64,000 bases of DNA from Candidatus Bathyarchaeota archaeon (GTDB lineage: Archaea > Thermoproteota > Bathyarchaeia > Bathyarchaeales > Bathycorpusculaceae), in NCBI GenBank assembly GCA_963775465.1, contig CAVZIW010000004.1, positions 1 through 64,000 on the forward strand. The letters run 5' to 3'. Below, piece by piece: positions 1-64,000 of the stretch. Numbering within the stretch: the stretch's first letter is position 1; each line of letters begins with the position of its first letter. A program made the translations under genes and the position numbers. The notes below the pieces were generated by a model. The model searched no databases. It was not told where the DNA came from and was given only the letters and a program-made list of their open reading frames with translations.

Positions 1-43
1 TGGGTTTTTATCTTACCCTGCAGGGTCCGTAGCCAACTGTTAT

Positions 44-862
44 TCAACAACTGCCATTGAAATTCTGCAGAGATGTACCTTTTTGTGATTTTTGCCAAAT
101 GCAATCAAAATAACCTTGAACTACTTCGACTATGCTCTTGTTATTAGACCATAAAGCTGGGTGCGGAAGAGTTGTATCGACAGCTAAAGTGTTTATCATT
201 ATTTCATTTTTATCCCACACGCCAAAACCTACATTAGTTGGCTGCGAAATCACTCTTAATTCAAAATCAGGGTATTTCGAAATGGCTTCAAAATTCTTCA
301 ACCAGTTGCTCTCATCAACCTTCGGCAAGATAATCTGAAGTTGCACTTTTCTTTCAAGAGCTTCCCCGAGAATACTGACATTATTTAAAAGCCACGTAAT
401 TATCCTCCTCTTCGAAGCCAAATAACAGATACGCTCCTGAGCTTTTTTGGCATTCTTTTCAGCTTTTGCATACACCGCGTCTATATTAGCAATGAGCATG
501 AATTGAAATTTTTCATCTAATTCTTCCTTCCCGCAATCTCGTTTGTAACATTGCGTTAGCCTGAGAGCTTTCTCTTGGAGTTCTGCGGTCTTAATTATCC
601 TCTTTTGCATTAGAGCAGAAACACATTTTTCGATAGGAACAGCACGATATTCTAAAGGTTGAGAAATTATTGCCTCAACAAGGCCAGCTTCTTCTAACTG
701 CATCAAAACTCGATAAACGTCTGGTCTTGCAACTCTGGACAATAATGAAATTTCAGATGCTTTCAAACTTCTTGACTTAGCAAGCGATAGGTATACCTTG
801 GCTTGCAAATTACTTAACCCAAATTCACTAAGAATTGAACTATCTTCCTCAAGATTTTCCAT
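44..862 (-). CDS. TrmB-family transcriptional regulator (wHTH + PLD-like effector domain)
   Basis: N-terminal FGLSNLQAKVYLSL...RPDVYRVLMQLEEAGLV wHTH; C-terminal ALWSNN...YFDCIW typical of TrmB-like proteins; divergent from the PQQ gene. Confidence 0.85.
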   Translation of the reverse strand: MENLEEDSSILSEFGLSNLQAKVYLSLAKSRSLKASEISLLSRVARPDVYRVLMQLEEAGLVEAIISQPLEYRAVPIEKCVSALMQKRIIKTAELQEKALRLTQCYKRDCGKEELDEKFQFMLIANIDAVYAKAEKNAKKAQERICYLASKRRIITWLLNNVSILGEALERKVQLQIILPKVDESNWLKNFEAISKYPDFELRVISQPTNVGFGVWDKNEIMINTLAVDTTLPHPALWSNNKSIVEVVQGYFDCIWQKSQKGTSLQNFNGSC

Positions 863-990
863 TATCTCTTATTCTCAGCCCAATGAAGACTACCTAGAAT
901 ATGTGTCTCATTTTGTTTTTAAGATTATTGTTTGTCAGTGGATAACCACTTACAAGATCTTAAATTCTGTTTGAATCATATGCCACAGTT

Positions 991-1005
991 GTACATAAAA
1001 TGTAC
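991..1005. promoter_or_regulatory. Palindrome GTACA-TAAAA-TGTAC, candidate TrmB operator
   Basis: Perfect 5-bp arms about 20 bp upstream of the 1026 ATG in the divergent intergenic region. Confidence 0.4.
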
Positions 1006-1025
1006 TAAAAACGGAGAAAGAAAAA

Positions 1026-3698
1026 ATGCAAATAAGCAATAAAAAAACCATTTCTATAATAACCCTGATCTTACTGATGACAACCAGTTTTCAACTAGCT
1101 TTGATTCCCTCAACAAATGCGCATACACCTCCATGGTCAGTTCCAACGTACATGTACGTTAATGTTTCACCTAACCCCACTGGAGTTGGGCAGGAAGTTA
1201 ACATTAACTTCTGGCTCAATACCCCTCCGCCAACAGCAATAGCCCCTCCATACCCGGACTTCTGGCAAAACCTAACGGTTGTGGTAAAAACTCCTGACGG
1301 AAAAACTCAAACGCTTGGACCTTTCACTTCGGATACTACTGGAGGATCGTACACAACTTACACACCTAATGTTGTAGGCAATTACACTTTTCAGTCGTTC
1401 TTCAGCGGACAAACCTTAAACCCCAACCCGCCTCCTGGAACCCGACCTAGCGCAGCTGCAGGCGATTATTATCAACCCAGCGAGAGCAAAATAGTTACAC
1501 TGTTAGTGCAGGAGGAACCAATACTAGAGCCACCTGTAAACCCATATCCAACAGAATACTGGACGCGCCCAATCTATGGCAACAACAACAACTGGTACAC
1601 AATCGGCGGAAATTGGCTTCATCATGACACTAGAGGAACTTACAATGCTACTGGAAGCTACGCACCTTACACATTAGCCCCGAAGACAGCGCACATTTTG
1701 TGGACTAAGGTCGAGGCGTTCGGAGGTATAATGGGAGGCGAATTCGGCGGCGACCTAGACGCCAACTATTATTCAACTAGACAATACGAAACAATGTTCC
1801 AACCGATAGTTATCAATGGTATACTCTATTACACTGAATTTCCAGGGTCTGTAACTTATCCCTCCGGTAATGTTGCACTTGACCTGCGGACTGGAGAAAC
1901 GGTATGGACTTCGAGTTACCCACAAATGCTGCCATCAACTCCAATAACTCCCACGGATACAGTGCCAACTGCTGGCGCAAGTACAACTCTGACATATGGA
2001 CAAATACTCGATTACTATTCAATCAACCAGTACGGTGGTCTTGCGTACCTTTGGAGCACTGGAACCCCTGCAATTGTTGCGTCCGCTACTAAGATTCAAA
2101 CTGGAACAACCACGTACAACATGTTTGACGCTAAGAGTGGAAACTATTTATTGAGCATCGCAAACTGCACTGCATTTAATGCTGTTACTCAAGACGACAA
2201 AGGAAATTTGATTGGCTACTATGTAAACAATAGTATTCCTACCGCTCCAACGCTGAACCAGTGGAACTCTACCAAGGCCATCCTGAAGTATAATAATTTA
2301 GGTTTGTTCCAAATTCTTGGTCTGGAGATGTGGAGCCCCCCGAAAGGCGCCATTATTCCGTTTAGCGCAGGAATAGAATGGACAATACCGTTAGCAAATA
2401 ACATTTCAGGGAACCCCATAACGCTCAGCTACAGCGGTCTATCTAACAATGTAATACTCATGTCACAATACAGCAGTACAGGCGGTGGACTCGCTTTCCA
2501 GAGCGGATGGATAATTGAAGCAGCATATGATGCAGTCAAAGGCCAACTTCTATGGGGACCAATCAATCGAACTGAAAATGTTGGCACAAGAGTTTCTTAC
2601 GGCACTACAGGCAACGGCAATCAGGGCTATGCCATCGGAGATGGTGCTTGGGTAGAAACCGACCTCAACGCGGAGACAGTTACTGGTTACAACCTCCTTA
2701 CAGGCGAGAAGATATGGGGACCAGAAAAGTTACCAAATGCTCATCCTTTCACTAGTTTCGGCGTGCAGCAAATTGTCGCAAACGGAACAATCTACATCTG
2801 GACTTTTGGAGGAGACGTCTACGCTATCAATATTAAGACTGGCGACATCAAATGGGAATATCATTCACCATCGACAGGTAGCGAAAACCCATACGGTACA
2901 CGGGCTTTTTGGAGTAGTGGAGGAAGAGGAGTACTCGCTGATGGCTTGCTCTTCCTTGCTGAAGGACACGAATTCAATCCACCCTTGTATCATGGAACGC
3001 ATTTGCAAGCATTTGACATAAACACAGGGCAGATAGTATGGAACGTAACTGGCATGTTCGTTAACGGCGGCAAAGCAATCGCAGACGGAATCTTGGTAGG
3101 TGTAAACGCGTATGACAATCAGATATACGCTTTTGGCAAAGGACCGAGTAAGACAACTGTTACTGCGCCTAGCGTGGGAGTGACAACCTCGTCACCAATT
3201 ACTATCACGGGTTCAGTAATTGACATCTCTGCTGGCTCGAAGCAACAAGTTGTTGCAGCGAACTTTCCAAACGGTCTTCCATGCGTATCGGATGCAAGCA
3301 TGAGCAAGTTTATGGAAGCTGTCTACATGCAACAACCTATGCCAATCGATGTTTCTGGTGTCAAAATTGATATAAGCGTCGTTGATTCCAACGGAAATTG
3401 GAGAGAAATCGGTTCCACTACAAGCAATGCCATGGGTACTTACGGCTTCACGTGGACACCTGACATACCCGGAGATTACACAATTATCGCTACATTCGAA
3501 GGAACAGGTTCATACTACGGGTCTTCCGCCCAAACATACTTCCACGCAAGCGAACAAACGTCTTCAACTCCAACCGCTACAACTCAAGCAGACCTAGCAA
3601 CCATAGGAGACATAGTGACTTACTTGGCTATTGGAGTAATCGCAATAATCATTTCAATAGCTATAGTTGGCTTTCTCTTGCTTAGGAAAAGACCATAA
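1026..3698 (+). CDS. Secreted, C-terminally anchored PQQ-repeat beta-propeller protein with Ig-like domains
   Basis: Signal peptide; repeated ALDLRTGETVW/AINIKTGDIKW/AFDINTGQIVW PQQ motifs; Thr-rich linker, TM helix and RKRP tail. Confidence 0.85.
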   Translation: MQISNKKTISIITLILLMTTSFQLALIPSTNAHTPPWSVPTYMYVNVSPNPTGVGQEVNINFWLNTPPPTAIAPPYPDFWQNLTVVVKTPDGKTQTLGPFTSDTTGGSYTTYTPNVVGNYTFQSFFSGQTLNPNPPPGTRPSAAAGDYYQPSESKIVTLLVQEEPILEPPVNPYPTEYWTRPIYGNNNNWYTIGGNWLHHDTRGTYNATGSYAPYTLAPKTAHILWTKVEAFGGIMGGEFGGDLDANYYSTRQYETMFQPIVINGILYYTEFPGSVTYPSGNVALDLRTGETVWTSSYPQMLPSTPITPTDTVPTAGASTTLTYGQILDYYSINQYGGLAYLWSTGTPAIVASATKIQTGTTTYNMFDAKSGNYLLSIANCTAFNAVTQDDKGNLIGYYVNNSIPTAPTLNQWNSTKAILKYNNLGLFQILGLEMWSPPKGAIIPFSAGIEWTIPLANNISGNPITLSYSGLSNNVILMSQYSSTGGGLAFQSGWIIEAAYDAVKGQLLWGPINRTENVGTRVSYGTTGNGNQGYAIGDGAWVETDLNAETVTGYNLLTGEKIWGPEKLPNAHPFTSFGVQQIVANGTIYIWTFGGDVYAINIKTGDIKWEYHSPSTGSENPYGTRAFWSSGGRGVLADGLLFLAEGHEFNPPLYHGTHLQAFDINTGQIVWNVTGMFVNGGKAIADGILVGVNAYDNQIYAFGKGPSKTTVTAPSVGVTTSSPITITGSVIDISAGSKQQVVAANFPNGLPCVSDASMSKFMEAVYMQQPMPIDVSGVKIDISVVDSNGNWREIGSTTSNAMGTYGFTWTPDIPGDYTIIATFEGTGSYYGSSAQTYFHASEQTSSTPTATTQADLATIGDIVTYLAIGVIAIIISIAIVGFLLLRKRP

Positions 3699-3711
3699 AA
3701 AATCATCCACT

Positions 3712-3746
3712 ACCCTTTCCTTTTTTTAATTTCTGAATCTTCAGAA
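3712..3746. terminator. T-rich tract plus TTCTGAA-TC-TTCAGAA hairpin between convergent genes
   Basis: T run near 3721-3727 and 7-bp inverted repeat at 3731-3746. Confidence 0.5.
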
Positions 3747-3747
3747 T

Positions 3748-4152
3748 TTATTTTCTTCGGGATAGAGTTACCGTTATTCTGTTTCGGCTAAGGCTTTTGC
3801 GTAGTTCATTGTTGATTCTTGTGTTTTCTCGCCCTCGGCTTGCATGACCAAAACGCGTTATCTTCCAACCTTTGAGGTTTCCTCGAATGATTTGTGGGTT
3901 GCTTGTGACTAACAGAAAGGGCAGTTTTGTTTGGGAACAGTAGAGGTCCGCTATGGAGTTTAGGAATCGTTTGCCTATGCCTATGCCTTGATAATCTGGT
4001 AACACTACTAAGCGACTTACTCGATAATACTTAGTTTTCATTTTGGTGCATGCTACTGCCATGAATGCTATGGGCTTGTTTTGATAGAGTGCAACATAGC
4101 AGCGAACACCTGCACCTAAACTGCCGTTCAGATAATGATATTGCCGAAACAT
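3748..4152 (-). CDS. GNAT acetyltransferase domain, probably the C-terminal part of a frameshifted ABC-ATPase-GNAT fusion
   Basis: RVSRLVVLPDYQGIGIG acetyl-CoA motif A; frame stays open upstream to the A7 run at 4209-4215 (RPPIKLSVYRCGNNLWQMFRQYHYLN). Confidence 0.85.
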   Translation of the reverse strand: MFRQYHYLNGSLGAGVRCYVALYQNKPIAFMAVACTKMKTKYYRVSRLVVLPDYQGIGIGKRFLNSIADLYCSQTKLPFLLVTSNPQIIRGNLKGWKITRFGHASRGRENTRINNELRKSLSRNRITVTLSRRK

Positions 4153-4808
4153 CTGCCATAGGTTGTTGCCGCACCGATAAACGCTGAGTTTAATGGGCGG
4201 CCTGACTCTTTTTTTCGACTAAACTCCATAGTGTCAGTGCAGAACACCCAATCAGGATCCAGCCAATCCACAACATCATAGTGGCAAGTAACAGCTATGA
4301 ACTTCCTTGTCGATCTGCGAACTGCCTTGCTAATGGCAAAAGCACTGACTTTAGCGATTTCTCGATCCACAACTGAAGTAAACTCATCGAAGACTACCAG
4401 TTGCTTGTCCAAGGATAGAGCACGAGCAATATCCACTCGCATCTTCTCACCTTGGCTGAGACAGTCATAGCTTTTTAGCCAATCTGGAGGAGACGCAAAA
4501 CCAACACTGCAAAGCATATGCGTGATCTCATTAGTTTCTAATTCTTTAGGAAAATCATCAAGAACACACTTACTGTTGTAATCAAAGCCTTGGATATAGG
4601 ATTCAGAGAAGAGTTTTTTGGCTATGCTTGTTTTACCTGAACCACTGCGCCCAACAATCACGCCTATTTGCCAGTCAAAATCCTCAAGCGGCAAATGACC
4701 CTTAAACCGCTTTTCCAACTTAACATCGTTTAGCGTGTAGCTTCCTACAATGCTATGTGCTCTAAAGGAGTCAGATCCTTCCCAACGTTTTATAATGTCA
4801 AAATCCGT
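4128..4808 (-). CDS. Soluble ABC-type ATPase (phage/MGE type, no TM partner)
   Basis: Walker A GRSGSGKT, signature LSQGE, Walker B VVFDEF, H-loop VTCH; frame open from ACG at 4808 (TDFDIIKRWEG...) although the first canonical start is TTG at 4718. Confidence 0.85.
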   Translation of the reverse strand, partial: TDFDIIKRWEGSDSFRAHSIVGSYTLNDVKLEKRFKGHLPLEDFDWQIGVIVGRSGSGKTSIAKKLFSESYIQGFDYNSKCVLDDFPKELETNEITHMLCSVGFASPPDWLKSYDCLSQGEKMRVDIARALSLDKQLVVFDEFTSVVDREIAKVSAFAISKAVRRSTRKFIAVTCHYDVVDWLDPDWVFCTDTMEFSRKKESGRPLNSAFIGAATTYGRCFGNIII

Positions 4809-5362
4809 AGCTTATAACCCTCCAACTTTAACTTTTCATACTTAGCTTTCTGGTCAGCTTCATCTTTGCACTCAACAATTAACTCGTAAGTTCCAGGAAT
4901 AGAAAAAGAAATATCACGATCATCCACCTCAAAAGGAAGCTTCTCCCCAACGGATTCGAGGAGCGCCTTCAACTCCTCCTTCTCGCCATCCTCAACAATA
5001 CGCAAATACTCAGCACTGTCCAACTCTATGTTGTGTTTACCTCTCAGCTTGTTTAGCACCTGCCGCAGCAATCGCCGGTCAACATCTTTAACGGGCAAAC
5101 GGATTACGCTGCATTCAGTCATGCCAAGCTCCTTCATGGCGGTAACACGCTGCTGCCCATCAGCAACCAAAAGCTCACTGTTAGTTACTACGGGAACGAT
5201 GTCACCCCATCTCTTAATTGAAGCCTTCAATCGGTCAAGCTGCACAAGGCTCATCATATTGGGATTGTCTTGGTCAAATTTGAGATCACTGATTTTCACG
5301 CGTTCCGACATCGGAATCGGAATTTCTTGGTCTCGCTCGGTTTCTACTTGTCGATGGCTCAT
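4790..5362 (-). CDS. ParB/Sulfiredoxin N-terminal-domain protein
   Basis: KISDLKFDQDNPN...LKASIKRWGDIVPVV...VADGQQR ParB-N motif; C-terminal YELIVECKDEADQ...GYKLRILTL overlapping the ATPase frame. Confidence 0.8.
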   Translation of the reverse strand: MSHRQVETERDQEIPIPMSERVKISDLKFDQDNPNMMSLVQLDRLKASIKRWGDIVPVVTNSELLVADGQQRVTAMKELGMTECSVIRLPVKDVDRRLLRQVLNKLRGKHNIELDSAEYLRIVEDGEKEELKALLESVGEKLPFEVDDRDISFSIPGTYELIVECKDEADQKAKYEKLKLEGYKLRILTL

Positions 5363-6153
5363 ATTTTCGGATTCTCCGTAACATTTTCGGCAGTCGATGA
5401 TTGATCAATTTGGACACTTTGAGGATTCTTCTTAAACCACTCGCATGGCTCCGAGCAAATAGGACATTTTTCTTTAAGGTAAATTGAGTTACGTGCATCG
5501 ATCTCTGCGTTTTTCGCTTGTTCTTGTTGTTCTTCTAACTCGTCTTGCCTAGCTTGCTCGGGTGTCCTGTTAGCGATAAACTGCTGTATGTCCTCAGTTG
5601 TTTTGAAAACATGATGTTCTTCACAGTAATGCTCAAAACTCTTTGGAGTAAATAGGTCATGATTCCAAGCTGCATAGACGGGTGCCAAAAGCCTTTCTTG
5701 TTCGCCTTCACACAGCTCCCAATAGCCAGGCGTGCTAAAGATCTCTTCTTCAGCGTCGTATTGCTCTTTAAACTTGCGGGTTTCTTCTATAAGCCAATAA
5801 AACCGAGTGTAGAATACCCAATTAGCCATAGGGTCTTTATACGTTACAAAAGCATCCGTGAAGACTTGGAAAATATCCAGTATCCTAGCCATAAAGCGGC
5901 GGTTCGCTGCGTCCACAAGTGCCTGGTCATCTGTTGATAACGGATTATAGGTGGTGTCTCCGCGGTCTTTGGCTGCCTGCAATTCATCGGCATGGTATTG
6001 CAAGATTTGGGTTGCGCGTCTGTGTAATTCGTTTTCTGCTTCATTTAACTCTGCGTCTCCATTGTCCCATGTTATTCTTGTCGTGCCCTCTTTTGGGAGT
6101 TCAGGTAAAACATTTTTTTCCAATAAATGCAGTTTCCTGCTTAAAACGTTCAT
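5359..6153 (-). CDS. Hypothetical protein with C-terminal CxxC..C motif (mobile-element-like)
   Basis: 264-aa ORF coupled by 4-bp overlaps to both neighbours; CPICSEPC. Confidence 0.7.
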   Translation of the reverse strand: MNVLSRKLHLLEKNVLPELPKEGTTRITWDNGDAELNEAENELHRRATQILQYHADELQAAKDRGDTTYNPLSTDDQALVDAANRRFMARILDIFQVFTDAFVTYKDPMANWVFYTRFYWLIEETRKFKEQYDAEEEIFSTPGYWELCEGEQERLLAPVYAAWNHDLFTPKSFEHYCEEHHVFKTTEDIQQFIANRTPEQARQDELEEQQEQAKNAEIDARNSIYLKEKCPICSEPCEWFKKNPQSVQIDQSSTAENVTENPKI

Positions 6154-6446
6154 TTCTTCTTGTCCTCCGGTTTCGGTATTAGGATGCTGTTCTTGAGCTT
6201 CTCCTCTAACGTTAACACCCGAAGCTCCAACTCCTCATCCTTAAGCAATGGACCATAGGCTGAGACTGCTGAAACCAAAACTCGCGCCCACCCCTGCTTA
6301 GCTTTGTCGCTATTTCCGCCATTATGAATTTTTTTATGGGAGAGACTTAAAACACCGTCTAAAACGCGAAATAACGTGTTTCTGCGCTCCTTCGCGGAGC
6401 GGTTTAATGACGGTTTCTTGCCGGTTTTAACTTCAACTTCACTCAA
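6150..6446 (-). CDS. Small helical hypothetical protein, first gene of the MGE-like operon
   Basis: 98 aa; ELELRVLTLEEKLK coiled tail; overlaps the next start. Confidence 0.6.
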   Translation of the reverse strand: MSEVEVKTGKKPSLNRSAKERRNTLFRVLDGVLSLSHKKIHNGGNSDKAKQGWARVLVSAVSAYGPLLKDEELELRVLTLEEKLKNSILIPKPEDKKK

Positions 6447-6622
6447 ACTGCACTATGCCTTCCTGTTTTTGGCTCCAACACCAATGGAGAAAAGACAACG
6501 CAAAGCGAGTTAGCTTTCTATAGACAACAAAAAACAAGACAACGATTGGTATATTGTAGCATTGAGCAAATAACTTTTTTGGCTATTACAATAAAAAAAG
6601 GGAAAGGTTTTGGTTTTGATGT

Positions 6623-9064
6623 TTATGGCCGTTTTTTCAGTAGCAGCAACGCGAGCAAAGCAATGACAACTGCCATGGCAACGATGAGCCCTATTGACAT
6701 CGGCAAGAAGTAAAGATCAGCCATCGAAGCAGGCGTTGATGTTTGTGCCGAAGTAGCTTGAGATGCTTCTTCTACGCTCATGTAGGTCCGCGCGGATGAA
6801 CTTCCATAGGAGTTGGAACCCTCGAATGTTGCGATAACTGTGTATTGACCTGAAATGTCAGGCTTCCAAGTATATCCAAATGCACCCGTAATGTCAGAAG
6901 TGACTGTACCGATGTTTCTGTAGTTGTTATTGGAATCAATAACATCTAGTCTTACTTGAACGCCCTTTGCGTCGGTGGGAATGGTTTTTTGGGCATAAAT
7001 GTAATCCATCCACGCGCCCATGCTCTCGTCAGAAATAGCTGGCGTGTCCTTGGTACCAGCAGACTGGTCGGTTACTGTGCCAGTTATCACTACGCTCTGA
7101 CCTAGCGTCAACGCAGTCTGTGGTGCTGAAACGGTGATCTTGCTTGGGCCTTTGCCTATGGAAAACATCTGGTTAGTATAGGCGTTGTATCCTACTATGT
7201 ATCCGTCGGCCATAGATGATAGTACGTCTAGTCCTGTAAGACTCCAAATACCTTCTCCTGTTGTTTCATTGATAGCAAAAAGCCTTTGATTTCTAATCAG
7301 CGGAGATGTCGGTGAGTGATCACCTGTTGCTGAGTAAACTACGCCGCCTGCAATTATTATGCCATGGAACCATGGCCATGTGCCATAGGGAGTTTCCGTT
7401 GTATTATCTTTTCCACTGCTGAATTTCCAGATTTCTTTACCGTTGGCGATATCAAACGCATGTATATAACCGTCGTATGCCCCGACAAAAAGTTTGTTAT
7501 TTGCAATAAGGACCATATGTCTCGTTGTAAAATCGCCCCAAGGATAAACCAGCGGATCACTGACCCACTTCTTAATCCCGGTACTGGCATCGTAGCCAAC
7601 GAAGCTCATGCTCAACGTATCCCAATCAGCGTACATTCCGTCGCCAAAGGCGCAAACCCAACCATCGTTTGAGTGTTCGGTCGTCCGGTTGAAAGCCCAT
7701 AGCAGTTGACCTGTTTTTGTACTGTAACCTACATGTAATGGTTCATCAGCACGCGGAAAACCAGCTATTCTTTGTACGGCGTCTCCAGCAAAAGCAACCA
7801 GTACATCGCCCACGATTGCCTGAATCTGTGGGTAGTAAACAGCACCTAGTGAAGTCGCTACCTCTATTGGCACAGTCGTATTCCATTCTATGCCCTTGCG
7901 CCAGTCAAAAGTTCCTGACCTAGGACGCCACTCCAACAGGCTAGCGCCCTCAATCGATGCTGGGCTACCCGGATATTGCGGCAACATTCCTTCGTTTTGG
8001 AATGCTTTTGTTGAGTTCCACATTGCCAACCAACCGTTCGCCCCATCTAAGATATAAACATAGATTGTTCCGTCATCCCCGCGTAAAATCGTTCCTGTTG
8101 ATGCATTCGCAAAGCTGCAGGTTAGTTGCCCCGTGAAAGCATCGTACATTTTATAAGTTGAGCCCATGCTCCATAGGTATGCGTTAACACCGAATTGATT
8201 GCCTGAATTGAAATTGAAGAGTTGACCACATCTCAAAGTGTCATCCATAACCCGCCAGAGTTCTTCTCCAGTGCGTAAATCAACGGCGGCAAATCCCTGC
8301 GTTAAAGAAGAGCCTATTCGAATATTGTAATAGAGTACCCCATTGATGATTATCGTAAGTGGTAGTTTGGTTTCGTAGGAAAGACCAGTGTAATATTCTG
8401 TTCCTCCAAATTCCCCCCCTACAAGACCTCCAAAATCAAGTGACTTAGTCCACATTAAGTGAGGCGCCAATGCCGCTTGACTGTAGGGATTGTAAGCACA
8501 AGATGGGAACCAAGTGGCGTAAGTAGAGTTATAGCTGAGTTCTAGCCAATTGCCCGAGACAGATGACCATAGTCTATTCTCAGCGCTAATGGGGCGTGTC
8601 CAATAATCAGTAGGTAAAGGTTCATTCGGCCAGTCTGGAATCAGGTCATTTTGAACTACAAGAGTAATTGCAGGAGACGTGGATGACTTAAGGTTTACAT
8701 CGTTTGACGCAAAGTATTCTCCAGGATAGGAAACCACGAAGGTATAATTACCGATCTGGGCAGGGGTGTACGTGAAAAAGTTCATGCCATGTGTGTAGGT
8801 ATTCATCGTTCTGCTTTCGGTTGTTCCATCAGGTCCTGTGATCGTCACTTTCAGGTTATGGTAAACATCGGTGCCAGTAGGCAGTTCAGGTTGAACCCAC
8901 ACATTAACAAGGGCTCCTTGTCCAACGCCTACGGGATTAGGTTCTACAGCACAGAAAGCCGCGGTGTTTAGCTCTTTAGCGTAAGCTGCAGGAAAACCCG
9001 TCATTAATATTGAAGATGACAAAATCAAAAGAACTGCAATTGCAAAAACCTTGTTCTTTAACAT
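6623..9064 (-). CDS. Secreted, C-terminally anchored PQQ-repeat beta-propeller protein (paralog of 1026..3698)
   Basis: Signal peptide; PNPVGVGQ, YWTRPI, AVDLRTGEELW, AFDIANGKEIW, GKGPSK; TM helix and KKRP tail. Confidence 0.85.
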   Translation of the reverse strand: MLKNKVFAIAVLLILSSSILMTGFPAAYAKELNTAAFCAVEPNPVGVGQGALVNVWVQPELPTGTDVYHNLKVTITGPDGTTESRTMNTYTHGMNFFTYTPAQIGNYTFVVSYPGEYFASNDVNLKSSTSPAITLVVQNDLIPDWPNEPLPTDYWTRPISAENRLWSSVSGNWLELSYNSTYATWFPSCAYNPYSQAALAPHLMWTKSLDFGGLVGGEFGGTEYYTGLSYETKLPLTIIINGVLYYNIRIGSSLTQGFAAVDLRTGEELWRVMDDTLRCGQLFNFNSGNQFGVNAYLWSMGSTYKMYDAFTGQLTCSFANASTGTILRGDDGTIYVYILDGANGWLAMWNSTKAFQNEGMLPQYPGSPASIEGASLLEWRPRSGTFDWRKGIEWNTTVPIEVATSLGAVYYPQIQAIVGDVLVAFAGDAVQRIAGFPRADEPLHVGYSTKTGQLLWAFNRTTEHSNDGWVCAFGDGMYADWDTLSMSFVGYDASTGIKKWVSDPLVYPWGDFTTRHMVLIANNKLFVGAYDGYIHAFDIANGKEIWKFSSGKDNTTETPYGTWPWFHGIIIAGGVVYSATGDHSPTSPLIRNQRLFAINETTGEGIWSLTGLDVLSSMADGYIVGYNAYTNQMFSIGKGPSKITVSAPQTALTLGQSVVITGTVTDQSAGTKDTPAISDESMGAWMDYIYAQKTIPTDAKGVQVRLDVIDSNNNYRNIGTVTSDITGAFGYTWKPDISGQYTVIATFEGSNSYGSSSARTYMSVEEASQATSAQTSTPASMADLYFLPMSIGLIVAMAVVIALLALLLLKKRP

Positions 9065-9092
9065 CTATTTTTCCTCTTATCCATAATTATAA

Positions 9093-9108
9093 TACACATT
9101 GCTGTGTA
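9093..9108. promoter_or_regulatory. Palindrome TACACA-TTGC-TGTGTA, candidate TrmB operator
   Basis: Perfect 6-bp arms about 30 bp upstream of the 9064 start. Confidence 0.4.
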
Positions 9109-9225
9109 CAGTGAAGCTACTCTTTTTATAGACTTATTAAATCTTTTAATAACGAAAAATTATTTCAAAAAAACTTTAATTGCAACTTAATATATTGATA
9201 TTAGTGACTCAAGAGAGGACAAATT

Positions 9226-10059
9226 TTGCGATTTGAAGAAGAAGTCAGCATTTTTCGTGAGCTAGGGGTCACTCGGATTCAAACTGAACTCTATTTAACC
9301 CTTCTGAAAATTGGAAAAACGGATGGAAAAACACTCACGAGACGAACAAATCTACCCAGGCCAGAAGTCTACAGAACACTTGAAGAGTTGCAGGAAAAGG
9401 GATTAGTTGAGAAAGAAATAACCCAACCGTATACCTTTACAGCAATACCAATTCAACAAGGGCTGCAAATGTTAATGACGCAGAAGTTTGAGAAGTTCAA
9501 CACAATTCAAGACAAAATCGAAAACCTTCTTCAGAAAATAGAAAACAAGAAAACGGAAAAAGTTCTAGATGAGCAAGAGTATCAACTTATTATGGTTGAC
9601 CATAAAGAAAGGATAATCCAAAAGATGAGACAACAGCATGAAGATGCACAAAATGAGGTGGTTGTCCTTTCCAACCCACAGAGGTGGCTGCTAATCCTTC
9701 ACTACTGTCTGGAGAATTATGAAAGAGCATTGGAGAGAGGCGTCTGGTATCGAGTTGTCATAGAAAACTCTGAAAACGGAATCGCCTCTCAGAAAAATGT
9801 GCAGATGCTGCTGTCAAGACCGAATTTCGAAATGAAGTTGTCAAACGGGTCATTCTGCACCAGCGCCGCCCTTTTTGATCGAAAAGAAGCCACATTTGCT
9901 TTTCATCCGTCAAGAGCCTTAGGAGAATCCCCAATTATATTGACCAATCATCCCAGCTTCCTGACAATGCTTCAAGAACACTTTGAGAATGTTTGGAAAA
10001 AAGCAAGCAGATTCAAAGTTCAAAACGAAGATGCAGACAATGAAGTTTTCGCTACTTGA
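9226..10059 (+). CDS. TrmB-family transcriptional regulator
   Basis: RPEVYRTLEELQEKGLVE wHTH; TNHPSF...HFENVW C-terminus; paralog of 44..862. Confidence 0.85.
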   Translation: MRFEEEVSIFRELGVTRIQTELYLTLLKIGKTDGKTLTRRTNLPRPEVYRTLEELQEKGLVEKEITQPYTFTAIPIQQGLQMLMTQKFEKFNTIQDKIENLLQKIENKKTEKVLDEQEYQLIMVDHKERIIQKMRQQHEDAQNEVVVLSNPQRWLLILHYCLENYERALERGVWYRVVIENSENGIASQKNVQMLLSRPNFEMKLSNGSFCTSAALFDRKEATFAFHPSRALGESPIILTNHPSFLTMLQEHFENVWKKASRFKVQNEDADNEVFAT

Positions 10060-10510
10060 TAAATCACTACAAAAGTTTTCGCAACGTGGATCCATAGGCT
10101 AATTTGCCCAGCTTTCTGTTCCAACAGTAACGGTCTACTTTCCTCTGACGCAAGATTATTTAGCCGTTTTAACCTTTCAGAAATGCTGGAAAAATCTCTC
10201 ATAGTCAATAATAAATTAGTTGAATAGGCTGGAGGAAACAATCAGATAAAGAAAAGGAGAGTTTTGCGGGAGATGTCGCCACTTAGGGTATTTTCCTCCA
10301 AACAGTAGGTCTTTTTAAACGACCAGTAAGTAGCTACTTTCTTTTCCGAAAAAGTTTTTGCCCGTCCATATCGCAAAAGTATTCAAAGCCAACTTCGATT
10401 AGTTAGCAGACTTCGTCTACTGATGTAGCGGTTTTAGCAGTGAATTCACCGTTTACTTATTTGAAAGTAATACTTCCCCAATGAACTGATGGGTCTCTAA
10501 ACCAAAAAAG

Positions 10511-10807
10511 GTGGAAAAGTGGTATAAAAGGCGTATGTACATGGGCGATAACCGTCGGACCCGCCAATGTACATCCACATTTATACTGAATTCTCCAGAT
10601 TCTCCTCTCTCTTTTTTTACCAGTTTTCTACTTAGCGCACGCTCCAAGATTTTGAGCAATTATTCTAGCAAAGCGGCTCAGTGTATGGATTGCACTTTTT
10701 GGTGTGGCCGTTGTTCTGAGCCATTAAATCAACGGCGATGGGCGATTAATCGGTTAGCTTCAAGCGATGCCTGCTCGAAGTTTCAGCATAGAGGAGGCAG
10801 CCAATAA
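10511..10807 (+). CDS. Small Cys-rich hypothetical protein (start uncertain)
   Basis: CMDC..WCGRC..C; TAATG overlap with the next ORF; GGAGG before the next start. Confidence 0.45.
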   Translation: MEKWYKRRMYMGDNRRTRQCTSTFILNSPDSPLSFFTSFLLSARSKILSNYSSKAAQCMDCTFWCGRCSEPLNQRRWAINRLASSDACSKFQHRGGSQ

Positions 10808-11076
10808 TGGGTTCAGTAGCTGATTCGTTTAAGCCTCCCTGTCTACTGGGATATTATCCTTGCATAAGTAATCCTTCATCAAAAGACTGCGCCATAATCG
10901 GTACCTGCTCTAAGGATCTGTATTTTTGCAAGTTTGCAAAGTTGGCGCTCGCCGACGGCACCGATATTTCGTGCAGGCGATACAGTTTTGCTAATAGGCA
11001 TTGCACTCACGGCGGCGGATCGTGCCCTGGGTTTGCATATCTTATGCGCAGACGTTTTGGAGGCTGTCGGCAATGA
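10807..11076 (+). CDS. Small Cys-rich hypothetical protein
   Basis: Many Cys in 89 aa; coupled at both ends (TAATG, ATGA). Confidence 0.55.
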   Translation: MGSVADSFKPPCLLGYYPCISNPSSKDCAIIGTCSKDLYFCKFAKLALADGTDISCRRYSFANRHCTHGGGSCPGFAYLMRRRFGGCRQ

Positions 11077-12236
11077 TTCAGGGCGGCGACAATTCAATAA
11101 GAGACAGAATAAAATCCGATGTCCTGCAAGAAGTTCAGCGCATCCTGCTGACCTATGAAGAGAGGATTGCGGTTTTAGAAAAAGAAAATCGACAGCTTTG
11201 GGAACAAAATAGAACACTGTATAGCGCCTTAGATGACCTATCGCTTTCATTTGACGATTTCGAGGAGAAATCAAAGCGAAACTTAACGATGCCATATCCA
11301 ACTTGGCGGAGGCTTGATTTTTTGGTTGAAGATCAAAGTACAAAAGTTGGTGCCAAAAATGCTCAAAGTACAACTAGACATCAAGCTAACGGTTGCGTGC
11401 AGTTTGATAGCGATAAAGTCCGCACATGGGTTTTACCGCTTATGAAGCGGATTTACGCGGGCGATTACCCTACTCAAGCGGGCAGAATCTTGGGATTAAG
11501 TCGCAGTCACGTCTGGTACTATGTGGGCAAGCTACAAAAGGCTGGTTTGATTTATCAAGAAAAACGCAGCAACGCCGCATTCTATGCATTAACAACTGAG
11601 GGCTCAAATCTTCTCAAGTCATGTGAGGGTAGAGTTTTTCCAGGCGAGCTGCACCGGTTGGATAAGTGTCAGGTGGCGTTTAGGATTTTGGCGGAGGGGC
11701 GTTATCCTGATGGGCAGTTTAGGGCTGTGGAGATGGTGAATTGGACTGCTCTTTTGGGTTTGGAGCAGGGTGTTAAGGTTAGGCATACGTCTAGGAGTTG
11801 GATTGTTCATGTGCCGGTGATTCGGGGTAAGAATCCTGCGGAGGTTTATGGTTTAGCTATGAACCTAAGTAATCGTGTTGCTGTGTCTTTGGCTAAGAAA
11901 TATGGGGTTGTTTTAGCTGAGGGGTCGTTTGTCGGTGGGGAGTTGGCGGTTGAGGATCCTGTCGCAAAATTGTTCGGTAGATACTTTAGTGTAAGGGCTG
12001 GGAGGCGAAAGATAGATCATAGCTGGGGTGAGGGTGAGCTTGAAAACATCGGCAAAGATGCTGCAATCGATTATATGCAGATGCCTGAGAAGGTCAAGTG
12101 TATCGATAGGAAATTGGATCGACTTGAGATTAAGTTTGAGCGGTTAATCGAAGCCTTTGGGCAAGCAGACAGTGTCGAGGGTGATCCGAGAAAGCTAGCT
12201 GAAGGTCAAAGAAAGATTGGGGAGTATATAGTTTGA
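11073..12236 (+). CDS. Coiled-coil + MarR-like wHTH protein with large unknown C-terminal domain (MGE-like)
   Basis: Start moved to ATG 11073 (ATGA overlap, GGAGG at 11059); YPTQAGRILGLSRSHVWYYVGKLQKAGLI wHTH. Confidence 0.7.
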   Translation: MIQGGDNSIRDRIKSDVLQEVQRILLTYEERIAVLEKENRQLWEQNRTLYSALDDLSLSFDDFEEKSKRNLTMPYPTWRRLDFLVEDQSTKVGAKNAQSTTRHQANGCVQFDSDKVRTWVLPLMKRIYAGDYPTQAGRILGLSRSHVWYYVGKLQKAGLIYQEKRSNAAFYALTTEGSNLLKSCEGRVFPGELHRLDKCQVAFRILAEGRYPDGQFRAVEMVNWTALLGLEQGVKVRHTSRSWIVHVPVIRGKNPAEVYGLAMNLSNRVAVSLAKKYGVVLAEGSFVGGELAVEDPVAKLFGRYFSVRAGRRKIDHSWGEGELENIGKDAAIDYMQMPEKVKCIDRKLDRLEIKFERLIEAFGQADSVEGDPRKLAEGQRKIGEYIV

Positions 12237-12410
12237 CGCCTGTGTTCTCTACGCTAATGGCAGTGAAAACCTGTTCAAAAGCAATTTCGGCAGTATCCCG
12301 TGGACATGGGAAAAGTCCATGCTTTTCAGAAGTCACATTTCTGCAGTTGGTTGGTCCTGATTACCTACTGCTAATTTTACCATTCGTTGATGGAGTAGAA
12401 AACATGGAGT

Positions 12411-12881
12411 GTGCACTTTGATATGGAGGCGAGCGATAAACCTGTTCAGAACCAGAAAAAGAAGCGTAGCCAAAGCGAAAAGATAGGCCGCTTGAAGTAC
12501 AACCAGCAACTCCTCAAACAGACGCTATCAGAAGTTGAAGAGGTAAAAATAATGTTGCGAACAATCTTTGCAGGCATGAAAGATTCTTTCAATTTTGAAA
12601 AATCCCTAATCGAGCGCATGGCATGCAGAGATGAGATTGATAGAGAGGTTCTCCAGTTACTTTATGAGGCTGGATCTCCAGGGCTACTGCCGAAAGATAT
12701 GCAGGATAAGCTTGAAAAATTCAAAGTCACTCGTCACCAAATAAGCAGAAGGATCCTGAGAATGAACAAGCGATTGGAAAAGGAACTAGGTGAACAAGTT
12801 GCTGAGAAACGGGGTTGGCATTGGGCTCTCACAAGATTTGCGGTTGAATCTTGGGGCAAGACTGAAAGAGAAACAAATTAA
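12411..12881 (+). CDS. wHTH DNA-binding hypothetical protein
   Basis: DEIDREVLQLLYEAGSPGLLPKD...RHQISRRILRMNKRL...KRGWHWAL. Confidence 0.7.
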   Translation: MHFDMEASDKPVQNQKKKRSQSEKIGRLKYNQQLLKQTLSEVEEVKIMLRTIFAGMKDSFNFEKSLIERMACRDEIDREVLQLLYEAGSPGLLPKDMQDKLEKFKVTRHQISRRILRMNKRLEKELGEQVAEKRGWHWALTRFAVESWGKTERETN

Positions 12882-13071
12882 CTTACTACTAGTTGGCAAA
12901 ACGATGGTTTCTAAAAGACGATTGTGAATAATTTTTGCTAAAGAAGAAGAGGTTCGTTTAGAGACTATAGACTTCTATTATTTGAGTTAAGTTGCCGAGA
13001 GAACAATTAATAGTTCGGTTTTCAATAGACTTAGCAAATTTTATTAAAGCAAATCAACCAATGCAGTTATT

Positions 13072-14496
13072 ATGCCAGCAACCGATAACCAAGGCGATGA
13101 TTCAGAAATTCTTGAGAAATCACCCACTGGGATTCAAGGTTTCGACGAAATAACCTTTGGCGGATTACCCAAGGGTCGTCCCACAATAATTATTGGCGGT
13201 CCTGGAAGCGGCAAAACCCTTTTCGGGATGGAATTTCTCGTTAATGGCGCCATAAAATATGGCGAACCCGGCGTCTTCATAGCGTTTGAGGAAACAGAGC
13301 GAGAACTTGAAAAGAATACGGTTTCTTTGGGTTTTGGCGTTAAGAGCCTTGTTCAACAAAAAAAATTATACATAGATCATGTGCGTGTTGAACGAAGTGA
13401 GATAGAGGAGACCGGTGAGTATGATCTTGAAGGACTATTCATTCGGCTAGGTTCAGCTATAGATTCTGTAGGCGCCAAAAGAATTGTCCTTGATACTGTT
13501 GAGTCTCTTTTCTCCGGATTGAGTAATGAAGCTATTTTGCGTGCTGAATTGCGCCGACTGTTCGGTTGGCTCAAAGACAAGGGTATGACGGCAGTTATAA
13601 CTGCTGAGAGAGGAACAGAAACGATGACTCGCTATGGACTCGAAGAATACGTCTCTGACTGCGTCATCATTCTTGACCATCGCGTCAATAGCCAAATATC
13701 TACAAGGCGTTTGAGAGTTGTCAAATATAGAGGTTCCATGCATGGCACAAACGAATACCCATTCATAATTGATAATAATGGGTTTCAGCTGCTACCCATA
13801 ACGTCTGCTGGACTGGATTATTCTACTTCAAAAGAACGTTATTCAACTGGCATACCACAGCTTGATGCTATGCTTAGCCAGCAAGGTTTTTACAGAGGCA
13901 GTACGATAATGGTTTCTGGATCGGCTGGAACTGGTAAAACAAGCATTGCGTGGGCTTTTGCAAATTCGGTCTGTCAAAAAGGTCAGCGATGCTTATATTT
14001 TGCTCTTGAAGAATCACCAAGCCAAATCCTTCGAAACATGGAATCTATCGGGTTAAAACTTGAACCTTACATCAAAAAGGGAATTTTACAGATCCATTCA
14101 AATCGTCCAACCCTGTATGGGCTGGAAACTCACCTTTCAATTATGCAAAGAGCAATAGACGAGGTCAAGCCAAGCGTAGTCATAATTGATCCAATTTCCA
14201 ACTTAATTAACGTCGGCATCGAATCCGATGTTAAATCAATGCTAACCCGTATGATCGATTATCTGAAAACAAAGCAAATCACAACCCTTTTTACCTCTCT
14301 GAGAGGGCTTGACAAAAAAGGTGAATCCTCCGAGGTCATTTCCTCCTGGATTGATACCTGGATTTCTTTAAGCACTAAAAAACTGAAAGATGACAATGTA
14401 AAAACAAGAATCCGCATAATAAAATCCAGAGGAATGGCGCATGCAAAGAAGATCAAAGAACTACAATTGACCGATCAAGGAATAAAAATAGTTTAG
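13072..14496 (+). CDS. kaiC: Double-domain KaiC ATPase/kinase
   Basis: Two RecA-like domains: GGPGSGKT/AFEE/KYRG and GSAGTGKT/ALEE/KSRG; ISSWID at the phosphosite position. Confidence 0.93.
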   Translation: MPATDNQGDDSEILEKSPTGIQGFDEITFGGLPKGRPTIIIGGPGSGKTLFGMEFLVNGAIKYGEPGVFIAFEETERELEKNTVSLGFGVKSLVQQKKLYIDHVRVERSEIEETGEYDLEGLFIRLGSAIDSVGAKRIVLDTVESLFSGLSNEAILRAELRRLFGWLKDKGMTAVITAERGTETMTRYGLEEYVSDCVIILDHRVNSQISTRRLRVVKYRGSMHGTNEYPFIIDNNGFQLLPITSAGLDYSTSKERYSTGIPQLDAMLSQQGFYRGSTIMVSGSAGTGKTSIAWAFANSVCQKGQRCLYFALEESPSQILRNMESIGLKLEPYIKKGILQIHSNRPTLYGLETHLSIMQRAIDEVKPSVVIIDPISNLINVGIESDVKSMLTRMIDYLKTKQITTLFTSLRGLDKKGESSEVISSWIDTWISLSTKKLKDDNVKTRIRIIKSRGMAHAKKIKELQLTDQGIKIV

Positions 14497-14832
14497 GTGG
14501 TTAAAATGAGCAAAGAATATGCGCAAAATAATGAACCAGAAGAGAATGCTGAATTCTATGTTTTAAGACTATACGTCGCTGGGCAAACGCCAAAATCTAT
14601 GCAAGCTTTTGAGAATCTCAAAAAAATCTCTGAACAACATTTGAAAGGAAGATATAAAATTGAAGTTATAGATTTAGTAAAGAATCCTCGGTTAGCCAAG
14701 GATGACCAGATTTTAGCTATTCCAACTCTTGTTCGTAAATTACCTGAGCCTTTGAAGAAAATTATTGGTGACCTCTCAAATACTGAAAGAGTTCTCGTGG
14801 GATTAGATATTCGACCCAAAAAAAATTTATAG
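14497..14832 (+). CDS. kaiB: KaiB family protein
   Basis: [12 protein letters not shown]...IEVIDL...[23 protein letters not shown]. Confidence 0.95.
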
Positions 14833-14864
14833 ACAAAAAGAGTTGATAAGGGGCGGGAAGAATT

Positions 14865-15230
14865 TTGAGCACTAAAAAAGAAGACTCCCAAGATTCTACT
14901 CAAGATTTTGAAAAAGCCGCAGAAAAGAATAGAGAAGAAAAGTATGTTTTGCGCTTGTATGTCGCTGGGATGTCGCCTCGGTCAGTTAGGGCTATTGAGA
15001 ACATTCGAAGGATTTGTGAAGACAGCCTGAAGGGTCGATATGAACTTGAGGTGATAGATGTTTATCAGCAGCCTGAATACGCTAAAAAAGAGCAGCTTCT
15101 TGCAGCGCCTACCTTGATAAAGAAACTACCTCTACCTCTTAGACGGCTTATTGGCGACATGTCAAATAAGGAGCGTATTCTGGTTGGTTTAGATTTAATG
15201 CCAAAGAATCAACCTGAAAAAAAGAGGTAG
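14865..15230 (+). CDS. kaiB: Second KaiB family protein
   Basis: LRLYVAGMSPRS...LEVIDV...LLAAPTLIKKLPLPLRRLIGDMS. Confidence 0.93.
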   Translation: MSTKKEDSQDSTQDFEKAAEKNREEKYVLRLYVAGMSPRSVRAIENIRRICEDSLKGRYELEVIDVYQQPEYAKKEQLLAAPTLIKKLPLPLRRLIGDMSNKERILVGLDLMPKNQPEKKR

Positions 15231-15243
15231 AAGCAAAACACCG

Positions 15244-17652
15244 ATGAAAACAAAAGATAAAGCAGTCGATATTCTCGCTGAAAATGAGACCTTGCGTCAG
15301 CAGTTAGCTGAAGCGCAGGAGACGCTGAGGGCTATCCAGCATGGAGAAGTTGACGCCTTAGTCGTTTCTACGCCCGAAGGCGAGCAAGTTTATTCAATTA
15401 CAGGCGCAGAAAAACCCTATCGCGTTTTAATTGAAGAAATGAAAGAGGGCGCAGTTATGCTCTCCGAAAACAACATTATTCTTTACTGCAACATTGGATT
15501 TGCAGAGATCATCAAGCAACCACTTGACAAGATCATTGGAACCAACATTCAAGAAATAATCTCCCCAACTCATAGCTCAGTTTTTGAAGAATTGATGCGT
15601 TCTGGTCGCAAGGGTGAAGGGTCGAAAGTTGGAGAAGTTAGTCTTCAAACTGCAGATAAAGCTACCGTGCCAGCATACATGTCAGTTAATTCTTTTCAAA
15701 AAGATGATGTAAAAACCACTTTTTTGGTTTTCACTGATTTAACCCGGCATATGCAGGAAGACATCAAAAGATATACCAAAGGTTTGGAACTGGAAATTAG
15801 TAAACGCGAGAGAGTTGAACAAGCATTAAGACAAGCAGAAGAACGCTTCCGAATTGCTTTGAAGAACGCTCCTGTTTCGGTAGCTGCCCAAGACCTTGAA
15901 CACAAATATATATGGGCATATAACCAAAAAACCTCAACCCCAGAGGAAATTATTGGGAAAACAGATAGGGATATTTTCAAACCGCAAGAAGCGGACCACG
16001 TAGACCAAATCAAGGAACGGGTAATTAGAGAGGGCGCCGAGATTCGGGAGCAGATGTGGCTTGATAGACCTTCTGGGAAGATTTATCTTGGTATTACATG
16101 GTCACCTCTAAGGGATAGTAAGGGAAAAATTGTTGGAGTCACAAGTGCCACTGTTGACTTAACTGCATTAAAAATGGCAGAAGAAGCACTAAAAGAAAGT
16201 GAAGCTAAGTTTAAGACGTTAGCTGAGAATGCTCCTGATGCTATCATGCTTTTTGATCCAGAATTGCGGGTGCTCTATTTGAACCCTGTGGATTTGGCTG
16301 CCACAGGCAAAACTCTTGACGAGTTTATTGGAAAGACTAATGAAGAAATGGGCATGCCGACAGAACTCTGCAAATTATGGAATAGGATGTTTGAGAGGGC
16401 AAAAGCAGAAAAACAAGTTCAACAAGCAGAATTTGACTTTAATACACCAATCGGGATTAGATCATTCAATTTGCGAATTGTACCTGAATTTGCTGAAGAC
16501 GGCTCTTTAAAATCTTACGTAGGTATCTCCCATGATATTACTGAGCTTAAGAAAGCTGAAAAAATACTCAAAGAAAACGAACATCTCTACCGCACTGTAT
16601 TTGACAATAGTCAAGATGGATTCCAGTTAATTGAGTTAATTTACGATAAAGATGGGAATCCAATAGATCATAAGTTCTTGAAAGTTAACCATGCTTACGA
16701 AGTTATAATAGGTGTTAAAGCAGACGACATTCTTGACAAAACTGCAAGATACATTTCTCCAAACGTTGAACCTCATTGGCTTGATGTTCCTGATAGAGTC
16801 GCTAAGACTGGGTTATCAGAGCATGTCGAGCTGTATAACAAGGATATTGGCAAGTGGTTAGATTGTTTCTATTTCCCCTATTCCAAAAATGTCGTTGGGA
16901 CACTTTTTAGGGATATTACTGGACGGAAAGAATTGGAGAAACAGCTGCAAGATTCTGAGCGATTGGCCGCTATCGGTGCAACAGCGGGCATGGTTGGACA
17001 TGACATTCGCAATCCATTGCAGGCCATTATTGGAGATTTATACCTTGCTAAAGAAGAAATAAGCGAGATCCCAAATAATGAAGGCAAGCGAGCGATGCAT
17101 GAGACCTTGGCGGAAATTGAGAAAAACGTTGATTACATTAACAAGATTATAGCTGACCTGCAAGATTTTGCAAGAGCAATTACTCCAACTGCTCAAGTGG
17201 TCGATTTAGAAGACCTCTGTGAAGAGGTGCTTTTTAAGAATGGCGTTCCAGAAAATATTAAAGCCTCTTGTAGAATAGAGCCTGAAGCAAAAATTTTAAT
17301 GTCTGACTTAGCGTTGCTAAAACGTATTCTTATCAATCTTACTTCTAACGCTGTGCAGGCTATGCCGCAAGGCGGAGAACTTTCTATTAAAGCTTACAAG
17401 AATGCAGGTGACGTTGTTATCACTGTTGAAGATACTGGTGTTGGTATTGCTGGTGAAGTGAAAGAAAAGTTGTTTACACCAATGTTCACTACCAAAGCTA
17501 AAGGTCAAGGTTTTGGATTAGCTGTAGTTAAACGTATGACTGAGGCGTTGGGTGGAGAGGTCACTTTTGAGAGTGAAGTTGGCAAGGGAACAAAGTTTAT
17601 TGTGCGTTTACCCCCCCCCAAAGAAGTAAACGGTAAATGGACCTACAAATAA
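15244..17652 (+). CDS. Cytoplasmic multi-PAS sensor histidine kinase
   Basis: About four PAS/PAC repeats; H-box HDIRNPLQAI; NAVQAM, DTGVGI, FTTK, GQGFGL boxes. Confidence 0.92.
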   Translation: MKTKDKAVDILAENETLRQQLAEAQETLRAIQHGEVDALVVSTPEGEQVYSITGAEKPYRVLIEEMKEGAVMLSENNIILYCNIGFAEIIKQPLDKIIGTNIQEIISPTHSSVFEELMRSGRKGEGSKVGEVSLQTADKATVPAYMSVNSFQKDDVKTTFLVFTDLTRHMQEDIKRYTKGLELEISKRERVEQALRQAEERFRIALKNAPVSVAAQDLEHKYIWAYNQKTSTPEEIIGKTDRDIFKPQEADHVDQIKERVIREGAEIREQMWLDRPSGKIYLGITWSPLRDSKGKIVGVTSATVDLTALKMAEEALKESEAKFKTLAENAPDAIMLFDPELRVLYLNPVDLAATGKTLDEFIGKTNEEMGMPTELCKLWNRMFERAKAEKQVQQAEFDFNTPIGIRSFNLRIVPEFAEDGSLKSYVGISHDITELKKAEKILKENEHLYRTVFDNSQDGFQLIELIYDKDGNPIDHKFLKVNHAYEVIIGVKADDILDKTARYISPNVEPHWLDVPDRVAKTGLSEHVELYNKDIGKWLDCFYFPYSKNVVGTLFRDITGRKELEKQLQDSERLAAIGATAGMVGHDIRNPLQAIIGDLYLAKEEISEIPNNEGKRAMHETLAEIEKNVDYINKIIADLQDFARAITPTAQVVDLEDLCEEVLFKNGVPENIKASCRIEPEAKILMSDLALLKRILINLTSNAVQAMPQGGELSIKAYKNAGDVVITVEDTGVGIAGEVKEKLFTPMFTTKAKGQGFGLAVVKRMTEALGGEVTFESEVGKGTKFIVRLPPPKEVNGKWTYK

Positions 17653-17655
17653 GGT

Positions 17656-18036
17656 CTAGTTCTCAAGTTCTTGTTTAGCGAAGAAAATAGCTTCGAAGTG
17701 CAACTCAACAAATTCGCTTCTGGACCTTTTCTGTTTTGAAGCTTCTTTGAATTCTTTTTCAACGTCTTCAGGTTCAAATGGAACCCATTCAACGTTGCAA
17801 TGTTTCACTAAATCGGCAAATTCCCAAAGAGAAAGCTTTGCGATCCTGCGGTTTGAGTAAAAGTTGCTTTCCCTTTGCTTAAGAGATCAAGGGCGGTTGT
17901 TTTCTCCACTCGGTGATGCCTGTTTCAAGAAGATTTCTGACAACTGTTGATTTGTCTAGTTTTTCTTTCTTTATGATAATGGAAATTTCTTCGTCAGATC
18001 AGCTGGGACGCGCACGGCTAATGGTTTAAGAGTCAA
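17656..18036 (-). pseudogene. Frameshifted UPF0175-like (RHH + HTH) antitoxin
   Basis: Manual translation after a GGTGA SD: MTLKPLAVRVPADL / EEISIIIKKEKLDKSTVVRNLLETGITEWRK / TALDLLSKGKATF / IAKLSLWEFADLVKHCNVEW; needs about 3 frameshifts. Confidence 0.7.
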
Positions 18037-18234
18037 CACACATCACCGTATACAATAGATACCATTTGCATACAAAGACATTGTGCCCTAAAAACAGCCT
18101 ATTTGTCTTTGCCTTCATTGAGCTCAGTTGGAGCTAGTGGAATACACCGAAAAGGGAAACTTTCCACACTTAATGATTAACTGTGAGTAAGGCCTATCCG
18201 AAGCAATGATGCCTGCACTTGTGGGATGGAAGTA

Positions 18235-18780
18235 TTAAGATAGGGCAATACATAATAAGCCAGAATAACCTGCGAATTCATCCTGTGATTCGCCCGATCC
18301 CCCAGTGTAAGGACAAAAATATTCTCCGCCCCAAGAACCCCGAGCAACTGTAACAATATAATCAAGGCAAGGTTCGCAGATCCCTGATCGATAATCAGAC
18401 GCAGTTAAATATGCACTAGCAGCAAACTCGTAGACTGCCCAACTGCAAAGAGCCTGAGTATAGCTGATTTTCTCCTTATAGTTGAACGGAATGCTCGTGT
18501 TTTGCTCATAGGGATAAGAAGTGTCAAAATAGAGAGCTGAGCTACCTCGCCACCCAACAACACAAACGCTGTAGTAGAGGTCGTTTGCGTAGGTTTTCAC
18601 ACTATAACTTGCCGACGTCAACAAAGTGTCGCCATATGCATCTAATGTATGTTTAGCTGAAAGCAAGCATTCCCCACAATCGGCAAGCAATGCAGTTGTG
18701 TCTGTTGTTACGTCCAGAATAAGGTTTGAAAGCAGGTTAGTTGAGTGAGCAACAATGTGGGAATACTGAAAGTCCCGCAA
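18235..18780 (-). CDS. Hypothetical Tyr/Ser/Thr-rich ORF, possibly a gene fragment
   Basis: 181-aa open frame with no clear start context and no recognised motif. Confidence 0.3.
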   Translation of the reverse strand: MRDFQYSHIVAHSTNLLSNLILDVTTDTTALLADCGECLLSAKHTLDAYGDTLLTSASYSVKTYANDLYYSVCVVGWRGSSALYFDTSYPYEQNTSIPFNYKEKISYTQALCSWAVYEFAASAYLTASDYRSGICEPCLDYIVTVARGSWGGEYFCPYTGGSGESQDEFAGYSGLLCIALS

Positions 18781-19041
18781 AAAGCTAACGCTCTATGAAC
18801 TACAACCTTATATCTAGTGCTTAATTCATTATTAATTCTCCGTCAGACTACCTCGAACAGTCGTATTTACACAGAGTTTTCTATCTACCTTTTTTTATTC
18901 TTCCGAGGGTACCCTGAAAAAATACTATACATTCGCATTATCAGTTTCTATAAGAATAGACCAGCTAAATCGTAAACCATCAGCTATTATTGAGTAAAAT
19001 AAAAATAGAACTTAAAACAAGAAAAGAAAAGGGTGAACCTA

Positions 19042-19188
19042 TTGAGCTCTAAACAAAAAGCAATCTGTGAAGTGTGCGGTAGGGAAATCACCAAAGAAGA
19101 CTACAACAACTATGAAGGCATGTGCTGGGAATGCTGGGATGACCAGCTAGCAAGAGAATCGGACAGCGCATTCGACTACCCAATGTAG
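19042..19188 (+). CDS. Unannotated 48-aa CxxC...CxxC zinc-finger microprotein
   Basis: GGTGA SD then TTG; MSSKQKAICEVCGREITKEDYNNYEGMCWECWDDQLARESDSAFDYPM. Confidence 0.7.
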   Translation: MSSKQKAICEVCGREITKEDYNNYEGMCWECWDDQLARESDSAFDYPM

Positions 19189-19348
19189 AAGACTGACCCT
19201 CTTTAAGCGTCTACAAATAAAAGTCAAATAAACGTCGATTAATAGAGGAGTCTCAAAATGGCACTATTCTTATTTCGTCGCAATAGTTCGTAGAAAGCAA
19301 TGAATTATTAGAGACCAAATCGAGTCCGATAAAGGTTATTAAAATTTT

Positions 19349-20059
19349 TTGAATTCTTTTGACCTCTGTAGTGAGTTTATGTATTTATTAGATTGCTTTT
19401 TCATATTTTTGAGAATGCAACCCAAAAAGAAAAAGGACCACTTTAACCATTTGGACCAGTATAGGTACCCAACTGGCTTTCAAGGAAAAAGAGTCGCCGC
19501 ACATATGAACCAAGCACACAAAGACTTGACAACTTGGGGTCTGAAACACGTTAAAGTTGAACCAGAGTTTGTTGTTTTAGATGTAGGTTGCGGAGGCGGA
19601 AAAACCATAAGCAGACTTGCGAGGCGCGCCTTTGAAGGGAAAGTGTACGGTATCGACCACTCAGTGGACATGGTGAATTATTCAAAAGAAGTCAACAATA
19701 AACTCGTTGCCCAAAACCGCGTAGAAATACTCAAAGGCTCAGTCGATAAGACAAATTTTAAGGATACATTCTTTGATCTAGTAACGGCAATTGAGACTTA
19801 CTATTTTTGGTCCGACCTTCCAAAGACTTTCCATGAGATAAGAAGAATCCTCAAGACCGGCGGGTCTCTGCTTATTGTGAATGAAATGGTTAAGGACGGA
19901 GTCTTCGAGGTTGAGAACGCTGAAATTATTGCTAAGACTCACGTTCACCTTTTGCCGTTGGCTGAGATTAAGGAGTTATTGCTTTCGGAGAGTTTTGTGA
20001 GTTTGAAGGTATTTAGAAAGCATAAATCACCTTGGAATGCAATTCTTGCTAAAAAATGA
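19349..20059 (+). CDS. Class I SAM-dependent methyltransferase (likely start ATG 19415)
   Basis: VLDVGCGGG motif I; FDLVTAIETYYFW; RILKTGG. Confidence 0.9.
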   Translation: MNSFDLCSEFMYLLDCFFIFLRMQPKKKKDHFNHLDQYRYPTGFQGKRVAAHMNQAHKDLTTWGLKHVKVEPEFVVLDVGCGGGKTISRLARRAFEGKVYGIDHSVDMVNYSKEVNNKLVAQNRVEILKGSVDKTNFKDTFFDLVTAIETYYFWSDLPKTFHEIRRILKTGGSLLIVNEMVKDGVFEVENAEIIAKTHVHLLPLAEIKELLLSESFVSLKVFRKHKSPWNAILAKK

Positions 20060-20123
20060 GCGTTTTCTCCATTTGTTGAGTAAAGGAGCGAAACGTTTCT
20101 GTTAGTTGTTTTTTGGAGTGATT

Positions 20124-20720
20124 CTACTTTTTTGAAACGAAGCTGTTTTCTTTAATGTAAAAACGCCAGGGTTTGTTTTTCCATTCACCCGCGTAATCCA
20201 CGCCGACACGTGTAGCTTCCACTATGTCCCTTTTAGGTATTGTTGGTGCTTCTCTAATGTAGAGTGGTGGGGAAGTTATGTCTATTTTGTTCTGAGCTTT
20301 TGATATATCCATTGCCATGCAAAGCCTGCTTGGACCACTAGTTAGGTTAATGAGTTTTTTTGCAACATCGCCTCGGCGTTTAGCCATAATTTTTTTGCCG
20401 TCTATGGGTTCGAGCGCTCTGAGAAGGACGGCTTCTGGCTTTCCGGCAACGTTGCCGGCTGTTATGTTAAAGCAGTAATAAAGCCCATAGATAAAATATA
20501 CATAGGCGTGCCCTTTTTGGCCGAACATTATTTCGTTTCGAGGTGTTCTTCGTCCTCCTGAACTGTGCGCGGCTTGGTCTTCGGGTCCCCGGTAAGCCTC
20601 TGTTTCAACTATTCTGCCCGTTGTTGTGCCCTGCGAAGATTCATGAACTAAGATTTTTCCAAGTAGGTCTTTGGCAACTGTTATAGTGTCACGTTCATAG
20701 AAGGGTCGTTGTAAGATCAT
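20124..20720 (-). CDS. DNA-3-methyladenine glycosylase (MPG/AAG family)
   Basis: GRIVETEAY, YVYFIYG, AVLLRALEP, GPSRLC, RVGV, PWRF. Confidence 0.95.
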   Translation of the reverse strand: MILQRPFYERDTITVAKDLLGKILVHESSQGTTTGRIVETEAYRGPEDQAAHSSGGRRTPRNEIMFGQKGHAYVYFIYGLYYCFNITAGNVAGKPEAVLLRALEPIDGKKIMAKRRGDVAKKLINLTSGPSRLCMAMDISKAQNKIDITSPPLYIREAPTIPKRDIVEATRVGVDYAGEWKNKPWRFYIKENSFVSKK

Positions 20721-20777
20721 AACTGTGGATTAGCTAACCAAACAAATAAGCATAGCACATTTCTGCTTCTCTTGTAA

Positions 20778-20814
20778 TGTTTCAAATCTGTTTCAGTTCT
20801 GTTTCAGGCAACTA
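20778..20814 (+). promoter_or_regulatory. Three TGTTTCA direct repeats with 11-bp period just upstream of a TATA-like box
   Basis: TGTTTCA at 20778, 20789, 20800; CTATAAG near 20815. Confidence 0.6.
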
Positions 20815-20858
20815 CTATAAGCCTTTATGCACATATACTAATATGGTGATAAAACAAA

Positions 20859-21167
20859 ATGCAGAAAACAAAAATCGCAATAGCCTTAGTCGCAGTCGCA
20901 GCACTAACATTGGTCGCAGTCGGCTTAGCTTCAGCCCAAATTGGCGCTAACCAAACCTACACAAGCACAACCCCCAACCAAGCCCCGAACAATGGATTCT
21001 TGGGTTGGATAGGCAACTGCTTCGGATACGGATACAACCAGCCCTACAATGGTCAATATGTTACGCCTCAAGCGCCAACAGATGGATCAGTTCCTGCGCC
21101 TGCCCCCTATCAAGGCGGCTATAACTATGGATATGGTTATGGCTACGGACCCTGCTGGGCAAGATAA
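20859..21167 (+). CDS. Small secreted Gly/Tyr/Pro-rich protein
   Basis: GGTGA SD, signal peptide, GYGYGYGPCW tail. Confidence 0.75.
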   Translation: MQKTKIAIALVAVAALTLVAVGLASAQIGANQTYTSTTPNQAPNNGFLGWIGNCFGYGYNQPYNGQYVTPQAPTDGSVPAPAPYQGGYNYGYGYGYGPCWAR

Positions 21168-21196
21168 ACACCCAGCTCTTTTTTCTAATTTTTCTG

Positions 21197-23788
21197 TTAT
21201 TTATTCTTGAAAACTAATTTCCCATTTTTTTCGTCGACTACAATGGCTACGTTTTTGTCTACTTTGTCTTCTAAGATCATTTTTGATAGTTCGTTTAGCA
21301 AGTTTTTCTGAATCACTCGTTTTATTGGTCTGGCACCGAATTGTGGGTCATATCCGATGGTAGCGATGTAGTCTATGGCTTTTTTGGTGACGTCTAGGTT
21401 TATGCTGCTTTTTTCAAGTGTTTTCTTGATGAGATTTATTTGGAGCTCCACTATTTTTCTCACTTCTTGTTGCGTTAGGGATTGGAACATGATTATTTCG
21501 TCGATGCGGTTTAGGAATTCTGGTTTAATGCTTCTTTTCAGCAAATCGAATACTTGTTTTCGTGTTTGATTTATGATTTCTTCTCTGTTTTGATCGTTGA
21601 TTTTTTCGAGGTTTTCTTGGATTAGGTGGGAGCCAATGTTTGAGGTCATTATGATTATCGTGTTTTTGAAGTCTACGGTTCGGCCTTTGTTGTCTGTTAG
21701 TCTGCCGTCGTCAAGGACTTGAAGCAATATGTTGAAAACATCCGGGTGTGCCTTTTCGATTTCATCAAGGAGAACAACTGCGTATGGTTTTCTTCTGATA
21801 GCTTCAGTTAGCTGTCCGCTTTCTTCGTAGCCTACATATCCGGGCGGTGCACCTATGAGTCTTGAGACGGTGTGCCGTTCTTGATATTCTGACATGTCAA
21901 TTCTAACTAGGTTGTTTTCGTTGTTGAATAGGAATTCAGCTAGAGCTTTTGCTAATTCGGTTTTTCCAACTCCAGTCGTGCCTAAAAATATGAATGAGCC
22001 AATTGGTCGTTTGGGATCTTGCAAGCCTGCACGATTCCTTCTAATCGCATCCGACACTGCACTGATTGCTTCTTCTTGTCCGACAACCCGTATATGTAGT
22101 TCTGTTTCTAGGTTAAGCAGTTTCTGTTTTTCATTTTGGAGCATTCGGCTAACTGGAATACCTGTCCACCGGCAAACTACTTCAGCGATTTCTTCAGCAT
22201 CAACTTCTTCGTTGACTAGGGCTGATTCTTTCTGGATCTCCGAGAGTTTTTTCTTTAACGTTACAATTGTTTTTTCTGCTTCGGGAATTTTGCCGTAGCG
22301 AATTTCTGCAACTTTCCCAAGATCGCCCGTGCGGTTAGCAGTTTCTTCTTCGAATCTAAGTTGTTCAATTTCGTTTTTCTTTACCTGAATCTTATCAACT
22401 AATTCCTTTTCAGATTTCCATTTTGCCCTAAGTTGATTGCGCTCATCGCTAAGGTTTGCGATCTCCTCATTTAGCGACTTAAGTTTTGCTTCATCTTTTT
22501 CGCGTTTTATAGCTTCTCGTTCGATCTCTAGTTGGCGAATTTTTCGGTCTAATGATTCGAGCTCTTCGGGTGCAGAGTTTATTTCGAGTCGAAGTTTTGA
22601 TGCTGCTTCGTCAATTAGGTCGATTGCTTTATCCGGCAAAAAGCGGTCAGAAATGTATCTTTGGGAAAGCTCTACAGCTGCAATTATGGCTTCATCTTTG
22701 ATTCTGACGTGGTGATATACTTCGTATCGTTCTTTTAGTCCTCGAAGAATAGAAATTGCATCCAAGGTGTCGGGTTCGTTGACCATAACTGGCTGAAAAC
22801 GTCTTTCCAAAGCTTTGTCTTTTTCAAAGTATTTTTGATATTCGTTTAGAGTGGTGGCACCGATTGCACGCAGTTCGCCTCTGGCTAAGGCGGGTTTCAG
22901 GATGTTTGCAGCGTCCATTGCTCCTTCACCGCCGCCGGCTCCGACTAGAGTGTGAATCTCATCGATGAATAACACGATGTCCCCTTCAGCTGCGACAACT
23001 TCTTTAACCACACTTTTTAGGCGTTCTTCGAATTCACCTTTGAATTTTGCACCTGCAATAAGAGCACTCATGTCCAGGGAGTAGATTTGTTTTGATTTCA
23101 GGTTCTCCGGGACGTCCCCGTTTATTATGCGGTGGGCTATTCCTTCTGCTATTGCGGTCTTTCCAACTCCTGGCTCGCCGATTAGAATTGGGTTATTTTT
23201 GGTTCTTCGGGATAGAATCTGAAGGACACGTCGGATTTCTTCGTCTCGTCCGATGACAGGGTCCAGTTTTCCTTTTCTTGCCATGTCGTTTAGGTTGATT
23301 GCGTATTTGTTGAGTGCGTTGTAGGTTTCTTCTGCGGTTTGAGAAGTAACTTTTGATCCTTTGCGGAGTTGTTTGATTGCTTCTTTCAGGTCTTTTTCGG
23401 TGACGCCGTAGGATTGAAGTAGTTTTGATGCGGCATCATTTAGCGATAAGATTCCCAATAGCATGTGCTCGATTGAGATAAATTGGTCTTTTGATGCTGA
23501 AGCTAAATCGGAGGCTTTCTGAAGCGCCCGATTAGAATTGGGTGAGAGAAATTGTTGTCCTCCAGATACTTTGGGTAAAGAACTTATTAGATTATCAAGT
23601 GCTTTTGAGAAAGAATCAAGGTTAACGTTTAGTTTTTGCAGCAAATATGGAACTACGTTTTCGTCAACCATTAATATTGCTTTTAGTATATGCACAGCTT
23701 CGATTGGTTGATTCTGGTTTGACGCTGCAATTTGGGTTGCTTTCTCAATTGCTTCCTGCGACTTAATGGTAAGATCATTCAAGTTCAT
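21197..23788 (-). CDS. clpB: ATP-dependent chaperone ClpB
   Basis: Clp N repeats, [14 protein letters not shown], long middle coiled coil, [21 protein letters not shown]. Confidence 0.96.
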
Positions 23789-24655
23789 TCTATAATAACC
23801 TCCCTATCTTAGAATTTCTGAATCTGAATATAGGCATTATTCTACTTAAACAAAGAATCCCATGGGCTACTATGGGTCTAATCGCCAAACAATTTTAATA
23901 GTATTTTCGAAAACTTGAACATTTTCCTTGGACAGCATCACGTCTTTGCCAACTGCCTCAATATTCCCAGCTATTTATATTCCCAGTATACCCTCTTTGG
24001 TTTTATAGGATGTGTGCATAATTTTAAATCCAGTATGCGCCTTTTCATCTTCATGAAAACCCAAGAAGCTGTAAGACTTATCGTCAACAAATCAATCCAT
24101 TCCAAAAAAACCAAAAGATGGAAAACCCAAGATATACACGTCTAAAGGGAATCAGAAATTAAAAATTTAGAAAAAGGCATCTGCATAGTTGAAAACCTTG
24201 TGCCTTCAATCTATCAAGAATAAAACTGTCTTAATTGCCGGATAAAAAAATTAAATATATGGCCGAACATGTGAGATCGGAAGAACAACAAGAGAACAAC
24301 AAGAATTTTTTAGGTTCTGTTGTTCTAGCAGACAAACAAAATAACTGAAAATAATGGCGCAACTAATTTTTGCACGCTCCTAAACTAAATATAATCGAGC
24401 AAAAAGCCATTCCAATCGAAGAACCATGAAACTGCGCATTCTCAGATTTCAAAGAGATCTTGTTAGATGAAAATGCTTCGATGAGCCTTGCAGTTGTTTT
24501 TGACGTTTCTGACCAAACATCTAGTTGCAATAAGCAATCTTTTGACCATTGATATCCTTGATTGTAAGGCTGATTTTTAATCAACAAAGATCTTCGCTTC
24601 TCGATTTACATGCTTCAAAGGTTAACGAAGATTATACAAATAAAATAGGAAGAAC

Positions 24656-25087
24656 TCACCAGACGCCTTCCGTTCCGCGTACTTCAAAATGTTCAGTCGC
24701 AGCAGTATGCATAAAGGTCATCTGAACCGAATTATAGCCCCCGCCATTAGTTAGAATATAGCGATCTGGATTTTGTTCGTAGTACTTCCAGACTAATGAG
24801 ATATTGCCCCAAAGCAAATCCGACGGAATTGTTATCTTAAAGAAAACAGTCTCTCTGCATGAGCCAACAAAATCAAGCGAAACAAATTTCAAATTGGATT
24901 GAGATAAAGTGACTTTTGGCGCAGAATCCCAGTTAGTTAAAACAGTTATTGTGTAGGTTTTCTGCCCCACAGAAATAGGGTAAGTATAGAGTTTGTTTCC
25001 TGCTAACTCAAACCACAGAATCCCAGTTGCCGCAGTTACAACCAAAAGCAGAACAACGGCAATTAATGCCAACATTTTTCTCTTCAT
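24656..25087 (-). CDS. Membrane-anchored/secreted hypothetical protein
   Basis: N-terminal hydrophobic helix followed by a beta-rich domain. Confidence 0.7.
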   Translation of the reverse strand: MKRKMLALIAVVLLLVVTAATGILWFELAGNKLYTYPISVGQKTYTITVLTNWDSAPKVTLSQSNLKFVSLDFVGSCRETVFFKITIPSDLLWGNISLVWKYYEQNPDRYILTNGGGYNSVQMTFMHTAATEHFEVRGTEGVW

Positions 25088-25307
25088 AGCGTAATTAATG
25101 AATAGACTTTTGTTTCTTATAGCTGTTTATTTTAGAGACTCAACAAGCCAGAGCTAGCTACTTTTATCAAAGCAAAAATTGATCTCTAGATCGTTTTAAA
25201 TTACATCCACTTTGTTTATATTTTTGATACTTTTGGATGCAGAGTATAGCTTTGATTTCTTTTGCTTGCAGGTAAATCCTAGGAAACCTTCTGTTCCAGT
25301 AGAATTA

Positions 25308-25991
25308 TTAATTTGGTGAAAGTTGCCCATCAGGATTCTTATTGATAGACCCTGTCACCCAGTCTGAGAGTGCTATTTCGTTAGTGTTGCCGAACTCTTT
25401 GACAGTTACGATACCTCGTTTGGCAAATCGAGCCACGATGCGATGGGTTTTTAGTCTACTTAACCCAGCTTCTTTTGTAACGTATTTTTGCAGGTACTTT
25501 CCCTTGTGGTTGATTAAAACGTTAATCACTTTTTGTTCTTCCGAAGTCATAGTTTTCAAAAGGACATCACAACTGTTCGACACATTTGATTCAGTAGCAG
25601 AAGCAACCAGTGAATCCTTTGCTTTAGCGATAACATTCCCCTTTGTGATACTGGTTGGAGTGCACGCGTCTTTGGGTTTAACGTATCTGAGCTCAGGCAA
25701 ATACAAGTAGAATCCTATACCTATTATTGCAGATGCAACGACACCGATTAACGCCACAGGAATTATCCACAAATATGATGCTGTGACAGTTCCAGAATCA
25801 CCGGCGCCCATCATTCCGCCCATTCCATAGTTGCTATCTGTGCCTAAGTGGGGACCCCACATTTGACTCATCCAACTTGAATCATAATAGGATGGTGCAG
25901 TGACGGAGAAATAGTAAGCGATCAATGCAAGAGTTAACAGAACAGCTAAGGTAACTATCAGAATGAACAGCAAAATGTGCAATCTTCGCAT
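25308..25991 (-). CDS. Membrane-bound wHTH transcriptional regulator with Met/Gly-rich loop
   Basis: Two TM helices, GMGGMMG loop, C-terminal EEQKVINVL...LSRLKTHRIVARFAKRGIV...GNTNEI. Confidence 0.8.
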   Translation of the reverse strand: MRRLHILLFILIVTLAVLLTLALIAYYFSVTAPSYYDSSWMSQMWGPHLGTDSNYGMGGMMGAGDSGTVTASYLWIIPVALIGVVASAIIGIGFYLYLPELRYVKPKDACTPTSITKGNVIAKAKDSLVASATESNVSNSCDVLLKTMTSEEQKVINVLINHKGKYLQKYVTKEAGLSRLKTHRIVARFAKRGIVTVKEFGNTNEIALSDWVTGSINKNPDGQLSPN

Positions 25992-26222
25992 AAATAATGA
26001 ACCTTGATGCGACGAAATAAGGTTTATGGAAAGTCTTAAGCTTTTTATTGCTGAATTTATGAAGTAACTTTTTCAGCTGTGTTTCAGGAAACTATCTTAC
26101 AGTTCGAAGGACATGTTACATGTAAGGTGAAGAAGAAGGGTTTGCCACAGCTTTTATCTGGGCTTCGTTGCAAGAATATTCTCTTTAGATGTTAATTCGG
26201 TAAAATTTAAGAGGGCGTAAAC

Positions 26223-26603
26223 ATGTTAGAATATTCGAAGGAAAAAACGTTGACGGAAAAACCCGAGATCGACATGACAATATACAACATGCAAGCACAA
26301 ATATCGAAAACATTGGCAAATCCTATCCGGCTCGCAATTCTTCACACACTAAGAGACGGAGAGAAGAGCGTCAATGAACTTGTCGATATCTTGGGAATTA
26401 GCCAGTCAAACCTATCCCAGCATTTAGCTTTAATGGGGCAAGTCGACATCCTAAGAACTAGAAGACAAGGAACAAATGTCTTCCACAGAGTAACAAACCC
26501 AAAGATCAACAGAGCATGTGACACAATCCGAGAGGTCCTGATAGACCAGCTTCAACAAAAGAAAGAGGTTGCAGACAACTATCACTCCGCTTCAACAAGC
26601 TAG
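26223..26603 (+). CDS. ArsR/SmtB family transcriptional regulator
   Basis: LANPIRLAIL, SVNEL, SQSNLSQHL, RRQG. Confidence 0.9.
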   Translation: MLEYSKEKTLTEKPEIDMTIYNMQAQISKTLANPIRLAILHTLRDGEKSVNELVDILGISQSNLSQHLALMGQVDILRTRRQGTNVFHRVTNPKINRACDTIREVLIDQLQQKKEVADNYHSASTS

Positions 26604-26738
26604 AGTGGGCAAGAATTGTTTCCTTTTGGTTTTGGCTACTAATCTTCTTCTGAAAAGCAGATAAACAAACCACAAAAGTACCTCGGACACAAATTAATTA
26701 TTAATAGGTAAGAACATAAATGGCGTACGGGACAACCC

Positions 26739-28538
26739 ATGACTTCCAAACTAACGTTTTACGGTGGAGTCGACGAAATTGGTGGCAACAAGATCTTGCT
26801 CCAAACAGAAGACGGCTGTGTTTTTTTGGATTTTGGCCGCCGAATGAATGAATACAGCAAGTTCTTCTCCGAATTCCTGGTTGCCCGTTCCAAGAATGCT
26901 TTGCGGGATTTGCTTCGGTTGAAAATTTTGCCCAAAATCGACGGCGTTTACACTCCTTATTTGGTTGATATGACGTTATTGTTCGAGAACGAGCAGGTTA
27001 ACAAGAAGGTTCCCTTGTATGAAGCGTTGGATTACTGGAAAACCACAGATGTTTGCCCTTGCACCCCTGAGCACGCAGCTGTCGAGGGGGTTTTTGTTTC
27101 GCACGCACATTTCGATCATATTCAAGACGTTAGTTTTCTAGATCCAAGTATTCCGGTTTACTGCACGGAAAAGACCAAGGTTTTGGCTAAGGCAATGACT
27201 GATGTTTCAGTTTCCGGAGTCGACGACCAATACTACAAAATCACCAAGAAGGTCATCATAAAACAAAAAGCTCCACTATTCAAAACACTCTGTCCAGGTG
27301 AATGTGCGTGCAGTGAAGAAAAAGAAAAAGAGCACCCACTGGTTGAAGACCACAAAACCAAATTCAAATTCACATACGATATAGCACCAAACTTCAGAGA
27401 GTTTAACACTGCTCCTGAGGGGCAAATAAAAAGCATAAAGTACAAATTGATTCCCGTTGGACACTCAGTACCCGGCGCCTGCTCAATTCTGCTCACTCTT
27501 CCAGACGGCAAACGCGTTCTCTATACAGGAGATGTAAGGTTCCATGGAGAGAGCGAGGTTTCAATCGATGATTATGTCAGCTCGATTGGTGGTCCTGTCG
27601 ATGTCTTAATTACAGAAGGAACCAGAGTTGACGAAGATGAAGTTTTAACGGAAAAACAGGTAGGCAAAGAAATTAGTGCTGACATTGGGCGAGCAAAAGG
27701 GTTAGTTCTAATTAACTTTGGCTGGAAGGATTTGACACGATTCAACACTGTGTACCAGGCAGCCAAAGAAAAGGGTCGCATCTTAGTAATTTCTCCCAAG
27801 CTTGCGTACCTGCTATATGAGATGTGTTGTAGTTTTCCAGAAGAGTACAAGGACCCAAGATCAATGGAATATCTTAAGGTTTACTTGAAGAGAGAAGGCG
27901 ACCTACTTTACTCCAAAGCTGACTACGACAAGTACAAAATGGGTTACCTGCATTATCATGGAAGAAACATAGCCCAAGACGACTGCAACATTGTACGTGT
28001 CGCAGAAAGGCTCAGAGTTGGCGGCAATCCAGACAACCCAAAAAATCCATTACCCCTTACATGCGAAAATGAGCCATACGATTTCAAAGAGGTCTATTCC
28101 CTCGCAACACACCACTTAGACAACGGAGTTAGAGCCTACCAAATAAGGCAAAGGCCAGAACAGTATGTCTTGATGTTTTCGTATTGGGATTCAAACGAGC
28201 TCTTTGACTTAATTCCACCCCAAACCAACTTTAAGATAAGGTATATTTCCGCATCAACTGAGCCCTTTAGCGAAGAAATGGAGATTGATGAAACAAAAAT
28301 GCTTCAATGGCTCGACTATTTTGGCGTCGATTACGATTTTGAAATCAAGGGAAAAAAGAAGATTTTCATGAGAAGACACGTTTCGGGACATGCATCCAAA
28401 CCGGAATTAAAAGAGCTTATAGAAAAAATAAATCCGGTAAAAATCATCCCAATTCACACAACCCACTGCGAGCTTTTCCAAGAAATGTTTAAAGATAAAA
28501 TAATTCATCCCAAATATTCGGTATCAATTCAAATATAA
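26739..28538 (+). CDS. MBL-fold beta-CASP nuclease (RNase J-like)
   Basis: GGVDEIGGNK, SHAHFDH, GHS, YTGD, EGT, HVSGH, PIH. Confidence 0.85.
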   Translation: MTSKLTFYGGVDEIGGNKILLQTEDGCVFLDFGRRMNEYSKFFSEFLVARSKNALRDLLRLKILPKIDGVYTPYLVDMTLLFENEQVNKKVPLYEALDYWKTTDVCPCTPEHAAVEGVFVSHAHFDHIQDVSFLDPSIPVYCTEKTKVLAKAMTDVSVSGVDDQYYKITKKVIIKQKAPLFKTLCPGECACSEEKEKEHPLVEDHKTKFKFTYDIAPNFREFNTAPEGQIKSIKYKLIPVGHSVPGACSILLTLPDGKRVLYTGDVRFHGESEVSIDDYVSSIGGPVDVLITEGTRVDEDEVLTEKQVGKEISADIGRAKGLVLINFGWKDLTRFNTVYQAAKEKGRILVISPKLAYLLYEMCCSFPEEYKDPRSMEYLKVYLKREGDLLYSKADYDKYKMGYLHYHGRNIAQDDCNIVRVAERLRVGGNPDNPKNPLPLTCENEPYDFKEVYSLATHHLDNGVRAYQIRQRPEQYVLMFSYWDSNELFDLIPPQTNFKIRYISASTEPFSEEMEIDETKMLQWLDYFGVDYDFEIKGKKKIFMRRHVSGHASKPELKELIEKINPVKIIPIHTTHCELFQEMFKDKIIHPKYSVSIQI

Positions 28539-28642
28539 CAAATTAATACCTAAACTGCCTAAGCAGACAAATATTAGCCAAACACCGACTCCAAATCGAA
28601 AAAACCTTATTACTATGTTAAACTTGGTTACTAACGAAAAAA

Positions 28643-29233
28643 ATGCAGCGGCTGAAAAATCTACGAGAAACACTAAAACAGGAAAGCGTTGGTCCCATAA
28701 TTCGCAGGTTCTTCATTAACACATTATTTGACTCAACTTTTATGCTGCTTGGAATAGTCGTGGGCTCAGCCTTCGCGGGTATAGCAGCTGGTTTGAACAT
28801 AATCATACTCACAATGCTAACAACAAGTCTTGCTTTAGGTATCTCAACGGGTGTGAGCGTCTATGAAGCTGAAAGCTTAGAACAAGAACGAAAAATCGCA
28901 GAACTAGAAAAAGCACTCTTCACTGACCTAAAAGATACAAGCATCCAAAAAAACGCTAAAACCATCATAATAATTGCCACTTTGATTAACTTTGCAACAC
29001 CATTGTTCTCATGCGCTGTAACAATCTCGCCCTTTATTCTTGCCTCAATAAAGATATTGCCTCTATATGTAGCAGGTTGGATTTCTGTAGCACTAGCCTT
29101 GAGCACATTATTCGGGGCAGGTGTTTACATGGGACGAATCGGAAAAACAAATCCTTTTAAAAAAGGGCTAAGGATGGTCGCCTTTGGACTGCTTGCTTTC
29201 GCCATAGGTTTTCTTTTACATCAACTCATTTGA
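28643..29233 (+). CDS. VIT1/CCC1-family membrane protein
   Basis: RRFFINTLFDS, GISTGVSVYEAESLE, five TM helices. Confidence 0.8.
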   Translation: MQRLKNLRETLKQESVGPIIRRFFINTLFDSTFMLLGIVVGSAFAGIAAGLNIIILTMLTTSLALGISTGVSVYEAESLEQERKIAELEKALFTDLKDTSIQKNAKTIIIIATLINFATPLFSCAVTISPFILASIKILPLYVAGWISVALALSTLFGAGVYMGRIGKTNPFKKGLRMVAFGLLAFAIGFLLHQLI

Positions 29234-29240
29234 ATAGCGA

Positions 29241-29528
29241 TTAAACAGTTGGTCTTTGTGAAATCTGCTTTACCTTAGACACGTTAACCTCGTCTACGCC
29301 TTTAACTGAAACACCGTTTTCCTGCAAAATACTCACAATTCCGCTATATTCAATATTGGCTCCTCTTACAGTGAGTTTTATTGTCTCAGTTTTTGCGTCT
29401 ACATCAGTTACCACGATATCACATTCTTCAACCCCGTTTGCAGCACAAATTGCCTGGGATAGTTCCACAAGAGAGGTTTCCCGTGCTTTAAGAGCCTCAA
29501 TTAAGACTCGTCGAATTGCAATTGTCAT
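29241..29528 (-). CDS. DUF211-family protein
   Basis: IRRVLIEALK...GVEECDIVVTDVDAKTETIKLTVRG...GVDEV; usual neighbour of archaeal VIT1-like genes. Confidence 0.8.
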   Translation of the reverse strand: MTIAIRRVLIEALKARETSLVELSQAICAANGVEECDIVVTDVDAKTETIKLTVRGANIEYSGIVSILQENGVSVKGVDEVNVSKVKQISQRPTV

Positions 29529-29659
29529 TACGTTTCTCCAATCCCTAAATACAAAGATTATATTTAAAACTCTTTTTCTAACTTTCAGGGAATTAATCCG
29601 TTTTATATTACTTGATCAAATTTAATAGTAACATATACGTACTATCGATTTGACGAATT

Positions 29660-31159
29660 ATGGGCTTTCCGAAGAAATTTCTGTGGGGAGTTTCAAATAG
29701 CGGATTCCAATTCGAAATGGGCGATTCAAGCGGAAGGAATATCGATCCAAATACGGACTGGTACGCCTGGGTACATAACTCCTTCAATATTCGAAGGGGC
29801 ATTGTCAGTGGCGATCTGCCTGAGAAAGGCATAGACTACTGGAATCTCTATAAACAAGACCACACAATTGCCAAACAACTTGGCTTAAATGCTTACAGAA
29901 TAGGTATTGAATGGAGCAGAATATTTCCAACGAGCACCTCCGTAGTTGAAGTTCCAGTTGAAAAAACCTCTGATGGGGACCTTACCAATGTAGATGTTGA
30001 TGAGAGTGCTCTAAAGAGGCTCGAAAAACTCGCCGACAAAGACGCAGTACTCCACTATCGAGATGTTATAGAAGATTTACAAGACAAGGGTTTAGAAGTC
30101 TTTGTATGTTTGAATCACTTTACGCTGCCTTTGTGGATTCATGACCCCTTAGCCGTTCGCAAGACTAGAATGTACAGGGGTCCTAAAGGTTGGGTTGATA
30201 AGAACACGATAGTTGAGTTCACAAAGTATGCGGCATACATAGCTTACAAGTTGGGAGATCTGGTCAAGAATTGGGCTACTTTCAATGAGCCCATGGCAGT
30301 AGCTGAAGGCGGTTATATGATAGCTGAGTCTGGTTTTCCTCCCGGACTACGTAATGCTTTTAGAGTTTTTAGAAGGGTCGCCAGGAACCTTGTGGTCGCT
30401 CATGCCCGATCTTATGATGCTATTAAGAAGAATTGCAGTGATGCTAATGTTGGTTTGATTCATAATGTAATTCCGGTTATGCCTATGTCACCAGAAAAAA
30501 AGTCTGACATAAAAGCTGCTGAATACATGAACATGATACATAACCTCTTCTTCGTACAAGCTATATCCAAAGGTTGGCTGGACGAAAACCTAAATGAGGT
30601 AAAAGAGAAGGGCGAAATAGAACAATACATTGGAAATAGGCTTGATTGGTTGGGCGTAAATTATTATAGTAGACTTGTAGTTAAAGGAAGATCACTTGAA
30701 TTGGCAAAATTTTTTGCTGGAACTTCTGTAATTCCTTCGGCTGTTCCAGGTTTCGGTTTTACCTGTAAACCTTATTCTAAGTCAGCTAGCGGATTGTCGA
30801 CATCGGCATTTGGATGGGAGTCGTACCCCGAAGGGTTGCTTGATGCTTTAAAAGCGATGAAAGATTTTGGAAAACCTATTTATGTAACTGAAAATGGCGT
30901 TTCAGATTTCAAGGATGTGCTCAGATCCAAATTTTTGATCGAACACCTAAAAGTGTTAGAAAAGGCCATCAACGAGGAAAAAATCGATGTTCGCGGTTAT
31001 TTTCACTGGGCTCTTACGGACAATTATGAATGGGCAAAGGGTTTTGGACAGAAGTTCGGGTTGTATTCTGTCGACTTAGAGAGTAAGTCTCGGAAAAGCA
31101 GAAAAAGCGCAGAGGTTTTTAAGGGAATAATAAAAGAAGAGAAAGCTGAAGAACCGTGA
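29660..31159 (+). CDS. Glycoside hydrolase family 1 (beta-glucosidase/galactosidase)
   Basis: FLWGVSNSGFQFEMG, TFNEP acid/base, VTENG nucleophile, DNYEW. Confidence 0.93.
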   Translation: MGFPKKFLWGVSNSGFQFEMGDSSGRNIDPNTDWYAWVHNSFNIRRGIVSGDLPEKGIDYWNLYKQDHTIAKQLGLNAYRIGIEWSRIFPTSTSVVEVPVEKTSDGDLTNVDVDESALKRLEKLADKDAVLHYRDVIEDLQDKGLEVFVCLNHFTLPLWIHDPLAVRKTRMYRGPKGWVDKNTIVEFTKYAAYIAYKLGDLVKNWATFNEPMAVAEGGYMIAESGFPPGLRNAFRVFRRVARNLVVAHARSYDAIKKNCSDANVGLIHNVIPVMPMSPEKKSDIKAAEYMNMIHNLFFVQAISKGWLDENLNEVKEKGEIEQYIGNRLDWLGVNYYSRLVVKGRSLELAKFFAGTSVIPSAVPGFGFTCKPYSKSASGLSTSAFGWESYPEGLLDALKAMKDFGKPIYVTENGVSDFKDVLRSKFLIEHLKVLEKAINEEKIDVRGYFHWALTDNYEWAKGFGQKFGLYSVDLESKSRKSRKSAEVFKGIIKEEKAEEP

Positions 31160-31560
31160 AGGTTTTCCTGCACGAACTACACCATGGACACAATTGCCTG
31201 AAACATGATGCTTAAAACTATTTGAACAAAATTATGAAAAAGCGATTTTTCGGCAAATACCGCTTACATAAAGGAGAAAGCTAGCACAAAAATCAATCGA
31301 CAATTACTGTGCAAAAAAGACCAGGCATATTTATCAGATCCTGAACAAGCAGACAGGGTTTTGATAAAACAAACTAGTGGGGTTGGTCTCGGAAACCGCA
31401 TTTTTTTCTTTTTCTTGAGCTCTTTTCATTCAATAGTTGTCTTTATGGTTCATTTTTCGACATATTGTGGCAAGAGAAATCTGCTTTAAATCGAATTGAA
31501 GCGAAGAGAACATAGTACGATGGAACGACTATATGCAAAGAGAACAAGGGTGGTGAAGTT

Positions 31561-31668
31561 TTGGCTGCGATGAGTAGTAAGTGTTCCTGCGGGGAAAACG
31601 CCAATGTTTTCGAAGAGGGAAAGCAGTGCTGCGGAAAATGTTATTTAAAGAAGCATGGTAGGCGTTAA
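31561..31668 (+). CDS. Unannotated 35-aa Cys-rich microprotein
   Basis: GGTGA SD then TTG; MAAMSSKCSCGENANVFEEGKQCCGKCYLKKHGRR. Confidence 0.55.
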   Translation: MAAMSSKCSCGENANVFEEGKQCCGKCYLKKHGRR

Positions 31669-31790
31669 CAATCATGCGAATAAATGTGGTTTTTTGAGTA
31701 GTTGTGGAACATGTAGAACCAGAACATTTTTTATCGCAGCAAATGATATTTTCTCCTTCTAGTTACTGATAAGCAAAGAGATGATTCACT

Positions 31791-33266
31791 GTGAGCAGCA
31801 GATGTAATGTATTAGTGATAGGTGCTGGCGTGATTGGCTGTGCTATCGCAAGAGAACTGGCAAAATTTAAAATCAAAACAGTGTTGTTAGAGAAGGAACC
31901 AGACGTTGGTTCTGGTGTAAGCAAAGGTAACAGTGGAGTCCTTCACACAGGTCTTTACTATCCCAAAGGGAGCTTGAAGGCTAGACTGTGCGTTGAAGGG
32001 CGATTGATGTTTCCAGAGTTGGCAAATCAACTTTATGTACCCTACAAATTCTGTGGAAAACATGTAATTGCCCGAACAGAAGAAGAACTCGAAGACTTAG
32101 AAAGCTTAAAAGCGGTTGGGGTAGGCAATGGAGCGAAAGAAGTAACCATAATCTCTGGAAAAGAACTGAAAGAGCGAGAACCCCATCTGGATGCCCTCTA
32201 TGCGTTATATTCTCCTGTTGCTGGAATCATTCCTCCTTATCTTTTCACTATTGCTTTGGCTGAGAATGCCTTAAGCAACGGCGTGAAAATTCATGTTAAC
32301 GCAGAAGTGTCCGCAATAAGACAAGTAAATAGCGGTTACAAAGTAACGACAAATCAGGGAGTCTTCTATGCAGACTTTGTCGTGAATAGTGCAGGTCTTT
32401 TCGCAGACAGAGTCTCTGCTATGATCGGCATTGATGATTATGAACTCTATCCTTGCCGTGGCGAATATCTCATCCTTGACAAGAGTTGCCGTGATCTAAT
32501 CAGCAGCATGGTCTATCCAGTGCCCCCAAAAATTGCTGGAGTTTTGGGTGTTCATCTCACGCCTACATTGGATGGAAACATATTGATTGGACCTAGTGAA
32601 GAATTCATAAGCGATAGAGAAGACACAAGAACAACCAAAGAAAAGATTCGGCAACTAATTGAGGGGGCTAAAAGTTTACTCCCGTCAATTCCACTGAATC
32701 AAATTATCTACGGCTTTTCTGCAGTGAGATCTAAAATTACTACGCCAGAAGAGAAGGGGTCGCGTGATTTCATAATTAAGGAGGACGTCGAAAACTTTAT
32801 CAACATGATAGGGATGGAGTCCCCTGGTCTTACCTCCTCTCCTGCCATCGCAAGATTGGTTGTTCGAATGATTAAAGAAAAGATGGATTTGGAAGATAAG
32901 ATAGATTTTAATCCTATCCGCAGAAGAATCACTCCTTTTAGTGAAACATCACGAACAGAGCAAACTTCTTTGATTAAGACGAATCCCGCATACGGTGAAA
33001 TCGTCTGTAGATGTGAACATGTTTCCAAAGTAGAAATCTTGGAAGCACTAAACAATCCAATTTCAGAGAAAACAATATCCGCCGTAAAATATCGTACCCG
33101 AGCAGGTATGGGCAGATGCCACGGGGGTTTCTGCTTGCCCAGAATTGTGGAAATTTTAAAAGAGGAATACGGTTTGTCCCCTGAAGAGATTAAGTTGAAG
33201 AATAAAGATTCGTCTCTATTTATAGGTGAAACTAAAGAGCTAAGGGAGAATAAAAGAAGTGAGTGA
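31791..33266 (+). CDS. FAD-dependent oxidoreductase (glycerol-3-phosphate dehydrogenase/LhgO-like) with BFD-like [2Fe-2S] domain
   Basis: GAGVIG, SKGNSGVLH, SPGLTSSPAIA, CRCE...RAGMGRCHGGFC. Confidence 0.88.
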   Translation: MSSRCNVLVIGAGVIGCAIARELAKFKIKTVLLEKEPDVGSGVSKGNSGVLHTGLYYPKGSLKARLCVEGRLMFPELANQLYVPYKFCGKHVIARTEEELEDLESLKAVGVGNGAKEVTIISGKELKEREPHLDALYALYSPVAGIIPPYLFTIALAENALSNGVKIHVNAEVSAIRQVNSGYKVTTNQGVFYADFVVNSAGLFADRVSAMIGIDDYELYPCRGEYLILDKSCRDLISSMVYPVPPKIAGVLGVHLTPTLDGNILIGPSEEFISDREDTRTTKEKIRQLIEGAKSLLPSIPLNQIIYGFSAVRSKITTPEEKGSRDFIIKEDVENFINMIGMESPGLTSSPAIARLVVRMIKEKMDLEDKIDFNPIRRRITPFSETSRTEQTSLIKTNPAYGEIVCRCEHVSKVEILEALNNPISEKTISAVKYRTRAGMGRCHGGFCLPRIVEILKEEYGLSPEEIKLKNKDSSLFIGETKELRENKRSE

Positions 33267-34512
33267 GTTACAGGTTCAAGATGTTGATTTACTTGTGATA
33301 GGGGCTGGTCCAGCCGGGTTAGCTGCAGCCATCAGTGCAAAGAAAAACGGTCTCCAAAATTTGGTTGTCGTTGAAAGGAATGGCTGGCTAGGCGGCATTC
33401 TTCCTCAGTGTATACATGATGGTTTCGGCCTTGAAATCTTCAAAGAACAATTGACTGGCCCAGAATATGCTCAAAGATACATCGATGAGCTGAAGAGATT
33501 AAAAATCCCATTTATGCTTGATAGTATGGTACTTGAGATTACGCCTGAAAAAAAGGTGTTCGTTGCTGATCAAAAGGGCATGTTTTGTTTTAACGCAAAA
33601 GCGATAGTTCTTGCTATGGGGTGTCGTGAACGAACTCGAGGACAGATTTGCATTCCAGGAACAAGACCTGCTGGAGTGTATACTGCTGGTGTCTCCCAGA
33701 ATCTCATTAATTTGAAGAATGTGATGGTTGGCAAAGATGTTGTTATTCTCGGTTCGGGCGACGTAGGTTTGATTATGGCGCGTCGACTTACTTTGGAAGG
33801 CGCTAAAGTCCACGCTGTGGTTGAGATTCTCCCTCACACCAATGGTTTGCCGCGAAACATTCAGCAGTGTTTAATTGACTATGACATTCCTCTTCTTCTC
33901 TCGCACACCGTTACAGAAATTCATGGGCAGAATAGGGTTGAAGCAGTCTCAATCGCACCTGTTGACAAGGATTTACAACCAATCAAAAGTAAAGAACAAA
34001 AAATTACCTGTGACACTCTCCTCCTTTCTATAGGTTTAATTCCAGAAAATGATCTATCAAAAAATTTCGATGTTAAACTCAGTCAAATTACTGGAGGACC
34101 TATCGTGGATGAAAAGCTTGAAACTTCAGTATCTGGAGTCTTTGCATGCGGGAACGCCCTTCACGTTCACGATGTAGTGGATTTTGTTACACTTGAAGCG
34201 GAAAAGGCTGGAAAAAGCGCAGCGGAACATGTTCTCGGAAAGATTAGAAGGGTGAAAAAAATCCCAATAGAAATAGGTGATAAAATTCGATATGTTTTGC
34301 CTCAAAGCATCTGCCGTGGTGTTGACCTTGAGTTGTCTATTCGTGTAACCAGTCCCAATGAAGATGTGGAACTTGGTTTTTTTGATGGAGAGACATTAGT
34401 AAAGACAAAAAAGTTTCGCAAGGTTCACCCTGCTCAGATGATCAAAATAAAATTGAAGGGAAGCGAAACCAGTGCTGTCAATTCTCTAAGAGTTGAGGTT
34501 TTAAAGAAATGA
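33259..34512 (+). CDS. Pyridine nucleotide-disulfide oxidoreductase
   Basis: GAGPAG, GGILPQCIH, LAMGCRER, GSGDVG, GNALHVHD. Confidence 0.88.
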   Translation: MSELQVQDVDLLVIGAGPAGLAAAISAKKNGLQNLVVVERNGWLGGILPQCIHDGFGLEIFKEQLTGPEYAQRYIDELKRLKIPFMLDSMVLEITPEKKVFVADQKGMFCFNAKAIVLAMGCRERTRGQICIPGTRPAGVYTAGVSQNLINLKNVMVGKDVVILGSGDVGLIMARRLTLEGAKVHAVVEILPHTNGLPRNIQQCLIDYDIPLLLSHTVTEIHGQNRVEAVSIAPVDKDLQPIKSKEQKITCDTLLLSIGLIPENDLSKNFDVKLSQITGGPIVDEKLETSVSGVFACGNALHVHDVVDFVTLEAEKAGKSAAEHVLGKIRRVKKIPIEIGDKIRYVLPQSICRGVDLELSIRVTSPNEDVELGFFDGETLVKTKKFRKVHPAQMIKIKLKGSETSAVNSLRVEVLKK

Positions 34513-34880
34513 AAAATGAAATGATCTGCATCGGTTGTCCTATGGGCTGCTATATCTCTGTAGACCATGTGGGAACAAAAATACGCCACGTTAGGGGAAA
34601 TCGATGCAAAGTGGGGTTGAAATACGCGGAAAAAGAGATTTCAAATCCTGAACGAACCCTTACAACTACCGTGAAAGTGAAACATGGTCATCTTCCTTTA
34701 GTCAGTGTGAGAACAAACAAACCAATACCCAAAGACAGAATCTTCGACGTAATGAATTTGTTGGCAGAAATTGAACTAGAAGCACCCGTTAAAATTGGAG
34801 AACCAATCATACAGAACGTTTTTGATACTGGTGTTAACGTGGTAGCTACAAAAAACATCTTGAGAAAAAAAGAACGTTAG
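34509..34880 (+). CDS. DUF1667-family CxxC protein
   Basis: CIGCPMGC...GNRC...RTLTTTV; usual third gene of this operon. Confidence 0.88.
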   Translation: MKNEMICIGCPMGCYISVDHVGTKIRHVRGNRCKVGLKYAEKEISNPERTLTTTVKVKHGHLPLVSVRTNKPIPKDRIFDVMNLLAEIELEAPVKIGEPIIQNVFDTGVNVVATKNILRKKER

Positions 34881-35027
34881 TTGGTGCACCGAAATGTGGC
34901 TGTAAGAGTTGCCCAATCTTATCTTTTTTGGAATCTGGCGCATTAGAAAATTATATTGGTGCTTTTAAAGAAACTACAAATTAATGACCTTAAGGCAGAA
35001 CCATATTCTCATTGCATAAGCGAATAA

Positions 35028-35315
35028 TTAATGATTCGAGGAAATTGGGGTTTTTTGAAATAATTTTCTTAGCTCATTTTTAGCCTGCTCAAGAATTTGC
35101 TTACGCTCATCAGGCAAATTCTTGCCGGCGCGATTGACGTAGAAGTTTAGCATACTCATCGCTGATTGGTACGCTGTACCTTTTCGCCTGATGCTTTGTT
35201 CAGCCGACTTTTTTAATGAATAAGCTATCTCATTTGGATCCTTTAAAGTGAATACGCCTTGCTCTAAATCCAAAGCATTACTACGTTCAGTAACTACCTT
35301 TGACCATTTTTTCAA
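35028..35315 (-). CDS. DUF3175-family protein
   Basis: KWSKVVTERSNALDLEQGVF...SAMSMLNFYVNRAGKNL. Confidence 0.85.
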   Translation of the reverse strand: MKKWSKVVTERSNALDLEQGVFTLKDPNEIAYSLKKSAEQSIRRKGTAYQSAMSMLNFYVNRAGKNLPDERKQILEQAKNELRKLFQKTPISSNH

Positions 35316-35407
35316 AACCCATCACCTCGATTAATGAACAAGATTGCTTCGAAATATGTTTGATCAACACAAACTTCGTAAAAGAGCGGCCACTATCTAA
35401 GCTCTTT

Positions 35408-35623
35408 CTAGGGACCATGCTTTATTGACATGTGTAGGTCGATCTCTGTTTTGCTGTTGAAGACTTTGCCGCATATTTCACAATTGTAACTTTGTCTTTC
35501 TTCAGATTGCGCAGGTTTGCCTGGTATGGGTATGTTTGGCGGCGGAGTCTCTGGGTGATCAGGAGAATTAGGCATCGGTAGCAAACTATCTTTTTTTGAG
35601 GTTTTATAAGTCAACTTAATCAC
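35408..35623 (-). CDS. Small Pro-rich C2H2 zinc-finger protein (start probably the internal Met)
   Basis: CEICGKVFNSKTEIDLHMSIKH. Confidence 0.7.
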   Translation of the reverse strand: MIKLTYKTSKKDSLLPMPNSPDHPETPPPNIPIPGKPAQSEERQSYNCEICGKVFNSKTEIDLHMSIKHGP

Positions 35624-35702
35624 TATGAATTATCGGTATTCTGATTTCTTAAACCTATGTTGTTGTCTTATTGTACAAACAAGCGCTATCTTTAGGGCTT
35701 CT

Positions 35703-35951
35703 TCACAGCGGGGTTACCGTTATAGCTGAAACAGGACAGGATTTAGCTGCTTCTTGAGCGCTGACTAATTGGTTATCGTCAAATTCATTGCTATATTTTG
35801 CCTCGTCTGTATTTCCGCCGACAACTCTAGCTTGCTGATTTTGCCCCGATGCAAAATGCAGTCCATCCGTTGCGTAGCATGCCCCTGTTGAAATACAAAC
35901 GTTCAGGTCAACTTCAACTTTGTATTTTGCCATAAAAATCATCAAGTACAT
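35703..35951 (-). CDS. Monocluster ferredoxin
   Basis: CISTGAC...AAKSCPVSAI. Confidence 0.85.
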   Translation of the reverse strand: MYLMIFMAKYKVEVDLNVCISTGACYATDGLHFASGQNQQARVVGGNTDEAKYSNEFDDNQLVSAQEAAKSCPVSAITVTPL

Positions 35952-36123
35952 TCTAGTAGATGCTTAATTTTAATTTTCTCCTTGGTACGTTTTGAAATTT
36001 TCATCACCCATTTAGTTAGCCAGAAAAAAGAACTTCAACGCTTTTGAATTTTTTAAAAGCTTTTACATCAAAGTAACTTGGTAAACAATGTTTGTATATT
36101 GATGTTAGGTTAATGTTTAAAGG

Positions 36124-36699
36124 TTGCAAAAAACATCATGTCATAAAAAATTAAGTGAACATATGCCGTTTTGTCGAAAATGTGGACGTAGACTCGCCGA
36201 GTATAGTGAAAGTTGCCCTGAATGCAGAACATCAACCACTGCTCCTCTCATAAAAATCAAAAAAGCAACAGTTAGCCATTCAGTTGCAGCTACTGCTTCA
36301 AAGAAGGTAGCTAAGGCTATTATCCCCGCCAAACCCATCATAATTTCTATCAAAGTCATTGACCAAGATAAACCCGTCAAGGAGGGTGGCCGATCTAAAG
36401 CCACTGCTCCTACCAAATCAATTATCCAACCGAAAACTCCTTCACCCGCTACGGTTAACCCCCCGCATGAAATCATAAAAAGCAATGTATCCCTCGAAGA
36501 AGACATCATTAACAACCCCCAAGATTACGAAACACAAACTTTCAATTTCGACCTCATATGTCCACATAGCCATTTTTGGTCTGCCGGTAGAGCTGTCATC
36601 GTTTCAAATGGAAGAGGATACTGTCCCCGATGTGGTGAACGCTTACGAAAACCCAAGAGCAAGAAGTCTAAAAAGCCTCCGAGATCTAAACTCTTGTAA
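36124..36699 (+). CDS. Double zinc-ribbon hypothetical protein (start probably MPFC)
   Basis: CRKC..CPEC at the N-terminus; CPHSH..CPRC at the C-terminus. Confidence 0.7.
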   Translation: MQKTSCHKKLSEHMPFCRKCGRRLAEYSESCPECRTSTTAPLIKIKKATVSHSVAATASKKVAKAIIPAKPIIISIKVIDQDKPVKEGGRSKATAPTKSIIQPKTPSPATVNPPHEIIKSNVSLEEDIINNPQDYETQTFNFDLICPHSHFWSAGRAVIVSNGRGYCPRCGERLRKPKSKKSKKPPRSKLL

Positions 36700-37017
36700 T
36701 TTCTGTGATGTCAACGCCCAGCTAAAACAGATTTATGAAACTCAGCCGCTAATTTTTGCGTTTGATATTTTGGTTTCCTCCTTCCTGACTTCAGTTTTAT
36801 TTCTCCGCTTTTTGCCAGATCAAATCCTGCAACTTATACTTGATCCTCGGATCTTTGCGTGTTGTCTAAGCAGTATACAAATCAGCATTGGTTCAAAAAG
36901 GTTGGATAGGAGCAATTGCCCAGGTGCATAGCTTCGAAACATATTCATCAGAGAATTGAATGCTTCATGATCCTTCCTACGTAGCGTCCTAGCAAAGCCA
37001 GTCTATGGTGGTTTTTT

Positions 37018-37045
37018 TAGTTAGTCAAGAAAGTTTGACTAAATA
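37018..37045 (+). repeat. 28-bp 11-6-11 palindrome, copy 1: TAGTTAGTCAA GAAAGT TTGACTAAATA
   Basis: Arms are 10/11 complementary. Confidence 0.85.
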
Positions 37046-37061
37046 TTCTCGGTTTTTTGGG

Positions 37062-37089
37062 AGTTTAGTCAAGGTTTCTTGATGAAAAG
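37062..37089 (-). repeat. 28-bp site, copy 2: AGTTTAGTCAA GGTTTC TTGATGAAAAG
   Basis: Same TCAA-N6-TTGA core; spacer reads GAAACC on the minus strand. Confidence 0.75.
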
Positions 37090-37122
37090 GACTTTAAGAC
37101 TGGATCTTCAAAAGCAGTTTCG

Positions 37123-38370
37123 ATGAAAATGAAAGCTTACACAGCCTTAATCTTGGCAACCTTAATTGTATCAATTTCATTGACTGCTTCGCCTGTGTTT
37201 GCGTCTAGTGCGCCCTGTGTGGGAGTCAAAGAAGGCGACTGGATCGAATACGACATCACGATAGAGGGTACTGGTACTGCGCCGCCAACCCATGACGTGC
37301 GGTCGATGAGGATAGAAGTTTTGGTTGTTGATGAGGCGGCGTTCTCGGTGAACCTTACCGCTAGGTACGCCAACGGCACTGTAGGCAGCGCCATTTGGAA
37401 ATACAACTTCACAGAAGGCAACGTCGGAGGATGGACAATCATCCCAGCCAACCTCAGCCCTGGAGAAACCTTCTATGACTTCTCAATTCACAACAATAAA
37501 CCCGTCAACGTAACCATACAGCGGGAGGAGCAAAAAATCGTGCTAGGCGCAACCCGAACTGTCACGTATGGAAACGACTCAATAAGACACATTAAAGAAT
37601 GGGACAAAGCCTCCGGCTTCTTTATCGGTTCCTCAGAAGTCATCCAAAACATCACAAACAAGGATGGTTGGTATATTGATGACTTAACTGTTTCCACCAA
37701 AGCAGTCGCCACCAACATTTGGAGCCCCCAAATTATGGGAAACCAAGCTGTTTTTGCCTTGGTTGCGGCAGGCATAGTGCTGGCAGCGGTGATATTTGCT
37801 TCAGCAATAATAATCGTTAAAAGAGAACCATTAAGGAGGCTTACTCAACGTTACCCTATAATTGGGAAAAAGTTGGTAGTCGGGGTTTTTACGTTTCTTA
37901 TGTTGGGGATGGGTTTTTTAGCTCTTATTTTCTTTTTTTGGAATGAGGTCGGTCTCAGTGATGCCCAAATTAACCTGATTATTCAGTCTTACTGGATTGG
38001 GTTAATCATAGCAAGCATGGGTTTTAGGAAAGTAGGCAATTACTTCGTGCATGGCTTAGTAATGGCGGTGGTTGTCGTCGCCACTGTAGTGGGTTTTTCT
38101 TTGGTTCTGCTTATGTCTCCTCCTAGCGGTGGATCCATGGGCTCATACTTCACTTCTCCGTTGAAGGTAGCAGAAATCGTTGCACACAGCGTTCTATCGA
38201 TTCCGGCAATAGCATTTGGCGTTTGGTCAGTGGCTATTTGGCGCCCCAACTCGTCAACGTTTCCAGCGAAAAGCAGAAGGATTGTACAGTTAACGGTTAT
38301 TCTTTGGGTGCTCTCCTTTGTTGCAGGGGTTTTGGGATACATTGCTGATTACACACCCCTTTTTGGATGA
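37123..38370 (+). CDS. Secreted-domain plus multi-TM membrane protein
   Basis: Signal peptide, VGVKEGDWIEY domain, then about six TM helices with conserved-looking His residues. Confidence 0.8.
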   Translation: MKMKAYTALILATLIVSISLTASPVFASSAPCVGVKEGDWIEYDITIEGTGTAPPTHDVRSMRIEVLVVDEAAFSVNLTARYANGTVGSAIWKYNFTEGNVGGWTIIPANLSPGETFYDFSIHNNKPVNVTIQREEQKIVLGATRTVTYGNDSIRHIKEWDKASGFFIGSSEVIQNITNKDGWYIDDLTVSTKAVATNIWSPQIMGNQAVFALVAAGIVLAAVIFASAIIIVKREPLRRLTQRYPIIGKKLVVGVFTFLMLGMGFLALIFFFWNEVGLSDAQINLIIQSYWIGLIIASMGFRKVGNYFVHGLVMAVVVVATVVGFSLVLLMSPPSGGSMGSYFTSPLKVAEIVAHSVLSIPAIAFGVWSVAIWRPNSSTFPAKSRRIVQLTVILWVLSFVAGVLGYIADYTPLFG

Positions 38371-38470
38371 TTCGATTTCAATAGCCCAACAATACAGCAC
38401 CTATGTTCCTTAAACCCATCCAATGATTAATACTGATGCAAAAACCTATCGTGGTGAAGGGTTTATTGGT

Positions 38471-39088
38471 CTACCCCAAAAAACATAAACGTGATACTGT
38501 TTTACTGCGATGAAAAAAACTTTTTGCCCTCGTCACCGCATAAACAGCCACCACTAAGAAAATGACAATCAAAGCGCTTAATCCAGCCAATAAAGGTGAA
38601 GTAAACTCAGTTTCAGAAGGAGGAGAATCCAAGTTAGATTGATTGTTAGATGGAATTGGGGTTTCGGTTGGGTCCTTGATAGATGAATTTTCAACAATTG
38701 CATAGTTGAGGGTTGCCTCCATGTCTCCAATTCTTAAATTCGGATCTCCGGCTCCAACGTTGAAGCGAAACCGATAGTCACCAGTGTATTCGCAGTAAAC
38801 GTCAAATGCAGCATGACTTGTTTGGTAGACCTCGTAGAGCACGATGTCAGTTGGACATTTTTCTAACCCTTCAATCTTCGATATTTTAAATGCGTACTGA
38901 ACTGTCTCTGTATTTTTGGTGGAGAAGTCAGTCCAAGTAGGTACATTGGAAACTGCAAAGTTACCTACAATCCTGTCGCCTTCGTTGGCAAAAACTGCCC
39001 TTGTAACTGAAGCAGACTCAACTAGCGGAAACGACTCAGAACATACATGGGCTGCTTGACCAAGACCAACAAACGGAGTCAAAAGCAA
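38471..39088 (-). CDS. Secreted protein with C-terminal TM anchor (5' end possibly eroded)
   Basis: Hydrophobic N-terminus, beta domain, Pro/Ser linker, TEF-TM-basic tail. Confidence 0.6.
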   Translation of the reverse strand: MLLTPFVGLGQAAHVCSESFPLVESASVTRAVFANEGDRIVGNFAVSNVPTWTDFSTKNTETVQYAFKISKIEGLEKCPTDIVLYEVYQTSHAAFDVYCEYTGDYRFRFNVGAGDPNLRIGDMEATLNYAIVENSSIKDPTETPIPSNNQSNLDSPPSETEFTSPLLAGLSALIVIFLVVAVYAVTRAKSFFHRSKTVSRLCFLG

Positions 39089-39134
39089 AATAGAAAGGGT
39101 TAACGCAAAAAAAGAAAAATTCAGAAGAGTCCCC

Positions 39135-39632
39135 TTACAATTGTTTTAAAGCCACGTGAAATTCAGAGGGTCCGCCAGGAGGAACCACAAAGAACACTGT
39201 ATAGCTTTGCTCTGTCGAGGCGCCAAAGGTTTCTATGTAAGGTTGGCTGGCTTTTATCTCAAAATCTGCGTTTTGTATATCACTTATAATTGGATACAGA
39301 TCTCCGGCTTTGCAAGTATTGTTACTTCCCCTATCCCAGTAGCCCTTGTATAGGTAAACGTCAGTCCAGCCATTAGCGCCACCAGGCATCTTGGTGCAAT
39401 TAACCGTTAGCTGCCAGTTCTCATTTGCAGCCACCGTAAAAGGCACGTAAAATGTTGGAACTGAACTGTTAAGAAATCGCAGACAATCACTCTTTGCGGA
39501 GACAACAAAATCCATTTCTTTTGTAGGCAGCTGAGTCGACGTATTCGAAGAATCTAAAAAGAAAACAGTAGGTAAACCCACAGCTACGACTATAACAATA
39601 GCAACTAAACCTAAGATCTTTTTCTCATTCAT
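39135..39632 (-). CDS. N-terminally anchored secreted hypothetical protein
   Basis: Signal anchor then a beta-rich domain with Cys residues. Confidence 0.75.
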   Translation of the reverse strand: MNEKKILGLVAIVIVVAVGLPTVFFLDSSNTSTQLPTKEMDFVVSAKSDCLRFLNSSVPTFYVPFTVAANENWQLTVNCTKMPGGANGWTDVYLYKGYWDRGSNNTCKAGDLYPIISDIQNADFEIKASQPYIETFGASTEQSYTVFFVVPPGGPSEFHVALKQL

Positions 39633-39673
39633 TTTTTTCCCTGTCTCATACTGTTTTCTGTAAGTTTAAAAGT

Positions 39674-39701
39674 CTTCTTGTCAAGATTTCTTGACTAACT
39701 A
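39674..39701 (-). repeat. 28-bp site, copy 3 (minus strand TAGTTAGTCAA GAAATC TTGACAAGAAG)
   Basis: Left arm identical to copy 1, including a flanking GGTTTTT. Confidence 0.85.
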
Positions 39702-39748
39702 AAAACCTTGTTCTAACAACCTTCAATTTTGCCATCGCTAAACAATAG

Positions 39749-39867
39749 CCTTTCCCGACACTCTATCAGTTGACTTCGTTTCTGTTTTTACAGTTGGTAT
39801 AGTTGTAGTTGCTGGTTTGGTGGTTTACCGCAAAAAACACAAACTCAGTTTAGCAATGAATTCTTGA
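39749..39867 (+). pseudogene. Orphan C-terminal sorting/TM fragment of a surface protein
   Basis: PFPT (frameshift) LSVDFVSVFTVGIVVVAGLVVYRKKHKLSLAMNS*; no upstream body. Confidence 0.65.
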
Positions 39868-40152
39868 AGAATAAATAAAAAATAGATAAAAGACTAAAAT
39901 TTAATCTTTCTCTCTCTCTAAAAATTCTTGTTGTTGTTCTACCAACTTTTCGTGCATAGAAAGCAGCTTTTGGAGCCTAGAACTGCAAATTTTTTCCTTA
40001 GAATAACACTGGTTTGTCTTTCTATGTTTGATTGGTTCCTCTGCTAAGCAGGAATAATTGCAGATGACCCTGCTATTTTGCCTAAATAGAGAGCACAAAG
40101 ATAACTTCAAGAACCCGTGAGTGTTATTCTATTATTAGAAGGAGATAATTAC

Positions 40153-40278
40153 ATGAGTAAGAGAGGAGAAACTGGAGAGCAGGATCGGTCAAAACCTCAG
40201 CCGCAGAAAAAGAAGGATAGAGAGGCTAAACGTAAAGATAAGAAGTCTGCCAGGCTTGAAAGACAAAAGTCCAGATAG
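40153..40278 (+). CDS. Unannotated 41-aa highly basic microprotein
   Basis: AAGGAG SD; MSKRGETGEQDRSKPQPQKKKDREAKRKDKKSARLERQKSR. Confidence 0.5.
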   Translation: MSKRGETGEQDRSKPQPQKKKDREAKRKDKKSARLERQKSR

Positions 40279-40513
40279 GGTTTTGGATAATTAAACAATT
40301 CTGTTTATAACTCTCTAATTTTTAAACAAAGAAGAAATAGAGAAGAAATTATTAGTGTTCAAGATTTTACTTGTTAGTGAATGTAAATAATAATATCTTG
40401 GCATTTTTAGTTGGATTGAATTTTAATGCACACACTAATAAAGTTCGGAACACCAAGTATTCTTTGAGTCCTAATCAAAACTGAAGCGAGTGTTTAAAAA
40501 AGAAAAATAGAAG

Positions 40514-40855
40514 TTGATTGACCTGAAAGATACAAAAAAAGAGGCAATATGGGGGCAAGTGGAAAAAATTGGCAAAGGCACAAAAGCAAATTACGACTCA
40601 TCAAATAAGACAATCACATTTTGTTTTAACAGAAACCCCGAAACATCAAGTGACTTTTTGAAAAAATCTCGCGAACGACTCATGCAAGAGTTAAAAGACC
40701 TGGGCTATACCAGTTGCATGAAGTATAACGGGGAAGTAATTGTAGATAACATTGGAAAGGAAGATGTGGTTCTTGAAAAGAAAAACCATAAACTCATAAT
40801 ACGATTAAACAAGAAACAAACCGAACAAAAAGCCAAAATAACAGACAGCGATTGA
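40514..40855 (+). CDS. Hypothetical protein
   Basis: 113-aa Lys-rich ORF; no motif recognised. Confidence 0.55.
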   Translation: MIDLKDTKKEAIWGQVEKIGKGTKANYDSSNKTITFCFNRNPETSSDFLKKSRERLMQELKDLGYTSCMKYNGEVIVDNIGKEDVVLEKKNHKLIIRLNKKQTEQKAKITDSD

Positions 40856-40925
40856 TTTCATGCTCGCTGGTTCAATTATACTTGGTTTCATTGCTTTTTA
40901 TGAGTGGTAAGTTTTTTTAATATTT

Positions 40926-41153
40926 TTACCCCTTACAATATTCTACTATCCAACCATCCAAACCATATGAAAAACATTTGGGATCGGCTATCCTTGGAAT
41001 AGGATGTTTGAGATTTTTGCTGTTGTTCCAGCCTCCAACTAACATTTGGGCTCTTGCGTAACAATAACAGCGATCATGGTCACAACCACTGCCATAAACA
41101 TCAAGGCGAAGAGGGTAAGCGCACCGTTCTACCTCTTTCTTTTGAATGGGCAA
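40926..41153 (-). pseudogene. Radical SAM fragment (SPL-like N-terminus)
   Basis: YPLRLDVYGSGCDHDRCYCYAR, a CxxxCxxC motif with the second Cys replaced by Arg; truncated. Confidence 0.65.
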
Positions 41154-41355
41154 GAAGATTCACCTAAAAGAGTATGAGACTGACAGTTTAGCTGAAGATA
41201 TAAACGCATTCTTTGATCGCATGGTTGATATTGAAAGAATCAAAGTTGGAAATAGACAAACAATTGACACTCTAATTAGCGAAGAAGCGCTTCTATTTGG
41301 AAGATATCTGAGAAATGAAAAGAAAGAGTGGACGCCAAGGCTGGTAGTCCAATGA
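41146..41355 (+). pseudogene. Probable C-terminal remnant of a Cas1-solo/casposase-like gene
   Basis: RIKVGNRQTIDTLISEEALLFGRYLRNEKKEWTPR resembles, from memory, C-termini of archaeal stand-alone Cas1; in-frame stop immediately upstream. Confidence 0.55.
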
Positions 41356-41417
41356 CTACGATAAACAAATAGGATGGTGCTGGAATTCGATTTTCACCGT
41401 ATTCAATCATAATTTCC

Positions 41418-42325
41418 CTAATTGGAAGGTATTTTGGCTATTTCACATTTGATTTCTGAAATAAGTTCTGCCCTCGACTTTTCTCCCTCAGGTCTATTAT
41501 CGTCCCAAATTAGGTCTTGTTTTAGACATCTAATTGCTTTGTTGAAATAACGCTGAGCTTCCTTCCATTTTTTATGTTGTATGCAAACTTCTGCTCTCAG
41601 ACGAAAATTTTCATAGTGTCCCTTATCAAATTCTGTCAATATTCTGGATAATCTGTAAGCTTCTTGCATCTCTTTGTGAAGTCCATCTTTAACAAGAAGA
41701 TATAGCGAATACCTAATGGTATTTTGGAACTTTCTTCGAGTTGAATCGGACAAGACTCCCAAATTTGGATAATCGAAGTGGTAGACTCCTTTAATCCCTT
41801 TTCCTCCTTTATATAAAACTCGCGGAATGCCATAGAATGAGCTAAGTTGAACTGTATCTTGTTCAATAATGCGGAGAAAATCAGTGTTTGGGTCTGGTGC
41901 TTTTTTTAAGACCTGTGAACCATCAACCCTTAATGAATGCTCTTGACTCCTTTTTCCAGTTGCTTACTCCATTTTTCTCGATTAGCTTGCGCGGAAATCC
42001 AATGGCAGATATCATTTTGTAGGTCATATACGACAATATATACTGGATAGAATTGACTAAGCCAAAATGCTATGGCGTCTCGACTGATTTTCCTTCTCCA
42101 ATGTGAAGTGAATCGAGCAGGTGTTTTCACTTCAACAAAAAAAATTTCGTTCGAAGGCTTGTTTTCTTTATACAATCTGCAAATATAATCAATCGCGTAT
42201 TCTGATAGACGGATGGGACTTGAGACCTGAGCAATGGGTTTCAAAACGACCTCTGTTGCAGATTCGCCTACTCCAGCGTTCCTTTGGTCTAAAGGAATTC
42301 CTTTGTTTTGAGATATCTTAGCCAA
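41418..42325 (-). pseudogene. DUF4365-like (restriction endonuclease fold) + TPR-like protein split by one frameshift
   Basis: EYAIDYIC...FFVEVKT...FWL...PVYIVVYD; -1 shift near 41935 continues SLRVDGSQ...NLGVLSDSTRRKFQ into ORF 41418..41762. Confidence 0.7.
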
Positions 42326-42500
42326 GCCTTCTCTTTTCTAAAAATGGGACGCAACTATCACGCTTATAGCTTTATAACTTCCAGATAAAACTTTGGCTAT
42401 TTTTAAAAAACGCGTTGTTTGTTTGTCTTGTCTGGTTGTCAAGACTGGGCGCTTCATAAAAAGCCCTAAACTATATCTTCCTAATTTCTTTCAACTTGCC

Positions 42501-42620
42501 TTATATCAAGTTAAAAAGAAATTTCAAAGCAGCAACAAGAATTATTATTAATACAACTACTACAATAGCATACCAGAGCCACCCAGCTAAACCAGCTTTT
42601 AAGTTACGCAAAAACCTCAT
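42501..42620 (-). CDS. Unannotated 39-aa single-TM microprotein
   Basis: GGGGTGA SD; MRFLRNLKAGLAGWLWYAIVVVVLIIILVAALKFLFNLI. Confidence 0.65.
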   Translation of the reverse strand: MRFLRNLKAGLAGWLWYAIVVVVLIIILVAALKFLFNLI

Positions 42621-42876
42621 TTGTCCAATCACCCCTTCTATAACTGACCCATTGTCTACTTAACGATATGTGACTGTGGAACAACAACTACAACCACGCG
42701 CGGGCTGAAACAGACTGGCTTACAGGTTGATAGACAGTGACTGACAGATAGACACATTATTTACGAATAGTGTTTGTTGCTGCGGGTGCTTAAGGGTTAG
42801 TAGTATAGTAAGAGTATTTTATAAATTGAGAGAAAGAGTAAAATTTAATTAAAAAAATCAGACAATTCTCTGTCTT

Positions 42877-43158
42877 TTACTGTGTTTTGTACTCCTTGAG
42901 ATTTTCTAATTCTTCAAGAGATTTGTAGACCGTTATTACATCGCCGATGTGCCTAACGACATTCGTAGGCAAAGACACTGTTATTGAACCCATCATAGGT
43001 TTCTTAAATCCAAGAGCTTCACAAGCTTCTTTGGTAAGCTCTACTTGTAAATATTTTAGATGCCACGAGATTGTTTCAACGTCGGAATTCTCGACTTCGC
43101 CAAGAGTAAAAGCATCAGAAGTAATTACCTTCATCCCATTCAATCTACTAACTTTCAT
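42877..43158 (-). CDS. PRC-barrel domain protein
   Basis: LNGMKVITSDAFTLGEV...VRHIGDVITV. Confidence 0.85.
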   Translation of the reverse strand: MKVSRLNGMKVITSDAFTLGEVENSDVETISWHLKYLQVELTKEACEALGFKKPMMGSITVSLPTNVVRHIGDVITVYKSLEELENLKEYKTQ

Positions 43159-43270
43159 TCAAAACCACCAAAAATAAGGTCCTCAAGAGACTATTTGAAC
43201 GTTATTAAAACTCGAATCGTTCCAACAAGCCATTTAGCGTAATCGCAGGTTTAAAAAAAGAAAAATCTGG

Positions 43271-43432
43271 TTATTTCCAGAGCTTTTTGCCCGTCAACAG
43301 CCAAACTACAATCAAGATTACAGCTATCACTAGCAGAATATGTATCAATGACCCGACGCCTGGCAAAGCAAAAAAACCAACCAACCAAAGAACCACAAGA
43401 ATAAGAACAATAGCTACTATAGTGTTTATCAA
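43271..43432 (-). CDS. Unannotated lmo0937/DUF5670-like small membrane protein
   Basis: MINTIVAIVLILVVLWLVGFFALPGVGSLIHILLVIAVILIVVWLLTGKKLWK. Confidence 0.75.
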   Translation of the reverse strand: MINTIVAIVLILVVLWLVGFFALPGVGSLIHILLVIAVILIVVWLLTGKKLWK

Positions 43433-43516
43433 ATATCCCTTCTATCCAAAAAGGTATGTTCCTAATGGCGCTTAAGCCTATGTGACTGTATGACCACAAC
43501 CACACACGCATAATAG

Positions 43517-43882
43517 TTGATTTCAACAACCTTAAGCAAGTTAGAGGTATATATTTTGGGTGCCATAGAAGAAGTAATCAATTTTATCACTGCTGGAAGC
43601 ATAGGTGGTTTACCACCAATTGTTCTAATGATTATTCCATTTATCATCGGACTTATCGTTGGCTATATTGCCCACAAAATGTTGAAAATAGCAATTATTG
43701 CAGCCATAATACTTGTTGTAGTTGCTTATTTTGGGTTTTTCGGTTTAAGCCTTGGCGCATTAAGTAACATTGCAGAAACATACGGCCCCATAGCAATACA
43801 ATATGGAACCCTGCTAATGGGCATCCTTCCATTAGGCATAGGACTCATTGTCGGCTTCATCATCGGTTTCGTATTCTCTTAA
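43517..43882 (+). CDS. Small multi-TM protein (FUN14-like)
   Basis: GLIVGYIAHKMLKIA...GLIVGFIIGF. Confidence 0.65.
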   Translation: MISTTLSKLEVYILGAIEEVINFITAGSIGGLPPIVLMIIPFIIGLIVGYIAHKMLKIAIIAAIILVVVAYFGFFGLSLGALSNIAETYGPIAIQYGTLLMGILPLGIGLIVGFIIGFVFS

Positions 43883-43906
43883 GAAACATGTTCTTTCTGA
43901 TGAAAT

Positions 43907-45007
43907 TTGGCAAAACCGATGAACAAAGCTAAAATCAAATCAAGTTTTTTTAGAGCAAAGACCGCCAAAATTCGAGAGGACACAGAAATAAAGCGTGAAT
44001 CCATCTATTCAACAGTTGAAGAGAATGCCAGCAGACATTACCAGAATACGTTCAAGTTAGGTCTAAGATTAAGTCGCGGATTATTTTCAAACTTGGTTGG
44101 TGTTAGGGTTCCGCTGTTTTGTGGTCATAAATTAACTTACAATTGTAACCTTAAATGTAAAATGTGTCCTTTCTGGAAAAGACCCAATATAGATTTGAGT
44201 ACGGAGAATGAAAAAGCAGTTCTTAGACAGATTTATGATTCAGGTGCTTGTGCAATCGCGTTTGAAGGCGGAGAGCCACTTCTAAGAAAAGATTTGGGCG
44301 AAATTCTTGCTTTCTCTAAATCTTTACCTCTGCAAACAAGCTTGATAACTAATGGTACTCTTCTTGAATCAAAAATAGATGAGGTAGCCCAATACATCAA
44401 TGGCGCAATCTACGTTTCGTTAGATGGTCTGGAGAAAACTCATGAATCAATCAGGGGCGTTAGTGGTTGTTTTAAAAAAGCGATTCAAGGCATAATTGCA
44501 GCGTCCAAAAAGGTCTCTGTGATAATCAACACTACAATAATGGCTGAGAATGTTGATGAGATTGAAGAATTAGTGAGGTTGGCAAAGGATTTGGATGTAA
44601 AAATATCCTTGGCAGTTGCTCATGAGTACTTTGAGGCAGAAGCAGCTTCTCCTGTTAATCTTGAAATTAGAAATATAGCTGAAAAACTTGTTGAGCTAAA
44701 GAAGAATGGTTATCCTCTTATGAATTCAATCAGCTATTTTAAAGTCATCGCAAAACAGAAAAAATGGACTTGCAAACCTTGGCTGACAATCAATGTAAGC
44801 CCTGATGGATCCTTGGTTTTACCCTGTTATGTTCGGAATGGATATGCGAAGACTGTTTCAGTTCTTGAAACCAGTATCAAAACTGCGATTTCTGAGTATA
44901 ACTGGAAGAAAACACGGAAGTGCCATGATTGCACCCTGCATTGTTATGTTGAGCCATCTCTTGCTCTTTCCTATGATTTTGGAGCCTTTTTGAATTGGGC
45001 ATTATGA
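43907..45007 (+). CDS. Radical SAM/SPASM-like protein (archaeal; start probably downstream)
   Basis: CNLKCKMC, GGEPLL, TNG, SLDG; C-terminal C..PC..CHDC...C. Confidence 0.88.
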   Translation: MAKPMNKAKIKSSFFRAKTAKIREDTEIKRESIYSTVEENASRHYQNTFKLGLRLSRGLFSNLVGVRVPLFCGHKLTYNCNLKCKMCPFWKRPNIDLSTENEKAVLRQIYDSGACAIAFEGGEPLLRKDLGEILAFSKSLPLQTSLITNGTLLESKIDEVAQYINGAIYVSLDGLEKTHESIRGVSGCFKKAIQGIIAASKKVSVIINTTIMAENVDEIEELVRLAKDLDVKISLAVAHEYFEAEAASPVNLEIRNIAEKLVELKKNGYPLMNSISYFKVIAKQKKWTCKPWLTINVSPDGSLVLPCYVRNGYAKTVSVLETSIKTAISEYNWKKTRKCHDCTLHCYVEPSLALSYDFGAFLNWAL

Positions 45008-45250
45008 TAAAGATTACAGAACGTCCAGCTTAGCTTATTAATTATTTAGTTTACAGGAGCAAAGTTCTGGTTTTGTACTATCCAGGTTTGTTTTATTTTG
45101 TGTTTTTGTAAGTGACCCCGTAACTTAGACACATTGACAGACAGACATTATTCACAAATGTGGATGCCAGAGTGGGAGTAAGTAGTCATATGGGTTTGAG
45201 TTCGAGAGTAAAGTGAGAAAAGCTAAAATTTTATCAAACCACCATTTCTG

Positions 45251-46447
45251 TTATTGGTTCAATGGAAGGTCAATATTAAACCGTGTTCCTTTTCCTATCT
45301 CGCTCTCAAAAGTCACGTTGCCTTTCAATGCTTCAGTCAATTTTTTAACGACTGCCAACCCAAAACCTTGACCCTTTGGTTTCGTAGTTACCAAGGGCAT
45401 GAAGATTTTATCTCTTACCTCAAATGGTATACCTTGCCCTGTGTCCTCAACGCTCAGGAGCGCTTTATCTTTTGTACGTTTCACCTTCACGGATAATGTT
45501 CCACCATTTGCCATAGCTTGTATTGCGTTAGAAACCAGATTTGTGAGTATTCGCTTCATATATACACGGTCAGTTATGAGCGCCAGAGAACCCTCTTCGA
45601 GTACAAGAGAAATTTGTATTGCTTCAGGAATAATCATACCTGATATTGCTTCGTTTATGATTTTTTCTAATGCGACATTCTCTAAGGTTGGGTTTGGAGT
45701 TTTAGCAAAGTCTTGCAGGTCAGCAACTATTTTGTCTATGTAAGACATGTTTTCTTCGATATTGTCAATGCTTTCCTTGATACTGTTTTTGTCTTCACTT
45801 TCAGGTAAATGGTCAATATCCTTTTTTGCCAAGTATGTTTCGTTCCATATTGCTTGTAGGGGGTTTCTAATGTCATGCCCAATCATGCCTGCGGTTTGTC
45901 CAATTGCCGAGAGTCTTTCAGCATCCTTAAGTTGTTTAACCTGTTGTGAAACAAGCTTTTCCAAATGCTTCATGTGTAAGTCGAGTTTATCTTCAAGGTC
46001 TCTCTTTTCTGAAATGTCTTCGAAAATAGCAACTGATCCAATGATTTTGCCATCAGTACCAATCAAGGGAGCCGATGTTGAAGAAACAAGTATTCTTGAA
46101 CCATCAGGTCTCTCGATTATTGATTCATCGTTGAAGATTTTTTTCACCTTTCAAAGCGCGGTTTGCTGGAAGTTTTTCAGGGGGTAGATTTCGCCATTTG
46201 GTTTGAGCAGTTTCATCATTTTTGATGAGTGGTTGTGGGTTTCAAGTTCTAGGGGGTTAACACCATAAAGCTCTATGGCGCGGTCATTAGCGAATGTTAT
46301 TTTTCCATACGGACTTTCAAGAATGATTATTCCCACGGGAACAAGTTTCAAAATTGAATATATTCCAGTTCCAGCAAATTCGCCATTAAGCTTGTTGGGC
46401 ACAATATCCCCTAACGATGTTGTTTTAACAAATAGGTTTATTCTCAC
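45251..46447 (-). pseudogene. PAS histidine kinase interrupted by two compensating indels and an in-frame stop
   Basis: ORFs 46151..46447 (PAS) and 45251..46147 (PAC-HisKA-HATPase, HDIRNPLQAI) are in the same frame, separated by TGA. Confidence 0.75.
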
Positions 46448-46690
46448 ATATATTTTTTTTGTAAATTGAGCAAATTTAAAACTTCTTTTTCTATTTTTAA
46501 CACAATCCTTTCTTTCTGGGTTTTTTAATTGTACTGCAAAAACAGAGTCCTTGCGTGCAGAGGGAGGTGCCTTGGAACAGTGGTATCCGTTACGAGAGGT
46601 GTTTTTGCTTTTCTAATTCAGCCTGTTTGTTTGTCTTCTTGTCTTGTGTGTGTGAGAGAGAGAGAAAGACTAAAATTTAATGAAGAAAAG

Positions 46691-46897
46691 CTATTTTGCC
46701 TCAACTTCGTCCTTCTTCTTGGCTTTAAAATGAGGGCAAGCTGACTCTTTGGGGTTTACATTAGTGAAATGAAAATATCTACAGGTTCCTTTATTAAAAT
46801 TGGTGCAATCTCCATGCTTGTATTTGTAAAAATCCATCCTTGGAGCGCCACTTTGAATTCGTTGGATGGCTTTTCGCAACAAACTTATTCTTTTCAC
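46691..46897 (-). CDS. Small Cys-containing hypothetical protein
   Basis: HGDCTNF..GTC...ACPHF. Confidence 0.55.
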   Translation of the reverse strand: MKRISLLRKAIQRIQSGAPRMDFYKYKHGDCTNFNKGTCRYFHFTNVNPKESACPHFKAKKKDEVEAK

Positions 46898-47058
46898 CTT
46901 CAGTAATTTTAGTACATTTTAAGATAAGGAGATATTTACCTCTTCGTCTTTCTCTCTTTTAACTATTACTTCTTTTGTTCAATTCTATACTGCTGAATTT
47001 TTCTGCAACAATACTAATAGAACGGTATGCAATGAAAAAAGGGACGGTTCTGATCGTA

Positions 47059-47925
47059 TTACTCATGGCTATTTTCATTTTTTGTTAGGAACCGAAGGAA
47101 TGGTCGGAGTTTTGTTGGGCTTACAAAGAAGGCAGGAACTTTTTTACGGTAGTCGCTATATGAGTTGCCAAATCGTTTGATTAGTTCTCTTTCTTCGATG
47201 AAACGAATGTGAATGTAAAATGCGCCTAAAAAGACCAGGTATGCTAAAAAGGAAAAACCGGTGAAAATGAAGAAAGTTCCTCCTAGACCTATTATGAGAG
47301 CTCCAGCGTATGTTGGGTGGCGAAGAACTGAGTAAATCTCGTTTTTTTGTATCTTGCTCTCCTCTGGGAAATAAAGGTACAAAACGACCATGTAATCAAT
47401 CCCAAAAACCTGAATCGCTCGAATAACCATCAGTAATCCTGTCAATAACAGAATCACCGCTACCGTGTATCTAATAATTAGAATCGCTGGCGCTGCAATT
47501 CCGATGTAGGTTTCAATTGGCGTTGCTAGAAATTTTAGAGGCGAGTTTGACCAAAAAGTTGGAGCGAACAAGTAATAGGGGATATATTGGTTGATCGCAC
47601 CGGTCAAAATCCAAACGACCCCTCCGAATCCGACAAAAAATATACGTTGGTAAGATGTTTGTCCATACTTCACCTTTAGGCGATTTCGCCAAAACCACAT
47701 TTGCCATACCAGAATAAATCCGATACTTATAACCAAAATTACACCGAACAATGGATAAAGTGCCGCTAATACAACTGAAGAAATCGAAGGCAGAGAATCA
47801 AAAGTAATGTAGGTAAAAAAGGCAACTGCAGCCATTAACAATACAAAGATTGGTAGAATCACAATCTTTTTGCCTGAAAGGATAGGGATTTTTTGTCTAA
47901 ACTTATCTAACCCTTTTAGGGGCAC
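47059..47925 (-). CDS. ICMT/PEMT-family membrane methyltransferase
   Basis: IYSVLRHPTY...EERELIKRFG..YSDYRKKVP. Confidence 0.85.
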   Translation of the reverse strand: MPLKGLDKFRQKIPILSGKKIVILPIFVLLMAAVAFFTYITFDSLPSISSVVLAALYPLFGVILVISIGFILVWQMWFWRNRLKVKYGQTSYQRIFFVGFGGVVWILTGAINQYIPYYLFAPTFWSNSPLKFLATPIETYIGIAAPAILIIRYTVAVILLLTGLLMVIRAIQVFGIDYMVVLYLYFPEESKIQKNEIYSVLRHPTYAGALIIGLGGTFFIFTGFSFLAYLVFLGAFYIHIRFIEERELIKRFGNSYSDYRKKVPAFFVSPTKLRPFLRFLTKNENSHE

Positions 47926-48250
47926 TCTTAAACCTCAAAAAAATATTGCTGCGCGAGTATAACAAATTATCCTATATTAGCAGATTAGCATCGAGTTTTT
48001 TATTGTCACAACCATTTTCTAACTTCACTTTCTTAATTTACCATCATAGAACCCCAGCAAAAAATTAATGAATCAACCCATTTTGGCTTAGAATTGTTGT
48101 TGTAGCTGCACAATAACATAAACTAAAAGCCTTGTTTGCATATTTCTATAGATGTGTGCTCTTAGAATAACTAAAAGATCACATTAAACATCAAGCATAA
48201 TGTTAGCAATACCAATATCACTCAAGTAGATGTGTAAAGGAAGTTTTTTA

Positions 48251-48412
48251 ATGCCTGTACCCAAACCTAAGCCTGAAGAATCCGAGAGGGAATACATTTC
48301 CCGATGTGAAAAATTCATGCACGAAGAAAACAATAATAAACCTGAAGGTGAAAAACGCTCAAACCAACAGATCAGCGCTATTTGTTATTCTACATGGCGC
48401 AAAAAAAGCTAA
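48251..48412 (+). CDS. Small protein resembling a phage-associated two-Cys helical domain
   Basis: MPVPKPKPEESEREYISRC...QQISAICYSTWRK. Confidence 0.65.
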   Translation: MPVPKPKPEESEREYISRCEKFMHEENNNKPEGEKRSNQQISAICYSTWRKKS

Positions 48413-48565
48413 GAGCGCACAAAAAAATTCCACAATTAACAGCAACAAATCATTGTGTAGCTACCTTTTTTGTTGTAGATGTAGTTTTTTTAACTCTATT
48501 GGGCTGCGAATTTTAAACTTTTTCTTCTTCCAGTCAATAATTAAACTAAGAAAGAAATTAACATG

Positions 48566-48901
48566 TTAGAGACGTAGATTACTTTGGGTTGCACTCAATT
48601 CCTTTAGGGTGCTTTGAAGGTTCTTCTTTATATCTCCGACGTAAAGCGCTCTGTTCTGTATCCCTTTCTGAACGGCCCCTGCCACAAGAAAACCCGCCCC
48701 GATGATTTCTCCGACTGGAGAAGGATCAGGAAACACGATACATGCCACTCCAATTTTTATCAGGTTCGACTTGTTGCCTTCACGCCACAGCTTTTTTGCT
48801 CTCGAGGTCTCTTTGGCTGTTGATTTGATTGCACTGCAGGTTTCTGCGTAGCATTCAGTTAGTGAATGCAGCGATTTAGCTGTAAGTTTTGCTTTTTCCA
48901 A
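48566..48901 (-). CDS. Hypothetical protein
   Basis: 111 aa; GAGG SD; central hydrophobic hairpin FPDPSPVG. Confidence 0.65.
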   Translation of the reverse strand: MEKAKLTAKSLHSLTECYAETCSAIKSTAKETSRAKKLWREGNKSNLIKIGVACIVFPDPSPVGEIIGAGFLVAGAVQKGIQNRALYVGDIKKNLQSTLKELSATQSNLRL

Positions 48902-49318
48902 TAGTTGAACCTCAATGCACTATGTAGCGACAAAATAGAAAAGCTTTAGAAAAAAAACAGCCGTTTTTTCAGCCTGCTCGCGTTTCTAAAGGCGCCCCAG
49001 TGTTAACAAAGCAATAAATCCGCACGGAAAAAGCCAACCAGATTGAAACAATTATGCTAAATGCAAAAACAATACGGTTTATAAAGAAAAGAAACAAAGA
49101 AAGAAAACTTCTCATATTTCTGATTGTTTCTTGGAACTTTTAGCAATAAATTACTTTGCAGCAAACCTTTTTCAAAATACTTTAACTATAACAAAATTTT
49201 GTTAGCGTTTAAGCAAAAAGAATTTTAGAGTTAATTTCTTTCAAATGAAAACCAATTAATAGTTTAACTTTGACAAAAAGCATATAACTACACACTCTAC
49301 CTACATATTAGAGGTATT

Positions 49319-49609
49319 TTGTTGGATATTAAAAAAATTCAAGGGATGAAGGTAATAACTTCACAAGCCTACACTCTTGGAGAAGTGAAAGGATTTGAAA
49401 TTAACGTGCAAACGTGGGACATTACGCATCTTTATATAAAACTAACAGACGAAGCCGCAAACCAACTCGGATTTAAGAAAAGATTCCGAAGCTCCACCGT
49501 TTGTATGGCAGTGGGACTGATAAAAGCTGTAGGCGAATACGTAACAATAGACAAATCATTAACTGAAATAGAAAACTCCCCAGACATAACAGCATGTAAA
49601 AAAAAATAG
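49319..49609 (+). CDS. PRC-barrel domain protein
   Basis: GMKVITSQAYTLGEV...IKAVGEYV; paralog of 42877..43158. Confidence 0.85.
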   Translation: MLDIKKIQGMKVITSQAYTLGEVKGFEINVQTWDITHLYIKLTDEAANQLGFKKRFRSSTVCMAVGLIKAVGEYVTIDKSLTEIENSPDITACKKK

Positions 49610-49679
49610 CAATTGTGAAGATATGAATTTGCAGTAGATAAATCTTATAAAGTAATCTCTTGCTAAATTTATCAACTAC

Positions 49680-49982
49680 ATGGAGGTATATTTAGTGAAA
49701 ATAGACGCGGTTATAGGTAAATACATATTTGCTCAGGACGATTTCTTCTTAGGAAAAATCAAAAATATTGTTTTAGATCCACATGGATGGAAAGTTAGCC
49801 ACCTTGAAGTTGAAATAGACAAGGATGCAGCTAAGGAACTATTTGGAACAAAAAAATCATTCTTAAACAACCTAGCTATTTCCGCAGTTAAAGATGGAGA
49901 AAGAGGCATCTCAGACAGAGGAATAGAGCTCCAAGTCACAAAGGGACAACTCAACATATACCTAAGACCCACATCACAATAG
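49680..49982 (+). CDS. PRC-barrel domain protein
   Basis: IGKYIFAQDDFFLGKIKNIVLDPHGWKVSHLEV. Confidence 0.75.
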   Translation: MEVYLVKIDAVIGKYIFAQDDFFLGKIKNIVLDPHGWKVSHLEVEIDKDAAKELFGTKKSFLNNLAISAVKDGERGISDRGIELQVTKGQLNIYLRPTSQ

Positions 49983-50125
49983 ATCCTCAGAATCTATTGA
50001 ATAACTACCTTTTATTTTCCTTTAAGAAGACTTACACCTTATTTCTCTGCAAAAGAGTTATACCAATTCATTTTCAACTTAATTAAGACACATAAATATA
50101 CTCAGTTTTATTTTATTGTTACACG

Positions 50126-50944
50126 ATGCAAGCTTTTAAAAGCCATAAAATAGCTATAATTGCGGTGTTTTTAGCAGCTATAATAATTGTTTCAGCTTTC
50201 GTCGTCCAGAATTATTCTAGACCTTCACCAATAACATCACCGTCACCTTCGCCAACACCAACTCAAAACCCGACACAGACCCCTAGCATACCTCCTACGC
50301 CTACAGTTTCGTCTTTCCCTACGTCACCGCCTAATAACTTCAGTCCTTTCCCCTTCATAACGCCGGGTCCCACGCTCAACACTACTCGTTACTTAGGAGA
50401 AATTACTCAATATCAAGGCATAGCCCTCTCGCCGATTAACGCTGTCTACCAAAACGCCATTGCAGGATTACAGTACATAGACCAGACAACATACCGCTTA
50501 ACCGTCACCGGTCTAGTCCAAAATACATTGAACTATACTTATGATCAAGTAGTAAATGACCACCAAACAATCCCAAAAGTGGTGACAATTCTCTGCGTCG
50601 AGGGATGGAGTGCAACTCTTCTCTGGGAAGGCATCAGTGTAAATGATCTCCTAACAGAAGCAGAAATCAACCCGGAGACATCTGTTATTATTTTCCACGC
50701 ATCTGACGGCTATTCCACTGCACTTCCACTAAACTACATCGTTCAAAATAACATAATCATAGCATATAAAATGAACAACGTAACGTTAACCTCTGAAATC
50801 GGTTGGCCGTTCATGTTGGTTGGTCAGAATGAGTATGGGTACAAGTGGATCAAATGGTTAACTGCGATTGAAGTTTCAAACGATACAAACTACCTTGGAT
50901 ATTGGGAGATTCGAGGTTACCCCAACGACGCAACAATACCTTAA
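50126..50944 (+). CDS. Membrane-anchored molybdopterin oxidoreductase (sulfite oxidase/MsrP-like)
   Basis: Signal anchor, Pro/Thr linker, CVEGWS, DGYSTALP, YGYKWIKWL, GYWEIRGY. Confidence 0.88.
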   Translation: MQAFKSHKIAIIAVFLAAIIIVSAFVVQNYSRPSPITSPSPSPTPTQNPTQTPSIPPTPTVSSFPTSPPNNFSPFPFITPGPTLNTTRYLGEITQYQGIALSPINAVYQNAIAGLQYIDQTTYRLTVTGLVQNTLNYTYDQVVNDHQTIPKVVTILCVEGWSATLLWEGISVNDLLTEAEINPETSVIIFHASDGYSTALPLNYIVQNNIIIAYKMNNVTLTSEIGWPFMLVGQNEYGYKWIKWLTAIEVSNDTNYLGYWEIRGYPNDATIP

Positions 50945-51387
50945 AACTAAGATTGCTTGCGTTTTTTCCTCTTTAACTGAAGTAAACTCTATAAATAGTA
51001 TAAAATACAAAAGAGTTTGAATATAACCTTAAGTAGCAACATCAAAACCTTGTCTTAGTATGGACAACCGACAGTTTTTTGTTTATAGTCATTGGAAAAC
51101 GATCTAAACAATGTCCTGTTTATGCTTTCTTTTAGTCGAAATTACCTATAAGATAGATTTGCAAGTTGTTTTGCTTCTCCGAGGTTAACCAAAATGTTCA
51201 CATCTATAATAATTGAATGTCAAACTCAAACAAACAGTGTATGTTGCGAATACTGCGTAAACAAGAAAGAGTGCCTGCTTCGATCCGAATTAAACAATAA
51301 AACAGCCAAAACAAGTTTTCCGATGGAAAGTGTACGACTTATAATGTTGCACCACGTTTAGAAACAAAAAAGTCGCCTAGCAAGCTG

Positions 51388-51876
51388 TTATTCTTGGATT
51401 ATCTCGTAGGAAGTCTGGATTTCAGCTGTTTTTTTCAGCATCGCTCCAACAGGGCAATATTTTTCCATGGAAAGTTGAATGGAACGCTCAACAGCATCTT
51501 TGCTGACATTCTTTCCTTTCACGATGTATTTGATTGATATTTTAGTGAAAACTTCAGGCGGTTCTAGAGCCCTTTCAGCTTCAGCTTCCACCCAGTAACC
51601 AGAAATGTTTTGACGTTTTTTCCCAAGAATGCTCATCACGTCATAGCTTGTGCAGCCAGCAAGGCAAGCCAATAGAGTTTCCATAGGAGATTGTGATGTT
51701 TCTTCACCCCCATACTTTGCAGGTGCATCAAACTTTACAGCAAGACCTTTCTCGTTTTTTACTTCAAAACGGAAATTGCCCTTCCACTCAAGATTCATCT
51801 TTTTTCTATTTAAAGACATGACTAATCTTTTGTTTCTGATCAAAAAAAGGCTTGCTGAATTCAACAAAAACTCCAC
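51388..51876 (-). CDS. OsmC/YhfA-family protein (start probably later)
   Basis: SPMETLLACLAGCT...SMEKYCPV. Confidence 0.88.
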   Translation of the reverse strand: MEFLLNSASLFLIRNKRLVMSLNRKKMNLEWKGNFRFEVKNEKGLAVKFDAPAKYGGEETSQSPMETLLACLAGCTSYDVMSILGKKRQNISGYWVEAEAERALEPPEVFTKISIKYIVKGKNVSKDAVERSIQLSMEKYCPVGAMLKKTAEIQTSYEIIQE

Positions 51877-52172
51877 TATAACAAGACCTCAATACAGAAG
51901 CATATAACCAGATAATGCCAGAAATAAAAGCATTCCAGTTTTCTTCAACATGACTTTTTTGATTCTTTAGCTTTTTGTTGTTATCTTCAAATGCAACAGA
52001 TCCCAAATAAAAAACAGCCAAAAAATAGCTTTGTCTTTTTTGCAAAAACCTATTTTCTTCTTTCAGATAAAAATATCAAACCCACCTAGACTTCGCGTGA
52101 AAAAATTCCAAACTGACATCTCGAATAGTTATTCCGCAAAATAAAAGAACCGCATCCACTGATTAAAAAGGT

Positions 52173-52928
52173 ATGAAAACAGAAACAAAAGCTCTCAATA
52201 CCCATTGGCTAGATGAGTTAAGCACAAAAGAAGCTGAAAAAGCAGGTAAAGATGGCATTGTTGTAATTTTTCCTGTCGGCAGCGTCGAAGAACATGGCGA
52301 CCACTTGCCCTTGTGCACAGATAGCATTCAACCCGAATTCATCGCATTAGAAGTTGCCAAGAAAACGGGGTGTCTTGTTGCACCTCCTCTTCGGTATGGC
52401 ATCTGCAACGCAACCCGAAACTTTTCAGGCACACTAACCATAGATTTTAACACATTCCACCGGATGGTTCACGCTATTCTATCAGAGCTAGTACGAAACC
52501 ACTTCAACCGAATAATAGTGCTCAGCGGTCACGCTGGAAGCTCCCATATGGTAGCGCTGAGACTAGCTGCCCAAAAAATTGTAACAAAAAAAAATACAGA
52601 TAAACAAGAAAAGAGAGTTCGGATCATGGTACTTTCAGACTACGATTTCGCGGAAGAAATAGCCCCAAAATACGCTTCTAATGATGACGGACACGCCGGC
52701 ACAATCGAAACATCTCGAATTATGGATATAAAACCGGACCTAATCAAAACAAAAGGTTCTAAAAGCCACCCAAAGATGCCACGCTTTGAAGTCGTAGCCC
52801 ACCCCGAGTTGTACTTTCCAAGTGGAGTCCACGGCGACCCCACAGCAGCAACAGCCAACAAAGGTCAAAAAATAAATAAATACATCATAGAACAAGTCAG
52901 CGAACTAGTCACAAAAATAAAAGAATAG
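52173..52928 (+). CDS. Creatininase-family amidohydrolase
   Basis: PVGSVEEHGDHLPLCTD, SGHAG, DGHAGTIETS, GVHGDP. Confidence 0.9.
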   Translation: MKTETKALNTHWLDELSTKEAEKAGKDGIVVIFPVGSVEEHGDHLPLCTDSIQPEFIALEVAKKTGCLVAPPLRYGICNATRNFSGTLTIDFNTFHRMVHAILSELVRNHFNRIIVLSGHAGSSHMVALRLAAQKIVTKKNTDKQEKRVRIMVLSDYDFAEEIAPKYASNDDGHAGTIETSRIMDIKPDLIKTKGSKSHPKMPRFEVVAHPELYFPSGVHGDPTAATANKGQKINKYIIEQVSELVTKIKE

Positions 52929-52972
52929 CATCAGGTCTAATAATATAAAAAAATGTGGAACGGGGGCTTAAC

Positions 52973-53287
52973 CTATTTTTTCTTTGGTTTTGCACGCGTT
53001 TTTACTTTAGGTTTTGCTGAGGCTTTAGAATCAACTTTCTTTGCAGGAGCTTTAACCGGCTTCATTGGCTGATCACAGCAAATCAGCTCACATGTATCTT
53101 CACATTCACAGGGACTTTCAATTAATACAACAAGACCACAGTCATCGCACTTGTACTGATCACCTTTTTTTCTTGCCAAAAAATCACCTTCTAAAAAGTT
53201 ATTAATACAACAATTGTAATCTGAAAATATAAAAATTTCTAATTTGAACTTATCCAGATAAATTCTATAGATAACTCCAAAGTCCAT
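52973..53287 (-). CDS. Desulforedoxin-like small metal-binding protein with Lys-rich tail (start near 53178)
   Basis: YKCDDCGLVV...PCEC...LICCDQPM. Confidence 0.7.
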   Translation of the reverse strand: MDFGVIYRIYLDKFKLEIFIFSDYNCCINNFLEGDFLARKKGDQYKCDDCGLVVLIESPCECEDTCELICCDQPMKPVKAPAKKVDSKASAKPKVKTRAKPKKK

Positions 53288-53360
53288 CCGAAAAATTTTC
53301 GCGGGATGCTAACAGAAAAAGTTATAGCCACAAGCCGATTAGTTCTATTCGTGATTTGCT

Positions 53361-53792
53361 ATGCAGTTTTTTACTGTCACAGACCAATCAAGCGTTAAGC
53401 ATAAAATTCTAGCAATCCCTCTAAACCAAAAAGAAATGATAGAGTTGATGGGACAATGCGAAAAATGCATACCATCCATCGCCATTTCATCAATGGTCCG
53501 CGCAGGACACCCCTACGCCATTATTGATTTTGGAGCCGGTGGATCTTGGAAAACAGCTATCGCACTTGACGAAACTTCAGAGGATGGACACCCAATCGGC
53601 GAAGAACTAACAATAGGCGATGTCTTAACCGTAATTCTAACATCTGACCCAAACGCCATCAAAGTCTCAAGAGACAAAGTCTACCTCAATGTACCACTAG
53701 AAAACGTTCTAGCTTTCAGTTTCCTCTACACCGCCGATATAGCTGAAAACTATACGCTCTACAAAATGATCAAGCAGCCAAAAGCAGAATAA
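53361..53792 (+). CDS. Hypothetical protein
   Basis: 143-aa ORF with normal composition. Confidence 0.65.
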   Translation: MQFFTVTDQSSVKHKILAIPLNQKEMIELMGQCEKCIPSIAISSMVRAGHPYAIIDFGAGGSWKTAIALDETSEDGHPIGEELTIGDVLTVILTSDPNAIKVSRDKVYLNVPLENVLAFSFLYTADIAENYTLYKMIKQPKAE

Positions 53793-53798
53793 ACCCAA

Positions 53799-54449
53799 TT
53801 AAACAAGATAACGCAAAAACCAATCCGCCGACAGTTTAGCTACAATCTCCAATTTTCCTGATTCCTCAAAAAGATGAGTTGCCTCAGGAATAATCTCCAA
53901 CTTATTTTTGTTAGCCATTTGACTTTGGGCTTGACGGTTTAACTCAATAACCTCAGTATCCCAGCCACCTACTAATAGAAGCGTCGGCGCAACCACATCA
54001 TGAAGATAATCACCAGCAAGATCTGGGCGTCCACCTCTAGAAACCAGGGCAGAAATGTATTTTGGCAATTTAGCCGCAGCAATCAATGCCGCCGCTGCAC
54101 CAGTACTTGCTCCAAAATACCCAAAAGAGAGGCTTCTTGTAATTGGGTCGTTCTTAAGCCATTTTGTCGCGCCAACAAGACGATCAGCTAATAATTTGAT
54201 GTTAAAGCGGTAATTTGCTGTGATTATGTCTTCTTGCTCTTCTTCTATTGTAAGTAAATCAAAAAGCAACGTTGCAATTTTTAATTTGTTGAATTCTTTT
54301 GCAACATATTGGTTTCTGGGGCTAAACCTACCACTTCCGCTTCCATGAGCAAACAACACAATGCTCTTAGCTTGAGCAGGCAAATTCAAGTTACCTATAA
54401 CAACTACATTTCCAACGCGAATTCTCAACTCTGATTCTTGAATGTTCAA
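53799..54449 (-). CDS. Alpha/beta hydrolase (dienelactone hydrolase-like, PRTase-associated)
   Basis: FAHGSGSGRFSPRN, GASTG, VSRGGRPD, ATHLFEE. Confidence 0.9.
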   Translation of the reverse strand: MNIQESELRIRVGNVVVIGNLNLPAQAKSIVLFAHGSGSGRFSPRNQYVAKEFNKLKIATLLFDLLTIEEEQEDIITANYRFNIKLLADRLVGATKWLKNDPITRSLSFGYFGASTGAAAALIAAAKLPKYISALVSRGGRPDLAGDYLHDVVAPTLLLVGGWDTEVIELNRQAQSQMANKNKLEIIPEATHLFEESGKLEIVAKLSADWFLRYLV

Positions 54450-55120
54450 ACTACAACATCTCCTTTATATCCTTCAACAACGTCTTGTCGATTCTGCTTT
54501 AATAACTGAATAACTTCTTCATCGCTAGTTTGAGAAAAATCAACATAAAATTGCCCGATAGCTTGGAAAAACTCTGGAGTGAAAAGACAAACAACATTAT
54601 CAGCTTGCTTTTCAAGCTCTTTTATAGTCGAAGGCGGACCAACAGGAACAGCAACGGTCACACTAGCTGCACCACGATTTATTACCGAAGCCAAAGCTGC
54701 TTTCATGGTTGAACCCGTAGCTATTCCATCATCAACTAATATAACGTCAAGCCCTTTCATATTTGGGTAGGGCGTATCTTGTCGATATACTTTGAGCCTA
54801 CGTTCAATCTCCCGTTTTTGACGCTCACTTTCTTCTTCTAAATATTGCTTGCTTACTTCCATATACGCCAACAAGTTAGTATCCAAGATCGTGGTTCCAT
54901 CCTCAGTCATAGCACCTATAGCCAACTCAGGATTACCTGGCGCGCCAATCTTACGAGGAATAATAACATCTAAAGGCAAGTCGAGTGTATGGGCTATCTC
55001 AAAGCCCACAACAACTCCTCCGCGGGGAATTGCCAGAACTATTCCATTTTTAAAAGTTAACTTCTTAAGGACTAAAGCTAAACGTTTTCCAGCGTCAACT
55101 CGGTCAGAAAAATAAGCCAT
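54446..55120 (-). CDS. Phosphoribosyltransferase
   Basis: FSDRVDAG, PRGG, VILVDDGIATGST; start moved to ATG 55120 after a GAGGAG SD. Confidence 0.9.
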   Translation of the reverse strand: MAYFSDRVDAGKRLALVLKKLTFKNGIVLAIPRGGVVVGFEIAHTLDLPLDVIIPRKIGAPGNPELAIGAMTEDGTTILDTNLLAYMEVSKQYLEEESERQKREIERRLKVYRQDTPYPNMKGLDVILVDDGIATGSTMKAALASVINRGAASVTVAVPVGPPSTIKELEKQADNVVCLFTPEFFQAIGQFYVDFSQTSDEEVIQLLKQNRQDVVEGYKGDVVV

Positions 55121-55303
55121 AATAAACTCCTCGAAAACTCTTATTCTAACCAAATAGTAAGCATCCTTTAATATAAAAATCCTATAGCCAACCAGAAGGA
55201 CCAATGAAAAAAGTCTAACTGATTGCAAGTACAATTATCATTTGGCTTCGTTTAGGCAAAAGATAAAAACAGATTTTGTCATACATATGTAATACGGAAA
55301 AAA

Positions 55304-56233
55304 ATGGAAATCATAAACGTAAGATTACCCGACAAAGTAACTTCAGAACTCGACAAGCTATCAAAAAAACACAACCTCACCCGATCCGAAATCATACGTC
55401 AAGCCCTAACGATCTACCTCCACATAACAGAAAACGTTGGAACAATGTTAAGACCAATAGTTTTCCAAATAAAGCCAGCCCAAATATCCTACACCCGAAG
55501 AGGCGATGTATCTATCCTAAAAGTACCCACCGGCCACGCAATCGTCATCGGATCCACCTCAACCGGAGCCGTCGGACCCAAAGAAATGGACAAAGTCAAA
55601 GTAAACGGCACAATTTTAGGAAAATTTCTAGGAAGAGTTGCATTAATGGACGTAACCGCAACAGGCGCATTCCCACTAATGTTGTCAGTTACCCTTGGCG
55701 TAGAAAAAAACCCTACAGGCAACTCCATTTTGGAAGGTATTAGACGCGAAGCCAGAAGCATCGGTCTAGATCCAAACCAAGTATTAATGGAAAACACCGA
55801 AGACAACTTTGAAACCATGCAAACTGGCGCTGGATTAACGGTAGTCGGTTTTGCTAACGAAGACGAATTAAGGATAGGAAAAACATGCCCAGGCGACTTG
55901 ATCGTAGCAATAGGTAAACCCAAAGTTGGAAACGAAGTCATATCGGCAGAGGTAAGAGGAGAAATCGCCGATCTCAAAAATGTAGCTCAACTTTCCCAGA
56001 AAAAATATGTTCACGACATTTCTCCCGTTGGAGGCTTTGGCATCGCTAGTGAAGCTAGAATGATGGCTTACGGCGTCGGCAGGCAAATAAAACTCGCAGA
56101 GGTTATTAGTTTGGATTTAAACAAATCAGCAGGACCAGCAACCGTAATTTTAGTCACTATCGACAAGGACAAACTCGAAGACTTAACCGACCTGATTCCT
56201 AAACCCATAAGCGTTGTTGGCGAAATAATCTAA
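55304..56233 (+). CDS. RHH domain fused to AIR-synthase/PurM-like (CblS alpha-ribazole kinase-like) domain
   Basis: INVRLP...TRSEIIRQAL; RRGDV, GAVGPKEMD, RVALMD, NTEDNFETMQTG, KSAGPAT. Confidence 0.75.
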   Translation: MEIINVRLPDKVTSELDKLSKKHNLTRSEIIRQALTIYLHITENVGTMLRPIVFQIKPAQISYTRRGDVSILKVPTGHAIVIGSTSTGAVGPKEMDKVKVNGTILGKFLGRVALMDVTATGAFPLMLSVTLGVEKNPTGNSILEGIRREARSIGLDPNQVLMENTEDNFETMQTGAGLTVVGFANEDELRIGKTCPGDLIVAIGKPKVGNEVISAEVRGEIADLKNVAQLSQKKYVHDISPVGGFGIASEARMMAYGVGRQIKLAEVISLDLNKSAGPATVILVTIDKDKLEDLTDLIPKPISVVGEII

Positions 56234-56704
56234 CTATTTCAGCATATGCCCATTGCGGTCGATTTCTCCCCAACGAATCCGAGTAGTAGAAATTGGAGCT
56301 TGGTTTTCGGCTGGAATCATGTTTACTGTGACAATTTCAAGAAGAGAAAGTCCTGCTTTTTGCCTTTTTTCATTTATTTTTTCCGCAGTTTTTTGTGTTT
56401 CTTGACTTACAACTAAAGCCTCAAGCCCTTCAAGAGACATTGTTTGCCCATAGGGATCGTCCAAAGGCACAATTTCGAATCTGTGGGTGAAACCTGAATC
56501 GCTTAAAAACGTTTCAAGTTCTTTTTGTCTCTCAGCGTACGATGCTGTCTTGTGGGGTTTACCCATTTTTGAAACAAAAGCATCTGAAGATAAACCTATG
56601 ACAACTTTTTCGCCAATTTCAAAGGACTTGCAAAGTAGTGCTTTGTGACCTCTGTGCAGTTCGTCAAATGTCCCTCCGACAGCTACTTTCTTGAATCTTC
56701 TCAT
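56234..56704 (-). CDS. coaD: Phosphopantetheine adenylyltransferase, archaeal type
   Basis: VGGTFDELHRGH, LVVSQET, ISTTRIR. Confidence 0.9.
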   Translation of the reverse strand: MRRFKKVAVGGTFDELHRGHKALLCKSFEIGEKVVIGLSSDAFVSKMGKPHKTASYAERQKELETFLSDSGFTHRFEIVPLDDPYGQTMSLEGLEALVVSQETQKTAEKINEKRQKAGLSLLEIVTVNMIPAENQAPISTTRIRWGEIDRNGHMLK

Positions 56705-57636
56705 CTTGTTAACCTAGCGCCTTGGAAATCTATTTTGCTAACTATTACTTGTTGTGAGGATAAAACTTGCTTAAAAGCTTCCGCTACTTTAGAAGAGTTT
56801 TCCTCAAGCACCAAAGCGTGCGTTGCCTCACCAATCATGTTTTGAGCTGCACCTACCGCACCAGCCTCTTTTGCCACTTCTACAAGTTTACGGGTTCTTT
56901 CAGTTGCAAACCCTGCTTTTTGAGAGAACTCCCAGCAGCAATCCAAAAAATTCTTTAAAGTAGGCTTCTGAAGGATTTTTTTCATCGTTTGTTTACCGTA
57001 ATCATTAATTTCTTTCTTCCTTTCATAAGAAGATAATATGGGCTTTTTTGGAATACTCGATTTTACAAACCCAGCGACAACAACATAGTTAGGAGATAAT
57101 GGAATGCGGTCAATTTGGCAGATTCCAGGCGCTCCTGGCTCAACCACGAGCACGCAACCGCCGCTGAAAGTTAACGAGCTAACTGTACCTAAACCTGTTT
57201 GGCACTTAATCTCAGCTACATGCGCCAGCCTACCGATTTGATTGTAAGTTAATGGTAAACCTAACGCTTCTTTTAGTGCTAAACCGGCAGTTAAAGCTCC
57301 GCCTGCGCTGGTGCCAAAGCCTGATCCGACCGGAACATCGATTTGGTGTTCAACGGTAACATCGTATTTTGCGATGGACCGGGCAAAAAGTGTCTCCACT
57401 ACTTTTTTTGTGGTTTTAGCTTCCGGAGAAGGTTTAGAATTAATAAAGATACTTATGCAATTATTTTTTGCTTCGTTAACAGTAACTTTTGTACGGACAC
57501 CTTTTTCAAGACCAAACCCACCACCTCTGGCGCCTACTCTTTCCAAGTTAGAAATGGGCTTGTTGTTTTGGGTGTCGTGGATTTCAAAGAAACTCGAAAT
57601 TGCCGCTGGAGCAAAAGCTCTGGCTGTTCTACTCAA
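56701..57636 (-). CDS. Pantoate kinase (GHMP family)
   Basis: AFAPAAISSFF, PVGSGFGTSAGG, AHVAEI..QTGLGTV, QNMIG. Confidence 0.88.
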   Translation of the reverse strand: MSRTARAFAPAAISSFFEIHDTQNNKPISNLERVGARGGGFGLEKGVRTKVTVNEAKNNCISIFINSKPSPEAKTTKKVVETLFARSIAKYDVTVEHQIDVPVGSGFGTSAGGALTAGLALKEALGLPLTYNQIGRLAHVAEIKCQTGLGTVSSLTFSGGCVLVVEPGAPGICQIDRIPLSPNYVVVAGFVKSSIPKKPILSSYERKKEINDYGKQTMKKILQKPTLKNFLDCCWEFSQKAGFATERTRKLVEVAKEAGAVGAAQNMIGEATHALVLEENSSKVAEAFKQVLSSQQVIVSKIDFQGARLTR

Positions 57637-58387
57637 TATTTTCGCCTTTTAGTTGCTCTCGGTTTCTTTGCTTCAGAGATGGAAAAGCGCGATAACATAC
57701 TTTGATTATTGGTGGTCCAGCCAGAAGAATGAATGGCAGCTCAGTTGCAAATGTCCAAACGAAGATCGGAAAAACTAGTGATGCTGAGAGAGGTGCACCA
57801 AAGAAAGTCAGGAAAAGTGGGCTTACTGCCCACACAGTTACTGAAAGTAACCCTGCTCCCGCAGCTTGCCCAACCACGGCTGCTATGGCATAGCTTCTCC
57901 ATTCTTTCCACCGAAAAGCAACTAGCGTAATAACTGTGAGGCTTAGAATAACCGTTAATGTGAAAGATATAGAAAAGACTTCTGTTGATAATCCAGTATA
58001 AGCTGTGACGTCTGGAAGCAGAACAAGTGTGGGTATTAATAATCCAAATGCAGTCACTACGACTCCAGTAATTGCCTGTCTTAGGCTTATGTTTCTAATT
58101 GATATGTAGCCAATTAGGAAAAAGAGTATGAAATTGGGGGGCACACCAGCAGCTAAACTCAATGGTGCATTTCCGTGCACAAACATATCCCGTATGAAGA
58201 TACCGATTGCTCCACTGATTCCGCCAACCCATGGACCATAAAGAACTGCAATAACGGCAGGTATTACAACTGCAGGCAAGAAACCAATGCCAAAAAAATT
58301 CACGTTAGCCGTAGAAATTCCGACAATGGCATAGAGTGCTGCACAAATTCCGGTTACTGCAACGTCTTGTGTTTTCAAATACGCCAA
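57629..58387 (-). CDS. ECF transporter substrate-specific (S) component
   Basis: AALYA...PAVVIPAVIAVLYGPWVGGISGAIGIFIRD; overlaps the pantoate kinase start. Confidence 0.8.
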   Translation of the reverse strand: MAYLKTQDVAVTGICAALYAIVGISTANVNFFGIGFLPAVVIPAVIAVLYGPWVGGISGAIGIFIRDMFVHGNAPLSLAAGVPPNFILFFLIGYISIRNISLRQAITGVVVTAFGLLIPTLVLLPDVTAYTGLSTEVFSISFTLTVILSLTVITLVAFRWKEWRSYAIAAVVGQAAGAGLLSVTVWAVSPLFLTFFGAPLSASLVFPIFVWTFATELPFILLAGPPIIKVCYRAFPSLKQRNREQLKGENIE

Positions 58388-58445
58388 CTTCTAGGTATTT
58401 TTAAAATTCTAACAACGTGAGGCAAATAAGCATTCCGTAACTATT

Positions 58446-58463
58446 GTTTAAACATGTTTAAAC
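58446..58463. promoter_or_regulatory. Perfect 18-bp palindrome GTTTAAACATGTTTAAAC
   Basis: Self-complementary; about 60 bp upstream of the ECF-PoK-coaD operon. Confidence 0.55.
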
Positions 58464-58597
58464 TTAGGCTACGACAAATGTTATATGTTGCACTTGGAAA
58501 AGTCCAAGCGATTCCGCTTATGCTCAACTCCTCTGGGTTTTAACCTCTAAATGTTTTAAAAAACTGCAAATAGAGGTAAAGATAAGCTTATTCGCAT

Positions 58598-58963
58598 TTA
58601 CTTTTTATGCCGTTTAATTCTATCTGTGCGCTGCTCTTTTTTGCGCCAATCCCTTTTGCGCTGCGTTTGCATAGAGAAACGTTCTTGGCGTGGAACATCG
58701 ACTTTTCGATACCTTGAAATATTCATGTAAAAAGTAGAGCTGTCGATTTTGTTTTCATTAAGATCCAAGATGTTTTGGTTCAGTTCCTCTTTTGCCCCTG
58801 GGTCGCTTGCCTTGTCGAATGCTTCTTCATAAACAAGGTATGCAGCGTGGAATGGAAAATTTTTGGGGTTGTCGATTAATAGTTTCTCTGCTTGTGGTTC
58901 AGGATTGGTTTGTTCGTTGGGTTGTTCAGTCATGGATATTCCGCTTGTGATGTACGCAAACAT
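58598..58963 (-). CDS. Hypothetical protein with basic C-terminus
   Basis: 121-aa ORF. Confidence 0.65.
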   Translation of the reverse strand: MFAYITSGISMTEQPNEQTNPEPQAEKLLIDNPKNFPFHAAYLVYEEAFDKASDPGAKEELNQNILDLNENKIDSSTFYMNISRYRKVDVPRQERFSMQTQRKRDWRKKEQRTDRIKRHKK

Positions 58964-59088
58964 TGTATTTTCACCCTTTTATAGGTGTCCCCAAAAAAAC
59001 TAGCTAAAATAACCATTGGCTTTAACGTATCAGTAAAACCCTAATTCTGTATACTAAAATAGTAAGACTTAATACACCGTAAGTCTTC

Positions 59089-59703
59089 GTGTTAATACGA
59101 GGTACAAAAATGCCAACCAAACAAACAGACGCCGTAAAATACCTCGTAAATTGCCGCAACCTCGAATATGCAACGTACTCATTATACTCAGCTGTATCAA
59201 AAAAACTTCAGCGACCCGAAATAAACTGCATATTACGCGGGATAGCACAAGACTGCTTCAAACACACAAAAGTCATCGAAGAATTGTTTAAACCTCTTTC
59301 ATTTGCAAGCTATGAAAGCGGAAAAAACGACAAAAACTACAATAAACTATCAGCAGAAATAAGAAAGTACACAAACAATCTTGCTCCAATAGAGATTTTC
59401 AACGATGATGAACTCCCAGATCTTTTAAACGACCTAACTGAAATCGAAGATTGCCTGTCTGACTTTTACTCTTACTTTATCGACTCGCAAATGTTAAAAC
59501 AATTCACAGATCAATTGTCAACCGTTACTGACATAACCTCAGAAAATCTGCTCTTCATCCTTAAAATCCTAAAAATCGACAAACTAAAACACAGAAACAT
59601 GCTAGTAGAGACTTTGCACTTTTATAAAGAAAGCAAGTTAAGAAACAGAGATACAACTCCCCTCGTGCGATTCCAAAATCCAGACGCTTGGATACATTAT
59701 TAA
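59089..59703 (+). CDS. Ferritin-like helical protein (divergent)
   Basis: LE...LY...IAQDCFKH and IE...FY...IDKLKH repeated pattern. Confidence 0.6.
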   Translation: MLIRGTKMPTKQTDAVKYLVNCRNLEYATYSLYSAVSKKLQRPEINCILRGIAQDCFKHTKVIEELFKPLSFASYESGKNDKNYNKLSAEIRKYTNNLAPIEIFNDDELPDLLNDLTEIEDCLSDFYSYFIDSQMLKQFTDQLSTVTDITSENLLFILKILKIDKLKHRNMLVETLHFYKESKLRNRDTTPLVRFQNPDAWIHY

Positions 59704-59961
59704 AGATCACAACTATTGAAAATTTAATGCGGCCTATTCGAATTCTGTTCAACCAAACGTGATAAAAAAAGCTTTAGAGCCTAAATAGCCAATTCTTCAA
59801 GAGATGCCTCAGTTGAACAGTGCTCACACCCTGCAAAGAGATTCTAAAGACGCTGAGAATATAATTACATCATACTCATTTATTGTCTATCAAAAGTATG
59901 CCTCGCGCATTAAAGCGAGGCAGCCCGTCTAATAATCCGAAAAAAATAGTAAAAGTTAATG

Positions 59962-60396
59962 CTAAAGGAAACGTCTTATTTTTTTGGCAGCTTGTTCCAA
60001 AGAATCTTTAGGACGTTCGTTAGTTGGATTTCGATACGCTTTGCCGTGACTAAAACCCTCCTCAGGCATCAAGGGAATAACGTGTACATGTAAATGAAAA
60101 ATTACCTGCCCAGCTGCCCGCCCATTGTTCTGAACGATCCTAATTCCTTTGACGTTAACGGCATCCCTTACCGCGTGAGCAACCCTCTTTGTAATCTTGA
60201 AGAGATACGCGACTTCTTCTTCAGGAGTTTCATAGATGTTCTCATAATGTTTTTTTGGAACCACCAGAGTGTGCCCCTCGTTTACTGGTCGATTACTCAA
60301 AAAAGCAACAACGCGATCATCTTCGTAGACCATGCATGCTGGCGATTTCTTTTGGATTATTTGGCAGAATACGCAGTTTTCAGACATAGAGACCAT
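59962..60396 (-). CDS. HIT family hydrolase
   Basis: CVFC, GHTLVVPKKH, FHLHVHVIP. Confidence 0.93.
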   Translation of the reverse strand: MVSMSENCVFCQIIQKKSPACMVYEDDRVVAFLSNRPVNEGHTLVVPKKHYENIYETPEEEVAYLFKITKRVAHAVRDAVNVKGIRIVQNNGRAAGQVIFHLHVHVIPLMPEEGFSHGKAYRNPTNERPKDSLEQAAKKIRRFL

Positions 60397-60459
60397 ACCT
60401 TTTGCAGTTTGTTAGTAGGATATAGCTTTAATACAATTTCACCATTTCAATAATACTTT

Positions 60460-61482
60460 ATGGAAACTCTAGTTGATGATATCGGCAGTTTTCCTTTGCC
60501 AGCGGGAATTAAAAGAGAACAATATGCCAAAGCGTACGAACAGGCACGAGAATTAATAATTAAAAAGCAAGACCCATTCAAGGATAAGTTTGTCGAAAAG
60601 AATTTCTGCACAATAGTTGTCGAATCCTTTAAGAAAAAAATTAGCACAGGCATAGATGTAGTGAATTTTCCTCAACATTACAGCGGCATCAAACAGGTCG
60701 GTGAGGCCATCCATGAAGCTATGAATAAAGGTTCATTTGTTGTCGACCAGGAAAAAGCATTCTTACCCGAACTCTACGTGCTAAACCAAGAAGCTAAACG
60801 CTTAAACGAAGAGCATGGTAAAAAAATTGAGTTACGAGTATCCATTTTTGGTCCAATCGAGCAATACCTTGCAGAAGTGGGAGCAACAGCTTACCCTGAC
60901 GTATTGGATGGATTCTCTCAAACCATTAATCGCTTTGCAAAGAACAGTATCTTAAACAACAAGTACATCGAAACAAAGGTGATTTCAATAGATGAACCAA
61001 GCCTAGGTCACAGTAGCTTCTCAGGAACACCAGAGTTGGTTCGTGAAACTCTCGAAAAAGCGTACGCTTTTCAGGGTCCCACTAAACAGATACATCTGCA
61101 TTTTGCCTCTGGAATTCACGAATTACTTAACGTAAAAGGTATCGATGTTTTATCGTTTGAATATGCGGCTTCACCCAAAAATATTGATGCCATTCCTAAA
61201 AGTGTACTTGAGAAGGCTGACAAACAAATCCGTGTAGGCATAGCTCGAACTGACATCGATTCCATTTGGGCAGAACTCTATGAGAAGGGCATAACTCAAC
61301 CGTCAGCAGAAGAACTAGTTGAAAATGTGGAAAAGATAAAGAAAAGGTACAAATTTGCCAAAGAAAAATATGGCGAACGGATGACTTTCACTGGTCCTGA
61401 CTGCGGGTTAGGCGGTTGGCCCAGTCAAGAGGCAGCCACACTACTTTTGAAGCGTACAGTTGAAGCGGTTAAAGCCAATTAG
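60460..61482 (+). CDS. Methionine synthase II (MetE C-terminal)/UROD-like protein
   Basis: DDIGSFP, IDEPS, QIHLH, GPDCGLG. Confidence 0.75.
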   Translation: METLVDDIGSFPLPAGIKREQYAKAYEQARELIIKKQDPFKDKFVEKNFCTIVVESFKKKISTGIDVVNFPQHYSGIKQVGEAIHEAMNKGSFVVDQEKAFLPELYVLNQEAKRLNEEHGKKIELRVSIFGPIEQYLAEVGATAYPDVLDGFSQTINRFAKNSILNNKYIETKVISIDEPSLGHSSFSGTPELVRETLEKAYAFQGPTKQIHLHFASGIHELLNVKGIDVLSFEYAASPKNIDAIPKSVLEKADKQIRVGIARTDIDSIWAELYEKGITQPSAEELVENVEKIKKRYKFAKEKYGERMTFTGPDCGLGGWPSQEAATLLLKRTVEAVKAN

Positions 61483-61486
61483 CTGC

Positions 61487-62350
61487 TTACTCTGACGTTT
61501 CTTCAAGAGTCGACGATTCGGGTTTAGAGGCGCTTTTCTTGATTAGTTTCTCAGTGTTCTCTCCAGTGGGTAGTTGTTTGAACCCATATGTGCCAACTGG
61601 TGGCCAACCTGCTTCAGGCATAGATGAGGGTATTAACATTATAGTGTTTGTGCCTGATTGTTGACCTAGCTCGTAGATTATATTCATCCATCTAAGCCTC
61701 AACCCTTCAGCGCTTGACTCGTACATTTTTGCAGCCTCAATCATTTTTTGCGATGCTTCAAACTCGGCAGTGGCTAAGGTTACTCTTGCGATACGTTCCC
61801 GTTCTGCTTGTGCTTGTCGACTCATGGCGTCTTGTAGGTTACCAGGTATAATCACATCGCGAACCTCGACGGCGGTAGCCTTTATGCCCCATGACTCGGT
61901 TTTTTCGTCTATTATTTCACGCAGATGGGCACCGACTTTTTCACGCTCAGCAAGCAACTCGTTTAGGCTAACTTTGCCAATAACCTCTCTAAGAGTAGTT
62001 TGTGAGGCGAATTGAGTTGCTTGGTAGTAATTTTCTACTTGCAAAACGGCTTTCTCTAAATCCACGGGTTTCATGTAAAGCACTGAATCAACATTTACTG
62101 GAACGTTGTCTTTAGTTAAAGTTGACTCAGTTCGGAACTGAATTGTATCTATCCTTGTTGAAATCTTTATTGGTGCTCTGTCGATTAAGGGAAAAAGATA
62201 TGCTATTCCCGGACCTCGCAAACCGACGTATCTTCCTAATCGCAAGACTGGTATACGTTCCCATTCTTTCAGAACTCTAATACCACTTAAGAAGAAAAGT
62301 GCAACCAATATTGCAACAAAAGCTAAAACTGGAGTTAAAACATCAACCAT
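61487..62350 (-). CDS. SPFH/slipin family protein
   Basis: LTKDNVPVNVD, QTTLREVIG, AMSRQAQAERER. Confidence 0.93.
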   Translation of the reverse strand: MVDVLTPVLAFVAILVALFFLSGIRVLKEWERIPVLRLGRYVGLRGPGIAYLFPLIDRAPIKISTRIDTIQFRTESTLTKDNVPVNVDSVLYMKPVDLEKAVLQVENYYQATQFASQTTLREVIGKVSLNELLAEREKVGAHLREIIDEKTESWGIKATAVEVRDVIIPGNLQDAMSRQAQAERERIARVTLATAEFEASQKMIEAAKMYESSAEGLRLRWMNIIYELGQQSGTNTIMLIPSSMPEAGWPPVGTYGFKQLPTGENTEKLIKKSASKPESSTLEETSE

Positions 62351-62390
62351 TCTGGGTACCCTCGACTAGTGGTATCTGTGGTTTAAAGAG

Positions 62391-62786
62391 TTAAGCTTTT
62401 TGCTCAGCCGGTTTCACGATAAGAAACATGCCTTCCATATCCATAACTTGGATTTGCTGTCCTTTGAAAATAGGTGCCTCTTTGGCGGTTGCCTGCCAAA
62501 ACTCACCCAACACGCGTACTTCCCCGTTTGGGTTAAGGTCCGTTGTGGTAATGCCTGAAGCGCCGATGATGGCTTCCTTACCAGTTTTTATGCGTCTGTA
62601 TTGGGCTTTTACACCTACATAAAAAAGCCAAGCAGCAATTCCAGCAACAATAAGAAGAGTGATTGCCAAAATTGCTTGTACCGAGAGGGCTATTCCCAAA
62701 TAAGACATACCGATGCTTGCTGAAAAGATTAGCACTCCTCCTATTACTATCAATATTCCGGCTATGAGGGCAAGCCAAGCATGCAT
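62391..62786 (-). CDS. NfeD family protein (short form)
   Basis: Two TM helices, TGKEAIIG, GEVRVLGEFWQA. Confidence 0.9.
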   Translation of the reverse strand: MHAWLALIAGILIVIGGVLIFSASIGMSYLGIALSVQAILAITLLIVAGIAAWLFYVGVKAQYRRIKTGKEAIIGASGITTTDLNPNGEVRVLGEFWQATAKEAPIFKGQQIQVMDMEGMFLIVKPAEQKA

Positions 62787-62866
62787 ACAAATCCCTAAAT
62801 ATACTGTAGAAAGAATCTGCTTATAAGCTATTTACTTAATCTCTTAAATCTTAAAAAGAAAAATGG

Positions 62867-63016
62867 TTAGTTCCAATGTTCGTCAATGAACAAACTTAGT
62901 GATGGGTCTTCGCGTGAAACGATGCTCAGTTGCGGTATTATTCCTGGTCTTTTGCGCAGTGGCGGAGTCGGCATTGGAGATGGGGGCTCAAGCTCTAAGG
63001 GGATTTTGTTTATCAG
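62867..63016 (-). CDS. Possible 49-aa Pro-rich peptide coupled to htrA
   Basis: CTG overlapping the htrA TGA, GGAGG upstream; (M)INKIPLELEPPSPMPTPPLRKRPGIIPQLSIVSREDPSLSLFIDEHWN. Confidence 0.4.
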   Translation of the reverse strand: MINKIPLELEPPSPMPTPPLRKRPGIIPQLSIVSREDPSLSLFIDEHWN

Positions 63017-63960
63017 TCTTCTTCGCCTCCGTGAGTGGTTGGGGTTATTGTTGTTTCAATTAGGTTTTCTCGGCGGATTATTGTGACTTTGGTTTCTTTG
63101 CCTATAACTTCTTCTGCAAGCAATCGTGGAAGGTCATAGAATTCTGTTACGGTTTTGCCGTTGAACTTGACAAGGACATCCCCCATGGCTAAGCCTGCTT
63201 GACGAGCAGGAGAACCGGGCTCAACAGAGAATATCATAACGCCTGTTTCCTGATCTAAACCTGCTTGTTCAGTGATTTCCTCTGGAATTGCTACTGTATT
63301 TGCAACTATGCCCAAGTAGCCCCGTTGCGGGACTCTACCAGTCATTAGGCGATCAGTAATACCTTTTATTTTGTTTATAGGTATGGCGATACCTCTTTGC
63401 CAAACGTAAGCTGTGTTTATGCCGATTAGTTTGCCTTCAACGTCGATGAGTGGCCCACCGCTGAAGCCGGGATTTAGTTGCGCGTCGGTTGCAATTATGT
63501 TTTCCATTGCGGTGGCGCCTCTCCAACCTCTGATAGTGCTGTTTACGCTGGTAACCATGCCGCTGGTTGCGGTTGGTTGGTTACGGTTAAACGGATTTGC
63601 TAACGCCAAAACGTATTGCCCTACGCTAATTTTTTCTGAATCGCCAGTTTCTATCGGTGTAAATTCGCCCTTCTCTGCTTTAAGCAAGGCTATGTCGTTA
63701 TAGGCGTCGGTTCCGACGATTTTTGCGTTGACTATTTTTTCGCCTTGACCGATTTTGACTGTTCCGCATCCCTGAAGTACGTGGTTACAGGTAACGATAT
63801 ACCCGTCTTTTGTTAGGACGACACCTGTACCACGGGACATTTGAGCTTTTACGCTCACCACTGATTCTGAGATTTTCTTAATCAGCAGACTTGTGGCGTC
63901 TGAGAGTGATTTTAGAACTGCAAAGGAACTAGTTAGTTGACTCATTCCATTTTTCTCCAA
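63013..63960 (-). CDS. HtrA/DegP-like trypsin serine protease with PDZ domain (no signal peptide)
   Basis: TCNHV, DIALL, NPGFSGGP, C-terminal PDZ (GSPARQAGL..GD). Confidence 0.92.
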   Translation of the reverse strand: MEKNGMSQLTSSFAVLKSLSDATSLLIKKISESVVSVKAQMSRGTGVVLTKDGYIVTCNHVLQGCGTVKIGQGEKIVNAKIVGTDAYNDIALLKAEKGEFTPIETGDSEKISVGQYVLALANPFNRNQPTATSGMVTSVNSTIRGWRGATAMENIIATDAQLNPGFSGGPLIDVEGKLIGINTAYVWQRGIAIPINKIKGITDRLMTGRVPQRGYLGIVANTVAIPEEITEQAGLDQETGVMIFSVEPGSPARQAGLAMGDVLVKFNGKTVTEFYDLPRLLAEEVIGKETKVTIIRRENLIETTITPTTHGGEED

Positions 63961-64000
63961 AAAAGTATATGGTTAAAAGAGTATTTGTTGACTAAGGAAA

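Follow-up and report, generated by a model that had tools for sequence, protein, structure and literature searches.

The window analysed here is a 64,000-nucleotide stretch of DNA from a Candidatus Bathyarchaeota archaeon (contig CAVZIW010000004.1, positions 1 to 64,000). Its minus strand carries, between positions 3748 and 6446, a cassette of five coupled genes, the last three of which encode a ParB/Srx-like protein, a soluble ABC ATPase, and a GNAT-domain protein (Table 1). The orf98/orf264 and orf264/ParB pairs each overlap by 4 nt, and the ABC and GNAT ORFs overlap by 25 nt in different frames. The ABC ORF, when called from its first TTG, lies 71 nt away from the ParB gene; the conserved ABC frame extends 22 nt inside it. 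No permease or membrane gene is present in the cassette, and the preliminary description of a coupled five-gene operon ending in ParB, ABC, and GNAT genes without a permease was borne out by the ORFs, their overlaps, and the domain matches. An ABC transporter was ruled out, because a permease or fused transmembrane domain is absent in and near the cassette, and likewise in its relatives. The database labels "ABC transporter" and "hypothetical protein" conceal the enzyme.

According to blastn and an alignment of four copies, the cassette belongs to a repeated unit of about 2.8 kb (3762-6554), with its upstream edge at about 6554. The span given in the preliminary description, 3748-5362, covers just the three named genes and is narrower than this unit. 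The cassette is flanked by two PQQ-propeller surface-protein genes and by TrmB-like regulators. A surface-protein gene was found within 5 kb in 16 of 80 loci, which is approximately the chance level estimated for a family of about 50 copies, and directly upstream in 6 of 14 five-gene loci, which may be orthologous.

Table 1. Positions of the genes and sequence features of the cassette in the 64,000-nt window.
Feature	Position	Strand	Remarks
orf98	6150-6446	-	98 aa; first cassette gene; function not assigned
orf264	5359-6153	-	264 aa; function not assigned
ParB/Srx-like ORF	4790-5362	-	190 aa
ABC ATPase ORF as called	4128-4718	-	196 aa
ABC ATPase reading frame (0 frame)	4128-4811	-	first canonical start TTG 4718; stop TGA 4128-4130
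GNAT ORF as called	3748-4152	-	134 aa
GNAT domain, -1 frame	3748-4215	-	open from A run to TAA 3748-3750; ATG of called ORF 4150-4152
A7 run, slippery heptamer A_AAA_AAA in ATPase frame	4209-4215	-	proposed -1 shift site
Predicted hairpin	4168-4201	-	starts 7 nt past A run; GC-rich outer stem, AU-rich inner extension
Conserved upstream part of repeated unit	6447-6554	-	three GTTGTCT repeats: 6493-6499, 6522-6528, 6537-6543

The first two genes, orf98 and orf264, showed no match in Pfam, PHROGs, or NCBIfam, and the top score of orf264 in the protein atlas (0.77) was uninformative. Among the loci surveyed, orf98 was found in 21 of 80 GTDB loci and orf264 in 13-14 loci. The window contains 17 copies of the heptamer GTTGTCT, where 7.8 would be expected, and three of them are clustered in a 51-nt stretch upstream of orf98. 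The conserved upstream part of the repeated unit is a candidate promoter or operator. An Rfam search of positions 3600-6700 returned zero matches.

The ParB-like protein combines an N-terminal ParB-N-type domain (NPN ... DGQQR) with a small conserved C-terminal domain. It matched phrog_498 (3.5e-19) and phrog_620 (2.5e-15) in PHROGs, as well as the NCBIfam model parB_part (TIGR00180) at 7e-4. In Pfam, ParB_N gave no match to the window protein, the sole match being GmrSD_N (0.012), and the orthologue on the viral contig L060 scored 25.2 bits against ParB_N, just below the cut-off of 26.3. In the alignment of ParB-like proteins (A3), N24 and G60 are invariant, and the NPx and G..R motifs and the C-terminal block are conserved. 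These motifs, together with the ParB models, place the window protein in the ParB/Srx N-terminal superfamily. A ParB-like gene accompanies the enzyme at most loci, both viral (58 of 64) and from Bathyarchaeia (74 of 82). Among the 150 top-ranking family representatives, ten have about 200 additional aa, and all three long representatives tested are N-terminal ParB-like fusions (hhalign probability 97.5-99.8%). Certain partner ParB proteins are fused to DNA methyltransferases (L081; phrog_498). A complex prediction for ParB with ABC-GNAT scored 0.00, which gives no verdict and counts neither way.

The ABC ATPase matched Pfam ABC_tran (1.3e-9) and retrieved ABC nucleotide-binding domains in a fold search (1.9e-8). 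Its Walker A (G54-K60), signature (S119/G121), Walker B (D142-E143), and H-loop (H177) residues are invariant in the family alignment (A1). Thirty-one conserved N-terminal codons extend the frame beyond the called ORF into the end of the ParB gene, and a canonical start codon for this conserved N-terminus is missing from the window copy. The 24 codons upstream of the TTG show a dN/dS of 0.083 among 34 distinct copies of the start-less lineage. Where the ParB gene meets the ATPase frame, inspection by eye revealed no convincing -1 slip site.

The GNAT half matched Pfam Acetyltransf_7 (1.7e-8) and Acetyltransf_1 (6.7e-6), and the residues R68, V70, P73, Q76, G77, and G79 of its acyl-CoA motif (R..V.P..QG.G.G) are conserved in alignment A2. 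An AF2 model of the -1 frame product reached a pLDDT of 88.2; in this model, the stretch between the A run and the ATG encodes strand beta1 (residues 11-15, N-terminal of Met 22) and the start of helix alpha1. The protein was previously described as Mom-like, which is not borne out by its sequence. The Mom profile PF25680 gave no match at E<=1, whereas Mom of phage Mu, used as a control, scored 2.4e-75 against the same profile, and hhalign of A2 with Mu Mom returned a probability of 0.13% (E 0.43). Membership of the Mom family (PF25680) was rejected on these results. The comparison of structure and profile with Mom-like GNATs, as had been suggested, yielded generic GNATs alone (RimI, Naa50, and SpeG), in Foldseek as elsewhere, and a relationship to Mom was undetectable.

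Comparison shows that the ATPase and GNAT ORFs are one gene split across two frames. Both ORFs match, in order, a single fused phage family, phrog_11143 (ATPase to positions 33-201, 3.6e-57; GNAT to positions 217-338, 4.6e-23), and in more distant viral loci both domains lie in one frame (43/43). In the window, the GNAT frame is -1 relative to the ATPase frame at an A7 run, whose context, CG A_AAA_AAA G, agrees with the X_XXY_YYZ pattern in the 0 frame. The same -1 layout was found in 111 of 121 analysable loci of Bathyarchaeia MAGs and viral contigs. Counted as distinct junctions, these are 98 of 107, and where both halves are intact, 79 of 82 distinct loci share the layout. These junction loci were drawn from about 49 assemblies, which differ in assembly method, and from 20 IMG/VR contigs. 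A run of 7-10 A is present in 104 of the 107 distinct junctions, and its length is constant within lineages (78 distinct A7, 18 distinct A9). On the viral contig L060, A10 replaces A9 and gives rise to a natural in-frame protein of 361 aa, this being the only run-length variant that yields an in-frame gene. Firmicutes phage homologues retain the -1 layout with mere T4-T5 runs. The single split ABC-GNAT gene with its conserved -1 frame change was overlooked in the preliminary description.

Between the run and the ATG, the -1 frame encodes family-invariant residues, namely P205 (at least 90% conserved), W219, F222, and H226-L228 in A1. In nearly all copies, the -1 frame contains a stop one codon upstream of the run and stays open from the run on. 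Of the 107 distinct junctions, 67 have the ATG of the GNAT ORF and 40 lack it, and copy C12 of this genome has zero start codons in the -1 frame. Synonymous-site suppression is strong around the junction: of all 7-codon windows in the gene, the twelve with the lowest third-position entropy fall in the interval from -15 to +29 relative to the run. Across the 54 nt from the run to the ATG, the codon differences comprised 3596 synonymous and 9454 non-synonymous changes in the -1 frame, and 5368 and 8084, respectively, in the 0 frame, a count that does not favour the -1 frame. An assembly or sequencing error at the homopolymer was rejected, since the same frames recur in about 49 assemblies and in IMG/VR contigs, and since such a frame pattern occurs at only 10 of the 1970 A>=7 runs of this genome, two of these 10 being cassette copies. 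Phase variation at the DNA level was rejected as the main mechanism, because the run length is lineage-fixed and L060 is the one in-frame variant.

A hairpin was predicted downstream of the A7 run, from which it is separated by a 7-nt spacer of variable sequence. The single-sequence fold of the window hairpin has a free energy of -16.4 kcal/mol, with a z of -0.98 relative to shuffled sequences, 30 of 200 of which were equally stable. A consensus stem is common to all 61 distinct A7 sequences. Its 7 outer pairs never vary, and 72-98% pairing is kept at the inner positions, where only one-sided changes occur; double compensatory changes are absent from the stem. The third-codon-position entropy is 0 in both hairpin arms, against a gene mean of 1.3-1.5 bits, and the invariance of the stem could result from both overlapping frames being read. 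The consensus downstream structure is absent in the A9 lineage (18 distinct).

The genome carries five diverged chromosomal copies of the cassette. In related viral contigs, the module is located just upstream of terminase and portal genes; of 21 closely related viral contigs (IMG/VR), 19 have terminase immediately after it. TerL was found in 15 of 80 GTDB loci, and no match to TerL, TerS-like, or portal proteins was detected near the five copies. Judged by its relatives, which head the DNA-packaging block of Bathyarchaeia tailed viruses and of many bacterial phages, the cassette is virus-derived. The neighbourhood survey proposed in the preliminary description found a strong linkage to ParB and to mobile elements. 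The integrated archaeal element that it had suggested was not recovered: the window contains no integrase, terminase, or tRNA, and a 2.8-kb cassette is found instead. A transposon-like element was also rejected, as terminal inverted repeats and target duplications are absent at the ends of the 2.8-kb unit, and integrase, transposase, and tRNA are absent nearby.

Between copies C4 and C5, the dN/dS of all five genes lies at 0.05-0.13 (orf98, 0.127; orf264, 0.116; ParB, 0.053), with dS saturated, and the 34 distinct copies of the start-less lineage gave values of 0.065-0.10. By these ratios, the chromosomal copies are under purifying selection. The window copy would thus belong to a terminase-less chromosomal lineage kept by selection, and such a lineage would probably act on the cell's own or on incoming DNA, not in virion packaging.

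According to the part of PMC7824862 (citing Iyer et al. 2013) that deals with the ABC-ATPase/GNAT phage family, the activity predicted for it is an uncharacterised acylation of a DNA base. The window ATPase and GNAT fall in this family (phrog_11143), in line with the earlier mention of a computationally predicted DNA-modification system. The literature searches turned up no experiment on this predicted DNA-base acylation by the family. In 10-11 bacterial-type loci, the gene is followed by genes for aspartate decarboxylase (PanD) and a family III CoA-transferase, and these neighbours suggest a made-to-order acyl-CoA donor. The literature search returned no paper on PanD and CoA-transferase with GNAT in phage DNA modification, and none on COG2401. 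In Burkholderia phage phiE255, the ABC-GNAT gene and a formyltransferase gene come after the tail-fibre genes. Acylation of nucleic acid, probably DNA, is the best-supported guess for the module, on the basis of the ParB linkage, the ParB-ABC-GNAT triple fusions, and the PanD and CoA-transferase neighbours in bacterial relatives. The gene set probably marks DNA chemically, and DNA is tentatively proposed as the target of acylation, at somewhat under even odds.

Overall, we favour, with a probability of roughly 0.6, a virus-derived ParB and ABC-ATPase~GNAT module with -1 recoding. The ParB-like protein would bind DNA and NTP and bring or load the ATPase-GNAT; with ATP and acyl-CoA, this enzyme may acylate a base of nucleic acid, DNA being the most likely one. 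Recoding of some kind at the A run is considered highly probable from the comparative evidence. Ribosomes or RNA polymerase would arrive at the A7 run; most would terminate 29 codons on and leave an ATPase-only protein, and a fraction would shift to -1 and produce the full ATPase-GNAT enzyme, which is encoded in a single frame in other viruses. In the A7 lineage, this might occur by ribosomal -1 frameshifting on A_AAA_AAA, with help from the hairpin that follows after 7 nt; in the hairpin-less A9 lineage, transcriptional slippage may contribute or dominate. For the window copy, we lean slightly towards ribosomal rather than transcriptional recoding.

A run of seven A is short for efficient slippage of either kind. 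If RNA polymerase added one A, a share of the mRNAs would encode the fusion in frame. However, slippage in bacteria becomes prominent only with runs longer than A7, the conserved element of the A7 lineage follows the run at a distance typical of ribosomal -1 signals, and the Firmicutes phage homologues hold the layout with runs of T4-T5 only. Transcriptional slippage would agree with the pure homopolymer at nearly every junction, with the A9 lineage and its missing consensus structure, and with L060, where one additional A restores the functional frame; it also has a precedent in IS elements, which exploit A/T runs for slippage according to the available text of PMC1088944. For the window copy, we regard this route as unlikely. 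Much less plausible are two separate proteins with zero recoding, the ATPase ending at its own stop and the GNAT starting from the ATG at 4152 or being coupled to the ATPase stop. An N-terminally shortened GNAT is possible at the 67 junctions that have an ATG at that position, phage records list two genes (P335 Orf24/Orf25; Streptococcus prophage 315.4 SpyM3_1235/1234), and the synonymous count is higher in the 0 frame. A GNAT begun at the ATG, however, would miss strand beta1 and the invariant Trp, and the remaining 40 junctions have no such ATG, with C12 being devoid of any start in that frame. Furthermore, in nearly all copies a stop blocks the -1 frame one codon before the run and the frame opens at the run itself, and fused homologues are the rule elsewhere.

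The absence of terminase near all five copies, the extra stops and frame breaks in copies C6 and C1, and the ATPase without a canonical start codon might indicate that the window copy is a decaying provirus remnant without present function. This is improbable in view of the low C4-C5 dN/dS at saturated dS, the similar ratios among the start-less copies, which also cover the 24 codons ahead of the first canonical start, and a layout that is unchanged in 79 of 82 distinct intact loci. The module may act on protein or RNA, for example by acetylating a DNA-bound protein (terminase, portal, or chromatin) or by an ac4C-type RNA modification as in TmcA/NAT10. By structure, the GNAT is closest to acetyltransferases of proteins and small molecules; the two-domain model aligns at rank 7 with TmcA, in which an ATPase and a GNAT acetylate tRNA cytidine; and NAT10 appears weakly in a PDB profile search (E 0.05). 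In addition, Streptococcus prophage 315.4 has an ASCH-domain gene two genes further downstream, and the ASCH protein YqfB is an N4-acetylcytidine amidohydrolase. On the other hand, the constant partner is a ParB/Srx DNA-binding NTPase that is fused to the enzyme in certain relatives, DNA methyltransferase fusions exist among the partner ParB proteins, and the adjacency to packaging genes fits an action on DNA. A protein or RNA target is judged somewhat less likely than DNA, and nucleic-acid acylation with DNA as the presumed target is retained as our preferred reading.

A bolder and rather unlikely reading is that the terminase-less chromosomal lineage, the window copy included, represents a domesticated DNA-acylation ("epigenetic" or defence) system of Bathyarchaeia, decoded via two non-standard events. 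Translation would first pass from the end of the ParB gene into the start-less ATPase frame, through a frameshift or an unconventional kind of re-initiation, and a -1 shift would then lead into the GNAT frame. If true, graded ParB, ATPase, and ParB/ATPase/GNAT forms would arise from one mRNA, echoing the natural triple fusions.

Among known systems, the phage ABC-ATPase and GNAT system (phrog_11143) is the same family, with up to 52% identity between the window enzyme and phage proteins. The window copy shares its ABC ATPase, its GNAT with acyl-CoA motif, and the ParB/Srx-like gene directly upstream, and viral relatives of the window cassette are terminase-adjacent. Unlike the phage system, the window enzyme has its domains in two frames, 0 and -1, which meet at a conserved A7 slip site, and a single polypeptide would require the proposed shift. 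The window copy is also archaeal, chromosomal, multi-copy, preceded by orf98 and orf264, and terminase-less, without the location beside terminase or packaging genes that characterises the family.

Mom of phage Mu, a GNAT-fold protein (PF25680) that acylates adenine N6 in DNA, resembles the module as a phage-borne, late-expressed member of the GNAT superfamily, and the place of the phiE255 ABC-GNAT gene after the tail-fibre genes is the mom position in the Mu record. However, Mom has neither an ATPase domain nor a ParB partner, and its regulator is Com. TmcA/NAT10, which makes N4-acetylcytidine in RNA, likewise has an NTP-hydrolysing P-loop domain fused N-terminally to a nucleobase-modifying GNAT, and TmcA (2zpa) is the protein found at rank 7 in the whole-model fold search, with an rmsd of 12.7. 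In contrast to TmcA/NAT10, the window ATPase is of the ABC class rather than helicase-like, a tRNA-binding domain is absent, and the partner and context of the module point to DNA; similarity to NAT10 is confined to the acyl-CoA motif (E 0.05 over 28 residues). Membership of the TmcA/NAT10 family was rejected on the ABC-type ATPase, this weak NAT10 match, and the TmcA rmsd. ParB-dependent phage DNA-modifying enzymes, which include T-dioxygenases according to the accessible part of PMC13229309, together with the phrog_498 methyltransferase fusions, also have a ParB-like protein paired with or fused to a post-replication DNA modifier; as far as those sources describe them, they differ from the window module, whose catalytic partner is a putative ATPase-acyltransferase.

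Programmed -1 shifts on A runs are known from several genes, dnaX being one of them. Others are fucA1 of S. solfataricus (A-AAA-AAT) and the Mg-chelatase of Methanocaldococcus and bacteria (A_AAA_AAA), as reported in the available portions of PMC8211752 and PMC3711429. The window gene resembles these cases, as described there, in its A-rich heptamer and in-frame homologues elsewhere, and would resemble them in its predicted nearby stem-loop and its two proposed products. It differs in gene family and archaeal lineage (Bathyarchaeia and their viruses), in the comparative nature of its support, and in that the family mixes A7 with a hairpin and A9 without one.

Relative to the known phage family, of which the window enzyme is a variant, the distinguishing features are the conserved slip-site split and the archaeal chromosomal multi-copy lineage. 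The ABC-GNAT family comprises 1166 clusters (50% identity) at E<=1e-30, which makes the ParB and ABC-GNAT module one of the most widespread virus gene sets whose function is still predicted. According to the accessible text of PMC8211752, only a single archaeal gene has been demonstrated to undergo -1 frameshifting. With a slip site kept in about a hundred diverged sequences and L060 as an in-frame control, recoding in uncultured archaea could be tested by reporters. The archaeal chromosomal multi-copy version under purifying selection suggests an activity useful beyond virion assembly, and the module offers a compact three-protein target for a possible new acyl mark on DNA.

The cassette comprises orf98 and orf264, which matched no family in the searches run, followed by genes for a ParB-like protein, an ABC-type ATPase and a GNAT. 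The ParB-like protein was missed by the Pfam search and recognized by PHROG profiles, and the NPx and G..R boxes of the ParB/Srx fold are kept in its alignment. According to the ORF, Pfam and PHROG matches, the gene content put forward in the preliminary description, namely these three genes and no permease gene in the cassette, is borne out. Its placement in an archaeal chromosome is also correct, because the surroundings are ordinary chromosomal ones (KaiC, two KaiB, a PAS histidine kinase, ClpB, and a methylpurine glycosylase lie in the window) and sequences related to the cassette derive nearly all from MAGs whose titles name Candidatus Bathyarchaeota or Bathyarchaeia.

Genes of the window cassette (C4) and acyl-donor candidate genes of viral locus L067
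Feature	Position	Strand	Evidence or remark
orf98	6150-6446	minus	ORF call
orf264	5359-6153	minus	ORF call
ParB-like protein, 190 aa	4790-5362	minus	PHROG ParB-like families, 3.5e-19 and 2.5e-15
ABC-type ATPase, 196 aa	4128-4718	minus	ABC_tran, 1.3e-9
GNAT, 134 aa	3748-4152	minus	Pfam Acetyltransf_7, 1.7e-8
Aspartate 1-decarboxylase, directly after ABC-GNAT	L067:4699-5088		9-10 further IMG/VR loci alike
Family III CoA-transferase, directly after ABC-GNAT	L067:5171-5887		9-10 further IMG/VR loci alike

The KaiC gene, the KaiB genes and the multi-PAS histidine kinase gene form a circadian-clock-like signalling cluster at 13072-17652 (+). The cassette is flanked on both sides by genes for large secreted beta-propeller proteins of the PQQ/BamB-like kind that carry a membrane anchor at the C-terminus (1026-3698 (+), 6623-9064 (-)), of which about 50 paralogues (28-47% identity) are dispersed in the 2.4-Mb genome according to tblastn; several of them, including both window copies, adjoin TrmB-like regulator genes (44-862, 9226-10059). 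The motif GTTGTCT occurs as three direct repeats within 51 nt (6493-6543 (-)) in the conserved region upstream of orf98, is kept in other copies, and could be an operator or a ParB-binding site.

The ATPase and GNAT ORFs both match a single 357-residue family of fused phage proteins, phrog_11143, of which positions 33-201 correspond to the ATPase (3.6e-57) and positions 217-338 to the GNAT (4.6e-23). In the DNA sequence, the GNAT is encoded in frame -1 with respect to the ATPase; a stop closes this frame one codon upstream of an A7 run (4209-4215), from which point it stays open, and the ATPase (0) frame, which reads the run as A_AAA_AAA, stops 29 codons past it. Among 25 aligned natural in-frame proteins, a Trp, a Phe, and a His-Tyr-Leu motif are invariant and a Pro is at least 90% conserved; the window encodes their counterparts in its -1 frame, past the run but before the 0-frame stop, with the conserved Trp of the GNAT encoded upstream of the ATG. 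The AlphaFold2 model of the -1 frame product (pLDDT 88.2, pTM 0.80) shows residues 11-15 as strand beta1 and residues 17-26 as helix alpha1, with the Met at residue 22. Alignment and model both indicate that the stretch omitted by the ATG start is part of the enzyme, and the sequence comparisons indicate that the ATPase and GNAT ORFs are one gene in two frames.

This layout is well conserved. Five cassette copies in the genome, named C4 (the window copy), C5, C1, C6, and C12 after their contigs, share 45-97% protein identity, and all of them have a junction run of 7 or 9 adenines. The frame relation was surveyed in 124 loci from this genome, 18 relatives, 21 IMG/VR contigs, and 80 GTDB contigs. 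Among the 121 analysable loci, 111 need a -1 shift, eight are in frame (secondary indels or an A10 run), and two need +1. As distinct junction sequences, 98 of 107 are -1 (78 with A7, 18 with A9, one with A8, and one without a run), as are 79 of the 82 distinct loci with both halves intact. The ATG assigned to the GNAT by the gene caller is missing from 40 of the 107 distinct junctions, and the -1 frame of copy C12 has no start codon at all. The viral contig L060 has A10, compared with A9 in its relatives, and its ATPase-GNAT protein of 361 aa is read without interruption; among viral loci at greater distance (41-53% identity), 43 of 43 have both domains in one frame.

An assembly artefact at the run was considered and rejected, because the loci derive from about 49 assemblies (counted by accession prefix) with contig names of different assemblers, plus independent IMG/VR contigs, and because a long frame in, an early stop, and a long -1 frame out are seen at only 10 of the 1970 genomic A runs of at least seven, two of these 10 being cassette copies. 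Contig C1 contains a 3.6-kb block of homopolymers only (35638-39243; A922, T1403, A1281), probably an artefact of assembly or a stretch that was filled in. In homologues from Firmicutes phages the GNAT frame is likewise -1, but T4-T5 runs (GGTTTTTC, TCTTTTAC) take the place of the A run; these homologues are found in Streptococcus prophage 315.4 (L038, about 5350-6000), Lactococcus P335 (L107), Oenococcus Vinitor-27 (L105), and L061, and are annotated as two genes, 'ABC transporter' and hypothetical. Javan420 (L106) was scored +1 by the frame script.

Over 62 distinct A7 sequences, third-codon-position entropy averages 1.33 bits for the ATPase and 1.46 bits for the GNAT part, and all twelve of the lowest 7-codon windows (about 0.3-0.5 bits) lie between -15 and +29 of the run. 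It is zero at two codon triplets (+12 to +20 and +39 to +47), which are the arms of a predicted hairpin starting 7 nt past the run (-16.4 kcal/mol for the window sequence). The same hairpin is the consensus structure of 61 sequences: its outer seven pairs are unbroken, a C to U change in two sequences keeping a G-U pair, its seven inner pairs are 72-98% paired with one-sided changes only, and the spacer is the most variable part. The stem invariance could partly be an effect of two overlapping translated frames. The stem has zero double compensatory changes, the fold of the single sequence does not outperform shuffles (z -0.98; 30 of 200 equally stable), no consensus structure was found for 15 distinct A9 sequences, and Rfam gave no match. 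The sequencing runs listed for this stretch include none of RNA. Along the 54 nt from run to ATG, a plain count of synonymous/non-synonymous differences gives 3596/9454 for the -1 frame and 5368/8084 for the 0 frame, which alone does not single out the -1 frame.

The protein family and the link to mobile elements proposed in the preliminary description hold in the survey of MAGs and viruses. In the 21 IMG/VR loci closest to the window (52-78% ATPase identity), a large terminase gene lies within about 1.5 kb downstream in 19 and a portal gene was found in 14; the order in L060 is ParB-like, ATPase-GNAT, a 155-aa protein, TerL (Terminase_6N, 2.5e-6), and portal. The succession of ParB-like, ABC(-GNAT), and terminase genes also occurs in Streptococcus prophage 315.4, Lactococcus phage P335, Streptococcus phage Javan420, and Gordonia phage Axumite, and Burkholderia phage phiE255 has the fused gene and a formyltransferase after the tail-fibre genes. 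The window ATPase matches 80 phage records, with identity up to 52%. The family profile matched 1166 clusters (50% identity) at E<=1e-30, of which the best 150 are nearly all single-frame proteins of 350-400 aa. One representative protein, P0056 (715 aa), carries an intein in the ATPase part (Hint, 5.9e-18, with a LAGLIDADG homing endonuclease).

A ParB-like gene was found in 58 of 64 viral loci and 74 of 82 Bathyarchaeia loci. Among the best 150 representatives are ten with an N-terminal extension of about 200 aa; Pfam ParB_N was detected in only one of the ten, and hhalign placed the whole ParB-like partner in this extension in all three tested (probability 97.5%, 99.8%, and 99.5%). Such natural fusions argue that the ParB-like protein and the ATPase-GNAT act jointly. 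For some partner ParB proteins, a fusion to N6/N4 DNA methylases was seen (L081).

The suggestion that the window carries an integrated element was not supported: none of the five genome copies has a terminase or portal match nearby, and no tRNA was found within the window. TerL is present in only 15 of the 80 GTDB loci. A repeated DNA unit (about 3762-6554), for which terminal repeats were not found, is 94% identical to C6, 83% to C1, and 77% to C5, and cassettes with all five genes, orf98 and orf264 included, are present in 11 more MAG contigs, whose flanks differ. Between C4 and C5, dN/dS of the five genes is 0.127, 0.116, 0.053, 0.049, and 0.112, ratios that are rough at a saturated dS of 0.6-2.3. 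Of the 36 other genomes in the genus, 18 have true homologues (E<1e-40); the 24 genomes searched from other families of the order have none. A quick tree with weak support separates the chromosomal copies from terminase-linked ones (five label changes versus 26.6 in shuffles). Isolated GNAT fragments (70-75% identity) beside surface-protein genes at C5:34052-34354 and C7:7327-7428 are what is left of additional cassette copies.

The first 31 residues of the ATPase (4719-4811 (-) in the window), including an invariant Arg, are conserved family-wide. In viral copies, this N-terminus opens with ATG, GTG, or TTG at a point 22 nt within the ParB gene. The window copy and about 46 related loci have GCT or ACT at that codon, and the next canonical start comes at varying downstream positions. 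Start-less copies number 27 without TerL versus 3 with it, and copies with a start 11 versus 27. The 24 codons from the ParB stop to the window's first TTG have a dN/dS of 0.083 (34 distinct sequences), and the rest of the gene 0.065. Since the start-less N-terminus is still under purifying selection, the ATPase frame seems to be entered by a non-standard translation route; no convincing ParB-to-ATPase slip site was found at the start-less junction.

In 10-11 bacterial-type viral loci, genes for aspartate 1-decarboxylase (2.6e-28) and a family III CoA-transferase (1.1e-10) follow the ABC-GNAT gene, and we infer that their products could make beta-alanyl-CoA. No paper tying PanD/CoA-transferase to phage GNAT DNA modification was found in the literature search. 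For the phage ABC-ATPase/GNAT family, an uncharacterised acyl modification of a DNA base has been predicted (PMC7824862), and acylation of nucleic acid, probably DNA, is the candidate function of the module. The Mom likeness suggested in the preliminary description does not hold: the GNAT is not a member of the Mom family. It resembles generic GNATs only, both by structure (TM about 0.6) and by profile (E of at least 0.002); the whole two-domain model can be aligned with TmcA, which acetylates tRNA cytidine and is likewise an ATPase-GNAT, and an ASCH gene lies near the module in prophage 315.4. Because of these four points, the substrate may be RNA or protein instead of DNA. Against plain protein acetylation, the decarboxylase and CoA-transferase neighbours hint at a tailored acyl donor, which they fit better.

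Beyond the preliminary description, the analysis adds a putative -1 recoding site that is well conserved within a lineage of archaea, and an offshoot of a viral module that is chromosomal, multi-copy and under selection.
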